DNA of 64,000 nucleotides. Source: Acidobacteriota bacterium (lineage in GTDB: Bacteria; Acidobacteriota; Vicinamibacteria; Vicinamibacterales; UBA8438). The translations under genes and the position numbers were made by a program. Where the stretch lies: the NCBI GenBank assembly GCA_009861545.1, contig VXME01000029.1, forward strand, positions 306-64,305. Reading direction: 5' to 3'. The notes under the pieces were generated by a model. The model saw only the letters and a list, made by a program, of their open reading frames with translations. It was not told where the DNA came from and made no database searches. Positions 1-64,000 of this stretch are shown in pieces. Numbering within the stretch: position 1 is the first letter of the stretch; every line of letters begins with the position of its first letter.

Positions 1-62
1 GCCCGCGGCGCGACAGGTACCGTCCGGCGGCCGGAGGGCTGAGGCGGCAGGCACGCTATGAC

Positions 63-1445
63 ATGGAAAGCGAGAGGTGGCTCATGACGGTCGTACGGAA
101 CTTGGCGCTGGCGCTGGTCGCGTGCGGGTTGCTCACGGTTTCGCTGGGGGCGGACGACTGGCAGCAGTGGCGCGGCGTCGATCGGCTGGGAATCTGGCAT
201 GAGGACGGCATCATCGAGTCGTTCCCGGAGGGCGGTCTGACGGTCAAGTGGCGGACGCCGCTCCGGTCCGGCTATTCCGGGCCGGCCGTCGCCGGTGGCC
301 GCGTGTTCGTGCTCGACTGGCTGGAGGATCCCGAGTCGCGGACTCTCGACGGCACCGAGCGCGTCGTGGCGCTCGACGAAGAGACCGGCGAGGTGCTCTG
401 GACCCACGAATGGCAGACCACCTACCGGATGCTGATGGTCTCCTACGCGAAGGGCCCGCGCGCCACGCCGACGGTGGATGGCGATCGCGTCTACGTTTCC
501 GGCGCCACCGGACGCCTGTTCTGCCTCGACGTCGAGACCGGCGAGGTCATCTGGAGCAAGAACTACGTCGAGGAGTACGACACCAGCATCCCGACCTGGG
601 GCACCGCGAGCGCACCGCTCGTCGACGGCGACAAGCTGATCGCCGTCGTCGGGGGCGAGCCGGATGCGTTGGTCGTGGCCTTCGACAAGCGCACGGGCGA
701 GGAGATCTGGCGCGCGGTCGACGTCGTGGGCGAGATGGGCTACGGCCAGCCGGTCATCTACGAGGCGGGCGGCGTGCGGCAGCTCATCGTCTGGCACGCG
801 GCGGCCCTCGTCTCGCTCGATCCGGAGACCGGCGAGGTCTACTGGGAGCAGGAGTGGGAGGTCGGCGCCGGCATGTCGGTCGCCACCCCCGTGCGCAGCG
901 GCGACTACCTGCTGGTGTCGCAGTTCTACAACGGCTCGATGATGATGCGGCTCAACCAGGACCGGCCCGCCGCCTCGATGCTGTGGCAGGGGAGCAGCCG
1001 CAGCGAGATGCCGGACCAGACCGACGGCCTGCACGCCCTGATCACCACGCCGCTCATCATCGGCGACTACATCTACGGCGTGGGCAGCTACGGCGAGCTG
1101 CGCGGCCTGGACGCGCGGACGGGCGAACGCGTTTGGATGAGCGACGAGATGACCGCGCAGGCGCGCTGGGGGGCCGCGTTCTTCGTGCGGCACGGCGACC
1201 GTTACTTCGTCAACAACGACGACGGCTATCTGATGATCGCGCAGTTCACCCCGGAGGGTTACGTGGAGCTCGACCGCACGCGGCTCATCGAGGCGGACAG
1301 CCGCTCCGGCATCGGGTCCGGCCCGCGCCTGCGGTGGGATCGACCGGTCAACTGGACCCATCCGGCCTACGCCAACCGGCACATCGTGCACCGGAACCAC
1401 AGCGAGATCATCCGCGTGTCGCTCGCGGCCAGCGACTACGAGTGA
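63..1445 (+). CDS. PQQ-like beta-propeller repeat protein (secreted)
   Basis: 460-aa ORF with a hydrophobic signal-like N-terminus (LALALVACGLLTVSLGA). Repeated propeller-blade motifs (DGDRVYVSGATGRLFCLDVETGEVIW; YGELRGLDARTGERVW) are typical of PQQ/BamB-type propellers. The ATG at 84 is an alternative start. Confidence 0.85.
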   Translation: MESERWLMTVVRNLALALVACGLLTVSLGADDWQQWRGVDRLGIWHEDGIIESFPEGGLTVKWRTPLRSGYSGPAVAGGRVFVLDWLEDPESRTLDGTERVVALDEETGEVLWTHEWQTTYRMLMVSYAKGPRATPTVDGDRVYVSGATGRLFCLDVETGEVIWSKNYVEEYDTSIPTWGTASAPLVDGDKLIAVVGGEPDALVVAFDKRTGEEIWRAVDVVGEMGYGQPVIYEAGGVRQLIVWHAAALVSLDPETGEVYWEQEWEVGAGMSVATPVRSGDYLLVSQFYNGSMMMRLNQDRPAASMLWQGSSRSEMPDQTDGLHALITTPLIIGDYIYGVGSYGELRGLDARTGERVWMSDEMTAQARWGAAFFVRHGDRYFVNNDDGYLMIAQFTPEGYVELDRTRLIEADSRSGIGSGPRLRWDRPVNWTHPAYANRHIVHRNHSEIIRVSLAASDYE

Positions 1446-1541
1446 CGACGGTCCGGGGCCGTTACGGCGGCCCCGGTTCACTTGCGGGCCCGGCGGAGGA
1501 TGCGGCGCGGGTCCCCGACACGATCTGAAGGGAACACGACG

Positions 1542-2897
1542 ATGCGAACGTTGCGGCCGGTATGCATGACCGCGGTGCTGTGCGCCGCGCTGGTGGGAAC
1601 CTCGCTTTTTGCCGCGGACTGGCCCGAGTGGCGGGGCGCCGGCCGCACGGCGGTCTGGACGGAGGACGGCATCCTCGAGCGCTTTCCGTCCGAGGGCCTG
1701 AAGGTGGTCTGGCGGACGCCGGTCAAGGGAGGCTTCGCCGGTCCGGTCGTCGCCGACGGGCGCGTCTTCGTCACCGACTTCGAGTTTCTCCTCAGGACGC
1801 GCGTGATGGACGGGACCGAGCGGGTCCTGGCGCTAGACGAGCAGACGGGGGAGGTGCTCTGGACGCACGAGTGGCCGGCGGCCTACCGCAATCTGCAGTT
1901 CTCGTACGCGACCGGACCGCGCGCCACTCCGACGGTGGACGGGGATCGCGTCTACGTCGCCGGTGGAGCCGGCATGCTCCTGTGCCTCGAAGTGGAGACC
2001 GGCGCCGTGGTCTGGCAGCACGACACCGTGGCCGAGTACGACACGACGGTCCCGGTCTGGGGGACGTCGAGCTCGCCGCTGGTCGACGGCGACCTTCTCA
2101 TCGCCGTCGTGGGCGGCGAGCCGGATGCGCTGGTCGTCGCCTTCGACAAGCGCACCGGCGAGGAGGTATGGCGGGCCATCGACGTGGTGACGGAGATGGG
2201 CTACGCGCAGCCGGTGATCTACGAGGCGGGCGGCGTGCGGCAGCTCATCGTCTGGCACCCGAGCGGCGTCAGCTCGCTCAATCCCCAGACCGGCGAGATC
2301 TACTGGGAGCAGGCGTGGGAGGCGCGCTCGGCCATCACCGTCGCGACCCCCGTCCGCAGCGACAATTACCTCTTCTTCAGTCAGTTCTACGGTGGCTCGC
2401 TGATGCTCCGTCTCGACACCGACCGGCCCGACGCCGACGTGCTCTGGCAGGTGGCGGGCACCGGCGAGATGCCGGACCAGACGGCGGGGCTGCATGCGCT
2501 CATCACCACCCCGATCATCGAGGGTGACTACCTGTACGGGGTCGGCAGCTACGGCGAGCTGCGCGGCCTCGACGCCACGACCGGCGAACGCCTGTGGGTG
2601 AGCGACCGGATGACCGTGCAGCGCCGCTGGGGCGCCGCGTTCCTGGTGCGCCACGGCGACCGCTACTTCGTCAACAACGACGCCGGCGACCTGATCATCG
2701 CGCAGTTTACGCCGGCGGGCTACGTGGAGCTCGACCGCACCCGGCTGATCGAGCCGACGTCGCGCGCCGGCTACGGGCCGCGCCGCTTCGAGGACCGCGC
2801 CGTCAACTGGACGCAGCCGGCCTATGCGAACCGGCACCTCGTGACGCGCAACGACGAAGAGATCATCCGGGTCTCGCTGGCCGCCGCGGACTACTAG
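1542..2897 (+). CDS. PQQ-like beta-propeller repeat protein (tandem paralogue of the 63..1445 gene)
   Basis: Long identical peptide runs shared with the upstream gene (LIAVVGGEPDALVVAFDKRTGEE, QPVIYEAGGVRQLIVWH, MPDQT.GLHALITTP). Start moved to the ATG at 1542 (MRTLRPVCMTAVLCAALVGTSLFA signal peptide) inside ORF 1482..2897. Confidence 0.85.
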   Translation: MRTLRPVCMTAVLCAALVGTSLFAADWPEWRGAGRTAVWTEDGILERFPSEGLKVVWRTPVKGGFAGPVVADGRVFVTDFEFLLRTRVMDGTERVLALDEQTGEVLWTHEWPAAYRNLQFSYATGPRATPTVDGDRVYVAGGAGMLLCLEVETGAVVWQHDTVAEYDTTVPVWGTSSSPLVDGDLLIAVVGGEPDALVVAFDKRTGEEVWRAIDVVTEMGYAQPVIYEAGGVRQLIVWHPSGVSSLNPQTGEIYWEQAWEARSAITVATPVRSDNYLFFSQFYGGSLMLRLDTDRPDADVLWQVAGTGEMPDQTAGLHALITTPIIEGDYLYGVGSYGELRGLDATTGERLWVSDRMTVQRRWGAAFLVRHGDRYFVNNDAGDLIIAQFTPAGYVELDRTRLIEPTSRAGYGPRRFEDRAVNWTQPAYANRHLVTRNDEEIIRVSLAAADY

Positions 2898-3441
2898 GAG
2901 CCCGCGGCGAAGGCCCCGCTCCAGGGACCGTCGGCGCGTGCCGCGGATCGCCGGAGTGCGTTTCCGGTGCACGGTCGATGGCGCCGATGCAGTCGTCGAG
3001 CGGGGCGGGCAGGACGTCGGAGGGGTCCCGGAAATAGACCCGCGACAGGTAGCTGAGGGCCACCGCCGCACCCTGTCGTTGCGGCATCGTCGCCACGAGA
3101 GGGCCGGCGACGGCCAGGAAGAAACCCACGCCGTTCAGCCACGTGGTGATGCGGAAGCCGAAGAAGATGGCCGCGATGCCGAGCAGGATCGGGATGCGGT
3201 CCATCACGATCCAGAAGAACCAGATATCTCCCTGATTGCGGAGATACACCAGGCCGCAGTCGGGGCACTGCCGGTGGAGCGTAATCCAGCGGACGAAGAG
3301 CGGTCCGCGCCCGCAGTGGGGACAGCGCCGTCGCACGCCTCGCCAGACCGTTGGGAGGATGCGCGGCCGCGCAACGGACTCGGCCTTCCGATTGTCCCGT
3401 GCAGGCGGCGTCGCCGGGTCCGATCCGGGCAAGGCGGGCAT
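2863..3441 (-). CDS. DUF983-like zinc-ribbon membrane protein
   Basis: Only the C-terminal 192 codons of ORF 2863..4779(-) look real. Start is MPALPG, with cat at 3439-3441. CPHCGRGPLF...CPDCG zinc ribbon followed by two TM helices (IWFFWIVMDRIPILLGIAAIFFG; GVGFFLAVAGPLVA). The 3' end overlaps the convergent gene by about 35 nt. Confidence 0.65.
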   Translation of the reverse strand: MPALPGSDPATPPARDNRKAESVARPRILPTVWRGVRRRCPHCGRGPLFVRWITLHRQCPDCGLVYLRNQGDIWFFWIVMDRIPILLGIAAIFFGFRITTWLNGVGFFLAVAGPLVATMPQRQGAAVALSYLSRVYFRDPSDVLPAPLDDCIGAIDRAPETHSGDPRHAPTVPGAGPSPRAPSSPRRPARPG

Positions 3442-3546
3442 CCCTCTCTTCACTATACTCAACGGATCGTTGCGGGATAACGCGGGTCCGGGACCTGCAT
3501 GGTTGATCTGCGACCGGCTTGCCGGTTCAGGGGGAGAGGTAACGAC

Positions 3547-4881
3547 ATGAGAAATGCAAGCAAGAGCGGTAACGGTTGGGCGGCGGGGACGATAGCCGCG
3601 CTGTTGGCCGCGGTGCTGCTGGCGGCCCCGTCGTTGCGGGCGGCCGAGGACGTGGTCGTCGCGAAGCCCGAGTCGGTGGGCATGTCGTCGGAGCGCCTGA
3701 AGCGCATCGACAGCTTCATCCAGGAGTACATCGACGCCGACCGCATCGCCGGCGCGGTCACCCTGGTCGCCCGCAAGGGGAAGGTGGTGCACTTCGAGGC
3801 GCAGGGCTGGCGCGACAAGGAGAACGGCGTCCCGATGACCGAGGACACCATCTTCGTCCTGATGTCGATGACCAAGCCGATAGTCTCGACGGCGTTGATG
3901 ATGCTGTTCGAGGAGGGGCGGTTCCTGCTCGACGACCCGATCTCGAAGTGGATTCCGGAGTACGAGAACCACACGGTGCGCCTCAACCGCGACGGCGTGC
4001 GGCCGCTCACCGTGCCGGAGGCGCGCCCGGTCACGGTGCGCCACGTGCTGACGCACACGTCGGGCCTGACGCTGAATCCGCAGGGCAGGGGGCTGAGCCA
4101 GGCGCAGATCGACCACGTCACCAACGACGGCAAGGGCTGGCCGACGCTGGCCGAGCGGGTGGCCAACGCCGCCGTGATACCGGGCGCGTTCCACCCCGGC
4201 GACGAGTGGCAGTACGGCGATTCCACCGACTACGTGGCGGTCCTGGTGGAGAAGATCTCCGGCCAGTCGATCGACGACTTCCTGCGCGAGCGCATCTTCG
4301 AGCCGCTCGGCATGACCGACACCTACTACTACGTGCCGCAAGAGAAGGTGGAGCGGATGGCCTCGGTCTACCGGCCGGACGAGAACGGCAAGATCGAGCT
4401 GATGGTGTCGCCGACCTACGTCGAGCCGACCCGCATGTTCCGCGGCATCGCCGGCCTGGCGGGCACCGCGGCCGACTACCTCCAGTTCGCCCAGATGATC
4501 GCCAACGGGGGTGAGCTGAACGGGACGCGGCTGCTCGGGCGGATGACCGTCGACAACATGATCAGCAACCACATCGGCGCCGACCGGCCGGTCTACATCC
4601 GCGGCGGCGGCTACGGCTTCGGGCTCGGCTTCGGGGTGCTGACCAACTCCGCCCAGGCCCCCGACGCCCTTTCGATCGGCAGCTACACCTGGGGCGGCGC
4701 CTATGGGACGCTCTACTGGGCGGATCCGGTGGAGGACCTCATCGGGATCCTGATGATCCAGATCCGGCCCTACAACCACCTGAGCATCCGACCGCTCTTC
4801 TCGAACGTGGTGACGCAGGCGGTGGTCGACAGCCTCTCGGAGCAGAAGCCGACGATCATGGGGCGGCCGACGCCCCGGTAG
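3547..4881 (+). CDS. Serine hydrolase, beta-lactamase/transpeptidase-like family
   Basis: S-x-x-K motif SMTK in LMSMTKPIVSTALMML. Signal peptide AALLAAVLLAAPSLRAAED. ATG at 3547 is preceded by GGGGGAGAGG. Whole-length resemblance to class C-like esterases. Confidence 0.85.
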   Translation: MRNASKSGNGWAAGTIAALLAAVLLAAPSLRAAEDVVVAKPESVGMSSERLKRIDSFIQEYIDADRIAGAVTLVARKGKVVHFEAQGWRDKENGVPMTEDTIFVLMSMTKPIVSTALMMLFEEGRFLLDDPISKWIPEYENHTVRLNRDGVRPLTVPEARPVTVRHVLTHTSGLTLNPQGRGLSQAQIDHVTNDGKGWPTLAERVANAAVIPGAFHPGDEWQYGDSTDYVAVLVEKISGQSIDDFLRERIFEPLGMTDTYYYVPQEKVERMASVYRPDENGKIELMVSPTYVEPTRMFRGIAGLAGTAADYLQFAQMIANGGELNGTRLLGRMTVDNMISNHIGADRPVYIRGGGYGFGLGFGVLTNSAQAPDALSIGSYTWGGAYGTLYWADPVEDLIGILMIQIRPYNHLSIRPLFSNVVTQAVVDSLSEQKPTIMGRPTPR

Positions 4882-4936
4882 GCATCGCGCCGGGCCGGTC
4901 GTCCTCGGAGGCGGCCGGCCCGGCCAGCATCCCGCC

Positions 4937-6832
4937 TCAGAGCACGCCCGGCCCCAGTCCCACAGCGCGGAGCGCCTCGTCGATCGCCCGTTGCGCGTCG
5001 CTGCCGGGGGCGAGGTCGGCCGCGGACTGGCGGATGAGCGCAGCGGTGATCGGCAGCGTCGCCATCGCCGGCATCAGGTCCCGCATCGCGCGGAAGAAGA
5101 TCCGTTCGATCTCTCCCCGGTTGGCATCGCCGGCGCCCTCGACCGTCATGCCGCTGGTACGGTGCGTTCCACCCTCGATGGCCAGGTAGAAGGCGTGGCT
5201 CAGGATCAGCGAGTTCCAGTGGTCGCCGCCGTAGCCGAAATCGTCGTTGCGCAGGGTGCCGAAGTACTCGCCGCGGACGAAGATGTGCCCGGAGAAGTTC
5301 CAGAACCTGCCGTCACGCAGAGTGAGAGCGAAGTCGTAGCGGTCGGCATATGCATCCGGATAGAAGCCGTCTCGTAGCGACTTGGGGTCGATCATGGAAC
5401 GAATGGCGCCTTCCTTGAAGTCGCCGCCGACGAGATAGTCCGCCGAGACGCCTTCGTCTTCATAGTAGAACCCCAGGGACTCGCCGAAGATGTCGGAGTA
5501 GCCCTCGTGGATGGCTCCGTCGCCCGAGTGGGCCAGGACGAACCGGCCGTCGTGGCACAAGGCCGGCACCAGCCCATCATCGAGCCCCTCCGGCGTCTCG
5601 ACCAGGCCCGGGAACCGCGCGGTGTCGCACGTGTGCGTCTGTCCGAATCTGTCCGTGAAGCTCCGCGGGCCGAGTCTGGCCCCGAGGGGGCGGACGTTGA
5701 AGAGACCGAGGGGGCTGCCGGTGCGATTGCTGACCGAGAAGTGCGTCACGCCGTGCATCAGCTCGTGCCCGACGACGTCGAACAGCGTGTACGGCTCCTC
5801 GTTCGTCTCGTCGATCCGCCGCCCGTACCCGAACGCGCCGTTGCCCTCCGGGCCGAATGGCGGAGATGCGAAGAAGGCATTCGCGAAGCCGAGGTTGACC
5901 AAGCTGATGGTGCGCCCGTTCGCGCCGTCGACGCCCTCCCAGCCGTGCCGCGCGGAGAAGTAGTCGTAGAACCAGCCGGTGTAGGCGTGGGCTTCGACAA
6001 CGGTCGGGTCGTCCCACTCGTTGTCGGCGTCGATCGCGTAGTCGTCCGCCGTCCAGACCGCTTCGCCCGGCGGCAGGCCCTCGATGAGGTGGTCGGTCAT
6101 CAGGCGGTTGGCGCGCAGGAAGTTGAACCGGACATCGAGAGTGACGATCTCCGCCGGCCGCATCCGGTCGTGGGCCTGGAAGCGGCCGTCCTCCTCTGTC
6201 GTGCTCAGCTTCCGTTGGTTGCCCTGCGAGCCGGTGCCGGCGCCGACCGCAGCCTGCTGATTCTTCACCGCGTTGAGGCGGTGCAGGAGGCTGCCGTCGC
6301 CAGCGTCGGCGAAGTAGAAGTACCCGTCGCTCATGGCGACGGCGTAGGCCAGCGCGAACGAGCCGTCCGGCAGCGGCAGGATGCCGAGCGCCGGCTGCCC
6401 GCCGCCGACGACCTCTCCGCCGTGCATCTCCTCGAGCCGCGCGGCGACCTCCGCTCCCGACAGCGCCGGCGCGAAGTTCACGTCGATCCCCTGGTGCAGC
6501 GTGCCGAAGAGCGACACGGTGACGCCGGCCGGGTCGAGTTGCCGGGAGACCCCGCCGCCGAACACGGGAATGCCGGCATGGTACTGTGCCAGGTATTCGT
6601 GCGTGCGTCCCTCCAGGGAGGCGTCGCTCAGGTGCGACATGACGACGAGCTCGCCGGTCCGCGCCATGCCGTCGATCGACGCGTCCCACTGCCGCAGCTC
6701 GTCGACGCCCGCCGCGTGTCCGGCGGAGACGGAAAGTACGGCGGATTCCTGGGACGCGGCGTCCTGTTCCGCGGCCATGAGCCCGACCCCGACGAGGGCC
6801 GAGGCGATTGCGAGTCGTGTGGCGGTTCTCAT
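4937..6832 (-). CDS. M4 (thermolysin-like) zinc metalloprotease
   Basis: HExxH (VVGHELMHGVTH) plus the downstream third-ligand region IHEGYSDIFGE. Signal peptide MRTATRLAIASALVGVGLMAA. Start set at the cat at 6830-6832 within ORF 4937..7009. Confidence 0.85.
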   Translation of the reverse strand: MRTATRLAIASALVGVGLMAAEQDAASQESAVLSVSAGHAAGVDELRQWDASIDGMARTGELVVMSHLSDASLEGRTHEYLAQYHAGIPVFGGGVSRQLDPAGVTVSLFGTLHQGIDVNFAPALSGAEVAARLEEMHGGEVVGGGQPALGILPLPDGSFALAYAVAMSDGYFYFADAGDGSLLHRLNAVKNQQAAVGAGTGSQGNQRKLSTTEEDGRFQAHDRMRPAEIVTLDVRFNFLRANRLMTDHLIEGLPPGEAVWTADDYAIDADNEWDDPTVVEAHAYTGWFYDYFSARHGWEGVDGANGRTISLVNLGFANAFFASPPFGPEGNGAFGYGRRIDETNEEPYTLFDVVGHELMHGVTHFSVSNRTGSPLGLFNVRPLGARLGPRSFTDRFGQTHTCDTARFPGLVETPEGLDDGLVPALCHDGRFVLAHSGDGAIHEGYSDIFGESLGFYYEDEGVSADYLVGGDFKEGAIRSMIDPKSLRDGFYPDAYADRYDFALTLRDGRFWNFSGHIFVRGEYFGTLRNDDFGYGGDHWNSLILSHAFYLAIEGGTHRTSGMTVEGAGDANRGEIERIFFRAMRDLMPAMATLPITAALIRQSAADLAPGSDAQRAIDEALRAVGLGPGVL

Positions 6833-6894
6833 TGCGTGTCGATCTCCCCTGCAGTCAGGCTTGCCAGGCATGGGTTCACCGTGCGTCGCCGCGT

Positions 6895-7710
6895 TCAGAA
6901 CCGCAGGCGCAGGCCCACCGCGGTATGCAGTCCGCCCACCTCGATGTCGAGCGTTTCGCCGCTGACCGACGGGACCTCGACCATCGCGCGGCTGTAGCGG
7001 GTGAGCCAACCGACACCGACGTTGCCGGTGAAATAGAAGGCGACGTCGACTCCCACGTTGAAGCCGGCAGCGTCGGAAGACTCCTGGCCGGTGACCGCAC
7101 TCGAGAACTCGGCGGTGTCGTAGGGATAGGCGTGGGTGAAGTTCACGTCGGTGACCAGTTGCTGCTTCACCTCGAAGAACGTGGGTCCGCCGAACCCGGT
7201 CACCGTGAACGAGCGGGTGACCGGCAGCACGACGAGCGCCTGCAGATGGATGGCCGTTTCTTCGCGGGTGAGAGGCGGCGACGTGCCGGAGATGGAGCGA
7301 TCCCGGTCGAAGAAGATCGGATGCGGGACCTGTGCCGACACGCTGGCCGTTTCCTCGATCAGGAAGCGCGACACACCGACCCCGAGGGCGAAGTACGGCG
7401 CGACGCGCACCCCGCCGCTCACGTCGAGGAGCGTGGGGTTCTCGAAGCGATAGTCGCTCTCGAAGCGGGCCTGCTCCTGCGCCGCGGCCCCCGACACGAT
7501 TTCGCGGTACACCCCGCCGGTTTCGGGGAAGGCGATGTCCTCCGAAAAGCCGCGGGTCTGCGTCTGCAGGCCGCCGTTGACGTTGACGAACACCCGCGCG
7601 TCTCCCGCGGGCGCCTGCGCGTGGGTCGGCGCCGCGCCGGCCAGCGTTGCGCCGGCGGCCGCCAGCCAGGCAATCAGCGGCATGTACGGTCGTGTATGTG
7701 CATGCGTCAT
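6895..7710 (-). CDS. Outer-membrane beta-barrel protein (putative)
   Basis: Signal peptide (PLIAWLAAAGATLAGAAPTHAQA), alternating amphipathic beta-strand pattern, and a C-terminal aromatic residue (GLRLRF). No specific family recognised. Confidence 0.55.
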   Translation of the reverse strand: MTHAHTRPYMPLIAWLAAAGATLAGAAPTHAQAPAGDARVFVNVNGGLQTQTRGFSEDIAFPETGGVYREIVSGAAAQEQARFESDYRFENPTLLDVSGGVRVAPYFALGVGVSRFLIEETASVSAQVPHPIFFDRDRSISGTSPPLTREETAIHLQALVVLPVTRSFTVTGFGGPTFFEVKQQLVTDVNFTHAYPYDTAEFSSAVTGQESSDAAGFNVGVDVAFYFTGNVGVGWLTRYSRAMVEVPSVSGETLDIEVGGLHTAVGLRLRF

Positions 7711-8316
7711 CTACGGGTTCCTCTTGTCAAGGTGTTCACGTCGACCAACCCAATCGTGCAGCTCCGCTTGCGTCGGAGGATTGCACGGACGCCCGGCGTG
7801 CTCGCGGAGACCCGCCTTCTTCCCAAGTCGGCAGGCCTTCGAGAAGTGCAGGGTCGATACGGCCTGACCGATCGAGGCAACGCGGGCAACGGGTGTCGCT
7901 GGCTTTCGTATCCCTGTCCGGCCCCGTTCGAGGCAGGCGCTGGCGGCTGGGCGAATCCAGTCTAGTCCGGCCGCCGCGTGGGCGGCAAGCGCACCGCGAC
8001 GCGTCCCACCCGTCCTCTCGACGGTGACCCGGACGTGCGCCGCTCCCGGCCCCGCCGCGGGTAGCGCCCTCTGCATCCGATTTCATCTTCGACGCCTGTG
8101 CGAACGGGTGTCAACCGGCGCTCCGTCGTTTTCCAATGGGAGGCGAGCTCGACGGGCCGGCGGGCGGACTTCCGCGGGAGCCGGCGGGCGAGTCGCGCCG
8201 CAGGTGAGAGCAGGCCGCGGCGGTAGCCGTCCCGGGCCGTATCCGCCGGTATACTCAGGCGCCGGGCCGGGCATGCGGCTCCGTCACGATTCAGCCCGCC
8301 GGCAGGAGACGTCGCC

Positions 8317-9662
<1,346 letters not shown>

Positions 9663-9666
<4 letters not shown>

Positions 9667-11273
9667 CCGCGCTGGCAGCAGGACGGGCAAGCACGCCGGC
9701 GGTTTCGACGCGGCGGTTCGCGGCGGGTGGCGGCTTCGGGGCGGCCGCCGCGCTCGGCCTCGTGCTCGCCGTGCTCGCCGGGGCCGCCGTGGCCGGCTGC
9801 GGCGCGGCGGGATCGAGCGCCGAAGATGCCGGCATCATCGCATTGCCGACCCCGAACTCGCCGCTGGTGACCCTGCGCATCGGTTTCCGCACCGGCTCGG
9901 TCGACGATCCGGCAGGGAAGAACGGCCTGAACGCCCTGACCGCAATGATGATGGGGCGGGGCGGCACCGAGGCGCTGAGATTTCAGGAGATCACCGAGGC
10001 GCTCTATCCCTGGTCCGCGTCGATTCGCGCGCAGTCCGACAAGGAGATGACGGTGCTGGTCGGCGAGGTGCACCGCGATCACCTGGAGCCGTTCTTCGCC
10101 ATCGTGCGCGATTTGGTGGTGGCGCCGCGGTTCGACGAGTCGGACTTCGTTCGGAACCGGGACTTCCTGACCAACACCGTCGTCTCCACGCTGCGCGGCA
10201 GCGACGACGAGGAGTTGGGCAAGGAGGCCCTGAACGCGATGCTGTACGCCGGGCATCCGTACGCGGCGCCCACCGTCGGGACCGAAGAAGGTCTGGCCGC
10301 CCTGACCCTGGACGACGTGCGGGCGTTCCACCGCGACCACTACACGCGCGCGCGGGCGCTCGTCGGCGTGTCGGGCGGCTATCCCGACGGCTTCGTCGAG
10401 CGTATCGAGCAGGAGATTCTCTACCGGCTGCCGGCGGGCGGAGCGGAGCGCGCCCCGCTGCCGGCGCCGCGGGCGCTCGACGGCCGCGAGCTGCTGGTGG
10501 TCGACAAGGACGCCATCGCCACGGCCATCTCCATCGGTTTCCCGATCGATCTGACCCGCGCCGGCGACGACTTCTACGCCCTGCTGGTGGCCAACTCCTA
10601 CTTCGGCGAGCACCGCACGTTCAACGGCCTGCTGATGAACAAGATGCGGGGGCAGCGCGGCCTCAACTACGGCGATTACTCCTATATCGAGAACTTCATC
10701 CAGGACGGCGGGTCCCGCCTGCCGATCCCCAACATCCCGCGCAGCCGGCAGTTCTTCAGCATCTGGATCCGGCCCGTGCCGCACCACAACGCGCACTTCG
10801 CGCTGCGGCAGGCGGTGCGCGAGCTGCACGTCCTGGTCGACGAGGGGCTGTCGGTGGAGGACTTCGAGGCGACGCGCGAGTTCCTGCTCAACTACTCGAA
10901 GCTCTACGTGCAGACGACCAGCCGCCGGCTCGGCTACCACATGGACTCGGCCTTCTACGGCGGGGAGTACTTCATCGACGAGATCCAGCGGCGCCTGACG
11001 GCGCTGACCGTCGACGACGTCAACGCGGCGATCCGCCGCCACCTGCAGTACGACGACCTGGCCATCGCCGTCGTCACCCGCGACGCCGAGGCGTTTCGCG
11101 ACGCGCTGCTGGCCGGCGAGCCCTCTCCGGCGACCTACAACACGGCGGTGACGGAGGAGATTCGGGCGGAGGATGCGTTGATCGAGGGCTTCGATCTGGC
11201 GATCAATCCGGACCGCGTGCGGGTCGTCCCGGTGGAGGAGATGTTCCGGGCCGTCGAGGCGGGGCAAGGGTAG
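9663..11273 (+). CDS. M16 family peptidase, non-catalytic partner subunit
   Basis: ATG at 9663 overlaps the stop of the upstream gene. M16 fold motifs are present (GSVDDPAGKNGLNALTAMMMGRGG; YAGHPYAAP) without HxxEH. This is the second half of ORF 9042..11273. Confidence 0.85.
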
Positions 11274-11277
11274 GCCG

Positions 11278-12123
11278 CTACGAATAACGTCGTACGAAGT
11301 CCGCCGTAGTAGACAGGCGCGTCGGCTCGTTCAGCGCGCCCTGCCGGTACCCGGCGGGATCGACCTCGATCTCCCGGAAGCCGGCCGCGCGGAAGCGGGC
11401 GGTGACGTCGGCCAGCAGCGCCGCGTCGTGGAAGCGGGCGACCTCAGCGGGCGCCACCTCGATGCGGGCCCGTTCGTCGAAGTAGCGGACCCTGCAGATC
11501 GAGAAGCCGTGCTCGCGCAGCACCCGCTCGCAGGCGGCCACCCGTGTCAGCCGTTCGGGGGTGATGGCGGTTCCGTACGGGAAGCGGCTCGACAGGCAGG
11601 CGAGCGCGGGCTTGTTCCAGACCGGCAGTTCGAGCCGGCGCGCCGCCTCCCGGATATCGGCCTTGGTGAACCCGGCGTCGTCGAGGGGCGAGCGCACGCC
11701 ATGTTCCTTCGCGGCTTGTCGTCCCGGCCGGTGGTCGCCGCGGTCGTCCACGTTGAAGCCGTCCACGACGTGGTGGGTTCCGAGCCGCGCCGCCTCGCGA
11801 ACCGCCCGGCCGTAGACCTCCACCTTGCAGAAGTAGCAGCGGTTGGCCGGGTTGGCTGCATAGCGCGGATCGTCGACCTCGGCGGTGTCGACGAGCAGAT
11901 GGCGGGCGCCGAGTTGCTCCGCGAGCCGGCGAGCGGCGGCACCCTCCTCGGGGACGAGACTCGGGGAGACCGCGGTCAGCGCGACGGCGCGATCATCGAG
12001 GACGCTGACCGCCTCGGCCAGCAGATAGCCGGAGTCGACGCCGCCGGAGAAGCACACGACCACGCGGTCGAGGTCGGCAAGCTGCCGGCGGAGAAGGACG
12101 ATCTTGGCGTCCAGGGTCTTCAT
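11278..12123 (-). CDS. larE: PP-loop ATP pyrophosphatase, LarE-like sulfur transferase family
   Basis: PP-loop SGGVDS in VVCFSGGVDSGYLLAEA. Conserved Cys-containing region (NRCYFCK). Length and overall pattern match the LarE/TIGR00268-type family. Confidence 0.75.
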   Translation of the reverse strand: MKTLDAKIVLLRRQLADLDRVVVCFSGGVDSGYLLAEAVSVLDDRAVALTAVSPSLVPEEGAAARRLAEQLGARHLLVDTAEVDDPRYAANPANRCYFCKVEVYGRAVREAARLGTHHVVDGFNVDDRGDHRPGRQAAKEHGVRSPLDDAGFTKADIREAARRLELPVWNKPALACLSSRFPYGTAITPERLTRVAACERVLREHGFSICRVRYFDERARIEVAPAEVARFHDAALLADVTARFRAAGFREIEVDPAGYRQGALNEPTRLSTTADFVRRYS

Positions 12124-12200
12124 GGCGTCATAATCACCGGTCGCCGTTAGTGTAGCGTTACGCGCCCGGCCGCACGCGTCGCCGGCTTCCCGTCACCCCG

Positions 12201-12860
12201 ATGCCCGATCCGATCCAGACCACGACGCTGTTGCTCGGGACCGCCGCCTCGCTGGCGGTAGTCCATACCCTGCTCGGGATCGACCATTCGCTCCCGTTCG
12301 TCGCCCTCGGCCGCGCCCGGGGCTGGGCGCTCCGGCGCACGCTGCTGGTGACGGCGCTGTGCGGCGGCGGGCACGTCGCTTCCTCCGTCGTCATTGGTGC
12401 GGTCGGGGTCGGTCTCGGCATCGCGACCGACGCGCTGCTGTGGCTCGAGTCCGCGCGTGGCGAGCTGGCGGCGGCGCTGCTGATCGGTTTCGGTCTCGCC
12501 TACGCGGCATGGGCCGTGTGGAGGGGGCTTCGCGGGCCGGACGCGGCATGCCTGCATGGCGGATCGGCCGGCGCCGACCGCGTCACGCCGTGGGCGCTCT
12601 TCATCGTGTTCGTGCTAGGGCCGTGCGAGCCGCTCATCCCGCTGATGGTGGTCCCGGCCATCGCGCGCGACTGGCTCGCTGTCGCGGCCGTGGTCGGCGT
12701 GTTCGGGCTGTTGACGGTCGCGGTGATGCTGGCGGCGGTGGCCGCGGCGTGGCGCGGCGTCACGTTGCTGGGTGCCGGCCGCATCGGCCGGCACGCGGAC
12801 GTCGCGGCGGGGCTCGTCGTGGCGGCGAGCGGTGCCGCGGTGCTCTTCCTCGGGCTGTAG
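12201..12860 (+). CDS. Polytopic membrane protein, possible metal transporter (family not resolved)
   Basis: 219 aa with about 6 predicted TM helices. Contains His/Cys-bearing motifs (VHTLLGIDHS, CGGGHV, GPCEPLIP). Divergent from larE. The product assignment is a guess. Confidence 0.45.
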   Translation: MPDPIQTTTLLLGTAASLAVVHTLLGIDHSLPFVALGRARGWALRRTLLVTALCGGGHVASSVVIGAVGVGLGIATDALLWLESARGELAAALLIGFGLAYAAWAVWRGLRGPDAACLHGGSAGADRVTPWALFIVFVLGPCEPLIPLMVVPAIARDWLAVAAVVGVFGLLTVAVMLAAVAAAWRGVTLLGAGRIGRHADVAAGLVVAASGAAVLFLGL

Positions 12861-12885
12861 GAAACCCGCTGATCCGGACCCGACC

Positions 12886-13839
12886 ATGCTCTACGACATC
12901 CTCCTGATCACGATCGGATTCGCCCTGGTCGCCAAGGGGGGCGATCTGTTCGTGGACTCCAGCGTCAGCATCGGCCGTGCGCTCCGGATTCCCCGCTTCG
13001 TCATCGGCGGGACGCTGGTGAGCCTGGCCACCACCGGGCCGGAGCTGGTCGTGTCGGCCACCGCTGCGACGATGGGCGATTCCGGCATCGCGCTCGGCAA
13101 CGCGGTGGGTTCCTGCATCTGCAACATCGGGCTGATCGTGGGGACCGTGGCGCTGATCATGCCGGTGCAGGTCGACAGGCCGGACTTCATCCGGCGGGCC
13201 GGCTGGATGGTCGGCGGCGGCCTGCTCGTCGTCGGGTTTTCCTGGGACCTGTCGATGGACCGGATGTACGGCGGCCTGCTGCTGGCCCTGGCCGTCGCCT
13301 ACCTGGGCTGGGATCTGCTGGGCATTCTGCGGTCGCGGCGCGAGTCCGGGGAGGAGACGCAGGACGGGGACGCCGCCAGCGGGTTGCCGAAGGCGGTCGG
13401 TTGGTTCGCCGTCGGCGGCGCCTGCGTTCTGGCGGGCAGCTACCTGCTCGTCGAGTCGGGCCAAGGGTTAGCGCGCGCGCTGGGTGTGCCGTCGTCCATC
13501 ATCGGCTTCTCGGTCATCGCCATCGGAACGTCGCTGCCGGAGCTGGTGACCGGCGTGACCGCGGCGCGCAAGGGGGTGCCGGACCTGTCGCTGGGGAACA
13601 TCATCGGGGCGAACGTGCTGAACCTGCTCCTCATCGTCGGCCTGTCCGGGACGATCCAGCCGCTGGTCCTCGATCGCTTCAGCCAGTGGTACGGCTTCCC
13701 CTGGCTCGGCATCTTCTTCCTGACCATCGTCGGCGTGGTCCTGAAGAACGGTGTCGTGCGGCGCGCGGCGGGCATCGGCCTGCTGATGCTCTACGTGCTC
13801 TACATGATCGGCCTCGTGTCGGTGCCGGCGCTCTCGTGA
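12886..13839 (+). CDS. Ca2+/Na+ antiporter (CaCA/YrbG family)
   Basis: Two alpha-repeat motifs (GGTLVSLATTGPELVVS and AIGTSLPELVTGV). About 10 TM helices. ATG at 12886 inside ORF 12772..13839. Confidence 0.85.
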   Translation: MLYDILLITIGFALVAKGGDLFVDSSVSIGRALRIPRFVIGGTLVSLATTGPELVVSATAATMGDSGIALGNAVGSCICNIGLIVGTVALIMPVQVDRPDFIRRAGWMVGGGLLVVGFSWDLSMDRMYGGLLLALAVAYLGWDLLGILRSRRESGEETQDGDAASGLPKAVGWFAVGGACVLAGSYLLVESGQGLARALGVPSSIIGFSVIAIGTSLPELVTGVTAARKGVPDLSLGNIIGANVLNLLLIVGLSGTIQPLVLDRFSQWYGFPWLGIFFLTIVGVVLKNGVVRRAAGIGLLMLYVLYMIGLVSVPALS

Positions 13840-13905
13840 AGGTGGGACCGCGGCCGGATCGGGTTCGGTTCCCGCATGCGCTAGCATCAGCAGAGGGCGA
13901 CCGGC

Positions 13906-14949
13906 ATGCTGGAACGACTGCACGTACGTAATCTCCGCGGCTTCGGTGAGCTTCGGATCGACGAACTGGGCCGGATCAATCTCGTTGCCGGCCGAAACAA
14001 CGCGGGCAAGACCACTCTGCTGGAGGCGGTTTTTCTGCTCGGCGGAGCGGCTGACGGGCACATGGCGGTCAACCCCGACCTGCTCCGTGGCATCGATGCG
14101 GACGAAGTTCGGAGGTCGGAGACGTTCTGGAAGCCGCTGTTCTCCGATCTAGACACGGGCAGGGCACTCGTGATTTCCGGCGACCACTCGGTCGTCGGGC
14201 ACATCGAGCAGAGAATCACATGGGAGAGACCGATCTCGACGGAGGTCTTTCCCGGCAAGCACGACGGCGCATTGGCGGCGACCTCTTCCGGCGGACGTTC
14301 ACTCCGATTCAGGTACGTCGATCCGGTAGCCGGCGCGATCGAAAGTGAGGCACGGGAGGCGGGAAGAAAGGTGACCGTCGTTCGACAGGACCCGTACGTT
14401 CCATTTCCCCGAAGAATGCTCCTGCCGGGAAGCGGGCACCCGTACGCCGACGCCATGCTGCTGGGCCATTTGAGAAAGCAGAAGCGCGGAGATCTGCTCG
14501 TGGACGCCCTCCGCGTCGTCGATTCCAGGTTGCAGGGCATCGAGGACAATTCGTCCAGTGGCGAACCCATGATCTGGGTCGACATTGGGTTGCGGGAACT
14601 CGTGCCGTTGTCGATCCTGGGAGCGGGCATGACGCATGTCGCCCGTATCTTTCTGGTGATCGCGTCCACGCCGGGCGGCGTGGTGCTTGTCGATGAAATC
14701 GAGAACGGACTGCACCACTCCGTGCTGCCGGACGTATGGCGCGTGGTCGCGAAGGCTGCAGAGCAGTTCAACGTACAGGTATTCGGGACGACGCACAGTT
14801 TCGAGTGCATCGAAGCAGCACACGAGGCTCTCGGATCGGAGGGCTTTCGACTGCATCGCCTCGAAGTCATCGATGGCGAGAACCGCTGCGTGACGTTGAG
14901 TCCGTCTGCGATCAGCGGGGTGATTCGCCACAACATGGAAATCCGCTGA
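13906..14949 (+). CDS. ABC/SMC-type AAA ATPase (defence-associated, module A)
   Basis: Walker A AGRNNAGKTTLLEA, Walker B VVLVDEIENGLHH, H-loop GTTHS. N-terminal LHVRNLRGF motif typical of RecF/SMC-like heads. Confidence 0.8.
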   Translation: MLERLHVRNLRGFGELRIDELGRINLVAGRNNAGKTTLLEAVFLLGGAADGHMAVNPDLLRGIDADEVRRSETFWKPLFSDLDTGRALVISGDHSVVGHIEQRITWERPISTEVFPGKHDGALAATSSGGRSLRFRYVDPVAGAIESEAREAGRKVTVVRQDPYVPFPRRMLLPGSGHPYADAMLLGHLRKQKRGDLLVDALRVVDSRLQGIEDNSSSGEPMIWVDIGLRELVPLSILGAGMTHVARIFLVIASTPGGVVLVDEIENGLHHSVLPDVWRVVAKAAEQFNVQVFGTTHSFECIEAAHEALGSEGFRLHRLEVIDGENRCVTLSPSAISGVIRHNMEIR

Positions 14950-14951
14950 CC

Positions 14952-15605
14952 ATGGCGACCGAGCGTATCGAACGGGAGATTCAGCTCCTCGTGGAAGGCA
15001 GGGACGAGCGGAATTTCTTCGAGGCGCTCCTCGAGCACTTGCAGATCGCCGACGTTCAGCTTCAGGTCCTCGACGGCAAGGATCGACTACGGGAGTCTCT
15101 CGATACGCTTGCAGGGGCCACCGGTTTTCGAACGGTGAAGAGCATCGGCATCGTTCGTGACGCGGACGAGTCGGCTGTAGCTGCATTCCAGAGCATCCAG
15201 ACCTCGTTGAGGAATGCCAATCGGGTCGTCCGGACGTGGTCAGGCGTGGAATTCCCGGTGCCGGATCGTCCAAAGCAACGTGCCGGTGCGGGACCTTCTG
15301 TAAGCGCGTTGATATTGCCTGGCGACGGAGAGAATGGAATGCTCGAGACGCTGCTGTGCAGGACCTTCGCCGGTACCGAGATGGAGCGTTGCGTCGATGT
15401 CTTTCTGCAATGTGCCGAAGAGTCAGGCAGTCCCATTCACCGGCGCGACAAGTCGAGAGCGCACGCCTGGCTGGCGACCAGACAGGACCCGCACGTATCG
15501 GTGGGCGTGGCGGCGCAGAAGGACTACTGGGACTTCGACCACGAGGCGTTCGATGGCGTACGTCGATTTCTGAGGGCCTTGGCGCAGGAGCGGCCTGCGA
15601 CATAG
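14952..15605 (+). CDS. TOPRIM-like partner protein (DUF3226/DUF4276/DUF4435-like), module A
   Basis: ATG lies 2 nt after the ATPase stop. Motifs LLVEGRDERNFF (E-G-x-D-E) and IGIVRDADES (DxD) resemble OLD-type TOPRIM. The family name is taken from motif memory only. Confidence 0.6.
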   Translation: MATERIEREIQLLVEGRDERNFFEALLEHLQIADVQLQVLDGKDRLRESLDTLAGATGFRTVKSIGIVRDADESAVAAFQSIQTSLRNANRVVRTWSGVEFPVPDRPKQRAGAGPSVSALILPGDGENGMLETLLCRTFAGTEMERCVDVFLQCAEESGSPIHRRDKSRAHAWLATRQDPHVSVGVAAQKDYWDFDHEAFDGVRRFLRALAQERPAT

Positions 15606-15705
15606 AGACGGGCGCGCCCCGGCGACGTACATGTTGCGGAGCGTGCTGACGTTCGGCAGGGCACCGGCAGTGCTCCGTGGCGACTGTCGCGGCACTGGCG
15701 TCCTC

Positions 15706-16293
15706 TCAGGGCCACAGGTCGCCGAGGCTGAAGGTGATCGCATCGAAGGGGCGGATGCACACCGGATCGGCGTCCTTGGCCGTCGCGATCAGCACCCAGT
15801 GCCCTTCACGCATCTCGAACGCCTCTAGGGTGCGGTCCGCCGGGTCCACGAGCCATAGGTGTCCCACTCCTTCGCGGGCATAGATCGGACGCTTGCCATG
15901 CAGGTCGAGTTTGCGCGTCGAAGCGGAGAGCACTTCGCACACCCAATCCGGGGCCAAGGCGACGTAGGCCGCGTCGGGATAGTCGGGCATCCGCTTCCGG
16001 CGCCACCCTGCCAGGTCCGGCACCAGGACGTCCTCGCCAAAATGCAGCTCGGGCTCGTCGATGATCCACCACCCGCCCGGACCGCCGCGGCCCCTGTCGA
16101 AGGGTCCCGTGAGCTCGCCGCCCAGACGGGAGCTCGCAAGCGCATGCGGCATGGCGGGCCGCGGTTGGGTGTGCAGGGTCCCATCGACGATTTCGGCCAC
16201 TCGATGCGCGGGGGCGTCGAGCACGTCCTGGTAGGTGGCTCGCGCGGGCGCTTCGGACTTGTCGCGCCGGGCCGCGGTGCCGGCGCCGTTCAT
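15706..16293 (-). CDS. Uma2 (DUF820) family endonuclease
   Basis: PD-(D/E)xK-like motifs typical of Uma2: EIVDGTLH, VPDLAGW, APDWVCEVLS.STRK.D...K...YA..GV...WLVDP. Start set at MNGAG (16293). Confidence 0.8.
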   Translation of the reverse strand: MNGAGTAARRDKSEAPARATYQDVLDAPAHRVAEIVDGTLHTQPRPAMPHALASSRLGGELTGPFDRGRGGPGGWWIIDEPELHFGEDVLVPDLAGWRRKRMPDYPDAAYVALAPDWVCEVLSASTRKLDLHGKRPIYAREGVGHLWLVDPADRTLEAFEMREGHWVLIATAKDADPVCIRPFDAITFSLGDLWP

Positions 16294-16483
16294 CGCCCTC
16301 TCCTTCGCGCCAGCCGGGGATGACGGACAGTGCACATGTTGAGGACGGCGCGGAATGCCCGCTTGCGGGCGAGTCCGCTTCCCTGCATGAGAGTCAGCTT
16401 ACCCGATGGGTGACGGCAGGCGTAATCGGACCCCGGCACGGTGGCGGTGTCGTCGAACCCGCGGACGCGGCGAATCCTTGACG

Positions 16484-17290
16484 TCAGGCCTCGTGTCCGG
16501 CCAGCAGCTCGCCGCGCAGGACGGTCACCGCCTGACCGGACAGCGCGACCCGTTCGTCGTGCACGCGGACCCGGACGAGACCACCGCGCTCGGAGGCCTG
16601 CCACGCCGTGAACGTATTCCGGCCGAGCCGGCGTTGCCAGTAGGGGCCCAGGCAACAGTGGGTCGACCCGGTCACTGGATCCTCGTCGATGCCGGCGTGC
16701 GGGGCGAAGTAGCGCGACACGAAATCGAAGCGGTCCGTCTCGGCCCGCGCCGTCACGATGACGCCGCGGGCGTCGATCTCCCGGAGGCGCCTGAAGTCCG
16801 GGGCCAGACGGCGCACCGTCGCCTCTGCGTCGACCTGGACGAGGTAGTCGAAGCGGTTGCGCCCGACGTAGGTCGGCTCGGTCCCGAGAGCATCGGCCAG
16901 ACCGTCCGGAATGGCCGCCGGCTCGTCCGGTTCCGCCGGGAAGTCCATCTCGATCCAACCGCCGCGCAGGACCGCCGACAAGCGGCCGGACCGGGTGTGG
17001 AAGACGGCCGGCGTGTCCGGGGCAAGGTGGTTTTCTTCCCACAGCACGTGGGCGCTCGCCAGGGTCGCGTGGCCGCACAGGTCGACCTCGACTGCCGGCG
17101 TGAACCAGCGAAGGTCGAATCCGCCATCGTCGCGGCGCACCAGGAAAGCGGTCTCCGACAGGTTCATCTCGCGCGCAACGCGCTGCATCCAGGAAGCGTC
17201 GGTCGGGCGGGGCAGCAAGCAGACTGCCGCCGGGTTGCCCTTGAACGGCTCGCTGGTGAAGGCATCGACCTGAGTGATTGGCAGAGGCAA
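16484..17290 (-). CDS. PhzF family isomerase
   Basis: N-terminus MPLPITQVDAFTSEPFKGNPAAVCLL, internal ETAF and CGHATLA motifs, and about 268 aa in length. Confidence 0.9.
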   Translation of the reverse strand: MPLPITQVDAFTSEPFKGNPAAVCLLPRPTDASWMQRVAREMNLSETAFLVRRDDGGFDLRWFTPAVEVDLCGHATLASAHVLWEENHLAPDTPAVFHTRSGRLSAVLRGGWIEMDFPAEPDEPAAIPDGLADALGTEPTYVGRNRFDYLVQVDAEATVRRLAPDFRRLREIDARGVIVTARAETDRFDFVSRYFAPHAGIDEDPVTGSTHCCLGPYWQRRLGRNTFTAWQASERGGLVRVRVHDERVALSGQAVTVLRGELLAGHEA

Positions 17291-17673
17291 CGGTGTCGCT
17301 CCCGATCAGGATATCCCAGGGTGAGCGGAAGTCATCATCGAGCCACCGGGAACAGCGGGCCGTGGAGTATCGTCATGCCTTGGAGTCGCGCCAAAACAGG
17401 GATGCGGGAAGATGGCGGACCGATCGCGCTCCGCCGCCGGAGGCACAGCGGAGCTTCGTTGCGTGTCACCGCCGGTGGACATCCGGTGACCGGCGGAGGA
17501 CACGGCATGTTCGGTACGCGTCATCCCGTCGGTGCTCCGGTGCGGCGCGCCGCGACCATCGCCCGGTACGCGTCTTGCTTCCCCAGAACCCGGAACGAGG
17601 ATGCCGGTGTTCCCGATGGCGCAACTTGCGTGGACGTTCGGCGAATGATGAGCGAGGGTTCGGAGGCTACGTG

Positions 17674-19194
17674 ATGCAGCGGCTCCGCAGGACCACGTGG
17701 CACGCCCTGGCCATCCTTGTCGTGCTAGCGGCCGATCCGACGGCGCTTGGCGCGCAGGACGACGACAACGAGCTCGACCGCTTCATGGAGCGCGTGCTGG
17801 AGCAGCGCGAGCGGAACGCGGCAGTCCGGCTGCAGTACGTGCTCGACGAGCGGTCGCAGTTTCGGCTCTCGGGACCGGGAGGCGCGGTCCTGTGGGGTTT
17901 CCGCGGCGAGTACACCTGGTACGAGCGCGACGGTTTCTTCGTGCGGAGTCCGGTCCGCGTCGACGGCGTGACGATAGACGATTCGCGCCGGCGCGATTAC
18001 GAGGCGCGATGGCTCGAGCGGGAGCAGCGGCGCCGCGTGCGGCGCCGGGAAGAGCGCGGGTCGCCGACGCGTGTTTCGCAACGGTCGACGCGCGACAACG
18101 TGGAGCTGGCCATCGAGCGCCTGTGGGGCGCCCGCATCGACGACGAGCTGTTGCTCGACGGCATCACGGAGCAGGCTCGGACGTGGGGCGACGACCACGC
18201 CGCGATCACGGCGGCCGCCGCCCGGATTCTCGAGGCGGCGGGAGGCGTATCGGCGGTAGGGTTCGAACGCGCCGTGCAGCGGACGCGCGACGGGTTCGCG
18301 ATGCTGGAGACCGGCCGCCTGCTCCCCGACGAGGTGGCGGGTGTGTTGGGCCGTGCCGTCGCGTCGATCGCACCGGCCGCGCCATCCGCGACGGAGCAGG
18401 AGTTCGCCGGGTTTCTCGAGCTGTTCGACCTGGCCGTGCGGTTCGAGCTGCCGCTGGCGGCGGTGGACACGACGCCGGCCGAAGCGCACGCGGATCCCGA
18501 GGTGGCCAGGGTCCGCGCCGCCGCCCTCGCCGAGCGCCGCGCCGCGCTGTCGGCGTTGGCCGGTGCGGCGGCGGGAGGGGACGAGATTCGGGCGCCGGGG
18601 TCCGGGGACCCCGTGTGGAGCAATATCGAGCCCCGCTTCGTCTCCGACGCGTACTTCCTGGACTTCGATTTCGAACCCGGCAACTACTACCTGGTCGGTC
18701 GCGAAACGCTGGACGGGCACGAGGTCCTGCGCATCGAGTACTACCCGGAGCGGCTCTTCACCAGGCCCGACGAGGGCGAGCCCGACGGAGACGGGGAGCG
18801 GGCACGCGACGCCAACTCCGAAGCCCAGGGTTCGGAGAGGAGATCGGTTTCGGTTGGCGGCGGCGATCGCGAGGCGGCGGCGATGGAGAAGACCAGCCTC
18901 GTCACCCTCTGGATAGAGCCGGAGCAATACCAGATCGTGCGCTACACCTTCGACAACCTCGGCTTCGATTTTCTGCCGGGGCGCTGGCTGTTCCGCCTGG
19001 ACGATCTGACCGCGTCGATGACGATGCGCCAGCCCTTTCCGGGAGTCTGGCTGCCGGCGCGCATCGACATGCGGGCCGCGTTGTCGCTGGCGACGGGGAC
19101 GTACGAGGCGACGGCCACGCGCACGTACGCGAACTACCGCGAAGCGGAGACGGGTGGTCGCGTGCGAACGGTCGAACCGGGCGTGCCGCGATGA
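17674..19194 (+). CDS. Secreted hypothetical protein with LolA-like/outer-membrane lipoprotein-sorting-like C-terminal region
   Basis: ATG at 17674 with a signal peptide (ALAILVVLAADPTALGAQ). Arg/Glu-rich and Ala-rich low-complexity middle. The C-terminal part (YYLVGRETLDGHEVLRIEYYP...VWLPARIDM) resembles LolA-like folds. The stop overlaps the next start (ATGA). Confidence 0.55.
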   Translation: MQRLRRTTWHALAILVVLAADPTALGAQDDDNELDRFMERVLEQRERNAAVRLQYVLDERSQFRLSGPGGAVLWGFRGEYTWYERDGFFVRSPVRVDGVTIDDSRRRDYEARWLEREQRRRVRRREERGSPTRVSQRSTRDNVELAIERLWGARIDDELLLDGITEQARTWGDDHAAITAAAARILEAAGGVSAVGFERAVQRTRDGFAMLETGRLLPDEVAGVLGRAVASIAPAAPSATEQEFAGFLELFDLAVRFELPLAAVDTTPAEAHADPEVARVRAAALAERRAALSALAGAAAGGDEIRAPGSGDPVWSNIEPRFVSDAYFLDFDFEPGNYYLVGRETLDGHEVLRIEYYPERLFTRPDEGEPDGDGERARDANSEAQGSERRSVSVGGGDREAAAMEKTSLVTLWIEPEQYQIVRYTFDNLGFDFLPGRWLFRLDDLTASMTMRQPFPGVWLPARIDMRAALSLATGTYEATATRTYANYREAETGGRVRTVEPGVPR

Positions 19195-20483
19195 CTCGAC
19201 GTCGCTGTCCGAACCGCATGCCCGGCGCGTTCCTCACAGCGGCGGTCGCTCTTGCGCCCATTCTCACGCCTCTCCCACCCGGCCTTCTTGCTCAGGCGCC
19301 GCCGCCGGAGACGGTCGTCGATCTCCGGATCCATGGCAACCACACCATGCCGGACGCCGAGGTGCTGGCGCTCGCCGGTGTCGCGGTCGGGGACGTCGTC
19401 GACCAGGTCGCCGTCGATGCCATCACCGAGCGCCTCGAAGCCAGCGGGCGCTTCCAGGAGGTCGAGGTGCGCAAGCGATACCGCTCGCTCACCGCGACGG
19501 ACCGCATCGCGCTGATCATCGTGGTGCGGGAGCGGCCGCGGGCATCGATTCGGAACCCGGTGGTGCGATCGCTCGCCCGCCTTGCCGGGCAGTCGATGTG
19601 GTTGCCCGTCCTGCGCTACGACGAAGGGTACGGGGTCTCCTACGGCGCGCGTTTCAGCCTCGTGGATGTGTTGGGGGAAGGGAGCCGGGTGTCGGTGCCG
19701 GCGACCTGGGGAGGCGACAAGCGCGTGACGATGGAGGTGGAGAGACCGCTGTCCCGCGGGTCCGACCGCGTGCGGGCCGGCGGGTCGCACGGACGCCGGA
19801 CGCATCCGTACTTCGGGGTCGAGGATCGGCGGACGCGGGCCTGGGTCGGCTTCGATCGCGATCTGGGGAACGGACTGCGCGCGGGCGCGGAGGCGGCGTG
19901 GGAAGATGTCGGGTTCGTCGGTCCGGCCGACCGGCTCACGCGGCTGACCGTCGGTCTGGATTTCGACGGCGTCTCGGCCGGCGCGTTCCCGCGCGACGAC
20001 GTGAAGCTGCGCGCCGCGGTCGAGCGGATGGGAATCGCGGGACGATCGGGCGCCGTCATCCGGCCGCGCATCGACGCGCAGGCGTTCAAGGGGGTGGGAG
20101 GACAGGCGGTTCTGGCTGCGCGCTTCCTGTTCGAGGGGGCCTCCGCGGCATTGCCGCCCTACGAGAAGGCCCTGCTGGGCGGCGGCGGCAACCTGCGCGG
20201 GTGGCGGGTGGGCGCAAAGGTGGGAGATCGCCTCGCGGCGGCCTCGATCGAGCTCCGGTTGCCGCTGGGCTCGCCGATTTCCATGGGGAACGCCGGGGTG
20301 CGCTTCTTCTACGACACGGCCGCCGTGTACGACGCCGGGCGGTCCCTGAGCGACCAGCGGTTCGTGAAGGGGGCCGGCGCCGGCGTCTTCCTGACCGTAC
20401 CTTTCGGCAGCCTGCACCTCGACGCCGGGCACGATTTCCGCGGCTCGGTGCGGATCCACGCCGGCGCCGGGCTCGGCTTCTGA
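19191..20483 (+). CDS. Omp85/BamA-family outer-membrane protein with a single POTRA domain
   Basis: Signal peptide. POTRA-like segment (VVDLRIHGNHTMPDAEVLALAGVAVGDVV...RFQEVEVRKRY). Beta-barrel with the LLGGGGNLRGW motif. C-terminal aromatic residue (GAGLGF). Confidence 0.75.
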   Translation: MTRRRCPNRMPGAFLTAAVALAPILTPLPPGLLAQAPPPETVVDLRIHGNHTMPDAEVLALAGVAVGDVVDQVAVDAITERLEASGRFQEVEVRKRYRSLTATDRIALIIVVRERPRASIRNPVVRSLARLAGQSMWLPVLRYDEGYGVSYGARFSLVDVLGEGSRVSVPATWGGDKRVTMEVERPLSRGSDRVRAGGSHGRRTHPYFGVEDRRTRAWVGFDRDLGNGLRAGAEAAWEDVGFVGPADRLTRLTVGLDFDGVSAGAFPRDDVKLRAAVERMGIAGRSGAVIRPRIDAQAFKGVGGQAVLAARFLFEGASAALPPYEKALLGGGGNLRGWRVGAKVGDRLAAASIELRLPLGSPISMGNAGVRFFYDTAAVYDAGRSLSDQRFVKGAGAGVFLTVPFGSLHLDAGHDFRGSVRIHAGAGLGF

Positions 20484-20559
20484 GGTGGTCCGGGTCCGCC
20501 GGGCGGCCAATCGGATCGGGCTTCCCCGAACCGCTCCAATCGCGGCGCTATAATCCGCC

Positions 20560-21213
20560 GTGGCCGCCGCGCGACACTTTCGTACCTTCCTCTTCGACCT
20601 CGACGGGACGCTCATCGATTCGATCCCGCTCATCATGGCGTCGTTCCGCCACACGATGCGGACGCACCTGGGGGCCGTGCCGGACGACACGGCCTGGCGG
20701 GCCGGCTTCGGCACGCCGCTCCGGCCGCAGCTTCGCAAGTTCGCGCGGGACGACGAGCATGCCTCGCGAATGGTCGATACCTACCGCGCCTATACCGACG
20801 CGCATCACGATCGGCTCCTGAAGTCCTACGCGGGCATAGAGGGTGCGCTCGGCGCACTCCGCGGCGCGGGCGCGCAACTGGCCGTCGTCACCAGCAAGAC
20901 GCACGCGCTGGCCCGCCGCGGTCTGGCGCGCTGCGGGCTGGAGGAGTTCTTCGGCGTACTGATCGGCGCCGACGACGTGCGGGAGCACAAGCCGCACCCC
21001 GCGCCGGTGCTGGCGGCATTGGGCCGACTCTCGGCCGATCCGGCCGACGCGATCTTCATCGGCGATTCGCCCCACGATATCGAGGCCGGGCGTGCCGCCG
21101 GGGTGCAGACCGCGGCCGCCCTCTGGGGGCCGTTCCCGCGCGAGGCGCTGGCGCAGGCGTTGCCGCATCACTGGCTTGCCGAGCCGACCCGCATCGCCGC
21201 GCTTGCACGGTGA
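20560..21213 (+). CDS. HAD-superfamily hydrolase (phosphoglycolate phosphatase/PpaX-like)
   Basis: Motif I FLFDLDGTLIDS, motif II VVTSK, motif IV IGDSPHDIEAG. GTG start at 20560 lies 5 nt after a TATAAT box. Confidence 0.85.
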   Translation: MAAARHFRTFLFDLDGTLIDSIPLIMASFRHTMRTHLGAVPDDTAWRAGFGTPLRPQLRKFARDDEHASRMVDTYRAYTDAHHDRLLKSYAGIEGALGALRGAGAQLAVVTSKTHALARRGLARCGLEEFFGVLIGADDVREHKPHPAPVLAALGRLSADPADAIFIGDSPHDIEAGRAAGVQTAAALWGPFPREALAQALPHHWLAEPTRIAALAR

Positions 21214-21313
21214 CGGCGCTCGCCGATCTCGTCGTCATGTCGACTGTCGGAAGCCGTGCGCCTGACAGGGGCGAGGCTGCACCACGTCCGCCGACTTCGA
21301 TACCATTCCGGGC

Positions 21314-21760
21314 ATGGAGTCGCACTCGACGGTGAGTCCCGCGCTGCCCCCCGGCTACGAGCCCTACGCCTACGAGGATCCCTTCGAGGACCACGTCGGG
21401 CCCCTGGGCTACAAGATCGAGGGAAACCGGATCTCGTTCGCATTCCAGGCGGACGGCCGGCACGCCAACACCAGCGGCACGCTGCACGGCGGCATGCTGA
21501 TGACCTTCGCCGACTTCGCGCTGTGCCTGACCGCGGTCTGGGATCAGCCGGGGGAAAAATGCGTCACGGTGTCCTGCAACTGCGAATTCGTGGCCGCGAG
21601 CGAGCCGGGCCAGTTGATCGAGGCGGCCGGCGAGGTGGTGCGCCGGACGCGCTCGCTGACTTTCGTGCGCGGGCAGATCTCTACCGGCGACCGGGTTCTC
21701 ATGAACTACAGCGCCATCGTCAAGCGGATTCCGGGCGGCCGTCCGCCGGCCGCGGGCTGA
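21314..21760 (+). CDS. PaaI-family hotdog-fold thioesterase
   Basis: 148 aa. LHGGMLMTFADFAL motif, with a C-terminal beta-sheet pattern typical of PaaI/YbgC-type thioesterases. Confidence 0.75.
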   Translation: MESHSTVSPALPPGYEPYAYEDPFEDHVGPLGYKIEGNRISFAFQADGRHANTSGTLHGGMLMTFADFALCLTAVWDQPGEKCVTVSCNCEFVAASEPGQLIEAAGEVVRRTRSLTFVRGQISTGDRVLMNYSAIVKRIPGGRPPAAG

Positions 21761-21894
21761 GTCCGTGACGCAACCGGAGAACCTGGCGCGGACGACGCCG
21801 GACAGCGGTTCGCGCCGCGGGCGGGCGCTCGATGCGGACGATGCGCGCAGCGACCTATAATTCGCATCTGACCGCTCTGCAATTGGAGGAAACG

Positions 21895-23880
21895 ATGATG
21901 CGCGATCGCAATGTTTCTGTCGGCGCCGTGGCCTGTGCGTTCGTTCTCGTCCTGTCCTGCGCCGTCACGTCCGCGCTCGCCCAGCAGGGGGCGGTCGACG
22001 GGCAGTGGCGCGCCTACGCCGCCGACAACGGCGCAACGAAGTACTCGCCGCTGGACCAGATCGGTGCCGGCAACGTGGATCAGTTGCAGATCGCCTGGAC
22101 GCGCCCGACGGTCGACCAGTCGATCCTCGACGTGGTTCCGAATCTCGGCTACAACAACGCCAACCGCTCGACGCCGCTGATGGTCGACGGCGTCGCCTAC
22201 GCGCCGAACGCGGTCGGCCTGGTCGAGGCCTGGGATCCGGCGACCGGCGAGACGATCTGGGTGCAGCAGCCCTTCGAGGAGGGGCCGGCGGGCTTCCGAG
22301 GAGCGGGCCACCGCGGCATCGCCTTCTGGACCGACGGGACCCAGCGGCGCATCATCGCCCACCGTGGCGAGTGGCTGTACGCGCTCGACCCGGCGACCGG
22401 CGAGCCGTATCGCGACTTCGGCGACAACGGACGGGTCGATTTGAAGACCGGCCTGGCCGAGGGGGCGCGCTACCGCTGGGGCGGCGCGCCGACCGTCGTC
22501 CGCGACACGGTCGTGATGGGCCAGTCGATGGGCGACACGTTCTTCACGAAGGAGGACATCCGCGGCGACGTGCGCGCGTTCGATGTCCGCACCGGCGATT
22601 TGAAGTGGGTCTTCCACACCATCCCGCAGGCGGGCGAGTACGGGACCCAGACCTGGGGCGACGGCTCGTGGGAGTACAGCGGCCACGCGCCGGTCTGGTC
22701 GCTCTTCGCGGCCGACGAAGAGCTCGGATACGTCTACATGCCGACCTCCTCGGCGACCAACGACATGTACGGCGGGCACCGGCCGGGCGACAACCTGTTC
22801 TCGCAGTCGATCGTCTGTGTCGACGTCGAGACGGGCGAGCGCGTCTGGCACTACCAGCTCGTGCACCACGGCCTGTGGGACTACGACATCCCGGCCGCAC
22901 CGATCCTGGCCGACCTCACTGTCGACGGGCGCGACGTCAAGGCCGTGATCCAGATAACGAAGCAGGCGTTCGCCTTCGCGTTCGACCGCGTGACCGGCGA
23001 ACCGATCTGGCCGATCGAGGAGCGTCCCGTGCCGCAGTCGAACACGCCGGGCGAGGTCACCTCCCCGACGCAGCCGTTTCCGACGAAGCCGCCGGCGTTC
23101 GATCGCCAGGGCGCGACCGTCGAGAACCTGATCGACTTCACGCCGGAGCTGCGCGAAGAGGCGCTGGAGATCGTCGAGCGCTACACCATCGGCCCGATGT
23201 TCACGCCGCCGTCGGTGCGCGGCGCCGGGCCCAACGACAACCAGGGGACCATCCAGCTTCCCGGTTCGCAGGGCGGCGCGGACGTTCAGGGCGCCGCGTT
23301 CGATCCGGAGACGAACTACCTCTACATTCCGTCGATCACCTCGCCGTTCGTCGCCGACATCCTCGAGGGCAACCCCGACCGCACCAATCTGGCCTACATC
23401 AAGGGCACGCGGCAGTGGATCGGCGGGCCCCGCGGGCTGCCGCTGTTCAAGCCGCCCTACGGGCGCATCACCGCCTTCGACATGAACACCGGCGAAGAGG
23501 TGTGGATGGTGCCGAACGGCCACGGGCCGACCGACCACCCGGCCATCGCCCACCTGAACCTCGGCCGTCTCGGATCCCCGGGCCGCCCGGGGCCGCTGCT
23601 GACGAAGACGCTGCTCTTCATCGGCGAGGGGTCGGACGTCGGCATCCGGGCGGGCGGCCGCGTTATGGACGGGATGCCGCTCAACATCGTGACCAACTAC
23701 GGCGAGCCCTGGTTCCGCGCCTACGACAAGGCGACCGGCGACGTCGTCTGGGAGATGGAGCTCGAGGCGGGGACGACCGGCGTTCCGATGACCTACCTGC
23801 ACGAGGGCAAGCAGTACATCGTCGTGCCGATCGGGGGCCGCGAGGTGCCCGGCCAGTGGGTCGCGCTCAGCCTGCCCTAG
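21895..23880 (+). CDS. PQQ-dependent dehydrogenase (quinoprotein, 8-bladed propeller)
   Basis: ATG at 21895 preceded by GGAGGA. Signal peptide. W-repeat propeller motifs (QLQIAWT, GETIWVQ, DLKWVFH, ERVWHYQLVHHGLWDYD, GEPIWPI, EEVWMVPNG, DVVWEME) typical of glucose/alcohol quinoprotein dehydrogenases. Confidence 0.85.
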   Translation: MMRDRNVSVGAVACAFVLVLSCAVTSALAQQGAVDGQWRAYAADNGATKYSPLDQIGAGNVDQLQIAWTRPTVDQSILDVVPNLGYNNANRSTPLMVDGVAYAPNAVGLVEAWDPATGETIWVQQPFEEGPAGFRGAGHRGIAFWTDGTQRRIIAHRGEWLYALDPATGEPYRDFGDNGRVDLKTGLAEGARYRWGGAPTVVRDTVVMGQSMGDTFFTKEDIRGDVRAFDVRTGDLKWVFHTIPQAGEYGTQTWGDGSWEYSGHAPVWSLFAADEELGYVYMPTSSATNDMYGGHRPGDNLFSQSIVCVDVETGERVWHYQLVHHGLWDYDIPAAPILADLTVDGRDVKAVIQITKQAFAFAFDRVTGEPIWPIEERPVPQSNTPGEVTSPTQPFPTKPPAFDRQGATVENLIDFTPELREEALEIVERYTIGPMFTPPSVRGAGPNDNQGTIQLPGSQGGADVQGAAFDPETNYLYIPSITSPFVADILEGNPDRTNLAYIKGTRQWIGGPRGLPLFKPPYGRITAFDMNTGEEVWMVPNGHGPTDHPAIAHLNLGRLGSPGRPGPLLTKTLLFIGEGSDVGIRAGGRVMDGMPLNIVTNYGEPWFRAYDKATGDVVWEMELEAGTTGVPMTYLHEGKQYIVVPIGGREVPGQWVALSLP

Positions 23881-23924
23881 CGCGGGCAGGTCTGAATCGG
23901 ATCGTCGGGATCATGTAGAGTGAC

Positions 23925-23959
23925 GCCGGCGGCGCCAGTGGTGTCGCCGGCTTTCTTTT
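23925..23959 (+). terminator. Rho-independent terminator after the PQQ dehydrogenase
   Basis: GCCGGCGGCGCC-AGU-GGUGUCGCCGGC forms a stem of about 12 bp (two G-U pairs), followed by UUUCUUUU. Confidence 0.6.
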
Positions 23960-23972
23960 CGGGGCCGCCGCC

Positions 23973-25085
23973 ATGGTGACGAGACTCTATGTCGACAATT
24001 TCCGGTGCCTGGTCAACTTCGAGTTGAAGCTCGACGAGACGAACATTCTTCTTGGGCCCAACGGTAGCGGGAAGACCTCGGTCCTGGATGTCCTGCGCCG
24101 AATCCGGGATCTCGTTGCGCGGGGAGTCAGAACCCGCGAGGCTTTCCAGGTAGGCGACCTCTCTCTGCTACAGAAGCGTAGCGAGCAGCGTTTCGAGCTC
24201 GACTTGCAAATCGCCGGGAGCGCCTACCGCTACGCCCTGTGCATCCAGCCTGCCGGCGATCGCAGCGGGATGCAGCTTAGCGAGGAGATACTTGAGCACA
24301 ACGGCAGACCAATCCTGGTGTTTCAGGAAGGCACCCTGCGACTGTACGACGACGACGGCGCCCAGACACCTTCGTTTCCTGTCGAATTGGGAGGATCCGG
24401 CGTCGGCCTCGTGAGGACGAGCTCAAGCACCCGGAGACTGAATGACTTCAGGCAGGTGATGGCAGGTCTTGTCATTGCGGGACCGTGTCCGCCACTCTTC
24501 AGGTCCGAGACGACGAGCGAGGACGAGTATCTCGAACCATTGATGCAGAACTTCGTGGCCTGGTACAGATACGCCGCGCAGGAGAACATGGGTGCCATTG
24601 CAGGCTTATTTGGCGCGCTTGGCGAGGCACTTCCAGGATTCGAATCCATGGACTTGGCCGAATCGGGAGAGAATACCCGTGCGCTCAAGGTGGCGTTTCG
24701 TAGACCGACTGACGAACGCGGGGTGGACCGCTACGGTTTCGGTCAGCTTTCCGACGGTCAACGGATGCTCATCGCGTTGTATTGTCTCGTCTTCTTGTCG
24801 ACGAACCGCCGCGTGTCACTGTTCCTCGACGAACCGGACAACTATCTCGCCCTTCGAGAGGTTCAACCATGGCTCGCCGAGGTCGTTGGGCGTTGTGGAA
24901 GTGTGCTTGATCAGGCAGTGGTAGCCTCTCATCATCCCGTAACGATAGATTACATGGCCGGCGCGAAGGGCAGGTGGTTCTACCGGGACGGGAACGGCCC
25001 GGTGCGGGTCGGCAACGAGCCGCAAACAACGGGCGATGGCATCTCGCTGTCGGAGACAGTCGCACGAGGCTGGGACCGAGAGTGA
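23973..25085 (+). CDS. ABC/SMC-type AAA ATPase (defence-associated, module B)
   Basis: Walker A LGPNGSGKTSVLD, ABC-signature-like QLSDGQRML, Walker B SLFLDEPDNYLAL, H-loop VASHHP. N-terminal LYVDNFRCL motif. Confidence 0.8.
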   Translation: MVTRLYVDNFRCLVNFELKLDETNILLGPNGSGKTSVLDVLRRIRDLVARGVRTREAFQVGDLSLLQKRSEQRFELDLQIAGSAYRYALCIQPAGDRSGMQLSEEILEHNGRPILVFQEGTLRLYDDDGAQTPSFPVELGGSGVGLVRTSSSTRRLNDFRQVMAGLVIAGPCPPLFRSETTSEDEYLEPLMQNFVAWYRYAAQENMGAIAGLFGALGEALPGFESMDLAESGENTRALKVAFRRPTDERGVDRYGFGQLSDGQRMLIALYCLVFLSTNRRVSLFLDEPDNYLALREVQPWLAEVVGRCGSVLDQAVVASHHPVTIDYMAGAKGRWFYRDGNGPVRVGNEPQTTGDGISLSETVARGWDRE

Positions 25086-25615
25086 GCGGAGTCAGCATCA
25101 CACTCCTCTGCGAGGACTTGCAGACGGATGCGTTCGTGCGCCGGTTCCTGAGGCACCGCAACTTCCGCGGCCGGGACATCCGTACGCTCCCCCTTCCCGG
25201 CGGTCGCCAGTCGGGCGAGCAATGGGTTCGCGAACGCTATCCGACGGAACTGCGAGCAATTCGCAGAAGGCAGGGCGTCTACCTGATAGTTGTAACGGAC
25301 GCGGACACCCATTCGACAGCGGTTCGACGTGCGCAGTTGGACGCGGCGTGCGACGAGAAGGAGACTCGGAGAAGAGACGACAATGAGCCGGTTCTCGTGA
25401 TTGTGCCGCGGAGGAACATCGAGACGTGGCTGGCGTTTCTCGGCGGAATGACGGTCGATGAGGACACGAAGTACCGGAAGCTGAAGCGCGAGGGAGACTG
25501 CGTCGCTCAGGCGGACGCCCTGTTCAGGATGTGTCACGAGGTGCAGAGGCTCGACGAAGGTGCTCCGCCTTCGCTACGAGAGGCATGCGAGGAGTACCCC
25601 AAGCTCCAGCGGTAG
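25082..25615 (+). CDS. TOPRIM-like/DUF4276-like partner protein, module B
   Basis: GTG at 25082 overlaps the ATPase stop (GTGA). Motifs ITLLCEDLQTDAFV, LIVVTDADTH and NIETWLAF are shared with the other partner proteins in this window. Confidence 0.6.
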   Translation: MSGVSITLLCEDLQTDAFVRRFLRHRNFRGRDIRTLPLPGGRQSGEQWVRERYPTELRAIRRRQGVYLIVVTDADTHSTAVRRAQLDAACDEKETRRRDDNEPVLVIVPRRNIETWLAFLGGMTVDEDTKYRKLKREGDCVAQADALFRMCHEVQRLDEGAPPSLREACEEYPKLQR

Positions 25616-25648
25616 ACTCGCATCAGCGACCCTCTCATCGGCCATCTC

Positions 25649-26161
25649 TCAGTACTGCAGAAGCACAGCCTTGCCGGCTACGCGGCGTTCAAGGGAGAGG
25701 AGCGCTTGCTTGACCGACAGGCCGCCGCCGTAGCCGGTGAGCGTGCCGTCGGCGCCGACGACACGGTGGCAGGGCACGACGATGGCGAGCGGGTTCCTGC
25801 CGTTCGCCGCGCCCACCGCGCGTGACGCGGTCGGCTTGCCGATGCGGCGAGCCAGCTCGCCATAGGAGATGGTCTTGCCGTACGAGATTCGGCGGAGCTC
25901 CTCCCATACCTGGCACTGGAACGCGGTGCCGTCGGGAGCGAGCGGCAGGTCGAAATCGCGGCGGGTCCCGTCGAAGTACTCCACCAACTGGCGCTTCGCC
26001 GCGTGCAGCGCGGCGGGCAGCGCACTGCGTTTCTCGCGCCATCCCGCATCCGGTTGACGAACCGCCGTGTTCGGCAGGTCGACGCGTTCGAGGTGTCGCT
26101 CGTCGCCAACCAGCCGCAGAGTACCGATGGGCGTGTCGAAGTCATGGTACGACCTGGGCAT
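25649..26161 (-). CDS. ogt: Methylated-DNA--protein-cysteine methyltransferase
   Basis: Active-site motif PCHRVV (IVVPCHRVVGADG). Conserved YGELA and NPLAIVVP. RBS GGAGG upstream. Confidence 0.9.
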   Translation of the reverse strand: MPRSYHDFDTPIGTLRLVGDERHLERVDLPNTAVRQPDAGWREKRSALPAALHAAKRQLVEYFDGTRRDFDLPLAPDGTAFQCQVWEELRRISYGKTISYGELARRIGKPTASRAVGAANGRNPLAIVVPCHRVVGADGTLTGYGGGLSVKQALLSLERRVAGKAVLLQY

Positions 26162-26173
26162 CTCTACCTCCTT

Positions 26174-27841
26174 CTACCCCGGTTGTTGCGCAGCGCCGTC
26201 CTGCCAGAGCAGCATGGCGGCATAGGCGCGCCACGGGCGCCACGCCTCCGCCATCGTCCGGAGTTCCCGGGAGTTGACCGGGGCGCCGCTCGAGACGGCC
26301 TTGCGCAGGCCCAGATCGCCGGCGGGGAAAGCGTCGGGATCGTGTAGTGCTCGCATGGCGACGTACTCCGCGGTCCAGGGACCGACGCCCGGGATGGCGG
26401 TCAGTCGTCCGCGAGTCGTGTCCGGGTCGGCGGCCGGGCCGAGATTCAGCGTGCCGGTCGCCACGGACTCGGCCAGGGCGCGCAGGGCCGCGGCGCGGGC
26501 GGCGGGTACCCCGATGGTGCGCAGGTCGAATGCTGCGACCGCGCCCGGCGATGGAAAGGTCCGCGCGAGGCCCGATCCGCTCAGGTGGTCCGGGAGCGCT
26601 TCTCCCAGCTTGTCGACCAGCCTTCCGGCCAGCGTCGTCGCGCCCTTCACCGTTACCTGCTGGCCCAGGATCGCGCGCACCGCCAGCTCGAAGCCGTCCC
26701 AGGCGCCGGGAATGCGAATGCCGGGCAGCGCATCCATCCGGGCGGACAGGCCGTGCGCGCCGGACAGATGCGGGCCGAACGACAGGGGATCGGCGTCCAG
26801 GTCGAAAAGGCGCCGCAGCCGGCCTGCCACGTCCAGCAGCACGCGGGCGTTCGGAGGATCGATCTCCACATCCAGGTACCCGTCGCCACCCGCCTCGACG
26901 CGCACGATGCCGGCAGCGACGTTCCTTTCCGACCGCGATTGGCGCCGCCCGCCGTTTCGGGGCTTTTCTCCCGCCAGGCGAAACGTGCGCCGGTAGGTTC
27001 TCCGGGGGATATCGACGACCTCCACGCCGGGCACCGCGCGCGGCGCCAGAAACTCCAGCAGTGCCGTGGCGTCGTACGGAGCGCGGTAGTTCAAGCGCAG
27101 GCGCAGCGCTTCATCGAGTTGACCGAGGCCCGCCGGCGCCGGCCGGCGTCGACGGCGCAGCTCGCGCGGCGTGCGGCCGTATACCCGGTGCAGCACGTCG
27201 TTGAAGCGGCGGACGCTTCCGAATCCGGCGACCTGCGCGACCGCGGTGAACGGCAGGTCGGTGGCGTCGATCAGCCGCTTTGCCCGGTGGAGGCGGCACG
27301 TCGAAGCGACCTGTACCGGCGACGCGCCGACGTGGCGGTCGAAGAGTCGGCGCAGATGCCGTGCGCTGACGCCGAGTCGCTGGGACAGTTCGTCGGCGCC
27401 GGCAACGTCGAGGGCCCCGTCGTCGATCAGGCGTAGCGCCCGCCGCACCATGGCCGGGGATCCGTTCCATGCCGGCGTGCCCGGCGCCGTCTCGGGCCGG
27501 CACCGCAGGCAGGGGCGAAAGCCTGCGCGATCCGCGGCGGCCGCGGAGTCGTAGAAGCGGACGTTGGCGCCCCTCGGCGGCTGGACCGGGCAGACCGGCC
27601 GGCAGTAGATGCCGGTTGTCACGACGCCGATGAAGAAGCGGCCGTCGAAGCGCGCGTCGCGCGACAGGCGGGCGCGCTCGCAGACGTCGGCGTCCAGCAC
27701 GCTTCGGACTATAGCGCCGGGACGCAGTGCGTACTGGCCGTTTTCGGACCCGATGCCTGCCGGGCCGGCGGCAGGAGGACGCCGGCGAGTCGACCGGATG
27801 GCGCGGCTTCGCGTACGCTCTCGGGTAGCCGGCGGTCGCAT
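26174..27841 (-). CDS. alkA: Ada-AlkA fusion: Ada Zn-binding domain + AraC-type HTH + DNA-3-methyladenine glycosylase II
   Basis: Ada Cys cluster (TTGIYCRPVCP...FRPCLRCRP). AraC HTH region. AlkA/HhH-GPD region (ILGQQVTVKGA...GVGPWTAEYVAMR). The true start is probably downstream of 27841, for example the GTG at 27700 (VLDADVCERARL), because the first ~45 codons are Arg/Pro-rich and lie only 27 nt from the divergent helicase start. Confidence 0.8.
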   Translation of the reverse strand: MRPPATRERTRSRAIRSTRRRPPAAGPAGIGSENGQYALRPGAIVRSVLDADVCERARLSRDARFDGRFFIGVVTTGIYCRPVCPVQPPRGANVRFYDSAAAADRAGFRPCLRCRPETAPGTPAWNGSPAMVRRALRLIDDGALDVAGADELSQRLGVSARHLRRLFDRHVGASPVQVASTCRLHRAKRLIDATDLPFTAVAQVAGFGSVRRFNDVLHRVYGRTPRELRRRRRPAPAGLGQLDEALRLRLNYRAPYDATALLEFLAPRAVPGVEVVDIPRRTYRRTFRLAGEKPRNGGRRQSRSERNVAAGIVRVEAGGDGYLDVEIDPPNARVLLDVAGRLRRLFDLDADPLSFGPHLSGAHGLSARMDALPGIRIPGAWDGFELAVRAILGQQVTVKGATTLAGRLVDKLGEALPDHLSGSGLARTFPSPGAVAAFDLRTIGVPAARAAALRALAESVATGTLNLGPAADPDTTRGRLTAIPGVGPWTAEYVAMRALHDPDAFPAGDLGLRKAVSSGAPVNSRELRTMAEAWRPWRAYAAMLLWQDGAAQQPG

Positions 27842-27868
27842 GCCGACCGCGGTGCACCATCGTCACCG

Positions 27869-30800
27869 ATGAACACCCCGACGACGCCGACGGAAGGACA
27901 GATCCTGACCGGCCCGCTCTTCAACGAGCCGATGCGCGTGGAGACCGTCGCCGAGACGGGGCCGGGGAGTTGGACGCTCGGCCTGGTCGGCACGCGGTCG
28001 GAACGATTCCGGAAGGTCTCCCTCGGGACGGCCGAGCTGGTGGGACTGACAGTTCTTGACAGCGGTTTCCGGTACGACGGAGACGGCGCGCTGCTGCGGT
28101 TGGGCCTGCAGGCGCACGCGCTCGGGATTGCTTGGGAGTTCGATCCCTACTTCGGGTTGTCGGTCTCCCGCGTGGATCCGCTGCCGCACCAGTTGGAAGC
28201 GGTCTACGACCACCTGCTGAAGCTGGCGCGCGTGCGGTTCCTGCTGGCCGACGATGCCGGCGCCGGGAAGACGATCATGGCCGGGCTGCTGATCCGCGAA
28301 CTCCAGTTGCGCGGTCTCGCGGAGCGGATCCTGGTCGTCGCGCCGTCGAACCTCGCCTTCCAGTGGCAGCGCGAGTTGCAGGAGAAGTTCGACGAGACGT
28401 TCGTGGTGCTGAAGGGAAGCGAGTTGCGCGCGCAGTTCGGCGTGAACCAGTGGATGCAGCAGCCGAAGGTGGTGACGTCGCTGGATCTTGCCAAGCGCGA
28501 GGAGATCCTGCCGGGCTTGCGGCAGGTGCACTGGGATCTGGTCGTCGTGGACGAGGCGCACCGGATGTCGGCGCGCGACGAGTCGCACAAGAGCCAGCGC
28601 TACAAGTTGGGCGAGCTGCTGCGGGATTCGTCCGACCACATCCTGCTGCTGACCGCGACGCCGCACAAGGGGGATCCCGAGAACTTCTCGCTCTTTCTGC
28701 AACTCCTCGACCGCGACGCCTACGCCGACGTGCGTTCAATCCGGCAGGCGATGGACGCTGGGCGCGCGCCGTTCTACTTGCGGCGCACGAAGGAGGCGAT
28801 GGTCTACTTTCCGCAGCGGGACGAGAACGGGGAGTGGGCGGCGCGCAAGATCTTCACGAAGCGTATTCCGAGCACCGTCGACTTCAAGATCGACGGCTCG
28901 GAGTTCGAGCTGTACCGGGAGGTGACGGAGTTCGTGAAGCGGCAGAGTATCCGGGCAGCGGCAGAGGGCAACGATCCGCGCGCCCGCGCCGTGGGCTTCC
29001 TGATGGCGCTCTACCAGCGGCGCCTGGCGTCGAGCACGCGGGCCATGCGGCGCAGCCTCGGAAACCGTGCCGACCGTCTGGAGCGCGGGCTCGCGCAGGC
29101 CGAGGATCTCGTGCGCACCGCGCCGCCGGACCTGCCGAGCATGGACGAGCTCGACGAGATGGAGGAGCGCGACCGTGAACGATTGGAGCGGTTGCTCGAC
29201 GCGATCACGCTGGCCGGAAATGCCCAGATGGTGCGCCAGGAGATCGCGGAGCTGAGAGCGCTGGCCGTCAAGGCAGAGAACGTCGAGCAGGCGGGCGTCG
29301 AGGCGAAGCTGGCCAAGTTCGAAGACCTTCTGCGCGGCCAGGGGTTCTTCGACCGCCCGGATCAGCGGTTGGTCCTCTTCACGGAGTTCAAGGACACCCT
29401 CGACTACCTCGTCGAGAAGCTCGAAGCCTGGGGCTTCAAGGTGGCGACGATCCACGGCGGCATGAAGCCGGGCGCGCGGGACGAGGCAGGGACCAGGCTC
29501 CACGCCGAGCAGCAGTTCCGCGAGGGTGCGGTCCAGGTGCTGGTGGCGACCGAGGCCGCGGGCGAGGGGATCAACCTGCAGGTCTGCAACATCCTCTTCA
29601 ACTACGACATCCCGTGGAATCCGAACCGCCTGGAACAGCGCATGGGGCGCATCCACCGCTACGGCCAGGAGAAGGACTGTCTGATCTTCAACTTCGTCGC
29701 CACGAACACCATCGAGGGGCATGTTCTCCAGCGCCTGCTCGACAAGCTGCAGGAGATCCGCGACGCGCTCGACGACGACGCAGTGTTCAACGTCGTCGGC
29801 GAGGTGTTACCCGCAGCCTATGTGGAGCGCGTCCTGCGCGACTACTACGCCGGCCGGCTCGGTGGCGAGGATCTGGAAGAGCGGCTGTTGCGGGACGTCG
29901 ACGAGGGCCGCTTCCGCAACATCTGCCAGAACGCCCTGGAGGGACTGGCGACGAAGAACCTGAACCTGGAGATGCTGGTCGAGCGGCGCGCCCGCGCCCG
30001 CGAGCGCCGGGTCGTGCCGGAGACCATCGCACGCTTTCTGCGGGACGCCGCGCCGCTGGCGCCGCTGAAGCTCGATTTCATCGGTGGGTTGGCGCACACG
30101 TTCGTGCCGGGGCGCACGCCGGCATCGCTGCGCCGCTACGAGCGCGAACCCGACTGGAGGCTGCCGGAGCTGGCGATGCGTTATCCGCGTTGCAGCACGG
30201 ATCGCGACACCGCCCAGAAGAACGCGCTCGAATGGGTCACGCCGGGCCACCCACTTTTCGAGGCCGTGCGCCGCCATGCGCGCGAGCAGGCGCTCGAGCC
30301 GCTGGCGTGCGGCGCCACCTTCTATTCGCTCGCACACAACGCGCCGACGCGGATCGACTTCTACCGGGCACGGGTGGTCGACGGACTCGGCCACGTCGTG
30401 CATGAACGGGTCTTCGCGGTGGAACTGGCCGGTGACAACGAGCCGTGCCGGTGCGAGCCGGGTGTGCTCGGCGACCTGAGCCCGGCTCCCGTCCCGGACA
30501 CGTTGCCGGCGATCGCGCACCGGCCGGAGCCGGTGTCCTGGCTCCAGGAGCACGTCCTCGTACCGTTCCTCGATGCCACGCGCGCCGAGCGTCTGGCCGA
30601 GGTCGAGCGCGTTGCGGATCACGTCGAGCTCTCGCTCACGGAGCTTCTGCAGCGGACCGACGAGGAGATCGGGCGGGCTGCCGACGACGTGGACGAGGGT
30701 CGCCAGGGCGCAGAAGGGCGACTCGCCATGGCCGAGGTGCGGCACGCGGAGCTGCTGGCGCGCCGCGAACGGCGGCGTCAGGAACTCCAACAGCAGCAAG

Positions 30801-31303
30801 CGCTCTCGCTGCAGGGAGTCGAGCGGATGACCAGCTTGCTGGTTCTGCCGCATCCGGACCGCGGCGCCGCCGAGGTGACGCGTCACCAGCCCGGACCGGA
30901 GACCGAGGCGACGGCGATGCGGGTTGTCATGGACCACGAGCGGGGCCGGGGGCGGCACGTCGAGGACGTGAGCGCGAAGAACCTCGGCTACGACGTCACG
31001 AGCCTCGACCCGGCGTCCGGCGACCTCCGGCTGATCGAGGTCAAAGGTCTCGCGGCCGCGACCGGCACGATACTGCTGACTCCCAACGAACGCCGCGTCG
31101 CCGAGGACCGGCCGGACTGCTACTGGCTGTACGTCGTCACCAACTGCAGCGAGACACCGGTGCTCCAGGAACCGATCGAGAACCCGGCCCGGTTCCCGTG
31201 GCACGAGGTGACGAAGGTGCAGCATTACTATCTGAAGGTCGACGCCATGACGCGGCCGATGCGGGTGCGCGACGACCGGCCGGAGTACGGAGCGGAGACA
31301 TAG
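27869..31303 (+). CDS. SNF2-like superfamily-2 helicase with C-terminal DUF3883 (PD-(D/E)xK nuclease-like) domain
   Basis: Motif I LADDAGAGKT, motif II VVVDEAHRM, motif III LLLTATPHKG, helicase-C with motif VI QRMGRIHRYGQ. C-terminal LGYDVTS...LRLIEVKG...YWLYVV matches the DUF3883 restriction-endonuclease-like pattern. Confidence 0.85.
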   Translation: MNTPTTPTEGQILTGPLFNEPMRVETVAETGPGSWTLGLVGTRSERFRKVSLGTAELVGLTVLDSGFRYDGDGALLRLGLQAHALGIAWEFDPYFGLSVSRVDPLPHQLEAVYDHLLKLARVRFLLADDAGAGKTIMAGLLIRELQLRGLAERILVVAPSNLAFQWQRELQEKFDETFVVLKGSELRAQFGVNQWMQQPKVVTSLDLAKREEILPGLRQVHWDLVVVDEAHRMSARDESHKSQRYKLGELLRDSSDHILLLTATPHKGDPENFSLFLQLLDRDAYADVRSIRQAMDAGRAPFYLRRTKEAMVYFPQRDENGEWAARKIFTKRIPSTVDFKIDGSEFELYREVTEFVKRQSIRAAAEGNDPRARAVGFLMALYQRRLASSTRAMRRSLGNRADRLERGLAQAEDLVRTAPPDLPSMDELDEMEERDRERLERLLDAITLAGNAQMVRQEIAELRALAVKAENVEQAGVEAKLAKFEDLLRGQGFFDRPDQRLVLFTEFKDTLDYLVEKLEAWGFKVATIHGGMKPGARDEAGTRLHAEQQFREGAVQVLVATEAAGEGINLQVCNILFNYDIPWNPNRLEQRMGRIHRYGQEKDCLIFNFVATNTIEGHVLQRLLDKLQEIRDALDDDAVFNVVGEVLPAAYVERVLRDYYAGRLGGEDLEERLLRDVDEGRFRNICQNALEGLATKNLNLEMLVERRARARERRVVPETIARFLRDAAPLAPLKLDFIGGLAHTFVPGRTPASLRRYEREPDWRLPELAMRYPRCSTDRDTAQKNALEWVTPGHPLFEAVRRHAREQALEPLACGATFYSLAHNAPTRIDFYRARVVDGLGHVVHERVFAVELAGDNEPCRCEPGVLGDLSPAPVPDTLPAIAHRPEPVSWLQEHVLVPFLDATRAERLAEVERVADHVELSLTELLQRTDEEIGRAADDVDEGRQGAEGRLAMAEVRHAELLARRERRRQELQQQQALSLQGVERMTSLLVLPHPDRGAAEVTRHQPGPETEATAMRVVMDHERGRGRHVEDVSAKNLGYDVTSLDPASGDLRLIEVKGLAAATGTILLTPNERRVAEDRPDCYWLYVVTNCSETPVLQEPIENPARFPWHEVTKVQHYYLKVDAMTRPMRVRDDRPEYGAET

Positions 31304-31320
31304 GGCGTCCAGGAGAGTTG

Positions 31321-32478
31321 ATGAGCAGGGATCTGCGGTTCCGGCGTCTGCGGCTGCGCAACTGGAAGAACTTCCTGCGCGTGGACGTTGCCCTTCAGGA
31401 CCGCCTGTTTCTCGTGGGAGCGAACGCGTCGGGGAAGTCCAACTTCCTGGATGCCTTCCGGTTTCTCCGGGATATCGCCCTCTCCGGCAGCGGGTTCCGT
31501 GAAGCTGTTCTCCACCCTCGGCGCGGCGGAGTCAGCGGCATTCGTTGCCTGGCGGCTCGTCAGTACCCAGACGTGGAGATGACGGTTCACCTCGAAGAAG
31601 AGGGCGGCGGTGTCGCCTGGGAGTACGAGATTGCGTTTCACCAGGACAAGCAGCGGCGCCCGCGCATCCGAACGGAGCGCGTGAGTCGTGACGGAAAGGC
31701 GCTGGTCAAGAGACCGAACAAGCAGGATTCCGCAGATCCGGAGCGGCTCACCCAGACCTACCTGGAGCAGGTCAACGTCAATCAACGGTTTCGGGAACTG
31801 GTTGCGTTCTTCAGCTCCATCCGCTACCTGCACCTGGTGCCGCAGTTGGTCCGCGAGCCCGATCGGTCAGTCGGTCGCCCCAACGATCCTTTCGGCGGTG
31901 ATTTTCTGGAGCAGGTCGCCAAGACGCAGGAACGCACGCGGACTGCCCGGCTCGGTCGCATACAGCGTGCCCTGCGGGTGGCGGTGCCGCAACTCGAGCA
32001 GATCGATCTGTGGCGCGACGCGCGCGGCACGCCGCATCTGCGGGGCAAGTACCAGCACTGGCGAGCGCGGGGGGCGTGGCAGAGCGAGGAGCAGTTCTCC
32101 GACGGGACCCTCCGTCTGATGGGTTTGCTCTGGGCGGCGATGGACAAGGGAGGTCCGTTGCTGCTCGAAGAGCCGGAGCTGTCGCTCCATCCCGAAATCG
32201 TACGCGTGCTGCCGCAGATGCTGGCCCGCGTGCAGCGCCGAAGCGGCCGGCAGGTGTTCGTGAGCACGCACTCTCCAGACCTGCTGCGTGATGAGGGCAT
32301 CGGCCTCGACGAGGCGATGCTGCTGGTGACGAGTGCCGAAGGTACCGAAGTGGTACCGGCCAGCTCGAACCAGGAAGTGCGCAAGCTGCTGGAAGGGGGC
32401 CTGTCTCTTGCCGAAATCGCCATACCGAAGACGCGACCGAAGAACGCCGCCCAGCTCGCGCTGTTCGGAGACGCGTGA
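31321..32478 (+). CDS. ABC/SMC-type AAA ATPase (defence-associated, module C)
   Basis: Walker A VGANASGKSNFLDA, signature-like QFSDGTLRLMG, Walker B PLLLEEPELSLHP, H-loop VSTHSP. ATG lies 17 nt after the helicase stop. Confidence 0.8.
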   Translation: MSRDLRFRRLRLRNWKNFLRVDVALQDRLFLVGANASGKSNFLDAFRFLRDIALSGSGFREAVLHPRRGGVSGIRCLAARQYPDVEMTVHLEEEGGGVAWEYEIAFHQDKQRRPRIRTERVSRDGKALVKRPNKQDSADPERLTQTYLEQVNVNQRFRELVAFFSSIRYLHLVPQLVREPDRSVGRPNDPFGGDFLEQVAKTQERTRTARLGRIQRALRVAVPQLEQIDLWRDARGTPHLRGKYQHWRARGAWQSEEQFSDGTLRLMGLLWAAMDKGGPLLLEEPELSLHPEIVRVLPQMLARVQRRSGRQVFVSTHSPDLLRDEGIGLDEAMLLVTSAEGTEVVPASSNQEVRKLLEGGLSLAEIAIPKTRPKNAAQLALFGDA

Positions 32479-33086
32479 CGGTGTCGGCCGCGGTGACCGT
32501 CTCTGCGGCGGTTGAGGGAAGCCTCGACGAAGCGGTCGTTGACCGGCTCATCCGTCACGTCGGAGGGCATCCCGGCACGGTCTACGGCAAGAACGGCAAG
32601 CCGTTTCTCAGAGACCGGATCCGCGGCTACAACAACGCCGCGCATCACGCTCCGTGGGTCGTGCTCGTCGACCTCGACACGGAAGGAGAATGCGCACCGT
32701 CAGTACGTGACGCGTGGTTGCGGCAGCCCGCTCCGCGGATGTGCTTTCGAGTCGTCGTACGAGCGATCGAGGCGTGGCTCATGGCGGACGCGGAGCGGCT
32801 GGCGGCCTTCATCGGGGTCGCGCGGAGCAGGGTGACCGCGGACCCCGAGGGGTTGGACCATCCCAAACAGACCATGGTCAACCTGGCGCGTCTGTCGCGT
32901 CGCCGCGATGTTCGCCGGGACATGGTCCCGCGCCAGGGGAGCGGCCGGACCGAGGGATCGGCCTACGCGTCGCGGCTGATCGAGTACGCTACCGACCGCT
33001 GGCGGCCGGACGTGGCCGTCCTACGTGCGGACAGCCTGCGGCGCGCTGTCGCGTGTCTGCAACGGCTGAGTAGCGAGGACGCCTGA
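32475..33086 (+). CDS. DUF4276-like TOPRIM-like partner protein, module C
   Basis: GTG at 32475 overlaps the ATPase stop (GTGA). Motifs AAVEGSLDEAVV, VVLVDLDTE and AIEAWLMAD. Confidence 0.6.
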   Translation: MTVSAAVTVSAAVEGSLDEAVVDRLIRHVGGHPGTVYGKNGKPFLRDRIRGYNNAAHHAPWVVLVDLDTEGECAPSVRDAWLRQPAPRMCFRVVVRAIEAWLMADAERLAAFIGVARSRVTADPEGLDHPKQTMVNLARLSRRRDVRRDMVPRQGSGRTEGSAYASRLIEYATDRWRPDVAVLRADSLRRAVACLQRLSSEDA

Positions 33087-33100
33087 CACGAGAGGGTGCG

Positions 33101-35206
33101 ATGCACGAGGTGAAGTCGATCCAGGACCTGCTGAATCAGATCAGCCGCGACGAGATCCTGCTGCCCGAGTTCCAGCGCGGCTACGTCTGGAACCGCGATC
33201 AGGTGCGCGGGCTGATGCAGTCGCTCTACCGCAAGCATCCGACTGGCCATCTGCTGATCTGGCGCACGTACAAGCCGTCGCTGGTTCGCGGCGGCGAGGC
33301 GGCGCGCGACGGGCATTCGTTGTTGTTGCTCGACGGACAACAGCGCCTGACGACGCTCTACGTGCTGTTCAAGGGCGAGGCGCCGCGGTTCTACGAGGGT
33401 GAGTCGCTGTTCTTCGATCTGCACTTCAACATGCAGACCGAGGAGTTCCGCTTCTGGCAGAAGTCGCGCATGGAGAACAACCCGGCGTGGATCGGCGTCC
33501 ACGAGTTCCTGCAGGAGGGACTGACCGCTCTGCTCGAACGGTTGGAACAGATCGACGAGGAGCGGCGCAGAGTCATCCAGCAGAACTTAGCTCGGCTGGG
33601 TCGCTTGAATAGCGTCCGCGACTATACCTACACCGTCGATCAGGTGTCGGGCGACCACTACAGCGTCGAGCAGGTTGTCGACATCTTCAACCGGGTCAAC
33701 AGCAGAGGGACGCCTCTCACGAGGGCCGACCTCGCCCTGGCGTACGTTTGCAGCCTTTGGCCGGAGGCCCGGGCAGAGTTGCGCACTTTCAGCGGCAAGA
33801 TGGCGGAGCGCGGCTTCGCTGTCGACCTGAATTTCCTCGTGCGCTGTCTGGCGGCCGCCGCGACCGGCTCGGTGCTGTTGGAAGGGTCCTTTCTGAAGAC
33901 TCCTGCGCCGACGTTGCAGGACGCCTGGGAGAAGATGCAACCGGCGTTCGAGCATTTGGTGAGTGTCCTGCGCCAGGAGGCGTTCATCGGTGGTCTCGAC
34001 GACCTGCCGACCAATTTCGTGCTGATTCCAGCCACCATCTACCTGGCGCGCCAGGGCGGCCAGTTTCCGAGCGACGCGATCCGGCGGCGCTTCCTCCGCT
34101 GGATCTTCCTCGCCGGGCTATGGGCCCGTTATTCGGGTTCGACCGATACCAAGCTCCAGCAGGACGTGGCGCTGGTGTCTGGGCGCGACCTGGACCCGAC
34201 GCACGAGTTGGAAGCGGCGATTCTCCGTGAGCGCGGGCGAGTCACCCTGCAGGAAGGGGACCTGGAGCGCGCCCGCATCGACTCATCGGTCGCGCGCCTG
34301 AGCCGGATCGTGGCGCGGCATCGAGACGCTCGGGACTGGTTCACGGGCTTGCGCATCTACGACTCGGTGACCGGCAAGAACCTGGGCGAAGAGCGACACC
34401 ACATCTTCCCCAGACGGGTGCTCGAAAAGGCCGGATTCGACGATACGACACGGATCAACGCCGTGGCCAACCGGGCCATTCTCGGGCAGCGGGCCCCGAA
34501 GGAGTACCAGGGGATGTCGCCCGCAGAGTATCTCCCGGAGGTCGACGAGCATCAGCCAAGCGCCTTGCGAGCGCAGTCGGTGCCGATGGACCGCGCACTC
34601 TGGCAGCCCGAGCGCTTCCTCGATTTCCTGGCGGCCCGCCGGCGTCTGCTGGCCGAGGCGATGAACGAGTTCATCGCCGGGTGGCTCCCGGAGAAGGAGG
34701 CGGACCCCGAGCAACACGTGCGCGCGCTGATCGCCGTCGGCGAAAGTGAGACGCTGGAGTTCAAGTCGAGCCTGCGCTGGGACCATCGTGAGGAGCGGGT
34801 CAACAAGGCGCTCGAAGGGGTGGTGGTCAAGACGCTCGCCGGATTCCTGAACGCGGCGGGCGGCACGCTCCTCATCGGCGTCGACGACGGCGGTGCACTC
34901 GTCGGACTCGCGGCGGACTATGCAACGCTCAATAAGCAGGATCGCGACGGGTTCGAACTCCACCTGCAGAACGTCCTCGCCCGCGATCTCGGCGAGGCTG
35001 CATCATCGTCGTTCTTGACCGTGAACTTCCACGAGATCGACGGGCAGGATATCTGCCAGGTTACGGTGGAGCCGAGCGACCATGCGATCTACGTGGAGTA
35101 CAAGAACGAAGCAATCCTCTATCTGCGCGTCGGCAATCTGACCCGGCCGCTTCCCGTCAAAGAGGCCGTCCAGTACGTCGGGCGCCACTGGGGGAAGACG
35201 GCGTGA
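33101..35206 (+). CDS. DUF262 (ParB-like nuclease/NTPase) - DUF1524-like His-Me finger - AlbA_2 (Schlafen-like) fusion; GmrSD-like type IV restriction candidate
   Basis: N-terminal LPEFQRGYVW...LLLDGQQRLTTL (DUF262). Mid-region FNRVNSRGTPLTRADL. ERHHIFPRRVL...NAVANRAIL (HNH/His-Me, DUF1524-type). C-terminal ESETLEFKSSLRWD...GFLNAAGGTLLIGVDDGG (AlbA_2-type). Confidence 0.8.
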   Translation: MHEVKSIQDLLNQISRDEILLPEFQRGYVWNRDQVRGLMQSLYRKHPTGHLLIWRTYKPSLVRGGEAARDGHSLLLLDGQQRLTTLYVLFKGEAPRFYEGESLFFDLHFNMQTEEFRFWQKSRMENNPAWIGVHEFLQEGLTALLERLEQIDEERRRVIQQNLARLGRLNSVRDYTYTVDQVSGDHYSVEQVVDIFNRVNSRGTPLTRADLALAYVCSLWPEARAELRTFSGKMAERGFAVDLNFLVRCLAAAATGSVLLEGSFLKTPAPTLQDAWEKMQPAFEHLVSVLRQEAFIGGLDDLPTNFVLIPATIYLARQGGQFPSDAIRRRFLRWIFLAGLWARYSGSTDTKLQQDVALVSGRDLDPTHELEAAILRERGRVTLQEGDLERARIDSSVARLSRIVARHRDARDWFTGLRIYDSVTGKNLGEERHHIFPRRVLEKAGFDDTTRINAVANRAILGQRAPKEYQGMSPAEYLPEVDEHQPSALRAQSVPMDRALWQPERFLDFLAARRRLLAEAMNEFIAGWLPEKEADPEQHVRALIAVGESETLEFKSSLRWDHREERVNKALEGVVVKTLAGFLNAAGGTLLIGVDDGGALVGLAADYATLNKQDRDGFELHLQNVLARDLGEAASSSFLTVNFHEIDGQDICQVTVEPSDHAIYVEYKNEAILYLRVGNLTRPLPVKEAVQYVGRHWGKTA

Positions 35207-38200
35207 TCCCGCGCGAGTGCAAGCGCCTCGCGGAGGTGGACTTCCCGATCTCCGTGGTGTCGAAGCACGCGGCGCGGGAGAAGTCCATCCGGCACGGGCA
35301 TCCCTCGACGCTGCACTTGTGGTGGGCGCGCCGACCACTCGCGTCGAGCCGGGCCGTGCTATTGGCCCTGTTGTTGCCGGACCCGTGTGATTCCCGTTGC
35401 CCGGAGGAGTTCAAGTGGAAGGCGAGGGAGATTCTGAGCGCTGTGCGGCAGCCGCCCGCGAACGACGTGGAGCTGCGGAGGGCGCTTCTGTGGTTCATCG
35501 GAACGTTCGCCAACTGGGACATGGCGGCGCATCCGACCTACCTGCAAGTGGGGCGCAACCTTGTGCGGACGGCGCACGGGGAGGAGGCCCCGTTGGTGGT
35601 GGATCCGTTCGCGGGCGGCGGGTCGATTCCGCTGGAGGCGCTCCGGCTCGGCTGCGAGGCGTTCGCGAGCGACCTGAACCCCGTGGCGTGTCTGATCCTC
35701 AAGGTCATGCTGGAGGACATCCCGCGCCACGGGCCGAAGCTGGCCGATGAGTTGCGTCGTGTCGGTGGCGAGATCAAGGCCGCGGCGGAAAAGGAACTGG
35801 CCGACCTTTATCCGGCGGACCCGGACGGTGCGACACCGATAGCCTATCTTTGGGCGCGGACGGTGCGGTGCGAGGCGCCGAATTGCGGAGCCGAGATCCC
35901 CTTGATGCGGTCGTTCTGGTTGTGCAAGAAGGGCCGGCGCAAGCGGGCGTTGCGACCCCACGTCGTGCGCGCTGAGGACGAGTTGCCGCGGGTCGAGTTC
36001 GAGATCTTCGAGCCGCGTGCGGACAAGGATGTGGGCGCGGGCACCGTGGCGCGTGCGAAGGCCACCTGTGTGTGTTGCGGCGCGGTGAAGCCGCCGGAGC
36101 GCGTTCGGGCGCAACTCGCGGCACGACGGGGCGGAGCGGACGTCATCTTAGACGAGCAGGGTCGCCGCACGGGCGGCGCGTTTCTGGTTGCCGTGGTCAC
36201 GCTGAAACAGGACGAAACGGGACGCCAGTACCGACTGCCGACCGAGCGGGACTACGAGGCAGTAGGCAAGGCGCAGTCACGAGTGGCCGGGGTCCTCGAC
36301 GAGTGGGAACGCAACAGGCGCGGTCTTTGCCCGGTTCCTGATGAACCGCTTCCCTCCATAGGCACGCTCGGCTTTCGCGTTCAGCGCTACGGCATGCTCC
36401 GATGGGGGGATCTGTTCACGGCGCGACAGAAGATGGCACTGTTCCTTCATGCCCGTTTGTGCGACTCCATTCCCGATGACGAGCGCCTAAAGCGGTGTAT
36501 CGGACTGTCGCTAAGCGGCGTTGCAGACAGAAACGTTTCGCTGGCCACGTGGCGACCCCAAGCGGATCAAGAGAAAGTCGAACACTTGTTCACAAGACAT
36601 GCCCTTCCTATGGCATGGGACTTCGGCGAGGCCGTTCCGCTGAGTGATTCCACCGGTAGCTTCGGTGACAGACTGGGCGTCCTCGTCAGGACAGTTTCAG
36701 CGATGGCGGAGAACGGTCAAGCAGAGTATGCCGCAACCTCGACTCAGGCCGCCGACGCCACCAACCACCCTCTCCCCGACGAAACCGCCGGGGTCTGGTT
36801 TACCGATCCGCCCTACTACGACGCTATTCCTTACTCCGATCTCTCGGACTTCTTCCTCGTCTGGCTCCGGCGCGCCCTGCCCGACCAGCCGTTGCTGCGC
36901 GATCCGTTTGATGCCGGCAACCCGCTGTCGCCGAAGACAGCCGAGGCAGTGCAGGACGAAACTAAGGAAGTCCACGGAAGACCGAAGGACCGCATGTGGT
37001 TCGAGGAGACGATGGCCCGCGTGTTCGCGGAGGGCCGCCGCTTGCTTCGCGAAGACGGCGTAGGCTCCATCGTCTTCGCGCACAAGACCACCGAGGGCTG
37101 GGAGGCGCTTCTCTCCGGCATGATTCGAGGTGGCTGGACCATCACCGGATCGTGGCCCATAGCCACGGAGATGGGCTCAAGGCTGCGCGCGCGCGACTCC
37201 GCTGCCCTCGCCACAAGCATCCACTTGATCTGTCGACCGCGTCCAGAAGACGCGAGGACTGGTGACTGGGCGGAAGTTCTGCGCGAGCTGCCCCGGCGAG
37301 TCGGGGAATGGATGGAGCGTTTGCAGGACGAGGGTGTTCGAGGTGCGGACCTCGTATTCGCCTGTATCGGACCGGCACTGGAGATTTTCAGCCGCTATTC
37401 ACGAGTCGAGACCGCGGATGGAAGTGAGGTGACGCTGCCGGAGTACCTGGAAAAGGTCTGGGAGGTCGTCGGCCGCACGGCGCTAGAGAACGTCCTCGGC
37501 GCAGCGGAAGCGAAGGCCCGCAACGGCCTTGCCGGCGCGCTTGAAGAGGACGCGAGACTGACGGCCCTCTTCCTCTGGACGCTCCAGGCGACCACCGACG
37601 AAGGGACCCAAGACTCCGCTGATGACGACGGTGCGCCGGGCGACGCCGAGGACGAATCAGAACACGGCGGGTCCGCCGACAAGGCGAAGGGTTTCTCTCT
37701 GGTCTTCGACGTCGTGCGACGCTTCGCCCAGCCGCTGGGCATCGATCTCCCGAAGTGGGAGAAACGCACCATCGAGACGAAGAAGGGTGTGGTTCGCCTG
37801 CTGCCTGTGGCTGAGCGGGCGAAGCAGCTTTTCGGCGAGCGCGGGGCGCAGGACGTCGCGGCGTGGCTGGAACAGGAGGAGGCAACCGGAACCGACGCGC
37901 TACAGGGCGTGCTGTTTCCGGACCGACAGGAGAGAATCGGGTCCGCCGTCAGAGAGCGGCGACCGCGGTACGGCGATGCCGACAACGTGTCGGACGAACG
38001 TACCGGCACGACGACGCTCGACCGGGTCCACACGGGGATGTTGCTCCAAGCCGGCGGGCGCACCAACGCGTTGCGGGCGCTTGTACAGGCGGAGCAGGAG
38101 CGCGGCCCCGACTTCCTGCGCTTGTCGAACGCCCTTTCCGCGCTGTATCCGCGTGGCAGCGAGGAGAAGCGCCTGCTCGACGCGATGCTCCTGGCGGTTC

Positions 38201-38208
38201 CGAAATAG
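35203..38208 (+). CDS. DUF1156 domain DNA methyltransferase with Zn ribbon (DPPY motif IV)
   Basis: N-terminal hallmark EVDFPISVVSKHAAREKSIRHGHPSTLHLWWARRPLASSRA. SAM-binding VVDPFAGGGSIPLEA. Cys pairs CEAPNCG...CVCCG. Catalytic FTDPPYYD. GTG at 35203 overlaps the upstream stop (GTGA). Confidence 0.85.
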   Translation: MIPRECKRLAEVDFPISVVSKHAAREKSIRHGHPSTLHLWWARRPLASSRAVLLALLLPDPCDSRCPEEFKWKAREILSAVRQPPANDVELRRALLWFIGTFANWDMAAHPTYLQVGRNLVRTAHGEEAPLVVDPFAGGGSIPLEALRLGCEAFASDLNPVACLILKVMLEDIPRHGPKLADELRRVGGEIKAAAEKELADLYPADPDGATPIAYLWARTVRCEAPNCGAEIPLMRSFWLCKKGRRKRALRPHVVRAEDELPRVEFEIFEPRADKDVGAGTVARAKATCVCCGAVKPPERVRAQLAARRGGADVILDEQGRRTGGAFLVAVVTLKQDETGRQYRLPTERDYEAVGKAQSRVAGVLDEWERNRRGLCPVPDEPLPSIGTLGFRVQRYGMLRWGDLFTARQKMALFLHARLCDSIPDDERLKRCIGLSLSGVADRNVSLATWRPQADQEKVEHLFTRHALPMAWDFGEAVPLSDSTGSFGDRLGVLVRTVSAMAENGQAEYAATSTQAADATNHPLPDETAGVWFTDPPYYDAIPYSDLSDFFLVWLRRALPDQPLLRDPFDAGNPLSPKTAEAVQDETKEVHGRPKDRMWFEETMARVFAEGRRLLREDGVGSIVFAHKTTEGWEALLSGMIRGGWTITGSWPIATEMGSRLRARDSAALATSIHLICRPRPEDARTGDWAEVLRELPRRVGEWMERLQDEGVRGADLVFACIGPALEIFSRYSRVETADGSEVTLPEYLEKVWEVVGRTALENVLGAAEAKARNGLAGALEEDARLTALFLWTLQATTDEGTQDSADDDGAPGDAEDESEHGGSADKAKGFSLVFDVVRRFAQPLGIDLPKWEKRTIETKKGVVRLLPVAERAKQLFGERGAQDVAAWLEQEEATGTDALQGVLFPDRQERIGSAVRERRPRYGDADNVSDERTGTTTLDRVHTGMLLQAGGRTNALRALVQAEQERGPDFLRLSNALSALYPRGSEEKRLLDAMLLAVPK

Positions 38209-38234
38209 ACGCCACTGTGACTCGAGGTAATGCC

Positions 38235-39599
38235 ATGGAACAGATTCGGTTGAAGAACTTCCGTTGCTTTCGGGAGGCCCAGGCCGCACGGCTCGCCCCA
38301 CTTACCCTACTCGTAGGTGAGAACAGCACGGGCAAGACGTCGTTCATGGCTCTTATCCGGGCGCTATGGGACGTTGCGCATCGGCGTGCCGTTCCTGGCT
38401 TCAAGGAACCTCCTTACGACCTTGGCAGCTTCGACGAGATGGCCCATTATCGCAAGGGGAAAACCGGCCGGGCCGTGAGTTTCGAGGCGGGGTTTGATGT
38501 GACTCCCCTTGCGAGTTCCGGACAGGATCGAGAAAAAGACGCCGCCGGCCGGCTACATCACTTCGATGTGACGTTTTCGAGAAGAGGGACCATTCCGATT
38601 CCGTCCAAGTGGCGGCTTGCTTGCGAGGATGTATGGATCGAGGAGCGTCTCAACAAGGACTCGTCCCGGTGGATTCACTTCGGAACAGCGAACGGCGAAT
38701 GGCGCCGGAAGGTGCCGGCTGACGTCGAGGCGGGCATTCCTGCCGATTTTCAGATCGTGACATCGTTGTCATGGTACCTGACAACAGCGCCTCATGGAAA
38801 TACCGACATCCAGCCGTTGGCTGACTCTCCATCGATCTCCGAACAGGACCGAGGACGAATCAATCGGCTCGTTCTTGGCTCTGGCCTCCACGGTTTTTTT
38901 CTTACGGAGCAACGGCCCTTCGCTAGCGCGCCTGTTCGCTCCAAGCCGCGCCGGACGTATGATCCCTCGCGGCCTTCGAGGGAGCCTGAAGGAGAAAACG
39001 TTCCAATGTATCTTTCCACGGCGTTCTTCGAGGACAAGAAGTCGTGGGCGGCACTAAAGAACGCGCTTGAGGAGTTTGGACACGATGCGGGGCTGTTCGA
39101 CGAGATCTCGGTCAGGCCCTTGGGAAAGAGAGGGAGCGAACCATTTCAGATGCACGTACGGAAATTCGGAAGACGAGCCAAGGGGCCGATGCGCAACCTG
39201 ATCGACGTCGGCTACGGCGTCAGTCAGGTACTGCCAGTTGTTACCGAGCTGTTCCGGGACAACGAAACACCCATATTCCTCCTGCAGCAGCCAGAGGTGC
39301 ATCTTCATCCTAGCGCCCAGGCCGCCCTCGGAAGCCTCTTCTGCAGGATCGCCGAAGAGCACCGGCAGGTGGTGGTCGAGACGCATAGCGATCACCTGCT
39401 CGACCGGGTGCGCATGGACGTGCGTGATGGTAGGCCAAGGTTGAAGCCCGAGGATGTGTCGATCCTCTTCTTCGAGCGTAGCGATCTGGATGTCAGGATC
39501 CACTCGCTCCGTCTAGATCGGCAAGGTAACATTCTGGACGCGCCGCCGAGTTATCGGCGTTTCTTCATGAACGAGACGCGACGGTCACTGGGGCTCTGA
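38235..39599 (+). CDS. ABC-type AAA ATPase (DUF3696-like C-terminus), module D
   Basis: Walker A VGENSTGKTSFMAL, Walker B IFLLQQPEVHLHP, H-loop VVVETHSDHLLDRV. N-terminal IRLKNFRCF. Visibly less GC-rich than its flanks. Confidence 0.8.
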   Translation: MEQIRLKNFRCFREAQAARLAPLTLLVGENSTGKTSFMALIRALWDVAHRRAVPGFKEPPYDLGSFDEMAHYRKGKTGRAVSFEAGFDVTPLASSGQDREKDAAGRLHHFDVTFSRRGTIPIPSKWRLACEDVWIEERLNKDSSRWIHFGTANGEWRRKVPADVEAGIPADFQIVTSLSWYLTTAPHGNTDIQPLADSPSISEQDRGRINRLVLGSGLHGFFLTEQRPFASAPVRSKPRRTYDPSRPSREPEGENVPMYLSTAFFEDKKSWAALKNALEEFGHDAGLFDEISVRPLGKRGSEPFQMHVRKFGRRAKGPMRNLIDVGYGVSQVLPVVTELFRDNETPIFLLQQPEVHLHPSAQAALGSLFCRIAEEHRQVVVETHSDHLLDRVRMDVRDGRPRLKPEDVSILFFERSDLDVRIHSLRLDRQGNILDAPPSYRRFFMNETRRSLGL

Positions 39600-39601
39600 C
39601 G

Positions 39602-40069
39602 ATGTGCGCCATTCTGGACAACAGCGTCGTGCACGAGGTGTTTGGAGACAGGCGGTCGCCAGCGGGCGAGGCGTTCTTCAGGTGGATCAGTGTCGGGGGT
39701 GGGCGTCTGATCGGCGGCGGCAGATTGCTCAGAGAGCTTGCACGGAACGAGAACTTCTGGTTCTGGTGGCGAGAGGCAGTGCTCGCAGGACTGGCGACAC
39801 GCTTGGGCGACGGCACGGTGGAGGAGGAGACGACTCGATTGGTCGAGCGGGAGGCATGCCAATCGAACGATGAACATGTCGTCGCTCTGGCCGTGGTCGG
39901 CGGAGCTCGGTTACTGTACTCGAACGACAAGAAGCTGCAGCGTGACTTCAAGAACAGGCATCTGGTCAATCATCCGCCTGGAAGGGTGTATTCCACGCGT
40001 CGTAGCGGCGCCTTCACGCGAAAGAAGAGGGAGCTCCTTGCAGGGAGTTCTTGCAGGATAGCCCCATGA
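39602..40069 (+). CDS. PIN-like nuclease domain protein (putative), module D partner
   Basis: ATG lies 2 nt after the ATPase stop. Acidic positions are arranged as in PIN folds (AILDNSVV...; SNDEHVVALA; LLYSNDKKLQRDF). Assignment is tentative. Confidence 0.45.
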   Translation: MCAILDNSVVHEVFGDRRSPAGEAFFRWISVGGGRLIGGGRLLRELARNENFWFWWREAVLAGLATRLGDGTVEEETTRLVEREACQSNDEHVVALAVVGGARLLYSNDKKLQRDFKNRHLVNHPPGRVYSTRRSGAFTRKKRELLAGSSCRIAP

Positions 40070-40085
40070 AGTCGCTGTCGAGTTA

Positions 40086-40766
40086 GATGCCCGTGCGGGG
40101 CCACGCGTTCGAGGCGTTCTCGTTTCCGGCCGGCGGTCTGCCGACGCTTCTGAATCAACCGGACGCGCGGTTCTTTCTGGAAGTCGACCTCTCCGTTGGG
40201 TAGGAGCGGTGCCGTGTCGCGTGGAACCGAGGATCGAGCTCGGGTCGGGACGGCTCAGCGGGGCTGACGAGTACCTCGCACTCGTAGGGCGTACGGGCAA
40301 TCCGAAGGGGATCCCGGCCATCGAACGCGTCGATTCCAAACTCCACGTGCGACGCAAGGGGAGGCCGGCGCATCCGCGACAGGAGCCGGTCGGCATGAAT
40401 CACGCAATCCTGTCGGATCGCAGTCTCGCCGGCGACGAATAACGCTGGCTGGAAGCCGTGCGCGACGAACTCGGCGACTGTTGCACGCATTTTCTCGGTT
40501 CAGGCCTGGAGATGCGCGCGTCACGGCCCCCGGCCGACGTTTTTTCGATGCGGTCTGCATGGAGAGAGCATCGGACCCTTCCTGTACAAGCTGCGGGCCG
40601 AGCGGGCCGACGAGCCGAAACGCTTCGCGGCCGCCTCCCGCACGCTCCGGACTATCGTCCCGAGCGTGGAATCGCTGGCCGTTCAACTCGACGAGCGCCG
40701 CGGCACGCTCGGACGGAGGACGACCTGTTCGAGAACCTGCTGCTGCGGGGTCTGATCGACGAGTGA
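40086..40766 (+). pseudogene. Truncated, frameshifted copy of the module-E ABC ATPase gene
   Basis: Nucleotide and peptide similarity to 42300..42925 plus 43320..43370 (VRGHAFEAFSFPAGGLP; IELGSGRLSGADEYLAL...PAHPRQEPVGMNHAILSDRSLAGDE; LFENLLLRGLIDE*). It lacks Walker A. It is interrupted by TAG/TAA stops and frame changes, and has an internal deletion of the Walker B/H-loop region. Confidence 0.85.
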
Positions 40767-40835
40767 TCCGACAGAGGTCGACCAGAAGACGGGCTGCCGC
40801 AGAACAGTGGCGACCAGAATACGACGTTATAGATA

Positions 40836-42055
40836 ATGGTCGGCATGCAGGCACAGGATCGCGTATACGATGCGCTGCTGGCCGACCACTTCGCGATCAA
40901 CCGGCAGATGGTCTTCGTCAGCGGGCCGCGGCAGGTCGGCAAGACCACCACGTGCCGGCGTCACGCGGACGCGTACTGCAACTGGGACAACCTCGACGAC
41001 CGGGGGGAGCTCGTTCTCGCGGGGCCGGCCCGGCTCGCGGCCCGCTTGGGCGCGACCCGGTTGTCCGCAACGAGGCCGTTGTTCCTCTTCGACGAGCTGC
41101 ACAAGTTTCCGCGCTGGAAGCCGTTCCTGAAGGGGCTGTACGATACGTACGTGGATCGGCTGCGCATCATCGTCACCGGGAGCAGCCGTCTGGACGTCTA
41201 CCGCCGCGGCGGCGACAGCCTGATGGGGCGGTACTTCGCGTATCGGATGCCATCTGTTCTCGGTTGCGGAGACGTTGTGCCGTGATCTTCCGGATCCGGA
41301 ACGGATCGTTCGTTCTCCTCGGTCGATCGATTCGACCGAGCTCGATGCGCTCTGGACGCACGGCGGCTACCCGGAACCGTTCCGCAAGCGGGCCGCCCGC
41401 TTCAGGCGGCGCGGCGGTCGTTGCGCCTCCGGCAACTGGTCCGGGTGGACGTCCGCGACCTGACGCGGGTGCAGCAGATCGACCAACAGGAGGTACTGGT
41501 TCGCTTGTTGTCGCACCGGTCGGGCCGCCAACTCGTGTACAGCACGCTCGCGCGGGAGACGCGGGTCGCGGTCGACACCGTCCGTCGCTGGGTCGCCGCT
41601 GTGCGACTTCCATCTCGGCTTCCTGGTCCGGCCCTGGTACCGCAACGTCTCGCGATCGCTGCGCAAGGAGCCGAAGCGGTTACCTGCGGGACTGGGCCGA
41701 CATCGAGGACGCCGGCGCTCGATCGGAGACGTTCGTCGCGTGTCATCTGCTCAAGGCGGTGGACGGCTGGAACGACATGGGGCTCGGCCGGTTCGAGCTG
41801 GGGTACCTGCGCGACAAGGACAGGCGGGAGGTGGCTTTCGTGGTCGCGCGCGACGGTGAGCCGTGGTTTCTCGCCAAGGTCAAGCACCGCGAAACTAGCC
41901 CGGGTCCGGCGCTCGCACACTTTCAGCGCTAGGTCGGGGCGCCGTTCGCGTTCCACGTCGTGGTAGATGCCGACTACTTGGACGCGGACTGCTTCGCCGC
42001 GCCCGGTCCGCCGCTCGTGGTCCCGGCTCGGACCCTGTTGTCGCAGCTCGTATGA
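40836..42055 (+). pseudogene. AAA_14/DUF4143-type ATPase gene, multiply frameshifted
   Basis: The N-terminus is intact (VFVSGPRQVGKTT, LFLFDELHKFPRWK, IIVTGSSRLDVYRRGGDSLMGRYF). The recognisable continuation jumps between frames (LWTHGGYPEPF; VDVRDLTRVQQI; FLVRPWYRNVSRSLRKEPK; YLRDWADIED...EVAFVV). An in-frame TAG at 41930 is followed by the conserved tail (AFHVV...VVPARTLLSQLV). Confidence 0.8.
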
Positions 42056-42128
42056 GAAGATCCGTGCGACGCTGAGCGAGTCCACGCAGCCGACGAGGAG
42101 TTGCATGGCATGCCAGAGGTAGCAGGCG

Positions 42129-43370
42129 ATGCTGAAGAAGCTGACGGTCCGCAACTTCAAGTCGCTCATGGACGTGAGCGTGGAGTTTCCGTCCCTGGCG
42201 GTGCTCTTCGGACCGAACGCCGCTGGAAAAAGCAACCTGCTGGATGCCATCGCAGCACTGTCCTGGATCGGCAACGTGCGCACGCTCTCCGACGTGTTGG
42301 ATCGGCCGCTGCCGGTACGGGGCCACGCCTTCGAGGCGTTCTCGTTCCCGGCAGGAGGTCTGCCGGCCCTGCTGAAGCAACAGACCGCCCGGTTCTCGCT
42401 GGAAGCCGATCTCGCGGTGGAGGCCGAGCTGTACAGGTATCGCGTCGAGCCGAGCATCGAGTTGCGGTCAGGTCGTCTCAGCGTGGCCGACGAATACCTC
42501 GCCCTCCTAGGGAAGAACCGCAATCCGAAGGGAACGCCGGCGATCGAGCGGGTCGAATCGAGTCTCCGCGTGCGGCGCAAGGGGAAGCCGGCGCACCCGC
42601 GCCAGGAGCCGCTCGGCATGAATCACGCGATCCTCTCCGACCGGAGTCTTGCGGGCGACGAGTACCGCTGGCTGGAAGCTGTTCGCCTGGAACTGGGCGA
42701 GTGGTGCACGCACTATCTCGATCCGGGCCTAGCGATGCGCGCCCCGCGGGCCCCGGCCGATGTCTTCGATGTCGGTGTTCACGGGGAATACATCGGACCC
42801 TTCCTGTACAAGTTGCGAGCCGAGGAGCCGAAGCGCTTCGAGGCAGTCTCCCGCACGCTGCGCTCCATCGTTCCCAGCGTCGAGTCGCTGGCCGTGTATC
42901 TGGACGAGCGCCGCGGCACGCTGGACATTCTGATTCGTCAGGGGGGCGTGGAGTACTCGACTCGCATCGTTTCCGAGGGCACCCTTCGCGTGCTCGCCTT
43001 GTGCGCCATCGCCGTGAATCCGTGGGGAGGCTCTCTGGTCGCGTTCGAAGAGCCGGAGAACGGCGTCCACCCGCGGCGGCTCGATCTCATTGCCCGCCTC
43101 CTGATCTCGTTGGCATCGGACGGGGGGCGTCAGGTCATCGTGACGACCCACTCGCCGCTGTTCTGCGACGCCGTGCTGAAGCACGCGTCCTCCCTGCAGG
43201 GAGACGTCGGTCTCTTCAACGTTCGTCGTGTCGGGCAGGCCACGAGCATCGACCCTTTCGACCCAACCGGGCCGTTGTTCAAGGACAGCGAAATCGCGGC
43301 AGCACTCACGAGCAATGCCGAGGACGGTCTGTTCGAGAACCTGCTGCTGCGAGGCCTGATCGATGAGTGA
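42129..43370 (+). CDS. ABC/SMC-type AAA ATPase (defence-associated, module E)
   Basis: Walker A FGPNAAGKSNLLDA, signature-like VSEGTLRVLAL, Walker B LVAFEEPENGVHP, H-loop VTTHSP. N-terminal LTVRNFKSL. Confidence 0.8.
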   Translation: MLKKLTVRNFKSLMDVSVEFPSLAVLFGPNAAGKSNLLDAIAALSWIGNVRTLSDVLDRPLPVRGHAFEAFSFPAGGLPALLKQQTARFSLEADLAVEAELYRYRVEPSIELRSGRLSVADEYLALLGKNRNPKGTPAIERVESSLRVRRKGKPAHPRQEPLGMNHAILSDRSLAGDEYRWLEAVRLELGEWCTHYLDPGLAMRAPRAPADVFDVGVHGEYIGPFLYKLRAEEPKRFEAVSRTLRSIVPSVESLAVYLDERRGTLDILIRQGGVEYSTRIVSEGTLRVLALCAIAVNPWGGSLVAFEEPENGVHPRRLDLIARLLISLASDGGRQVIVTTHSPLFCDAVLKHASSLQGDVGLFNVRRVGQATSIDPFDPTGPLFKDSEIAAALTSNAEDGLFENLLLRGLIDE

Positions 43371-43992
43371 TTCCCTCGCTGTGGATCTCTTCGTCGAGGA
43401 CCTCGCTCATGAGGTGTTCGTCGGGGCGCTGGTCGACCGGATCGCCCGAGAAGAAGATGTCGCGTTGAGCCTCCAGGCTCGGTCGGCGCGTGGCGGTCAC
43501 CCGCGCGCGTTGGAGGAGTTCGGGACGTATCAGGTGTTGGTCGAGAAGGGGGCGCTCACGAAGCGCACACCGGATCTGGTGGTCGTCGTCATCGACGGCA
43601 ACTGCGCCACGCCTCGTAAGAAGAGGGAGGAGATCCGGAGGGTGACGAGGCCGGCGCTTCTGGACCGGGTTGTCACGGGTTGCCCGAACCCGCACGTCGA
43701 GCGCTGGTTTCTGGCGGATCCTGATTCGTTCCACAACGTGGTCGGCTATCAGCCGGTGGTCGGTCCCGAGAAGTGCGAGCGGGAACACTACAAGCGGATT
43801 CTGGCGGACGCGGTTCGCCGCGGGCAGCAGCCGGCGACGCTCAGCGGGATCGAGTTCGCGGCTGAGCTGGTGGAGGCGATGAATCTCTACCGGGCCGGCA
43901 GAAGGGACTCGTCATTGAGAGCTTTCGTGGGCGATCTTCGTGGACGTTTCCGCGAGATTCGGCGTCGAGAAGGAGTGGGGGGCGCCCAATGA
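43363..43992 (+). CDS. DUF4276-like partner protein, module E (DxD replaced by IDGN)
   Basis: ATG at 43363 overlaps the ATPase 3' end by 8 nt. Motifs DLFVEDLAHEVFV, VVVVIDGNC and HVERWFLAD align with the partners of modules B and C. Confidence 0.6.
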   Translation: MSDSLAVDLFVEDLAHEVFVGALVDRIAREEDVALSLQARSARGGHPRALEEFGTYQVLVEKGALTKRTPDLVVVVIDGNCATPRKKREEIRRVTRPALLDRVVTGCPNPHVERWFLADPDSFHNVVGYQPVVGPEKCEREHYKRILADAVRRGQQPATLSGIEFAAELVEAMNLYRAGRRDSSLRAFVGDLRGRFREIRRREGVGGAQ

Positions 43993-44170
43993 GCCGGTTT
44001 GACGCCGCTCCGTTACCAGTCTGCGGATGGTCTTCGTCAGCCCGCCGCGTCAGCTCAGCAAGACCCATACGCGTCCACCGCGCGTTTGGGGAAGGGTCCG
44101 CGAGGTCCGCTCGTCCTTTCAATGGACGGAGGCTGAAATCGGGCTCACCAATCGTAGTACTTTGTAGCAC

Positions 44171-44386
44171 ATGGCGACCTTGACGATCCGCATCGACCAA
44201 AAGCTGGCCGCGGAACTGCGGGATATGGCGGCGCGAACCGGTACCGGCAAGAGCGCATTCGTGCGCGAAGCCGTGCGCCGGCAACTCGCGATCGCACGAC
44301 TCGAAGAGCTGCGGCGCCGCGTGGCGCCGTTCGCCGAGGCGCAGGGCTGGTTGACCGACGAGGATGTCTTCGACGAAGTTTCGTGA
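44171..44386 (+). CDS. Ribbon-helix-helix (CopG/Arc-type) antitoxin
   Basis: 71 aa. N-terminal beta-strand plus two helices (TLTIRIDQKLAAELRDMAARTGTGKSAFVREAVRRQL). Overlaps the PIN gene start (GTGA). Confidence 0.75.
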   Translation: MATLTIRIDQKLAAELRDMAARTGTGKSAFVREAVRRQLAIARLEELRRRVAPFAEAQGWLTDEDVFDEVS

Positions 44387-44838
44387 GGATCCTGCTCGAC
44401 ACCGACGTCCTGGTCGCCGCCTTCGCGACCCGCGGATTCTGCCTGGACATTCTGCAACTCGTGCTCGCCGAGCACCGGCTGGTCGTCGGCGAGACGATTG
44501 TCGAAGAACTCGAACGGATTCTCCGGGAGAAGCTCCGCCTGCCGGCCACGCGTGTCCGCGAGGTCGTCGGATTCGTTCGTGATCAGGCGGACATCGTGAC
44601 GCCGGTCGCGCCAGCGACATGGCCCGATACCGATCCGGCCGATCGATGGATAGCCGCGGCTGCGATCGTCGGGGCGGTGGACGTTCTTGTGACTGGCGAC
44701 AGGGATCTGCTCGATGCGCGGCCGGCGGCGGGTTTACGGATCGTGACGCCCAGAGGGTTGTGGGAACTGCTCCGTGCGGCGCGGCTTGGCGAGCCGGTCG
44801 AGGAGCGCGTGAGGAGACAGGCACGTAATGGCGCTTGA
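44383..44838 (+). CDS. PIN-domain toxin (type II TA)
   Basis: RILLDTDVLVAAF (first acidic residue), DRWIAAAAIVGAVDVLVTGDRDLL (C-terminal acidic pair). 151 aa. Confidence 0.8.
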   Translation: MRILLDTDVLVAAFATRGFCLDILQLVLAEHRLVVGETIVEELERILREKLRLPATRVREVVGFVRDQADIVTPVAPATWPDTDPADRWIAAAAIVGAVDVLVTGDRDLLDARPAAGLRIVTPRGLWELLRAARLGEPVEERVRRQARNGA

Positions 44839-47635
44839 TCCCTGGTACAAGGTCGCGCTTCCGCGCGAAGAGGTCCGCGAAGGCCGTTCGTTCAATCCGG
44901 ACGAGTTCGCCATCGCCCTCGAGCAGGTCGTCGGCGGCACGGCCCCGGCCGACTACCGCGATCCCGAGGCGTTCTTCGCCCGCACCTGCTTCACGCGCGC
45001 ATTGCGCGAGCACGCAGGAATGGTGCTGCGGCGTCTGGCGGGGAAGACGGCGAATACGTCGCCGGTGATGACGCTGGTGACGCAGTTCGGCGGGGGCAAG
45101 ACCCACACACTGACCGCGCTGTATCACCTCGTGACGGCAGGCCAGTCCATGGACGGCCTGGAAGGGGTCACGGATCTCCTGCACGACGCGGGGCTGTCCG
45201 CCGCTCCCGAGGCCCGGGTGGCGGTCTTCGTCGGCAACGCGTGGGATCCGCGGGAGGGACGAGAGGCGCCATGGATCGACGTCGCCCGTCAACTCGCCGG
45301 TGAGCGCGGTGTCGAGTTGCTCGGCGCGAGCGCAGCGACGACCCCACCGGGCACCGAGGCGCTCGGACGTGTGTTCGCCGCGGCGGGCGCGCCCGCGCTG
45401 GTGCTGTTCGACGAGGTGCTCAACTTCGTCAATCGCTACCGGCAGATGGCCGATCCGTTCCATGCCTTCATCCAGAACCTGACAGTCGCGATGACAGGGA
45501 CCACGCACGGGGCCGCGGTCATCAGCCTGCCGCGCAGCCAGGTCGAGATGTCCGATTTCGATATGGCGTGGCAAGACAAGATCACGAAGGTCGTCCGGCG
45601 CGTCGCCAAGGACCTGTTGGCGAACGACGAGACGGAGGTGAGCGAGGTCGTCCGGCGGCGGCTGTTCGACGCTATCGGCGAGGAGCGGTTCCGCAAGAAG
45701 GTGTCCAGGGTCTATGCCGACTGGTGCTTCGAGCGGCGCGAGCGTCTGCCGCCGCAGTGGACCCTGGTGGACAGCGCCGCCACCGAGGCGAAGGCGCGCG
45801 AGCATCTGCGGGTGCGCTTCGAGGCCTGTTATCCGTTCCATCCGGCCACGTTGTCGGTGTTCCAGCGCAAGTGGAGCGCGCTGCCGCAGTTCCAGCAGAC
45901 GCGCGGCACGCTGGCGATGCTGGCGCAGTGGATCTCCTGGGCGCACCGGGACGGCTTCACCAAAGCCCGCACGGAGCCATTGATCACCCTGGGATCTGCG
46001 CCTCTCGACATTTCCGACTTCGCCAGCGTCGTGCTCGGACAGCTCGGCGAATCGCGTTTGTCGACCGCCATCGACGCCGACATCGCTGGCGTACAGGCGC
46101 ACGCGCGGGCGCTGGATGCCGACAGCAAAGGCCCCGTCCGTGACATCCACCGCCGCGTGGGAACGACGATGCTGTTCGAGTCGTCGGGCGGCCAGGTCGA
46201 GCGGGTCGCGCATCTGCCGGAACTGCGCTTCGCGCTCGGGGAGCCGTCGATCGACACGACCTCGGTCGACACCGCGGCGATGGCGCTCGAGGAACGCTCC
46301 TACTTCCTGCGGCGGGTCGGAACGGACGGCTATCGGATCAGCTACCGGCCGACCATCAAGAAGGTGGTGAACGACCGGCGCGCGTCGCTGGACGAGGAAG
46401 GCGAGATTCAGCCGGCCATCCGCAAGCTGGTCAAGGACGATTTCGACCGGGGGGCGACCCTTCCGCGGGTCTGCTTCCCGGCCGACGCCGCGTCGATTCC
46501 GGACACGCCGAAGCTGACGCTCGTGGTGGCGGATCCCGATGTGGAGTGGACCGGCGCGGCGGGCGAAGACGTGCGCAAGCGGATCGCCCAGTGGACCCGA
46601 GCCCGCGGTGCCTCGCCCAGGCTGTATCCGGGCGCGCTGGTTTGGGCCGTCAAGAAGCCGGGCCGAGAACTGCGGGACAAGGTGGAGCAGTGGCTTGCCT
46701 GGAAGCGTGTCGCCAGCGAGATCTCGGCGGGCACCCTGGGAAGCGAGCTCGACAGCACCGAGCTCGCGGATATCCGCACCAAGGTGCGGGAAGCCGGTGA
46801 CGCGGCTCGTGAGGAGGTGTGGGGTGACTACCGCTTCGTGGTGCTCGCCGACGCCTCGGCGCCGGACGGACTGGCGAGTATCGACCTCGGCGCCGGGCAT
46901 TCCAGCAGCAGCGAGAGCTTATGCGGGCGGGTGATCTCCGCGCTCAAGTCGAGCGCGCTGCTCAACGAATCGGTCGGCGCCGCGTACCTGGAACGCAACT
47001 GGCCGCCGGCCTTGAAGGAGAGCGGGGCCTGGCCGCTGGTCAGCCTGCGCCAGAGTTTCCTCGACGGTTCGCTGACGCGCCTCGTCGATCCCGACGCCGT
47101 GCTGTGCCGGAAGATCGTGGAGTTCGTCGGCAAGGGCGACTTCGGGCTCGGCTCCGGAAGGGGAGCGGACGGCCGATTCGAGCGCGTGTCGTTTGGGGAG
47201 ACCGTCGCGCCCGAGGACGTCATGTTCGAGTCGGACGTGTACCTGCTGACCCGAGCCTTGGCCGAGCAGTTGAAGGCACCGACAGCACCCGACACCCAGA
47301 CGCCCGCGGACGGCGAGGACGTCTCGGATGATTCGGTCGGCGGTTCAACCGGTCCTGGGCCGGGGCCGGATGTTGTGGTCGATCCGCAGCCTCCGGAGCC
47401 GCCCGCGCCATCGGCGCAGAAGTCCTTTCGTATTCATGGAGACATCCCGCCGGAGATCTGGAACCGGCTGGGAACGAGGCTTCTGCCGAAGCTCCGCTCG
47501 GGCCAGGATCTGAAGGTGGGCGTCACGTTCGAGTTGACCGCGGACGGCGCTGGTGCCGATCCACTTCTGGCGGACCTGCGGCAGATTCTGGACGACCTGC
47601 AGCTCGGCGACAGCGTCCGGATCGATGTCGAGTGA
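44828..47635 (+). CDS. DUF499 domain ATPase (defence-associated)
   Basis: N-terminal hallmark LDPWYKVALPREEVREGRSFNPDEFAIALEQV...YRDPEAFFARTCFT and P-loop QFGGGKTHTLTALYHL. 935 aa. The ATG overlaps the PIN gene by 11 nt. Confidence 0.85.
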   Translation: MALDPWYKVALPREEVREGRSFNPDEFAIALEQVVGGTAPADYRDPEAFFARTCFTRALREHAGMVLRRLAGKTANTSPVMTLVTQFGGGKTHTLTALYHLVTAGQSMDGLEGVTDLLHDAGLSAAPEARVAVFVGNAWDPREGREAPWIDVARQLAGERGVELLGASAATTPPGTEALGRVFAAAGAPALVLFDEVLNFVNRYRQMADPFHAFIQNLTVAMTGTTHGAAVISLPRSQVEMSDFDMAWQDKITKVVRRVAKDLLANDETEVSEVVRRRLFDAIGEERFRKKVSRVYADWCFERRERLPPQWTLVDSAATEAKAREHLRVRFEACYPFHPATLSVFQRKWSALPQFQQTRGTLAMLAQWISWAHRDGFTKARTEPLITLGSAPLDISDFASVVLGQLGESRLSTAIDADIAGVQAHARALDADSKGPVRDIHRRVGTTMLFESSGGQVERVAHLPELRFALGEPSIDTTSVDTAAMALEERSYFLRRVGTDGYRISYRPTIKKVVNDRRASLDEEGEIQPAIRKLVKDDFDRGATLPRVCFPADAASIPDTPKLTLVVADPDVEWTGAAGEDVRKRIAQWTRARGASPRLYPGALVWAVKKPGRELRDKVEQWLAWKRVASEISAGTLGSELDSTELADIRTKVREAGDAAREEVWGDYRFVVLADASAPDGLASIDLGAGHSSSSESLCGRVISALKSSALLNESVGAAYLERNWPPALKESGAWPLVSLRQSFLDGSLTRLVDPDAVLCRKIVEFVGKGDFGLGSGRGADGRFERVSFGETVAPEDVMFESDVYLLTRALAEQLKAPTAPDTQTPADGEDVSDDSVGGSTGPGPGPDVVVDPQPPEPPAPSAQKSFRIHGDIPPEIWNRLGTRLLPKLRSGQDLKVGVTFELTADGAGADPLLADLRQILDDLQLGDSVRIDVE

Positions 47636-47711
47636 ATACGCTATTCGAGGGTCAGGTCGGGCCGGTCCGGGGCCGGAGAGGGCCGTAGGACCGGAGGCGG
47701 CGCCCGGTTGG

Positions 47712-49013
47712 TCAGGCCTTCCCGCGCGGACGCGGCCTGCTCCGCAGCAGAACGCGTATCCGGTCGGCGTTCGCCGCCGCGTCGCTCTCGCCCAGTTCCA
47801 TCAGGCGGGTCAGGTAGGCGGGCTCGAAGGCCAGCAGGCTCAGCAAGTCGGGCGACTTGACCTCCCGTGATCCGAGTCCTCGGACCAGGTGGCGAAAAGC
47901 GCGGGGCAGTTGCGCCTCGTACTCGGCCGCAAGGCGAGAGATGTCCACCGACGGGCGGATGACGAGGAGCTCGATCGGTCGCATCCCGCGCCGCTTTTCG
48001 GGCGCCACTTCGCGGAGGAGCCGGTTGATTCGCTCCAGCTCCAGCGCATCGCGGTCGAGGTCGTCGAGGAAGACGGCATCGAGAAGCTGCCCGGCGATCT
48101 GCATCGGGGGAGGGTGGCGCCGCGTGTTCGCATCGTCGATGGTCCCGCTCGCCCCGAAACGCGTCGACACGGCGAGGATCCGATTCGCGCCGAGGTGCAG
48201 GGCCGGCGAGAAGGGCGCCGTCAGGCGGATGCCGCCGTCGCCGTGCCAGCCGTCCGTCAGGTGCACGGCGGGGAAGAAAAGAGGGAGTGCCGACGAGGCG
48301 AGCACGTGGTCGAGCGTCAGCGCGGTGTTCCGGCTGCGTCTGTCGGGCCGCGCCCATTCGCGCAGATCTCGACCCTGCGTCCATACGACCGATTGTCCGG
48401 TCCCGTAGTGGCTGGTCAGCAGGGCGAGCGCCCACAGGCGCCCCTCCGCGATGTTCTCGGCGATGCCGGCGATGTTTCCGTCGCGCGACTCGAAGACGTC
48501 CGCCAGCGTCCGGCGCAAGGGCGACGTATCGACCAGGCCCTGAACGGCCGGCGCCAGCCGGGCGCCGCCCGCGATCAGGCGCAGGCCCCACCGGACGACC
48601 AGACCGCCGAGCGAGGGGCCGTCGGTGCGGAAGACGCGTTCGGCGGTCAGGTTGCTCCAGAGGTCGAACAGCCGGTCCACCGCCTCCGTCTGGGCGCCGC
48701 GGTACGACGCGAGGAACGCGGCGTTGATGGCGCCGGCCGACACGCCGGTCACGATGGGAAAGTGGGCGTCGGGGATGTTTCTCGATACCCAGCGCAGGAA
48801 GCCGACCTGGTAGGCGCCGCGGGCGCCGCCGCCGGGCAAGAGAATGGCCAGGTCGTCGGCGCCGCGGGGCCGTTGCGTCCGCGGCCTGGCGGTGTTCGCG
48901 GGATCGGTCTCGGGCAAGTCGTGGCGTCCATCCTTCCGCTCGGGTGCGAGCAGGCACGTATAGTGTCTCACGGTGCCCGCTGCGAACGAGTCGAACGCGC
49001 TCGATCTGCGCAC
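47712..49013 (-). CDS. Patatin-like phospholipase
   Basis: Oxyanion motif LPGGGARGAYQVG, nucleophile elbow GVSAGAINA (GxSxG), and a distal DGG(I) motif (WHGDGGIR). The start is uncertain; a GTG at 48971 is an alternative. Confidence 0.85.
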   Translation of the reverse strand: MRRSSAFDSFAAGTVRHYTCLLAPERKDGRHDLPETDPANTARPRTQRPRGADDLAILLPGGGARGAYQVGFLRWVSRNIPDAHFPIVTGVSAGAINAAFLASYRGAQTEAVDRLFDLWSNLTAERVFRTDGPSLGGLVVRWGLRLIAGGARLAPAVQGLVDTSPLRRTLADVFESRDGNIAGIAENIAEGRLWALALLTSHYGTGQSVVWTQGRDLREWARPDRRSRNTALTLDHVLASSALPLFFPAVHLTDGWHGDGGIRLTAPFSPALHLGANRILAVSTRFGASGTIDDANTRRHPPPMQIAGQLLDAVFLDDLDRDALELERINRLLREVAPEKRRGMRPIELLVIRPSVDISRLAAEYEAQLPRAFRHLVRGLGSREVKSPDLLSLLAFEPAYLTRLMELGESDAAANADRIRVLLRSRPRPRGKA

Positions 49014-50016
49014 GGCGATCGATGGACTGCTGGACGGCGTGTCGTTCGCCGAGTTGCGCCGCGCGTCGGATCAGCTCTCCGCCGCCTATCGCGCGGGCCC
49101 GTCGCGCGGCTCCGGGTCGATCCGGACGGCGCACGACCGGCTGGCGTACCTGGCGGCGAGACTGCCGTCGACGTTCGAGGCGACCCGCGCGGTTCTGGGC
49201 GAGTTGCGCGGCCGGGCTCCACACGTGCGGGCAGAGAGCCTGTTGGAGCTCGGTGCAGGGCCGGCGCCCGGGCTCTGGGCGGCTGAGCGGTTCTTCCCGG
49301 AGCTGTCCCGTGCCACGCATGTCGAGGTCGACGCGGACATGGCGCAGTTGGGTCGACGGCTGCTGAAGGCGGGGCACTTCGATGCACGGGTCGAGTCGAC
49401 GTGGTTGCTGCGTGACGTCGCACGGGCGCGTGAGCTCGGTGCGCACGATCTCGTGCTCGTCGGCTACGTGCTCGGTGAGTTGCCGGTGTCGGCCGGGGAC
49501 GAGCTCGTCGACGCGGCGTGGAACGTCACCGCCGCGGCGCTCGTCATCGTCGAGCCGGGTACGCCGGCGGGCGCCGCCCGTGTGATTCGGGCGCGGGCGC
49601 GCTTGATCGACCAGAGCGGCAACGTTGCGGCGCCCTGCCCTCACGCCGGCGCGTGCCCGCTGGCGTCGGACGACTGGTGCCACTTCGCCGCGCGTGTCGA
49701 CAGATCGAGCGTTCAGCGCCGCCTCAAGGGCGGATCGCTGGGCTACGAAGACGAGAAGTACGCCTACGTGGTGGTGACCCGAGGAGCCGCCGACCGGTGC
49801 GCGGCGCGGGTGCTGCGCCGTCCGGTCGCCCAAGCCCGCCGGGTATCGCTGCGCCTCTGCACATCCGAAGGGTTGCGGCAGGAACTGGTGACCCGCCGCG
49901 AGGGTGAACGGTACCGGGCCGCGCGCAAGGCACGGTGGGGTGATGGTTGGCAGCCGGCGGCGGGGGAGGCCGGTGATGGGACGGGATTGCCTGCCGCTCG
50001 TGCAGGTACTGCATGA
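48973..50016 (+). CDS. Rsm22-like SAM-dependent methyltransferase
   Basis: LLELGAGPAPGLWA SAM motif. AYLAARLPSTFEA and the C-terminal Cys cluster CPHAGACPL...WCHF are typical of the Rsm22/COG5459 family. GTG start. Confidence 0.7.
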   Translation: MPAANESNALDLRTAIDGLLDGVSFAELRRASDQLSAAYRAGPSRGSGSIRTAHDRLAYLAARLPSTFEATRAVLGELRGRAPHVRAESLLELGAGPAPGLWAAERFFPELSRATHVEVDADMAQLGRRLLKAGHFDARVESTWLLRDVARARELGAHDLVLVGYVLGELPVSAGDELVDAAWNVTAAALVIVEPGTPAGAARVIRARARLIDQSGNVAAPCPHAGACPLASDDWCHFAARVDRSSVQRRLKGGSLGYEDEKYAYVVVTRGAADRCAARVLRRPVAQARRVSLRLCTSEGLRQELVTRREGERYRAARKARWGDGWQPAAGEAGDGTGLPAARAGTA

Positions 50017-50022
50017 TATCAT
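50013..50022. promoter_or_regulatory. Perfect 10-bp palindrome ATGATATCAT in an AT-rich patch upstream of vapB (candidate operator/-10 region)
   Basis: The palindrome was read directly from the sequence. It lies 28 nt upstream of the GTG at 50050, in the only AT-rich stretch of the neighbourhood (CATGATATCATTATGGAAATA). Confidence 0.4.
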
Positions 50023-50049
50023 TATGGAAATACGGGGAACCAGTTTTCC

Positions 50050-50316
50050 GTGAAGACAACCGTCGACATCCCCGACGCGCTCTATCGTCAAGCGAAGATC
50101 CGGGCCGCCGAGGAGGGCACGACTTTGCGCGCGCTCCTGGTGAATTCTCTCGCCGAGTCGCTCGTTCGTCAGGCCTCGAACGCCGAGACACTCCCACGCC
50201 GGCAGCGGTTCGAGGTCGATGAGCGGGGCTGGCCGGTGCTCAAGCGAGCCCCCGGGGACACCACGGTCGTCACGGACGAGCTGGTGAACCGGCTGCGTGA
50301 GCTCGAGGGCGTTTGA
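50050..50316 (+). CDS. vapB: Type II antitoxin (VapB-like, DUF2191-type)
   Basis: 88 aa. N-terminal MKTTVDIPDALYRQAKIRAAEEGTTLRALL pattern. The stop overlaps the toxin start. Confidence 0.75.
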   Translation: MKTTVDIPDALYRQAKIRAAEEGTTLRALLVNSLAESLVRQASNAETLPRRQRFEVDERGWPVLKRAPGDTTVVTDELVNRLRELEGV

Positions 50317-50762
50317 GCGTGGACTTCCTGCTGGACGTCAACGTGCTGATCGCACGGGCGGACTCTCGCCACGAACATCATGCGCGTTGCCGTCGTTGGG
50401 AAAACGCACATGCCGCCGCCGCTCTGTGTACCTGTCCGTTGACCGAGAACGGTTTCCTTCGCATCTATGGTCATCCCAGATATCCCGGCGGTCCCGGTTC
50501 GCCGGGCGAGGCACTGGTCGAGCTCCGCTACCTCCTTGCTTTTCCCTCTCATCGGTTCTTGCCTGCCGACCTCACCGTGGCGCACGCGCCGACATTCGGA
50601 GACCTCCGCGGCGTCACTCCGAAGCAACTGGCGGATCTCTACCTGCTCGCCGTTGCCTTGCGGCATGGCGTCCGGTTCGCCACGCTGGACGAAGCCGTGC
50701 CGGCAACGCTGATTTCCGGCGGACCCGCGGCGCTCCATGTGATTCCGCCGGAAGGGGCGTGA
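50313..50762 (+). CDS. vapC: PIN-domain ribonuclease toxin VapC
   Basis: FLLDVNVLIA (Asp 1), TENGFLRI, and LATLD near the C-terminus. TTG start overlaps the vapB stop. Confidence 0.8.
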   Translation: MSVDFLLDVNVLIARADSRHEHHARCRRWENAHAAAALCTCPLTENGFLRIYGHPRYPGGPGSPGEALVELRYLLAFPSHRFLPADLTVAHAPTFGDLRGVTPKQLADLYLLAVALRHGVRFATLDEAVPATLISGGPAALHVIPPEGA

Positions 50763-51166
50763 TGCAGACGAGGCGGCTCGCGGCCTCCGGAGCGGTTGTT
50801 GCGCCCGACGGCTCGCGGATTCGCGAGCTGGTCACCGTCGCGCGCGGCAGCATGGTGCATTGCACGCTGCCGAAGGGCGCGGCTTCCAGCGCGGTCGTTC
50901 ACGCCACGGTCGACGAGGCGTGGTACTTCCTGGCCGGGGCGGGTCAGGTCTGGCGCAATCAGGACGGAGCCGAGTCGGTGGTCGACGTCGAGGCCGGCGT
51001 GGCGCTGACCATCGAGTGCGGGACGCATTTCCAGTTCCGCAATACGGGCGACGAGGACCTCCACTTCGTCATCGCGACGATGCCGCCGTGGCCCGGCGCG
51101 CAGGAGGCGCGACGAGTGAGGAATCACTGGCCGGTGCCGCGGGCGGGCGCAGCTTCCGACGTGTGA
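50762..51166 (+). CDS. Cupin domain protein
   Basis: 134 aa. H..VDEAWYFLAG.G.V plus GTHFQFRN beta-barrel motifs. The ATG at 50762 abuts the vapC stop. Confidence 0.7.
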   Translation: MQTRRLAASGAVVAPDGSRIRELVTVARGSMVHCTLPKGAASSAVVHATVDEAWYFLAGAGQVWRNQDGAESVVDVEAGVALTIECGTHFQFRNTGDEDLHFVIATMPPWPGAQEARRVRNHWPVPRAGAASDV

Positions 51167-51180
51167 CCGCGGATTTCCGG

Positions 51181-51214
51181 CGGGTCCCGGATCCGCCGGG
51201 TCCCGGATCCGGCG
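51181..51214. repeat. Two tandem 17-nt units, each with a GGATCC-centred palindrome
   Basis: GGGTCCCGGATCCGCC / GGGTCCCGGATCCGGC, located in the convergent intergenic region between the cupin and NHL genes. Confidence 0.7.
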
Positions 51215-51270
51215 AGTCCGCAGACGCCGGTTCCGTTGCGGCCTGGTCGGCCTTCGACGCGGCCCGAACC

Positions 51271-52815
51271 CTACCTGAGAACGCGGATACGGTGCGCCTC
51301 GCTGTCTCCTACGTAGAGTGCGCCGGCCTCGTCCACCCAGATCCCGTGCGGCCGGTTCATCCTGCAGCGCCGCGGCTCGGGCTCCGGCCCGTCGCCCCGC
51401 TCGCCGGTCCCGAGGGCCGTCGTGATGATGCCGGTCGCGACGTTGATGCGCCGGATCACGTGGTTCTCCGTGTCGGCGACGTAGAGCGTGCCGTCGGCAG
51501 CGTAGGCGAGCCCCTTAGGACCGGCCAGGGTCGCCTCGCGGGCCGGGCCGCCGTCGCCGGTGTAGCCCTGCTCGCCGGTGCCCGCCACGTGGTGGATGGT
51601 CTCGTTCGCGAGGTCGATGCGGTAGATGGCGTTTCCCTCCCGCAACGCGAGATAGAGGTTGCCGTCCGGATCCAGCGCCATCGCGCGCGGTCCATTCAGC
51701 GGCGTTCCCGCCAGCGGCGCGCCGTCGGGCGTCGGCTCGCGCTCGCCGGTGCCGGCGAAGGTCTCGATGAGTCCGGTCTCGAGGTCTACGCGCCGCATCC
51801 GGTGATTGCCGATGTCGCAGATCAGCAGGCGCCCGTCCGGCGCGAAGACGATGCTGTGCGGGGCGCGGAGCTGCGCCTCGGCCGCCGGCCCGCCGTCGCC
51901 GGAGAACCCGGCCTCGCCGGTGCCGGCCACCGTGGAGATGATTCCCGTCTGCATGTCGACCTTGCGGACCGCGTGGTTGTCGCGCTCGACGATGTAGAGG
52001 TCTCCCCGCGCATCGAACTGGATCTCGTGCGGCATGTTCAGCATGGCGTCCGTCGCCTGCCCGCCGTCGCCGCCGTAACCCCGCTCGCCGTTGCCGGCAA
52101 TCGTCGTCGTCCTCCCCGTCGCCAGGTTCAGGCGCCGGATCATCTGGTTGTCGAGGTCGCAGAAGTAGAGCGCGCCGTCGGGTCCGATCACCACCCCGTA
52201 GGGGTTGTTGACCTGCATGTCCGACAGGCCCGGCTCGCCGTCGCCGATGATCGTGGACACCTCGCCGAAGACCTGGAAGGTCTGCTCCAGCGTGATCGCC
52301 GTGCCGGCGTTCGCGTCGCGCACCTCGGCGCGCACCAAGTAGCGGCCGAGCGCATCGGCGTCGGTGAGATCGATTCCCGCGTAGCCGACGGACAGGCCGA
52401 TGGTGCCGGCCACCGGCGCGGGCTTGGCCCGCCACAGCTCCAGGCCGGGGGCCTGGAAGAGCGAGGTGCCGTCCGGGCGGATCACCTCCAGGTCGAACGC
52501 CGTGTCGCACAGGCCGACGCGGTTCTCGGCGCAGCCGATGAAGAAGATGAACGGCGCGAGCGGCTGTCCGCGCCGGCCGATGCGGGTCGTGCTGATGGAG
52601 ACCCCGGGGGTGCGCTGCACCCAGGCCTCGAGGAACTCGTCCGGGCGGTTCGACAGCACCAGCATGGCGCCGAAGCCGTTCTGCAGCTTGCGCCAGGACT
52701 CGTCGGGGAGCGGCCTTCCGCCGCTGTGCCACTGGCCCGTGGCCGGGGCCGCCAGCGCGATGCCCAGAAGTGCGGCGAGGATGAGCGTCGGAAGCGTTCG
52801 CGCCTGTCTTTTCAT
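51271..52815 (-). CDS. NHL-repeat (six-bladed beta-propeller) secreted protein
   Basis: Start MKRQARTLPTLILAALLGIALAAPATG (cat at 52813-15). Six repeats of the type P.G...D..G.LY..D..NH.IRR. This is the C-terminal two-thirds of ORF 51271..53553. Confidence 0.8.
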   Translation of the reverse strand: MKRQARTLPTLILAALLGIALAAPATGQWHSGGRPLPDESWRKLQNGFGAMLVLSNRPDEFLEAWVQRTPGVSISTTRIGRRGQPLAPFIFFIGCAENRVGLCDTAFDLEVIRPDGTSLFQAPGLELWRAKPAPVAGTIGLSVGYAGIDLTDADALGRYLVRAEVRDANAGTAITLEQTFQVFGEVSTIIGDGEPGLSDMQVNNPYGVVIGPDGALYFCDLDNQMIRRLNLATGRTTTIAGNGERGYGGDGGQATDAMLNMPHEIQFDARGDLYIVERDNHAVRKVDMQTGIISTVAGTGEAGFSGDGGPAAEAQLRAPHSIVFAPDGRLLICDIGNHRMRRVDLETGLIETFAGTGEREPTPDGAPLAGTPLNGPRAMALDPDGNLYLALREGNAIYRIDLANETIHHVAGTGEQGYTGDGGPAREATLAGPKGLAYAADGTLYVADTENHVIRRINVATGIITTALGTGERGDGPEPEPRRCRMNRPHGIWVDEAGALYVGDSEAHRIRVLR

Positions 52816-52823
52816 CGTCTTGC

Positions 52824-53846
52824 CTAGAAGGTGGCGATAGGGTTGAGCGGCGATCCCATGCCCTTCTCGATGCGGAGCGGTGCGGCCACGAAGAGGAACT
52901 CGTAGCGGCCCAGCTCGCGCGCCGTCGCCGCGAGGTCGTCGAAGTCGAGGTTGTCGAAGATGCCGACGCCGAGCGCGACGAGGGCCAGCCGGTGGATCGG
53001 CAATCGGACGTCGTCGGAGAACTCGTGCGGAAACGCGTCGTTCCACATGTCGTGGCCGATGAAGGAGACGCCCCGTTCCTTCAGGTAGTACGCCACGTCG
53101 GCATGGTAGCCGGCCACGCCCTCCTCGGACGGGTTCCAGGGCCCGAGCGTCGCCCGCCGCTTCCACCGGCCGGTGTGCAGCAGGATGACGTCCCCCGGCT
53201 CGACCCGCACGCCCTGGATGCGCTCGAGCTCTTCGAGATCCGCCGCGCGAATCGCCGTGCCCGGTTCCACCCATCCCTCTCCGGAGTCCTTCCCAGGCAG
53301 CAGCGTCGCATCGAACAGGATGCCGCGCGTGAAGATGCCTTCCCGCAGCGCGTGGATGCTTCCCTGCGGGCAACCCTCCGCCGCCCTGACCTGCTCGACC
53401 GTCACCCCGTTGTAGCCCTTGCCGTCGAACATCACGTGGCAGGCGACCGAATCGAGGTGGCTGTGGATGACGCCGTGGTAGGTGCCGGTGTACTGGTAGC
53501 GGTCGGAGGCGCCGGTCTCGCTGACGTTGACCACCTGCCGGTCGAGATACCACTGGCCCTCGAGCGTCGGCGCCTGGATGATGTCGTGGGCCAGCGATAC
53601 GCTGCGGCCCTCGGTCACCAGCGCGGCGGCGGCCTTCCGCTTGTCCGGCGTGATGAGGTTGGCGGCGCCCAGCCCGTCGTCGGGACCCCAGCGGCCCCAG
53701 TTCGAGAGCTCTTCCATCGCGTGCAGGAACTCTGCCTCGGTGGTCATTGCGGGGCGCGTCTGGGAGTCGACGGTGACGGCGGCCGCACCGATCAGCAGCG
53801 CCACGAGAACCGGGACGACGCCGGGTCGCAGAGCGTGAGTGAACAT
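52824..53846 (-). CDS. Cyclase-family protein (kynurenine formamidase-like fold), secreted
   Basis: Start MFTHALRPG, preceded by GGAGG. Motifs WGRWGPDD.LGA.N, GTYHGVIHSHLD, ILLHTGW. Signal peptide present. Confidence 0.75.
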   Translation of the reverse strand: MFTHALRPGVVPVLVALLIGAAAVTVDSQTRPAMTTEAEFLHAMEELSNWGRWGPDDGLGAANLITPDKRKAAAALVTEGRSVSLAHDIIQAPTLEGQWYLDRQVVNVSETGASDRYQYTGTYHGVIHSHLDSVACHVMFDGKGYNGVTVEQVRAAEGCPQGSIHALREGIFTRGILFDATLLPGKDSGEGWVEPGTAIRAADLEELERIQGVRVEPGDVILLHTGRWKRRATLGPWNPSEEGVAGYHADVAYYLKERGVSFIGHDMWNDAFPHEFSDDVRLPIHRLALVALGVGIFDNLDFDDLAATARELGRYEFLFVAAPLRIEKGMGSPLNPIATF

Positions 53847-53968
53847 GGTGCCTCCTTCGGCCAGTCGTGCCGAGTGGGGCAGTTTACCCCGTCTCACCCC
53901 GTCCGGCGACTACCGCCCGGCGAAGCACAGGGCGGCAGGGGCGCTCGCACGCGTCGAGGGCGAAATTC

Positions 53969-53997
53969 TTGGCAGATGCAAAGTTTTGCGCTATAAT
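53969..53997 (+). promoter_or_regulatory. Near-consensus sigma70 promoter (TTGGCA-17 nt-TATAAT) for the Y-RNA/rsr unit
   Basis: TTGGCA at 53969-74 and TATAAT at 53992-97 with exactly 17-nt spacing. The predicted TSS at about G54004 coincides with the first base of the terminal stem of the downstream RNA. Confidence 0.7.
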
Positions 53998-54003
53998 GAT
54001 TCT

Positions 54004-54142
54004 GCTTCGAGCCGGAGCATCGAGGGTTATCAGGGACCACGGAGGTTGTGGGTTCGAGTCCCACTCCGTCGCTCAGGCGGCGGACAGCTCAATCCAGGAC
54101 GAGAGCGCCGGGTTTTCCCTCTTGCGATCCCTTGCTCGAGGC
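54004..54142 (+). ncRNA. Y-RNA-like ncRNA with tRNA-like domain (YrlA-type)
   Basis: A 9-bp terminal stem, GCUUCGAGC (54004-12) with GCUCGAGGC (54134-42). Conserved 5' GAGCCGGAGC..GAGGGUUAUC and 3' CCCU..CCCUUGCUC module. Internal tRNA-like T-arm GUGGG-UUCGAGU-CCCAC (54048-64), stacked on ACGGA/UCCGU (54039-43/54065-69). Located immediately upstream of rsr. Confidence 0.7.
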
Positions 54143-54146
54143 GTTT

Positions 54147-54221
54147 CGCGCTGAGCCGAAGCGGCAGGGTTATCTGCTTCCAACGCAACCCCCCCTTCCG
54201 CAGCCCCTTGTTCAGTGCGCC
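54147..54221 (+). ncRNA. Short Y-RNA-like ncRNA (second copy)
   Basis: GCGCUGAGCCGAAGCGGCAGGGUUAUCU...CCCUUCCGCAGCCCCUUGUUCAGUGCGC. Terminal stem GCGC+UGAGC with GUUCA+GCGC. Inner stem GCGGCAGGG/CCCUUCCGC. Same conserved module as the other two elements. Confidence 0.6.
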
Positions 54222-54244
54222 ATGACGCGAATGGACACACTGAC

Positions 54245-55897
54245 ATGCGGGTTCTCAAGAACATCCACGGCGCCCCCGCGCCCCAGTCGGAGCCGATCGC
54301 GGGCCGCGAGACCGGGATGGTCCGCAACGCGGCGGGCGGTTACGTCTTCCCCGTCACGGACTGGATCCGCCTCGAACGGTTCCTGATCCTCGGAACCGAA
54401 GGCGGCACCTACTACACCGACGCGCGCACGCTTACCCTGGGGAACGCCGCTGTCGTACGCCGTTGCCTGGAAGCGGACGGGTCACGCACGGTGGAGACCA
54501 TCGTGGAGATCAGCGTCCGGGGTCGGGCCCCGTCGAACGACCCGGCGCTGTTCGCGCTGGCGATGGCGGCGAGCTTCGGCGATCCGAAGGACCGTCGGGC
54601 TGCCGGCGAGGCGCTGCCCCGGGTCGCTCGCATCGGGACGCACCTGCTGCACTTCGTCTCCTTCGTGAACGACATGCGCGGTTGGGGACGGTCGATCAAG
54701 CGCGCCGTCGGGCGCTGGTATACGGATCAGGAACTGGACCGGCTGACCCGCCAGGTGCTCAAGTATCGTCAGCGCGACGGTTGGAGCCATCGTGACGTGT
54801 TGCGACTGACCCACCCGAAGTGCGCCTCCGGGCAGCGGCTGAACGATCTCATGAGGTGGGTCACACATCCGGACACGACGCAGGTCGATCCGAAGCAGTT
54901 GCCGCTGGTGGACGCATTTCAGCGGCTACAGCGGGCGGAGACCGTCTCGGAAACCGCCGGGCTGTTGAAGGAACACGCGTGGCTGTCGCGCGAGATGGTG
55001 CCGACCGAACATCTGGCGCAGAAGGCCGTCTGGGAGGCGCTGCTCCCCAATCTGCCGATGACCGCGCTCGTGCGGAACCTGCCGGTGATGACGCGGCTCG
55101 ACGCCCTGCGGCCGCTGGCGGACGCAACGCGTGCGGTGACGGCGCGATTGACCGATCCGGAGGCGCTGCGCGCGGCCCGCGTGCATCCCCTGGCTTTGCT
55201 GGTCGCCTCGCGTACCTATGGCCAGGGCCGTTCGGAGCGCGGGTCGAGTACGTGGACGCCGACGCCCGCAGTCGCGGAGGCGCTGGAGCAGGCCTGCGTA
55301 CTGGCGTTCGATCACCTGGAGCCGATGGCCGGGCGCGTCTATCTCGCGGTCGACGTGTCCGGATCGATGGGCTGGTCGCACGTTGCCGGGCTGTCGAACC
55401 TGACGGCGCGGGAGGCCGCCGCGGCCATGGCGATGGTCATCGCCCGACACGCCGATCGGCACGTCATCAAGGGTTTTTCGGCGGCCGGCGGTGGAGGTCC
55501 TTCCAGCGGTGGATGGGCGCACCGGACCGCCATGCAGGCGTTGCCGATTACGGGTTCCAGCACGCTCCGCGAGGCGGTCGAGGCGACCACCGACTTGCCG
55601 TTCGGCGGTACGGACTGCGCACTGCCGATGCTGGATGCCCTGGAACGGGGAATCGAGGCCGACGTCTTCATCGTGCTTACCGACAACGAGACGTGGGCGG
55701 GGCGGATGCACCCGAGCGAGGCCCTGCGCCAGTACCGGCGCAGGACCGGCATTCCGGCCAGGCTGGTGGTGGTGGGGATGACGGCCACCGAATGCAGCAT
55801 CGCCGATCCCGAGGATGCCGGCATGCTGGACGTGGTCGGGTTCGACACCGCCGCACCGAACGTGATTCGAGAGTTCGTCGGAGGCGTTGCCGCGTGA
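54245..55897 (+). CDS. rsr: Ro60-related protein (TROVE domain + vWA/MIDAS)
   Basis: N-terminal PQSEPIAGRE..VRNAAGGYVFPVTDWIRLERFLILGTEGGTYY (TROVE hallmark). C-terminal vWA with MIDAS VDVSGSMG and GGTDC. ATG at 54245 is preferred over the GTG at 54215, which lies inside the upstream RNA stem. Confidence 0.9.
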   Translation: MRVLKNIHGAPAPQSEPIAGRETGMVRNAAGGYVFPVTDWIRLERFLILGTEGGTYYTDARTLTLGNAAVVRRCLEADGSRTVETIVEISVRGRAPSNDPALFALAMAASFGDPKDRRAAGEALPRVARIGTHLLHFVSFVNDMRGWGRSIKRAVGRWYTDQELDRLTRQVLKYRQRDGWSHRDVLRLTHPKCASGQRLNDLMRWVTHPDTTQVDPKQLPLVDAFQRLQRAETVSETAGLLKEHAWLSREMVPTEHLAQKAVWEALLPNLPMTALVRNLPVMTRLDALRPLADATRAVTARLTDPEALRAARVHPLALLVASRTYGQGRSERGSSTWTPTPAVAEALEQACVLAFDHLEPMAGRVYLAVDVSGSMGWSHVAGLSNLTAREAAAAMAMVIARHADRHVIKGFSAAGGGGPSSGGWAHRTAMQALPITGSSTLREAVEATTDLPFGGTDCALPMLDALERGIEADVFIVLTDNETWAGRMHPSEALRQYRRRTGIPARLVVVGMTATECSIADPEDAGMLDVVGFDTAAPNVIREFVGGVAA

Positions 55898-55952
55898 GAG
55901 GGCGGGTTCTCGGTCCCCGTACCGAGTGAGACCTGCCAGGGTCGTCGTTGCC

Positions 55953-56045
55953 GCGAGCCGAAGGGCGCGCTGAGCCGAAGCGCGAGGGTTATCTGCTTGA
56001 AACGGAGACCTACCCTCCCGCACTCCTTGTTCAGCGCATTCTCGC
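55953..56045 (+). ncRNA. Y-RNA-like ncRNA (third copy, downstream of rsr)
   Basis: GCGCUGAGCCGAAGCGCGAGGGUUAUCUGCUU...CCCUCCCGCACUCCUUGUUCAGCGC. Perfect 7-bp stem GCGCUGA/UCAGCGC (55967-73/56031-37), extended by G-U and C-G pairs. Inner stem GCGCGAGGG/CCCUCCCGC. Possible outer extension GCGAG/CUCGC. The ends are approximate. Confidence 0.6.
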
Positions 56046-56159
56046 CGCGCGTCGGCGTACCGAGGGGGGCCGGAAGGCCCCCTGGAAAGTCTCCCTGCAC
56101 GCGCGTCCAGCGCAGCAGGTTTCCGCTCCGTAGTTGCCGTCGTGGCGAGCCTGCCGTTT

Positions 56160-58559
56160 CTAGTATCCCTCCAGGACCGGGAACCGTTCGTCGTCCGGAA
56201 GCGGTTGCACGTCAAGTGCGTTGAGCGCCATCGACACCATCCGGTAGCGCGCCGCGCTCAGGGTGATGCTCATCATCTGGTGCGTGTCGTAGCGCGACGA
56301 CAGGTCCGCCCAGGTCTCGTCGGCGATCATCGAGTCGCGGAACATCTCGTTGGCGGCGTCGATGAGGGCGAGCTCGTTGGCGCCCCAGCCCGACTGATCG
56401 CGGCCCTGCGCGATCCAGACCGGATTCAGGCCGTGGTCGCGGGCCCGGCCGACGCTGCCGACGTGCTTGGCCCACTCGTAGACCGCGCCGGAGTTCCAGC
56501 CCATGCGCAGGATGAGCAGCTCGCGGTCGTGCGGCGTCAGTCGCGACCGCTCCGGATCGAGCACGTAGCGCGGGTTCAGGTTGCGCGCCTCCACCATCGT
56601 CGGGTGCTGCAGGAACGTTCGCGAGACCCGCAGGCCGTCGCCTTCGACCGGCTCGACGCGCGGCGTCGTCAGCGGCGGCTCCTGGTCCGGGACCACCACG
56701 CGATAGCCGACGTCGTCCACCGGCATCAGGGCCTCGGCCGGGACGCCGTCGTCCGGCTGGATGCCGAGCGAGTTGAAGAGGATCGCGTTGGTGGTGGTCC
56801 AGCCCACGGTCATTACCGCGTCGATCAGGTTGTGGGTGTCGAACTGCTCCGCCAGCGCCTCCCACGTCCGGTCGGTGACCGCCGCGTGGCGGAACAACTG
56901 GTCCGCGAAGCCGATGAGGATCGCCTCGAACGGGTCCCAGTCGTCGCCCGGACCCTGGGCCACGAGCATGACCTCAGCCGCGGTCAGGCCCGCCTCGGCC
57001 GCGCGGCTCGCCTCTGCCGCCCAGATGTTGGCGCTCTGGGTGAGCCACGCGGTGCGCAGGATGAGGATGGCGCGGTGGCGCGGCGACAGCGTCGATTCGT
57101 TGGCGATGTAGTTGGTGAACGGCAGCACGCGGTCGGCCAGGGCGGGCACCCGGGCCAGCGTGCGCACGACGTTGGCGGAGTGTCCGTCGGCCGAGTGTTT
57201 CTCGACGCTCGCGCGCTGCTCGGCGGTCCGGTCCGCTTCCGCCAGCGGCGGCACGCGCGCATCGGTCAACCGCACCGCCGGCACGACGGTGCCGGGCGCC
57301 TCGGTGATGGCGCGGGCGGGCTCGATGCGCAGCAGGGCGCCGTTGTCCTCCTCCGTCAGCACGTACAGGTAGCCGTCGGGTCCCTGCTGGACGTCGCGCA
57401 CCCGCTGCTTCAGCTCCATCAGCAGCCACTCGCGGCGGATCTCCTGTCCCTGCCGGTTGAAGACGACCCGCTCGAGGTGGCCGGTGTGCTGCATCCGGCC
57501 CACCATCATCGAGCCGACGAAGAGGTTGCCGCGCCAGGCGGGGAAGTGCTCGCCGTCGTAGAAGGTGAGGCCCGACGGGGCGATCGACGGCCACCACATC
57601 ACGTGCGGTCCGGTGAACTCGGGCAGCCACGGCGTCTCGGTGATCGGCCGGCCGCCGTAGGTGCGGCTGTAGGAGGCGATGGGCCAGCCGTAGTTCGAGC
57701 CGGGCTGGATGATGTTGGCCTCGTCGCCGCCCTGCACCCCGTGCTCGGTGGCCCACAGCTCGCCGGTGTCCGGATGGAAGGCGAGGCCGATCTGGTTGCG
57801 ATGGCCCATCGTCCAGATCTCGGGGTGGTAGTCGGGGTCGCCGACGAACGGATTGTCGTCGGGCGCCGTGCCGTCGTCGTTCAGGCGCAGCAGCTTGCCG
57901 AAGTGGGTTTGCCCGTCCTGGGCGTACTCACCGGTGCCGGCGAACTCGAACGCGCCGCCGACGGTCATGAACAGCTTGTTGTCCGGTCCCCAGATCAGCC
58001 GCGACGCCGCGATGCCGCCGCCCCAGCCGTCGGCGACGAAGATGTCGCGCGTCTCGGTCAGCGCGCCGGCCCCTTCGTCGAGGCGCCCGCGCGCCAGCGC
58101 CACGGTGGCGCCCTGCCGACCGTCGCGCTCCTCCCCCTGCGAGTAGGTGAGATAGACGAGGGTGTCGTCCTCGGGATGGACCACCACGTCCATCAGCCCC
58201 GCCAGCCGCACGCCGGTGAAGACCTCCGGCACGCCGGGAACGTCCCCGTCGAGGAGCTGCCCGTTGCGGATGACCCGCAGCGTGCCCCGGTCGCGCTCGG
58301 TGACCAGGATGTCGCCGTTGCGGCGGAACGCCATCCCCCACGGGTGATCGAGCCCGGTCACGATCGGCACCACGCGGATGCGCGGCTGCTCGGCCGTGTA
58401 CAGCACGACCGGCCGGTCCGGCGGCGGCAGGCCGGGCACGCCCCGCAGCGCGGAGGCGCCGGTGCGGTTCTGGGCCCCGGCCGTGGTCTGGAGCAGCGCG
58501 GCGCAGGCGATGACGACGGCGGCGGCGAGCGCGGTGCGGAACGGCGTCGTGCGGGTCAT
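56160..58559 (-). CDS. Fusion protein: soluble PQQ-dependent sugar (glucose/sorbosone) dehydrogenase-like propeller + two carboxymuconolactone decarboxylase (AhpD-like) domains
   Basis: Start MTRTTPFRTALAAAVVIACAALL (cat at 58557-59, GGGAGGA upstream). sGDH-like motifs are HPWGMAF..NGDILVTER, GLMDVVVHP, HFGKLLRLNDDG, WTMGHRN..GLAFHP.TGELW..EHG. The C-terminal half carries two CMD-like repeats (ILILRTAWLT...IWAAE; LLILRMGWNSGAVYEWAKH). Confidence 0.75.
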   Translation of the reverse strand: MTRTTPFRTALAAAVVIACAALLQTTAGAQNRTGASALRGVPGLPPPDRPVVLYTAEQPRIRVVPIVTGLDHPWGMAFRRNGDILVTERDRGTLRVIRNGQLLDGDVPGVPEVFTGVRLAGLMDVVVHPEDDTLVYLTYSQGEERDGRQGATVALARGRLDEGAGALTETRDIFVADGWGGGIAASRLIWGPDNKLFMTVGGAFEFAGTGEYAQDGQTHFGKLLRLNDDGTAPDDNPFVGDPDYHPEIWTMGHRNQIGLAFHPDTGELWATEHGVQGGDEANIIQPGSNYGWPIASYSRTYGGRPITETPWLPEFTGPHVMWWPSIAPSGLTFYDGEHFPAWRGNLFVGSMMVGRMQHTGHLERVVFNRQGQEIRREWLLMELKQRVRDVQQGPDGYLYVLTEEDNGALLRIEPARAITEAPGTVVPAVRLTDARVPPLAEADRTAEQRASVEKHSADGHSANVVRTLARVPALADRVLPFTNYIANESTLSPRHRAILILRTAWLTQSANIWAAEASRAAEAGLTAAEVMLVAQGPGDDWDPFEAILIGFADQLFRHAAVTDRTWEALAEQFDTHNLIDAVMTVGWTTTNAILFNSLGIQPDDGVPAEALMPVDDVGYRVVVPDQEPPLTTPRVEPVEGDGLRVSRTFLQHPTMVEARNLNPRYVLDPERSRLTPHDRELLILRMGWNSGAVYEWAKHVGSVGRARDHGLNPVWIAQGRDQSGWGANELALIDAANEMFRDSMIADETWADLSSRYDTHQMMSITLSAARYRMVSMALNALDVQPLPDDERFPVLEGY

Positions 58560-58678
58560 GGATTCCTCCCCGTGGCGTGGGGACAACTCTACCGGAAACG
58601 GGCGGGGAGAGTTCTGCGAGAGTCGCGCTGCGTCGGTGGGCGCGTGCGATCGCCCGCACCTCGCGCACCGCGCAGGCC

Positions 58679-60661
58679 TCAATGCCGTCGGCTTCTCATT
58701 CTGAACCTGAACCCCTTGTCCGGAACGAAGGAGGGAAAGAGAACCCAACGGTCCGTCTTCAATTCATAGGTCGGCGGAACCAGCTCCATGTCGGCCTCGT
58801 GCAGCAGGGTCGCGACAAGTAGCGGCAGTTGCGTTTCGGCGAACCCGCGGCCGGCGCAATGATGCACGCCGACGCCGAAAGGCGCGAACACGCCCGGCTG
58901 CTTGTGTTCCTCACGCCCCGGCAGGTAGCGGTCTATGTCGAACCGCTGCGGATCGGGAAAGTGCTCCGGCAGGTCGTGCGTGACGAAAAAGGCGAGGAAC
59001 AGATCCGCACCCGCGGGAATCCGGTGTCCGTCGAAGTCGAACGACGTGGTCACCTTGCGTTGAATCCCCGGGACCGGCGTATACATGCGCAGCGCTTCGA
59101 GCATGATCCGGTACAGGACGTCCAACTCGTGCACCTTCGCCGCATCCGGTGTACCGCCGGCGAACAGGGCGTCCGCCTCGGCCTGCGCCCGCTCCCGCAA
59201 CGCGGGGTTCTTCAGCACGACGTAGAGCATGCAGGCGCCGATGCTCCCCACGGTCTCGACGCCGGCGAACAGCGGCAACAGGGCGGTGAGCGGGAGGTCG
59301 CACTCGGGGAGGAACATCGGGTCGGCGCGGTGCAGCGTCAGGATGTCGTCGATCGCGTTGGCCTTGCGGGCGTGCTGCTGCAATTGGTGTTGCGTCAACC
59401 ACCTGTCCGACAATTCCGCCGCGCGGCGGAGCGCACGCCGCTGCCGGGGCGTCCTGGGCAATCGGGGCGTATGCAGGAAGCCGCGGGTCACGGCCTCTCT
59501 GAGGACCAGGCGCACGTCGTCGATGTACTCCGCTGTCGACGATTGCGCGACGATTGCGCTCGTCGTCTCGCCGACCAGGCGGAGGATGGCAGGGAGAGCG
59601 CGCAACGGCGCGTTCAGCGGCATCGCGGCCACGGACCGCCGGATGACATCCACCGCTGCGGGGATCTCGGATTCGATGAGCTGCCGGGAAAGGCCGTCCC
59701 TGGTCTCGCGGCGCATCCGAACGTGGTCCTTGCCGTTCATGTTCAGCACGAAGCGCGTGGCGCCGAACTCCGCACAGAGCGGATCCCACATGTCGGACGT
59801 ATGCAAATGCATGCGCTCCGAGCGGGACACGAACAGGTTGGCTTCCTGTCCTGCCAGGGCGACGAAGTTGCGCGTCAACGTCTTGACCCTGAAAACAGGC
59901 CCGACGCGCTGGTACTCCTGCACGAAGAACGTCCTTGGGTCGCGCGCCACGGCGAACGTGCTGCCCACCAGCGGCCAGCCGCGGGCCAGCGGCAGACCGG
60001 CGCCGCCGTCGCGCGCGGCGCGAGCCGCCGGTCGTACCATGCGCACCAGGGTCGCCACGGCCCGCCCGATCAGGTCGAGGCGGCTGACGATCGCGATCCG
60101 TTTTCGCGCCTTGACGAGTTCCTCTGCCGTGAGGAGCTTTCGCCAAACGTCGCAGGCATCGACCAGGCTGATGATCACGATGTCCGCCGGGTCCGGGATG
60201 TCGTCGCTGAACAGAACCCGCATGATGCGCAGCCTGACGTGCTCCTGCGTCGCTCCGTTCGTCGATGGATAGCGCCGCGCGTGCGCCACCTCCGGCGTCA
60301 GGGACAGGAATGCGTCCTCGCCGGGCTCGCGGAGTATGCCCCGGGAGACCAGCCGGGCAATCGTCCGCTCGCGGATCTCGTGCGCCCGCCGGGCCGTGCG
60401 TTCCACCCAGTACAACGCGTCATGCGTCTCTTGCGCGCCGACGATGTCGGCCAGCGTGGGGTCGAGCACGTCGTCACCGAGCGGCATTGGATCGCTGGGC
60501 GTGAGGTTGTCCAAATCGGTATCGATGCGATTCGCCAATTGCAGGTCCATCAACACCGCGCCGGCGAGAACCAGATGTTCCGTACGTTCGGTCATCGGGA
60601 GGAGCGTGCCGTGTTGCTCGTCCAGGAGAAACAGCAGGAACTCTTCGGCGGCAAGCAGCAT
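58679..60661 (-). CDS. GPP34/GOLPH3-like domain fused to cytochrome P450
   Basis: N-terminal LLAAEEFLLFLLDEQHGTL...LVLAGAVLMDLQLANRI (GPP34-type). P450 I-helix LFAGVETVG, ExxR LEALRMY, heme loop FGVGVHHCAGRGFAE. The ATG at 60661 is one codon inside the GTG at 60664. Confidence 0.8.
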   Translation of the reverse strand: MLLAAEEFLLFLLDEQHGTLLPMTERTEHLVLAGAVLMDLQLANRIDTDLDNLTPSDPMPLGDDVLDPTLADIVGAQETHDALYWVERTARRAHEIRERTIARLVSRGILREPGEDAFLSLTPEVAHARRYPSTNGATQEHVRLRIMRVLFSDDIPDPADIVIISLVDACDVWRKLLTAEELVKARKRIAIVSRLDLIGRAVATLVRMVRPAARAARDGGAGLPLARGWPLVGSTFAVARDPRTFFVQEYQRVGPVFRVKTLTRNFVALAGQEANLFVSRSERMHLHTSDMWDPLCAEFGATRFVLNMNGKDHVRMRRETRDGLSRQLIESEIPAAVDVIRRSVAAMPLNAPLRALPAILRLVGETTSAIVAQSSTAEYIDDVRLVLREAVTRGFLHTPRLPRTPRQRRALRRAAELSDRWLTQHQLQQHARKANAIDDILTLHRADPMFLPECDLPLTALLPLFAGVETVGSIGACMLYVVLKNPALRERAQAEADALFAGGTPDAAKVHELDVLYRIMLEALRMYTPVPGIQRKVTTSFDFDGHRIPAGADLFLAFFVTHDLPEHFPDPQRFDIDRYLPGREEHKQPGVFAPFGVGVHHCAGRGFAETQLPLLVATLLHEADMELVPPTYELKTDRWVLFPSFVPDKGFRFRMRSRRH

Positions 60662-60664
60662 CAC

Positions 60665-61216
60665 TCACGCTCCCGGTCGGATACTCGATGCGCCGCCCTG
60701 TTCGGGTGCAGGGTCCCGGTCGCCACCGAACGTCTCGAGCGCCCGGTTCTCGACCCGCAGCCGTGCCCGGAGCACCAGCAGGTTCAGCACGGAGGCGGCT
60801 GCCGCCAGGATCCAGGCGCCGAACATCAGCGGCACCACGGCCATTTCGCCGCACACGATGAAGTAGTTGGGGTGCCGCACGTAGCGGTACGGGCCGCTGC
60901 GGATCGGCGCGACGCCCGGCAGCACCACGATACGCGTCGTCCAGCGCGACCCCAACGTGGCGATCACCCATACGCGCCCGCACTCCAGCAGCACGAAGAC
61001 GGCGAGCAACGGCAGCGACACCGCCGTCCGGGGATCGATCGTTGCGGGCAGCGCGAGCAACCAGCCGGCGTGCAGGGCGACCATCGCCGGGTAGTGCCCG
61101 CGGCCGACTTCGACGGCGCCCCGAGCCAGGAGCGCCCGGTGGTTGCGGAGGGCGAAGCCCAGCTCGGCCAGACGCTGAAGCACGAGGAAGCCGACGATGA
61201 CGTACAGGGCAGGCAT
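60665..61216 (-). CDS. Isoprenylcysteine carboxyl methyltransferase (ICMT)-family membrane methyltransferase
   Basis: 183 aa starting MPALYVIVGF (cat at 61214-16). 4-5 TM helices. Conserved SGPYRYVRHPNY...GE motif. The start overlaps the PKS stop (ATGA). Confidence 0.8.
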   Translation of the reverse strand: MPALYVIVGFLVLQRLAELGFALRNHRALLARGAVEVGRGHYPAMVALHAGWLLALPATIDPRTAVSLPLLAVFVLLECGRVWVIATLGSRWTTRIVVLPGVAPIRSGPYRYVRHPNYFIVCGEMAVVPLMFGAWILAAAASVLNLLVLRARLRVENRALETFGGDRDPAPEQGGASSIRPGA

Positions 61217-62301
61217 CAGTCCGACTCCAACACCAGGTACCCGATCGAGAAGCCGGGCCCCAGCCCGGTCATCAGATACCGCCGCACCCCTCCGTGCCGC
61301 CCGTTGTCGGCGGCCGAGGTCATGAGGACGCGCTTCAGGATGAAGAGCACGGTGGCCGCCGACATGTTGCCGTAGTCGCGCAGAATCTCCCGGGACGCGG
61401 CGAGGCCGCCGGACGGGAGACCGAAGGCGTCTTCGAGCGCCTCCAGCACCTTGGACCCGCCGGGGTGGCAGATGAAGTCGTCGACGTCGGCGAGCTCCAG
61501 GCCCACGGAAGCGAGAAAGTCGTCGGTGACGCGCCGCACCCGGTGTCTGGCGAAATCGGGAACGCCGCGCGCCAGCCGCAACTCCAGCCCCTGTTGCGTG
61601 ACGCGCCAGCCCATGACGTCGAGGCTGCGGGGCCAGGTATGCTCGCCCCAGGCCCTGATCGCGGGTCCGGGTCCGTCCGTGGTCAGCACCGCGCCCGCCG
61701 CGCCGTCGCCGAACAGAGCGGTGGCGACGATGTTCGCGGTCGTCCGATCGCTGCGGCAGAAGGTGAGGGTGCAGAGCTCGACGACCAGGCACAGGATGCG
61801 GCTGCCGGGCTGGGCGCACGCGCAGGCGGCGGCGCGCGCCAGCCCCAGCGCCCCGCCTGCGCATCCGAGGCCGAACACCGGCAGGCGCTGCACGTTGCGC
61901 CGAAAGGGCAGCTCCTCCATCAGCCGGACATCGAGCGCGGGCACGGCGACGCCCGTCGACGAGACGGTGACGAGCGCGTCGACGTCGCTGCACGCCAGGC
62001 CGGCGACGGTCAGGCTGTCGATGGCCACCTGCTTGAGCAGGTCGATCGCCCTGTCGATGTACAGATCGTTCTTCAACTCGAAGCTGTGTGCCTGTTCGTA
62101 CCAATGGACGGGGGCAGCGGCGTACCGCGTCTCGATCTCGGCGTTCAGGAAGAGCTGCTTCAGACGGTCTCGCCTGGACGGCGGAATGTCGAACGAGCGC
62201 TGGAAGAAATCCAGCGCCTCGTCCTGAGGGACCCGGTGGGGCGGCACTGCGGTGGCGAGCGACGCGATTCGCGGCCGGGTCTGGTTGGACCCTGTCGTCA
62301 T
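61216..62301 (-). CDS. Type III polyketide synthase (chalcone synthase-like)
   Basis: Catalytic Cys in PVFGLGCAGGALGL, His in FICHPGGSKVL, Asn in DYGNMSAATVLF, C-terminal GLGPGFS. Start MTTGSNQ (cat at 62299-301) overlaps the upstream gene stop. Confidence 0.9.
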   Translation of the reverse strand: MTTGSNQTRPRIASLATAVPPHRVPQDEALDFFQRSFDIPPSRRDRLKQLFLNAEIETRYAAAPVHWYEQAHSFELKNDLYIDRAIDLLKQVAIDSLTVAGLACSDVDALVTVSSTGVAVPALDVRLMEELPFRRNVQRLPVFGLGCAGGALGLARAAACACAQPGSRILCLVVELCTLTFCRSDRTTANIVATALFGDGAAGAVLTTDGPGPAIRAWGEHTWPRSLDVMGWRVTQQGLELRLARGVPDFARHRVRRVTDDFLASVGLELADVDDFICHPGGSKVLEALEDAFGLPSGGLAASREILRDYGNMSAATVLFILKRVLMTSAADNGRHGGVRRYLMTGLGPGFSIGYLVLESD

Positions 62302-63989
62302 CGGGTGAGCTCCGCCCGCGTGGGGTCGCGGGAAGCGAACCGCGGAGGGGCGTCGCCGCGGCCGGACGCGAACAGCCACCGCGTCAGTTTGCTGCGCTTG
62401 AGACTGCGCCTTCCGAGCGCGCCGACCGCCAGGCCCCACAGGAAGGACCGCAGCAACCCGCGCAACTGAACCGGGTCGAGCCACGACCGCACTCCCGCCA
62501 TCCACATGAGCGCCAGGCGCAGGGCGACCATGTGTCGGAACATCCGAAACAACGAGCGGGGGATCTCGTCGTCGCGGCAGTGCTCGAACCAGGAGTGGTT
62601 CAGTGCGAAGGCCGACTGCACCCTCACGCCGGCGCGGACCGATCGCGAGGGCTGTCGCGCGGCCGCCCGGGCAATGAGCGGCTCGAAGTCGGTCAACTGC
62701 CGGTCCAGTCCGTGTGCCGGCCGCCCCAGACTGGCCATCATCGCCGCCCCGACGGCATCGGCGTGATAGCCGTTGAGTAGCAGCGGCAGCGCGACATGAA
62801 AGAAGCCGACCACGTGGAGGTGCATGCTCAGGCGGCACTGATACCCGGCCTGCATGACGTCGTACAGCCTCGCGACCTGACCTTCCCCCAGTCCCAGGAA
62901 ACCGGCGTAGGCTCGGTCGAGGGTGCTGACGTATCGTGCGGTCGAGCCGCCGTCCAGGTCGCGGCGGATCATGGCTCCCACCTGCTGAATTGCCATGGTC
63001 ACCAGTGCAAGACCGGTGCTGTACAGAGGATCCACGGTATCGGCGGCATCTCCGATGAGGAACCACCCCTGGGAGGAGTACCGCTGCCGGGCGCGGTACA
63101 TGTAGTTCCGGTACAGGTTGGTGTCGACCACGATCCCGCTCCGGACCAGGTCTCCCAGGATCGGGTGCTCGCGCGTCACCCGGTCGAGGAACTCCGGTAT
63201 GGACGTCACGGGCTCGGGAAACAGGTCCGGCCGGCAGGTAAGCCCGACGCTCATCATCTGCCTGGACGGTTCGGCCCGGACCGGAAGCAGCCAGACCCAG
63301 TTGCCCCGTCCGAAGAAGTGATGCGCGGCATAGTACGCGTCGGGGCGGCGAGCATCGCTCGTGACGGCGTCGATGCGATCGAGAATGGACGCGTCGAAGT
63401 CCGCCAGACGGAACCAGAACGAGCTGCGCTGGTACGGGGCGGTGTCGCCGAGGTGCAGTTGACGCGCCAGCAGTCGGCGCCGTCCGGTGGCGTCGATCAC
63501 CCAGCGGGCCGTGTGCGTTCGTACCGTCCCGTTGCTGCGCCGCACCACGACCCCGTGCTGCGCGCCCGAGCCTAACTCGACCCGCACCACCTTGCCGTCG
63601 ACGTGCTCGACGCCGTTGTCGTGATTCAGTTGCCGCAACGCGTCGTCCAGAGTGAACCGGTTGACGAGAAACGACGGCAGCGGCGGATTGGTGGGGACGG
63701 CGTCCACGACATAGCGCGGGTCCGCAGGGATCGAGGGATCCAGCTTGTAGTAGAACGTGAGCCCGTACTTGGGGAGCTGTTTCTCGACCAGATGCCGTCC
63801 AAGACCAACTTCCTGGAGGAGTTGCGTGCTGAACTCGACCAGCGATTCGCCCACTATCGGCAGCGTCCGGACCGCCGGTCCCACGACGTCGACGCGCAGA
63901 GCGGGCATGTGTCGCGTGAACCAGGCAGCCGCGAGGTTGCCTGCGATCCCGTTGCCCATGATCAGCACGTCGCAATCCACTCTGGCCAC
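62298..63989 (-). CDS. FAD-dependent monooxygenase/halogenase-like flavoprotein
   Basis: Dinucleotide-binding DVLIMGNGIAGNLAA (GxGxxG) and a distal GDAA..VDPLYSTG motif. GTG start preceded by AGGAG. First gene of the PKS operon. Confidence 0.8.
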   Translation of the reverse strand: MARVDCDVLIMGNGIAGNLAAAWFTRHMPALRVDVVGPAVRTLPIVGESLVEFSTQLLQEVGLGRHLVEKQLPKYGLTFYYKLDPSIPADPRYVVDAVPTNPPLPSFLVNRFTLDDALRQLNHDNGVEHVDGKVVRVELGSGAQHGVVVRRSNGTVRTHTARWVIDATGRRRLLARQLHLGDTAPYQRSSFWFRLADFDASILDRIDAVTSDARRPDAYYAAHHFFGRGNWVWLLPVRAEPSRQMMSVGLTCRPDLFPEPVTSIPEFLDRVTREHPILGDLVRSGIVVDTNLYRNYMYRARQRYSSQGWFLIGDAADTVDPLYSTGLALVTMAIQQVGAMIRRDLDGGSTARYVSTLDRAYAGFLGLGEGQVARLYDVMQAGYQCRLSMHLHVVGFFHVALPLLLNGYHADAVGAAMMASLGRPAHGLDRQLTDFEPLIARAAARQPSRSVRAGVRVQSAFALNHSWFEHCRDDEIPRSLFRMFRHMVALRLALMWMAGVRSWLDPVQLRGLLRSFLWGLAVGALGRRSLKRSKLTRWLFASGRGDAPPRFASRDPTRAELTR

Positions 63990-64000
63990 ACGACTCTCCT

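Follow-up and report, generated by a model that had tools for sequence, protein, structure and literature searches.

Directly downstream of HmaB lies a pair of genes encoding an ABC-type ATPase and a stand-alone PIN-domain protein (Table 1). The TGA stop of the ATPase gene is followed by the dinucleotide cg and then by the ATG of the second open reading frame, a spacing of 2 nt. This bears out the original prediction of a 454-aa ABC-type ATPase with a 155-aa protein 2 nt further on, and the public annotation of this contig calls both genes identically (454 and 155 aa). On a second public contig, the DNA of which is 99.99% identical, HmaB and the ATPase are called differently, a difference that we treat as a gene-calling artefact. 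The pair is located between HmaB and HmaC and adjoins HEC-01-like and HEC-05-like modules. In PADLOC, the HEC-01-like modules of the window (the whole 64,000-nucleotide stretch of DNA that was analysed) match HEC-01A at 1.2e-153 and HEC-01B at 6e-65.

Table 1 Coordinates of the ATPase–PIN pair, its motifs and the surrounding genes in the window.
Feature	Position	Strand	Remarks
Hma system with embedded modules	27869..47635	+	PADLOC matches and public gene calls
HmaA	27869-31303		PADLOC 3e-168
HEC-01-like pair, first	about 31319-33086		
GmrSD/HEC-05-like gene	33101-35206		PADLOC HEC-05 1.1e-43
HmaB	35203-38208		PADLOC 6.7e-112
GAGGT ribosome-binding site	38224..38228	+	6 nt before the ATPase ATG, 16 nt past the HmaB stop
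ABC-type ATPase gene	38235..39599	+	454 aa, ATG start, TGA stop; assigned to the NsnB/HEC-03 clade
Walker A, G28-ENST-G33-K34-T35-S36	38316..38342	+	G28, G33 and K34 in 75/75 homologues; T35 in 74/75
Atypical Walker B, L-L-Q351-Q352-P-E354	39279..39296	+	Q351 and Q352 in 75/75 homologues; E354 in 74/75
ETHSDHLLDR, His-switch (H-loop) region of the ABC core, residues 382-391	39378..39407	+	H384 in 75/75 homologues
DUF3696-like C-terminal tail	39441..39596	+	two strands and a conserved terminal helix (438-452)
PIN-domain gene, stand-alone	39602..40069	+	155 aa
PIN catalytic residues	D6 39617-39619; E45 39734-39736; D90 39869-39871; D109 39926-39928	+	
ATPase remnant and AAA_14	40088-42000		
HEC-01-like pair, second	42129-43992		
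RHH and PIN_3	44171-44838		canonical toxin–antitoxin pair of the same island
HmaC	44828-47635		PADLOC 6.3e-100

A promoter scan detected no sigma-70-like promoter between HmaB and the ATPase gene, and the pair is probably co-transcribed with HmaB. Scanning for sigma-70 promoters and terminators around the pair likewise gave nothing convincing; the lone terminator-like hairpin falls within the ATPase gene. The GC content of the pair is 0.592 compared with 0.679 for the window, and a lower value occurs in only 0.03% of segments of equal length across the 64 kb. The pair is thus the lowest-GC part of the window; the original prediction had described it as visibly the least GC-rich stretch of the array. 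Its GC3 is also low (0.67–0.72, compared with 0.79–0.89 in adjoining genes), and both features are consistent with horizontal acquisition.

The ATPase matches Pfam AAA_15 (1.6e-21) and AAA_21 (1.5e-18), and its predicted fold resembles SMC/Rad50 heads, PtuA, GajA and OLD. Among the PADLOC models, NsnB is the best match (2e-44, full length), followed by PDC-M55A (3e-31) and the HEC-03 ATPase model PDLC04148 (3.4e-30). A feature of this protein is its Walker B motif, in which Gln-Gln stands where Asp/Glu-Glu is expected: the QQPE motif aligns to the EEPE of Thermus OLD (6p74) and of GajA. Gln-Gln is found in all 75 homologues examined. ATP hydrolysis by this protein may be weak or absent, which makes the ATPase step of the mechanism uncertain.

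The ETHSDHLLDR motif had been taken for a DUF3696-type tail. Its alignment to 'ysTHSp' of OLD and 'lsTHSpell' of GajA shows that it is instead the end of the ABC ATPase core, where the His switch lies. The DUF3696-like part proper comprises residues 403–437 and scores below the Pfam cut-off of 22 (19.1 bits, E 0.0015); close homologues carry no precomputed DUF3696 match. The helix that ends the tail is modelled at pLDDT 80–93, and Y440, R441, F443, F444, E447, S451 and L452 are invariant. NCBIfam yields no usable family for either the ATPase or the PIN protein.

The AlphaFold (AF2) model of the 155-aa protein (pLDDT 87.6) has a PIN fold, a three-layer alpha/beta/alpha architecture built on a parallel sheet. 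With this model, Foldseek places VapC on top (5x3t_B, E 7e-4, probability 1.0), VapC11 (6a7v) also being retrieved; the top VapC matches have probabilities of 0.94–1.0 and TM scores of 0.5–0.6. Against viral structures, Foldseek returns nothing significant, the best match being a 'PIN like domain' (E 0.06). The Pfam PIN match is sub-threshold (E 0.009; 17.1 bits, cut-off 23.6), and several homologues carry PF01850. A PDB sequence search with the PIN profile gives nothing relevant and matches none of the solved VapC proteins, whereas the fold comparison is positive, so that the kinship with VapC is visible only by fold. The acidic residues that the original prediction had described as spaced as in PIN nucleases fit this assignment: the motifs it quoted contain D6, D90 and D109, present in 81/81 relatives, and E45 is likewise conserved (80/81). 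The protein is a candidate PIN-fold nuclease with a complete catalytic set.

To survey linkage, we used the 80 closest of 406 genomic relatives. The ATPase gene lies directly upstream of the PIN gene in 79 of these 80 genomes, which span many phyla and include Vicinamibacterales, Binatia, Dehalococcoidia, Latescibacterota, Bryobacterales, Spirochaetia and Alpha- and Gammaproteobacteria; the single exception is truncated at a contig end. In the same 79 loci the ATPase homologues are full length (42–67% identity) and end directly before the PIN gene, the spacing between the two genes ranging from −17 to +23 nt. Across 75 genomes, the distances among ATPases and those among PINs are correlated (Mantel r 0.63; maximum 0.19 in 999 permutations), which argues for long joint inheritance rather than a recent swap. 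No conserved third gene was found beside the pair, neighbours on both sides being heterogeneous, and the idea of a constant additional component, for example NsnA of Menshen or a small antitoxin, was rejected on that ground. In about 80% of loci the immediate neighbours include no recognised defence gene, and many loci are surrounded by housekeeping genes. Within GTDB species genomes the PIN family has 406 matches, and at 50% identity it forms 1,918 clusters. Searches for PIN relatives on plasmids and phages (tblastn) and on IMG/VR viral contigs (scan) found none, and the idea of a phage- or plasmid-borne module was dropped on that basis.

The original prediction did not recognise the pair as a named system. 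A DUF3696-type ABC ATPase with a VapC-like PIN, embedded in Hma, is nevertheless the architecture of HEC-03 (Hma-embedded candidate 03; PADLOC PDLC04147 and PDLC04148), for which defence has been shown only with the Pseudomonas cichorii representative: plaque formation by at least two phages falls by orders of magnitude, and both genes are needed (Payne et al. 2024, bioRxiv 10.1101/2024.01.29.577857). Both pairs sit inside Hma systems and share the gene order, an ATPase of about 455 aa tightly coupled to a single-domain VapC-like PIN of about 155 aa. Homology between the two ATPases extends along the entire protein; in BLASTP, the protein studied here and the P. cichorii ATPase are 24% identical (E 6e-23) and collinear over residues 1–393. 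The canonical catalytic Glu is absent from both ATPases (EQPE in HEC-03, QQPE here), and an invariant Cys lies near residue 150 in the C-terminal tail of both PIN families.

There are also clear differences. The ATPase described here additionally lacks the equivalent of the Walker B Asp (Q351), and it scores better against NsnB than against the HEC-03 model. The PIN protein belongs to a separate sequence family. At the N-terminus it carries the motif MCAILD where HEC-03 has VVDTNVAIAANG, and the Cys/His patterns differ as well. Neither the window PIN nor four members of its family match the HEC-03 PIN model PDLC04147 at E ≤ 1; PINs of the HEC-03 family itself reach 1e-67 to 1e-86 with this model. 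An hhalign comparison of the two PIN families finds the catalytic positions collinear with a probability of just 7%, and we therefore dropped an assignment of the protein as a HEC-03 PIN. HEC-03 is found in Pseudomonas and Burkholderia, and the present family mostly in MAGs of Acidobacteriota, Chloroflexota, Latescibacterota and Binatia. Since the PIN similarity is weak, transfer of function rests mainly on the ATPase and the architecture. We conclude that the pair is a divergent relative of the published anti-phage system HEC-03 and, as such, not a new kind of system. The HEC-03 experiments, made on a distant relative, suggest a defence function, and we consider it probable that the pair is a self-contained two-gene anti-phage module of the abortive-infection type and of the HEC-03 kind.

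Placement within Hma raises the question of independence. The pair could in principle represent accessory subunits of Hma, for instance a nuclease arm for restricting unmethylated DNA: it begins 26 nt past HmaB with no detected promoter, and the HmaB–pair–HmaC order is repeated in at least 10 other loci. We regard this as very improbable, given that HmaB is near the pair in only 9–14 of the 80 loci, the others having unrelated neighbours, that the definition of Hma systems does not include the pair, that HEC-03 is functional when cloned alone, and that the distinct GC and GC3 described above suggest separate acquisition.

The anti-phage module proposed here shares its general plan, an OLD-type ABC ATPase as sensor or regulator with a small nuclease effector, with PARIS AriAB, Gabija GajA, Septu PtuAB, OLD and HEC-01/AbiL; PtuA, GajA and OLD are structural neighbours of its ATPase, and the window itself contains two HEC-01-like examples. 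It differs from these TOPRIM and HNH systems in that its effector is a PIN and in that the inserts and tail of its ATPase are unrelated. Neither Pfam nor PADLOC detects a TOPRIM or DUF4276 match in the pair. Its similarity to the TOPRIM-associated ATPases of the HEC-01-like modules in the window is confined to the P-loop and Walker-B/H-loop motifs, with no full-length alignment, and by sequence the ATPase of the pair belongs to an NsnB/HEC-03-type clade distinct from them. The proposal that the effector had been swapped on a common ATPase chassis is thus an oversimplification: the chassis is common only in so far as all these proteins belong to the ABC ATPase superfamily. A recent swap between the ATPase modules of the window was rejected because of the motif-only similarity, and the Mantel correlation also speaks against a recent swap.

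The second system to be considered is Menshen (Millman et al. 2022; analysed in PMC12065111). Like NsnB, the ATPase has a GxG signature, a Walker B that departs from the canonical form and a tail resembling DUF3696 (sub-threshold here), and in both systems the downstream partner starts with a PIN-fold domain. In 23 of 24 cases, published AlphaFold 3 models put the PIN-like domain of NsnC between two DUF3696 tails of NsnB (PMC12065111); by analogy, the tail of the ATPase described here may dock onto its PIN partner. All major families of the NsnC PIN-like domain lack catalytic residues, and NsnC has a C-terminal nuclease (PMC12065111). The partner here is, in contrast, a lone PIN domain with D-E-D-D intact and without a C-terminal nuclease; it has no PADLOC NsnC match, and the gene directly upstream of the ATPase is HmaB rather than an NsnA (ParB-DUF262 and ParBDB) gene. 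The DUF262 protein encoded at 33101–35206 weakly matches NsnA (1.1e-9) and PDC-M55C (2.4e-26), which, with NsnB as the best full-length match of the ATPase and with its GxG signature and altered Walker B, would allow a reduced or split Menshen in which this protein is the NsnA sensor, the ATPase NsnB and the PIN a minimal NsnC. HmaB separates the DUF262 gene from the pair, however, and the best match of its product is of the HEC-05/BrxU type (1.1e-43). Relatives of this GmrSD-like protein occur in only 3 of the 80 loci, and DUF262/GmrSD_N is absent from the 25 commonest upstream-gene families, of which DUF1156 leads with 8/73. Taken together with the catalytic deficiency of the major NsnC families, against which the single-domain PIN retains all four acidic residues, these data leave a split Menshen with hardly any probability.

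Comparison with VapBC bears on a different question, whether the pair senses phage at all. By fold, the PIN comes closest to VapC toxins (5x3t, 6a7v, 4chg), and the protein, like VapC, is small, has four conserved acidic residues and is encoded second in a coupled two-gene operon. The gene before it encodes an ABC ATPase (454 aa here) in 79 of 80 loci rather than a small DNA-binding antitoxin (RHH, AbrB, HTH or PHD), and the relationship to solved VapC structures does not extend to sequence. A toxin–antitoxin-like addiction module, with a VapC-type PIN toxin and an ATPase antitoxin that stabilise the island or Hma without sensing phage, would account for the intact active site on a VapC-like fold, for the neutraliser-first gene order with translational coupling as in type II operons, and for the many loci among housekeeping genes; in addition, AAA_21 is annotated in Pfam as putative AbiEii, a type IV toxin–antitoxin family, and the same island holds the canonical RHH–PIN_3 pair. 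An ABC ATPase of 454 aa in which Walker A, a signature-like GxG and the His switch are all conserved far exceeds what an antitoxin needs, the homologous HEC-03 pair protects against phage, and plasmids, phages and IMG/VR contigs, on which addiction modules are common, yielded no member of the family. We therefore consider a pure addiction module unlikely, and note that toxin–antitoxin and abortive-infection roles can coexist.

Returning to the HEC-03-like reading, the most likely role of the ATPase is to hold and regulate an active PIN nuclease, by which infected cells are arrested. In the mechanism that we propose, the ABC ATPase would oligomerise and keep the small PIN nuclease inactive, the PIN probably being clamped between the DUF3696-like C-terminal tails. 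Sensing of a phage-derived cue by the ATPase would change its nucleotide state and release or activate the PIN, which would then cut nucleic acid, most likely RNA as do VapC-type PINs, so that the infected cell stops growing, an abortive outcome. The module is mobile and has here inserted directly downstream of HmaB inside Hma.

The value of the finding is mostly in annotation and evolutionary context. PADLOC v2.0.0 models miss the PIN half, and the ATPase, taken by itself, looks like an orphan Menshen NsnB, so that at present a large family goes unrecognised as a defence system. The locus is also an independent example, in a distant phylum, of defence modules nested in Hma, which supports guilt-by-embedding, and the shared pairing of ATPase tail and PIN links HEC-03, with its active PIN, to Menshen, in which an inactive PIN serves as adaptor. 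The invariant Gln-Gln Walker B provides a handle on whether ATP binding without hydrolysis controls effector release, a question left by Payne et al. A bolder scheme, which we regard as possible if rather doubtful, is that the family forms a separate, widespread ATPase–PIN immune clade, overlooked by present-day defence finders, in which the Gln-Gln ATPase is an ATP-binding switch caging an active PIN through its DUF3696-like tails. The active-PIN state would then be ancestral to the Menshen arrangement of NsnB with an inactive PIN adaptor, and a metal or redox control site would be formed by C2, H92 and C151, three residues that are invariant in the PIN family.

The gene pair, encoding an ABC-type ATPase followed by a 155-amino-acid PIN protein, is tightly arranged. 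A GAGGT motif lies 6 nt 5′ of the ATPase ATG, the preceding gene stops 26 nt before the ATPase gene starts, and the two nucleotides 'cg' separate the ATPase TGA from the ATG of the PIN open reading frame (ORF). Both ORFs have exactly the positions originally predicted, and the public annotation of this metagenomic contig (Acidobacteria metagenome-assembled genome (MAG), locus tag F4X11_04310) calls them identically. With a GC content of 0.592 (0.679 for the window), the pair is essentially the lowest 1.8-kb stretch in the 64 kb; its GC3 is 0.67–0.72, versus 0.79–0.89 in neighbouring genes.

Features of the gene pair and of the surrounding Hma island, in window coordinates
Feature	Position	Size	Remarks
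HEC-01A-like AAA ATPase gene and overlapping ORF	23973–25615	370 aa; 213 aa	
HmaA	27869–31303		
GmrSD_N (DUF262) protein	33101–35206		C-terminal Schlafen/AlbA_2
HmaB	35203–38208		DUF1156 methylase
ATPase gene of the pair	38235–39599	454 aa	ABC-type; ATG start, TGA stop
ATPase Q351–Q352	39285–39290		Walker B Asp/Glu and catalytic Glu both Gln
PIN gene of the pair	39602–40069	155 aa	ATG start
PIN C2	39605–39607		Directly after initiator Met; 81/81 relatives
PIN H92	39875–39877		81/81 relatives
PIN C151	40052–40054		81/81 relatives
ATPase remnant	40088–40767		Frameshifted partial copy of the HEC-01A-like AAA_21 gene
AAA_14 ATPase ORF	40836–41285 (up to about 42000)	149 aa	Pfam 4.7e-21
HEC-01A-like AAA_21 gene	42129–43370		
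RHH_1 antitoxin gene	44171–44386	71 aa	VapBC-like toxin–antitoxin
PIN_3 toxin gene	44383–44838	151 aa	VapBC-like toxin–antitoxin
HmaC	44828–47635		DUF499

The Pfam PIN match is sub-threshold for the window protein (E = 0.009) and is carried by several of its homologues. Its AlphaFold model, generated from 32 sequences, is confident (pLDDT 87.6, pTM 0.85), and VapC toxins head its matches in the PDB (5x3t_B, E = 7e-4, probability 1.0), followed by VapC11 (6a7v), VapC15 (4chg) and PAE0151. D6, D90 and D109 are kept in 81 of 81 relatives and E45 in 80, with the spacing canonical for PIN. Fold and catalytic residues together show that the protein was correctly predicted to be a PIN. C2, S88, H92 and C151 are invariant as well, and Cys86 occurs in 66 of the 81; C2, H92 and C151 may form a metal or redox site that anchors the C-terminal tail on the core. 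The family comprises 378 clusters at 90% identity and 1,918 at 50% identity (E ≤ 0.001), with 406 matches among GTDB species genomes. None of the PADLOC models matches it, revealing a detection gap: current defence-finder models miss this family.

The ATPase matches Pfam AAA_15 (1.6e-21) and AAA_21 (1.5e-18). Its AlphaFold model (31 sequences, pLDDT 74) best matches the head domains of SMC, cohesin and Rad50, then PtuA, GajA and OLD, and is therefore that of an ABC-type ATPase, the class originally assigned. The ETHSDHLLDR motif (residues 382–391), previously taken for a DUF3696-like tail, is really the His-switch end of the ABC core and aligns with the equivalent 'THSP' of OLD and GajA. The DUF3696-like tail lies C-terminal to it, with a weak Pfam DUF3696 match (residues 403–437; 19.1 bits versus a cut-off of 22) and a strongly conserved final helix (residues 438–452). 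One useful point of the finding is the invariant Walker B: its Asp/Glu–Glu dyad is Gln–Gln in all 75 homologues (LLQQPExHLHP), the aligned place in OLD and GajA being EEPE. E354, the His switch and Walker A (invariant across the 75) stay conserved despite this substitution. The motif suggests that the protein is a nucleotide-binding switch instead of a turnover enzyme, and that its clade consists of ATP-binding switches that hydrolyse little or no ATP.

The two genes are strongly linked. Among the best 80 of 406 loci of genomic relatives, a full-length ATPase homologue (42–67% identity) ends directly before the PIN gene in 79, and the lone exception has just 121 nt of contig upstream. The intergenic distance ranges from −17 to +23 nt, and pairwise distances among the ATPases correlate with those among the PINs (Mantel r = 0.63; 0 of 999 permutations above 0.19). 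Immediate flanking genes are heterogeneous (oxidoreductases, hydrolases, transporters, sometimes methylases, helicases or other ATPases), and thus no third gene, including any of DUF262/NsnA type, is conserved at these loci. An Hma system occupies the ~20 kb surrounding the pair here; an HmaB homologue adjoins the pair in 9–14 of the 80 loci, and the order HmaB–pair–HmaC recurs in at least 10. A dedicated Hma subunit pair is nevertheless contradicted by the ~80% of loci that lack Hma genes. The two genes constitute a mobile unit that is autonomous. Searches of plasmids, phages and IMG/VR contigs found no copies. Carriers among the 80 loci are nearly all uncultured MAGs, including Vicinamibacterales, Binatia, Dehalococcoidia, Latescibacterota, Bryobacterales, Longimicrobiales, Rhodothermales and Entotheonella.

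The pair, originally not recognised as a named system, does have a named and experimentally supported relative, HEC-03, which combines an ABC ATPase with a PIN protein described as 'similar to VapC family ribonucleases' and was defined in a search for Hma-embedded genes (Payne et al., bioRxiv 10.1101/2024.01.29.577857). With HEC-03 of Pseudomonas cichorii, listed as a 'DUF3696 domain-containing protein' (322707–324092) followed by a 157-aa hypothetical protein, plaque formation fell by orders of magnitude for at least two phages, and both genes were required (bioRxiv 10.1101/2024.01.29.577857). The P. cichorii ATPase is collinear with ours (24% identity, E = 6e-23) and likewise lacks the catalytic Glu (EQPE, Glu-Gln at the Q351–Q352 position), the Walker B described here being even more degenerate. 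The PINs are much further apart: in hhalign the two families are collinear with catalytic positions matched, at a probability of only 7%, and the PADLOC HEC-03 PIN model, with which PINs of HEC-03 type reach 1e-67 to 1e-86, matched none of five tested members of our family even at E ≤ 1. The invariant set of the HEC-03 PINs also differs (C23, C27, C150 and near-invariant H153). These are found mainly in Pseudomonas and Burkholderia, and the two PIN families therefore seem to occupy different taxonomic ranges. Sharing architecture, a homologous ATPase and embedding niche with HEC-03, but with a PIN from a different sequence family, the pair is most aptly called an HEC-03-like module that has diverged. 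[quoted passage not shown]

In PADLOC the ATPase scores best against NsnB of the Menshen (NsnABC) defence system (2e-44, full length); next come PDC-M55A (3e-31) and the model of the HEC-03 ATPase (3.4e-30). The pair offers a bridge between HEC-03 and Menshen. The ABC ATPase of Menshen, NsnB, has an altered Walker B and a GxG signature and carries a DUF3696 tail; of 24 cases modelled with AF3, 23 have the inactive N-terminal PIN-like domain of NsnC lodged between two of these tails (PMC12065111). Reading the pair as a split Menshen system fails, however, on two defining features: no NsnA adjoins the ATPase, and its partner is a single-domain PIN with an intact catalytic set, not a nuclease to which an inactive PIN is fused.

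Our analysis shows the anatomy, conservation and linkage of the pair, and we propose a mechanism by analogy. Most likely, an ATPase oligomer would hold an active PIN via its C-terminal tails, a phage cue would alter the nucleotide state of the ATPase, and the PIN, released or activated, would degrade RNA and abort infection. Defence would carry over from the distant relative HEC-03, tail–PIN contact from the Menshen predictions, and RNA as the probable substrate from VapC-type PINs in general. A toxin–antitoxin or addiction module, which sequence cannot separate from abortive defence, seems to us a rather improbable reading.

Besides the pair, the Hma system embeds two HEC-01-like pairs (the first an ATPase plus TOPRIM), a GmrSD/HEC-05-like protein, a degraded ATPase copy with an AAA_14 fragment, and an RHH plus PIN_3 toxin–antitoxin pair. 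The ATPase remnant, directly 3′ of the PIN gene, has an internal deletion and matches the intact AAA_21 gene over 629 nt (79% nucleotide identity) and another 52 nt (90%); it resembles a scar left by duplication or recombination inside the island. Between remnant and intact copy sits the AAA_14 ORF, apparently truncated or frameshifted and perhaps an insertion in decay. The RHH_1 and PIN_3 genes overlap by 4 nt in a canonical VapBC-like arrangement, immediately 5′ of HmaC and overlapping its start codon; this second PIN of the island is unrelated to the 155-aa protein. The GmrSD_N gene lies between a HEC-01-like pair and HmaB, its stop overlapping the HmaB start, and its PADLOC matches are HEC-05/BrxU-type (best, 1.1e-43) and PDC-M55C. 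Upstream of the Hma system, the 213-aa ORF has no PADLOC match, and the 370-aa ATPase gene that it overlaps matches HEC-01A (2.3e-18) and mad3 (6e-18); the two lie in a second low-GC patch (0.597).

What the first reader, a model, noticed from the sequence alone, without database searches (positions are those of the whole stretch)
53969..56045. Ro60 (rsr) locus with three Y-RNA-like elements, one carrying a tRNA-like domain and a near-consensus promoter
**Seen in sequence.**
- Three elements (54004-54142, 54147-54221, ~55953-56045) share a common module.
  - 5' side: (G/C)GAGCCG(A/G)AGC..(G/C)AGGGUUAUC.
  - 3' side: CCCU..C(C/U)CCUUG(U/C)UC.
- Their ends pair into 7-9-bp terminal stems.
- An inner GGG/CCC-capped stem is separated from the terminal stem by a CCGNA/UU internal loop.
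- The first element starts exactly where TTGGCA-17-TATAAT predicts a transcription start.
- It also contains GUGGG-UUCGAGU-CCCAC stacked on ACGGA/UCCGU, which is a T-arm plus acceptor-like mimic.
- Two elements lie upstream and one downstream of a TROVE+vWA gene.

**Established knowledge.**
- Bacterial Rsr proteins bind Y RNAs encoded nearby.
- YrlA-type RNAs mimic tRNA.
- The CCGAAG...GUUAUCU and CCUUGUUC strings also recall, from memory, the conserved parts of human Y1 RNA.

**Inference.**
- Three Y-RNA paralogues at one locus would be unusually rich, and they are probably unannotated.
- The neighbouring genes (cyclase, NHL, sGDH fusion) differ from the rtcBA context known in enterobacteria.
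Basis: partly seen in the sequence, partly recalled or inferred. Interest (0 to 1): 0.65.

Follow-up and report, generated by a model that had tools for sequence, protein, structure and literature searches.

The report
Three Y RNAs around bacterial Ro60
A bacterial Ro60 (rsr) gene in this soil-metagenome window is flanked by three small structured RNAs of the known Y-RNA kind, one with a tRNA-like domain; they look real and are well conserved, but three per locus is normal, not unusually rich.

Summary
Gene 54245-55897 (+) is a full-length Ro60/Rsr. Three elements on the same strand share one module: a 9-10 bp terminal stem, a bulged C in a GNCGRA motif, an inner stem, and GGUUAUC. They lie at 54004-54142, 54147-54219 and 55967-56037.

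A covariance model built from related rsr loci finds exactly these three in the 64-kb window. It finds 38 elements in 17 of 28 sources searched, all on the rsr strand. Pairing is 91.6% against 38-50% for slid controls, and 18 of 24 pairs show compensatory changes.

Element 1 is a YrlA-type Y RNA. It matches Rfam YrlA at 41.5 bits (E 3e-7), below the gathering score of 69. It has a T arm, an acceptor-like hairpin and a D arm in permuted tRNA order, plus an A15:U48 Levitt pair. Elements 2 and 3 are short stem-loop Y RNAs of the YrlB/Yrn2 type.

A conserved sigma-70-like promoter ends 7 nt before element 1 and is the only candidate promoter for the locus. The RNAs are therefore probably cut out of one rsr transcript.

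Two claims needed correction. Three Y RNAs per locus is typical (1-4 model hits per locus; 3-4 in 8 of 17). The proposed ACGGA/UCCGU acceptor pairing is not supported.

Verdict: new members of a known kind; binding and expression are untested.

The parts
53969..53997 (+). Sigma-70-like promoter, TTGGCA-17-TATAAT. The predicted start is near G54004.
   Evidence: It matches 11 of 12 positions and is the only promoter-like site in 53700-56400. Equivalent TTGACR-17/18-NANNNT sites end 7-9 nt before the long element in L002 and L003. The upstream gene is divergent, so this is the only candidate promoter for rsr.
54004..54142 (+). Element 1: a YrlA-type Y RNA of 139 nt. It has a terminal stem (54004-54012 with 54134-54142), a bulged C at 54013, the GCCGGAG motif, an inner stem GAGGG/CCCUC, and a UUAUCA bulge. 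These enclose a permuted tRNA-like domain.
   Evidence: Rfam YrlA RF02553 scores 41.5 bits, E 3e-7, against a gathering score of 69. Model R2 scores 30.7 bits over exactly 54004-54142. The cloverleaf-type fold has -63.2 kcal/mol against an MFE of -65.4.
54048..54064 (+). T-arm mimic within element 1: GUGGG-UUCGAGU-CCCAC.
   Evidence: It aligns to the YrlA T arm. The T stem covaries across rsr loci: GUGGG/CCCAC, GCGGG/CCCGU, GCAGG/CCUGU, GGAGG/CCUUC, GUUGG/CCAAC.
54065..54084 (+). Acceptor-stem-like hairpin within element 1: UCCGUCGC-UCAG-GCGGCGGA, 8 bp.
   Evidence: Pairing probability is 0.96-1.0. The equivalent 6-8 bp hairpins with tetraloops in L011, L016, L018 and L019 differ in sequence but keep the pairing.
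54087..54106 (+). D-arm mimic within element 1: GCUC-AAUCCAGGACGA-GAGC.
   Evidence: It aligns to the YrlA D arm. The loop has A14, A15, GG and a terminal A. A15 matches U54047 at the position-48 equivalent, giving an A15:U48 Levitt pair. The G15:C48 / A15:U48 covariation holds in 8 of the 9 T+AS+D-type YrlA-like RNAs parsed.
54147..54219 (+). Element 2: a short stem-loop Y RNA of about 73 nt. It has a 10-bp terminal stem, a bulged C, GCCGAAG, an inner stem GCGG.AGGG/CCCUUCCGC, and GGUUAUC. It starts 4-5 nt after element 1 and ends 25 nt before the rsr ATG.
   Evidence: R1 scores 68.7 bits and R2 68.4 bits. Folding z-score is -3.2. It is 84% identical to element 3.
54245..55897 (+). rsr, the Ro60 ortholog, 550 aa.
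   Evidence: Pfam TROVE plus vWA_Ro60. PDB matches 2NVO, 1YVP and 9NEN at E 1e-107 to 1e-115. Public gene calls on identical contigs use the same start and stop.
55967..56037 (+). Element 3: a short stem-loop Y RNA of 71 nt, starting 70 nt after the rsr stop codon.
   Evidence: R1 scores 87.4 bits and R2 79.2 bits. Orthologous copies lie downstream of rsr in L001-L005.
56064..56083 (+). GC-rich hairpin GGGGGGCC-GGAA-GGCCCCCU with no U tract. It may mark the 3' end of the unit or act as a stabiliser. This is inferred only.
   Evidence: It is present in the MFE and centroid folds of 56038-56110. The consensus scan does not call it a terminator.

Best explanation
The locus is a compact Ro60 ribonucleoprotein unit that encodes the Rsr protein and three of its Y-RNA partners on one strand.

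**Transcription (inferred).** It starts near 54004 from the sigma-70-like promoter. It then runs through element 1, element 2, rsr and element 3.

**Processing (inferred).** The three RNAs are released by processing, as shown for M. smegmatis YrlA/YrlB and D. radiodurans Yrn1/Yrn2. Bound Rsr would protect the base of each terminal stem from further trimming.

**Binding (inferred from homology).** Rsr would recognise the module common to all three: the 5' strand GNCGRA with its bulged C, held in a helix formed by the paired 5' and 3' ends.

**Function (inferred from the Deinococcus and Salmonella systems).** Element 1 also presents a permuted tRNA-like domain (T arm, acceptor-like hairpin, D arm). 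In characterised YrlA RNAs that domain is modified by tRNA enzymes and forms the effector-facing end. The Y RNAs would gate Rsr's cavity and tether it to an exoribonuclease such as PNPase for degradation of structured RNA. The two short Y RNAs would give alternative RNPs.

**What is shown here:** sequence, structure, covariation, strand and position linkage to rsr, and promoter conservation.

**What is not shown:** expression, processing, Rsr binding and function.
For: - **Rsr identity:**
- **Specificity of the module.** Only three hits in 128 kb of window sequence searched (both strands), with filters off. Across the 28 sources searched (17 with hits) there are 38 hits, 38 of 38 on the rsr strand and within about 860 nt of rsr.
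- **Covariation on the model-fitted alignment.** Pairing is 91.6% against 38-50% when partners are slid. 18 of 24 pairs have double changes, in 205 cells. No shuffle out of 500 reaches the observed score.
- **Independent check.** MAFFT plus RNAalifold on 19 short elements recovers the same two helices, with compensatory changes in 13 of 16 pairs.
- **Closest relatives only.** Among the 12 closest copies pairing is 94.4%, with compensatory changes in all three helices.
- **Strand.** The minus-strand reading scores far lower, 18-26 bits against 69-98.
- **Conserved single-stranded motifs.** GGUYAY in 38 of 38, UUAYC in 35 of 38, and GNC[G/U]RA in 29 of 38. These correspond to the GNCGAAN0-1G and YUAY motifs of Chen et al. 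2014.
- **Element 1.** Rfam YrlA E 3e-7. It has the same T-AS-NN-D layout as YrlA-like RNAs in eight distant loci, and the Levitt pair covaries.
- **Promoter.** Conserved in position. The flanking genes are on the other strand, so rsr can only be transcribed through elements 1 and 2.
- **Precedent.** Co-transcription and processing, and at least two Y RNAs per species, are documented in PMC4201824.
Against: - No expression, end-mapping or binding data exist for this organism, which is known only from metagenome contigs.
- Element 1 is below the Rfam gathering score (41.5 against 69 bits). Its 5' motif is GCCGGAG rather than GNCGAA. It has C, not U, at the position-8 equivalent, and a long 12-nt D loop.
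- The alignment used for the main covariation count was fitted to the model.
- No terminator or separate promoter delimits elements 2 and 3. They could therefore remain part of the mRNA.
- The long element of the nearest relatives has lost the acceptor-like hairpin. The full tRNA-like domain is thus not under uniform constraint in this clade.
Confidence: 0.85

Rival explanations
1. Elements 2 and 3 (and perhaps element 1) are not released as separate RNAs. They stay in the 5' leader and 3' trailer of the rsr mRNA as cis-acting Rsr-binding sites. Rsr would then autoregulate or stabilise its own message.
For: - There is only one promoter-like site and no terminator between the parts.
- Element 2 ends 25 nt before the ATG, and element 3 starts 70 nt after the stop.
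- In most loci the last upstream element lies 27-83 nt from the rsr start.
Against: - Position and copy number are free: upstream or downstream, and one to three short copies among close relatives. This fits modular trans-acting RNAs better than position-dependent UTR elements.
- Characterised homologues in the same arrangement are processed into stable Rsr-bound RNAs (PMC4201824).
- The two roles are not mutually exclusive.
Confidence: 0.1
2. The elements are generic repeated extragenic palindromes, a small mobile repeat, or terminator-like hairpins that happen to lie near rsr.
For: They are GC-rich imperfect hairpins present in several copies. A partial extra copy lies at 55953-55966.
Against: - No other copy exists in the 64-kb window, even with filters off.
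- All 38 homologues are next to rsr and on its strand, in phylogenetically distant loci.
- Strand-specific single-stranded motifs are invariant while the stems covary.
- No U tracts are present.
Confidence: 0.02
3. One or more of the three copies is a decaying duplicate. Element 2 is the obvious candidate, as a lineage-specific extra copy. Such a copy would no longer be functional, leaving fewer than three working Y RNAs.
For: - Element 2 sits in a position not seen in the five closest relatives.
- It scores lowest of the short copies, 68.7 against 86-98 bits. It has a mismatch in the inner stem and in the apical hairpin, and a 1-nt insertion in the 3' strand.
- A truncated copy next to element 3 shows that duplication debris exists here.
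Against: - Element 2 keeps every invariant motif: GCCGAAG, the bulged C, and GGUUAUC.
- Its insertion is absorbed by a register shift that lengthens the terminal stem to 10 bp.
- Its fold is as stable relative to shuffles as that of element 3, z -3.2.
Confidence: 0.08

Closest known systems
YrlA (Rfam RF02553; S. Typhimurium and M. smegmatis YrlA, Chen et al. 2014, PMC4201824)
   Same: - Encoded next to rsr on the same strand.
- 5' Ro-binding motif.
- Permuted tRNA-like domain in the order T arm, acceptor-like hairpin, two linker bases, D arm.
- Levitt-pair covariation.
- As in M. smegmatis, it lies upstream of rsr, is followed by a second Y RNA, and is outside an rtcBA operon.
   Different: - It is below the Rfam gathering score (41.5 against 69 bits).
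- The motif is GCCGGAG rather than GNCGAA.
- Both strands of a metazoan-like bulged helix are kept, whereas per PMC4201824 only the 5' strand is recognisable in the Salmonella and M. smegmatis RNAs.
- The conserved loop motif is UUAUC rather than the CUAC of the Rfam consensus.
- It has C instead of U at the position-8 equivalent, a 12-nt D loop, and an 8-bp acceptor-like hairpin closed by a tetraloop.
YrlB (Salmonella, M. smegmatis) and D. radiodurans Yrn2: the second, hairpin-type bacterial Y RNAs
   Same: [quoted passage not shown] They carry the Ro-binding motif, lack a full tRNA-like domain, and are co-encoded with a YrlA-type RNA and rsr.
   Different: - There is no sequence similarity to those RNAs beyond the motif, and no curated family exists for them.
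- The apical region is 23-24 nt with a small 4-bp hairpin, not a small loop.
- It is pyrimidine-rich in element 2 (16 of 23) but not in element 3 (12 of 24), by direct count.
- They occur as one to three tandem copies in this clade.
Vertebrate Y RNAs (hY1/RNY1, hY4) and nematode sbRNAs
   Same: - A lower stem with a single bulged C after a helix of 7-9 bp.
- CCGAAG on the 5' strand.
- An upper stem capped by GGG/CCC.
- A UUAUC motif immediately 3' of the upper-stem 5' strand.
- RNY1 nt 1-29 aligns ungapped to elements 2 and 3 with 18-19 identities. The UUAUC motif is described in PMC4726728.
   Different: - The Rfam Y_RNA model gives no hit at E<=10.
- There is no 3' oligo-U tail.
- Transcription is from a bacterial sigma-70-type promoter, probably as part of an mRNA precursor.
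- The loop domains are unrelated.
tRNA
   Same: Element 1 contains a canonical T arm (5 bp plus UUCGAGU), a D arm with GG, a 7-8 bp acceptor-like helix, and a 15:48 pair.
   Different: The order of the arms is circularly permuted and the acceptor is closed by a loop. There is no anticodon arm or free CCA end. ARAGORN finds no tRNA in the window, and the Rfam tRNA model has no hit there.

Membership tests
Bacterial Y RNA (operational definition of Chen et al. 2014) | Encoded within about 4 kb of a Ro60/TROVE gene and on the same strand | tested here: met
   All three lie 25-103 nt from rsr on the + strand. All 38 homologues are on the rsr strand.
Bacterial Y RNA (operational definition of Chen et al. 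2014) | GNCGAAN0-1G motif near the 5' end | tested here: met
   Elements 2 and 3 have GCCGAAG, an exact match. Element 1 has GCCGGAG, with A changed to G. The GNCGGA variant is also present in L008, L011, L017 and L019.
Bacterial Y RNA (operational definition of Chen et al. 2014) | [quoted passage not shown] | tested here: met
   The terminal helix is 96% paired with 7 of 9 pairs covarying. The inner helix is 95% paired with 7 of 9 covarying. RNAalifold recovers both independently.
Bacterial Y RNA (operational definition of Chen et al. 2014) | Bound by Rsr, with accumulation that depends on Rsr | not testable with these tools
   Needs RIP, EMSA or an rsr deletion.
YrlA (Rfam RF02553) | Score at or above the curated gathering threshold (69 bits) | tested here: not met
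   41.5 bits, E 3e-7, full-length model match 1-114. YrlA hits in eight other environmental rsr loci are also all below threshold, at 31-48 bits. The threshold excludes this whole group.
YrlA (Rfam RF02553) | tRNA-like domain with T arm, acceptor-like stem-loop and D arm in that 5'-to-3' order | tested here: met
   T arm 54048-54064, acceptor-like hairpin 54065-54084, D arm 54087-54106.
YrlA (Rfam RF02553) | Levitt pair 15:48 kept as G:C or A:U | tested here: met
   The window has A15:U48. The rule holds in 8 of the 9 T+AS+D-type RNAs parsed from rsr loci.
YrlA (Rfam RF02553) | tRNA-type modifications (Psi55 by TruB, D by DusA); RNase P or CCA processing in some species | not testable with these tools
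   Only the substrate features are visible: the UUCGAGU T loop and a 7-8 bp acceptor-like helix.
Metazoan Y RNA (Rfam RF00019) | Match to the Y_RNA covariance model | tested here: not met
   No Y_RNA hit at E<=10 in 53850-56200.
Metazoan Y RNA (Rfam RF00019) | Lower stem with a bulged C and conserved 5' strand; UUAUC next to the upper stem | tested here: met
   Ungapped alignment to the RNY1 5' end gives 18-19 identities of 29. The features are described in PMC4726728.
Metazoan Y RNA (Rfam RF00019) | 3' oligo-U tail (Pol III termination, La binding) | tested here: not met
   No U run follows any of the three elements.
YrlB/Yrn2-type hairpin Y RNA | [quoted passage not shown] | tested here: inconclusive
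   The long hairpin and co-encoding are met. The apical region is 23-24 nt. It is 70% pyrimidine in element 2 but 50% in element 3, by direct count.
tRNA | Detected by tRNA finders; contiguous cloverleaf with an anticodon arm | tested here: not met
   ARAGORN finds 0 genes in the window. There is no Rfam tRNA hit in the region.

The most novel reading that the evidence does not exclude
The short Y RNAs of these environmental rsr loci keep the whole vertebrate Y-RNA stem design. They share the bulged-C lower helix on both strands, CCGAAG, a GGG/CCC-capped upper stem, and UUAUC at the same spacing as in human Y1. UUAYC is present in 35 of 38 rsr-linked bacterial elements.

The most novel reading is that UUAUC is an ancient Ro60-linked determinant rather than a eukaryote-specific one. 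In animals the motif has so far been tied to DNA-replication activity of sbRNA and Y RNA. This reading would imply that bacterial and animal Y RNAs are homologous, or were exchanged together with Ro60. That contradicts the statement in PMC4726728 that the bacterial RNAs are not homologous with vertebrate Y RNAs.

A second, smaller possibility concerns element 1. Its 7-8 bp acceptor-like helix could make it an RNase P and CCA-adding substrate, as in M. smegmatis, giving a split Y RNA.
Probability: 0.3. Interest if true: 0.55.

Novelty: new member of a known kind. Interest (0 to 1): 0.3.

Why it matters
- **Wider distribution.** The locus extends experimentally defined Y-RNA biology, known from Deinococcus, Salmonella and Mycobacterium, to Vicinamibacterales-like Acidobacteriota from soil metagenomes.
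- **Annotation gap.** Standard annotation misses these genes. YrlA's Rfam threshold excludes them and their environmental relatives, and the short hairpin-type Y RNAs have no curated family at all.
- **A possible new family model.** The model built here finds 38 rsr-linked elements with strong covariation. It could seed a family for the Ro-binding module.
- **Link to animal Y RNAs.** These copies are closer to vertebrate Y RNA stems than those of the model bacteria. They would make good material for asking what Ro60 reads in a Y RNA, including the UUAUC motif.
- **Limits.** None of this changes the picture of how Ro60 RNPs work, and three Y RNAs per locus is normal.

Tried and rejected
- **Rfam at gathering thresholds on the whole window:** nothing found.
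- **Rfam in E-value mode on L001-L005:** no YrlA hit at E<=0.01. The relatives' long elements have lost the acceptor-like hairpin and have an 8-nt T loop.
- **ARAGORN:** no tRNA or tmRNA in the window.
- **Other weak Rfam hits in the region:** aspS at 53869-53949 (E 1), M23, mir-2235, an HCV element and COG2908 (E 4-5). All were judged to be chance.
rejected on energy and probability and on homology to the YrlA layout.
- **Plain MFE folding of element 1:** it does not form the T and D arms (probability 0.05). The tRNA-like fold is only 2.2 kcal/mol higher, before any tertiary contacts are counted.
- **Spacers between the parts** (55898-55966, 54219-54260, 56038-56110): not more structured than shuffles.
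- **Supplementary tables of Chen et al. 2014:** not held in the library. I could not check whether Acidobacteria were already in their list of 254 species.
- **Free-end global alignment of the 3' strands to the RNY4 3' fragment:** uninformative.
- **A 20-bit model hit at 58625-58671,** inside coding sequence: treated as chance.
Full report
**What is in the sequence.**
Region 53969-56083 is a + strand island between genes on the opposite strand.
- Upstream lie a putative cyclase and an NHL-repeat protein. Downstream lie a GSDH+CMD fusion and a GPP34+P450 fusion.
- Public gene calls on identical metagenome contigs give the same picture, with about 400 nt of non-coding DNA upstream and 260 nt downstream of the central gene.
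- The central gene, 54245-55897, is a full-length Ro60/Rsr. It carries TROVE (5e-39) and vWA_Ro60 (5e-59) domains.
- It matches D. radiodurans Rsr (2NVO, 2e-115), Xenopus Ro60 (1YVP, 6e-109) and human RO60 (9NEN) end to end.

**Checking the observation.**
- The promoter TTGGCA-17-TATAAT at 53969-53997 matches 11 of 12 positions. It is the only such site in 53700-56400, against 0.2 expected. Its -10 hexamer ends 7 nt before G54004.
- All three elements fold better than their shuffles, with z from -2.7 to -3.4.
- Elements 2 and 3 are 84% identical.
- Corrections: the conserved unit of element 3 is 55967-56037. The stretch 55953-55966 is a partial second copy of the 5' motif, with GAGCCGAAG occurring at both 55955 and 55972. 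The base before GAGCC is U in elements 2 and 3.

**Related loci.**
- The Rsr protein retrieved five Vicinamibacterales/Vicinamibacteria MAG loci at 76-77% amino-acid identity and one Nonomuraea locus at 39%. It also retrieved 22 metagenome loci, most at 41-51%.
- Each of the five close relatives has a long element behind a TTGACR promoter upstream of rsr. Each also has one to three short elements downstream: GCGCUGAGCCGAAGCGG.AGGGUUAUCU...CCGUUCAGCGC.
- The promoter sits in the same place in L002 and L003, ending 7-9 nt before the RNA.
- The window differs in having one short copy upstream, between the long element and rsr, and one downstream.

**Structure and covariation.**
- On the 12 short copies from the six close loci, the three-helix structure is 94.4% paired, against 36-55% when slid. 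There are compensatory changes in each helix: U-A to C-G, G-C to A-U, and G-C to A-U.
- Model R1, built from these copies, found only the two short elements in the window plus weaker matches in distant loci.
- Model R2 was rebuilt with those distant matches. It found 38 elements in 180 kb, all on the rsr strand.
- With filters off on the whole window, the three elements are the only significant hits.
- On the 38-sequence alignment, 91.6% of cells pair, against 38-50% when slid. 18 of 24 pairs have changes on both sides, in 205 cells, and no shuffle out of 500 reaches the observed score. That alignment is fitted to the model.
- As an independent check, MAFFT plus RNAalifold on 19 short elements recovered the same terminal and inner helices. 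Compensatory changes occur in 13 of 16 pairs.
- The single-stranded motifs are nearly invariant: GGUYAY in 38 of 38, UUAYC in 35 of 38, and GNC[G/U]RA in 29 of 38.
- The minus-strand reading of the same sites scores 18-26 bits against 69-98. The RNA is therefore on the rsr strand.

**Element 1 is a YrlA-type RNA.**
- Rfam YrlA matches 54020-54138 over the whole model at 41.5 bits, E 3e-7, below the gathering score of 69.
- The alignment places:
  - GUGGG-UUCGAGU-CCCAC as the T arm;
  - UCCGUCGC-UCAG-GCGGCGGA as the acceptor-like hairpin;
  - CA as the 8-9 linker;
  - GCUC-AAUCCAGGACGA-GAGC as the D arm.
- This is the circularly permuted tRNA layout that Chen et al. 2014 described.
- The same layout parses in eight YrlA-like RNAs from distant rsr loci, and T and acceptor stems covary. 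The 15:48 Levitt pair follows the G:C / A:U rule in 8 of the 9 T+AS+D-type RNAs parsed, counting the window, which has A15:U48.
- Enforcing the three arms gives -63.2 kcal/mol against an MFE of -65.4.
- YrlA hits in the other environmental loci are also all below threshold, at 31-48 bits. The window's score is therefore typical, and routine Rfam-based annotation would miss these genes.
- Elements 2 and 3 match no Rfam family, including Y_RNA, at E<=10.

**Is three unusual? No.**
- R2 hits per locus are 3 in the window and 2, 4, 3, 3 and 3 in L001-L005. L008, L011 and L022 have 3 each, L006, L018 and L019 have 2, and five further loci have 1.
- Rfam YrlA hits add further copies in L018 and L019.
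- Chen et al. [quoted passage not shown] D. radiodurans has several more small RNAs at the locus.
- The M. smegmatis layout matches the upstream half of this window: YrlA then YrlB upstream of rsr, processed from one precursor, and not under RtcR.

**How it most likely works.**
- The flanking genes are on the other strand and only one promoter-like site exists. rsr must therefore be transcribed through elements 1 and 2. Element 3 follows 70 nt after the stop codon with no promoter of its own.
- I infer a single transcript from about 54004 to beyond 56037. The U-less GC hairpin at 56064-56083 is a possible 3' boundary.
- The three RNAs would be cut out of this transcript and protected by Rsr bound to the GNCGRA/bulged-C helix.
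- By homology with the Deinococcus and Salmonella systems, they would gate Rsr and tether it to an exoribonuclease such as PNPase.
- Expression, processing, binding and function are inferred, not shown.

**Comparison with animal Y RNAs.**
- The RNY1 5' end GGCTGGTCCGAAGGTAGTGAGTTATCTCA, as printed in PMC6052916, aligns without gaps to elements 2 and 3. There are 18-19 identities of 29, with CCGAAG and GUUAUCU at identical spacing.
- Kowalski and Krude (PMC4726728) describe the vertebrate Ro60 site as a helix with a single bulged C. They also describe a conserved UUAUC in the loop next to the upper stem.
- Both features are present here. [quoted passage not shown]
- This is the most interesting aspect, but it refines a known resemblance rather than revealing a new one.

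**Verdict.**
The finding is real and correctly identified. These are new, probably unannotated members of the bacterial Y-RNA kind in an acidobacterial lineage. The claims of unusual richness and of a special genomic context do not hold, and one structural detail was mis-assigned.

Noticed in passing
window 55953-55966: A partial extra copy of the 5' Y-RNA motif (GCGAGCCGAAGGGC) lies directly 5' of element 3. It is absent from the five related loci. It is possibly a scar of the duplication that produced the window-specific arrangement.
   Followed up: partly
window 56064-56083: A strong GC hairpin, GGGGGGCC-GGAA-GGCCCCCU, with no U tract, lies between element 3 and the convergent GSDH+CMD gene. 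It could be a U-less terminator or an RNA-stabilising hairpin serving either strand.
   Followed up: partly
L001:2844-2927; L002-L005 about 2814-2937: The long (YrlA-like) element of the closest relatives is degenerate. L003-L005 lack the acceptor-like hairpin and have an 8-nt T loop. L002 has UUGACUA in the T loop. L001 is cut down to 84 nt with only a T-like hairpin. Only the window copy keeps T, acceptor-like and D arms together.
   Followed up: partly
L008/L009:19-1081; L021:51-626: Arrays of roughly 5-11 tRNA genes lie immediately upstream of the Y RNAs and rsr on the same strand. This recalls the tRNA-Asp/Yrn co-transcription in D. radiodurans and the tRNA clusters of Ro60-encoding phages.
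   Followed up: no
all loci: Outside the Vicinamibacterales group, every detected element lies upstream of rsr. Within that group the short elements are downstream, as tandem copies about 150 nt apart. The window has one on each side.
   Followed up: partly
L011:1058-1336; L019:1040-1330: Two full YrlA-type (tRNA-like) RNAs sit in tandem, followed by a short hairpin Y RNA, upstream of a single rsr gene.
   Followed up: no
window 58679-60664 (-) and 56160-58748 (-): Two unusual domain fusions occur in the neighbouring genes: GPP34 (Golgi phosphoprotein 3 family) with cytochrome P450, and glucose/sorbosone dehydrogenase with a carboxymuconolactone decarboxylase-family domain.
   Followed up: no
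window 53849-53968: The 5' region of the divergent cyclase gene holds a 6-bp hairpin, CCGCCC...GGGCGG, and a weak match to the aspS RNA motif (22 bits, E 1). The match is probably chance. The real cyclase start appears to be the ATG at 53848, preceded by GGAGG.
   Followed up: no
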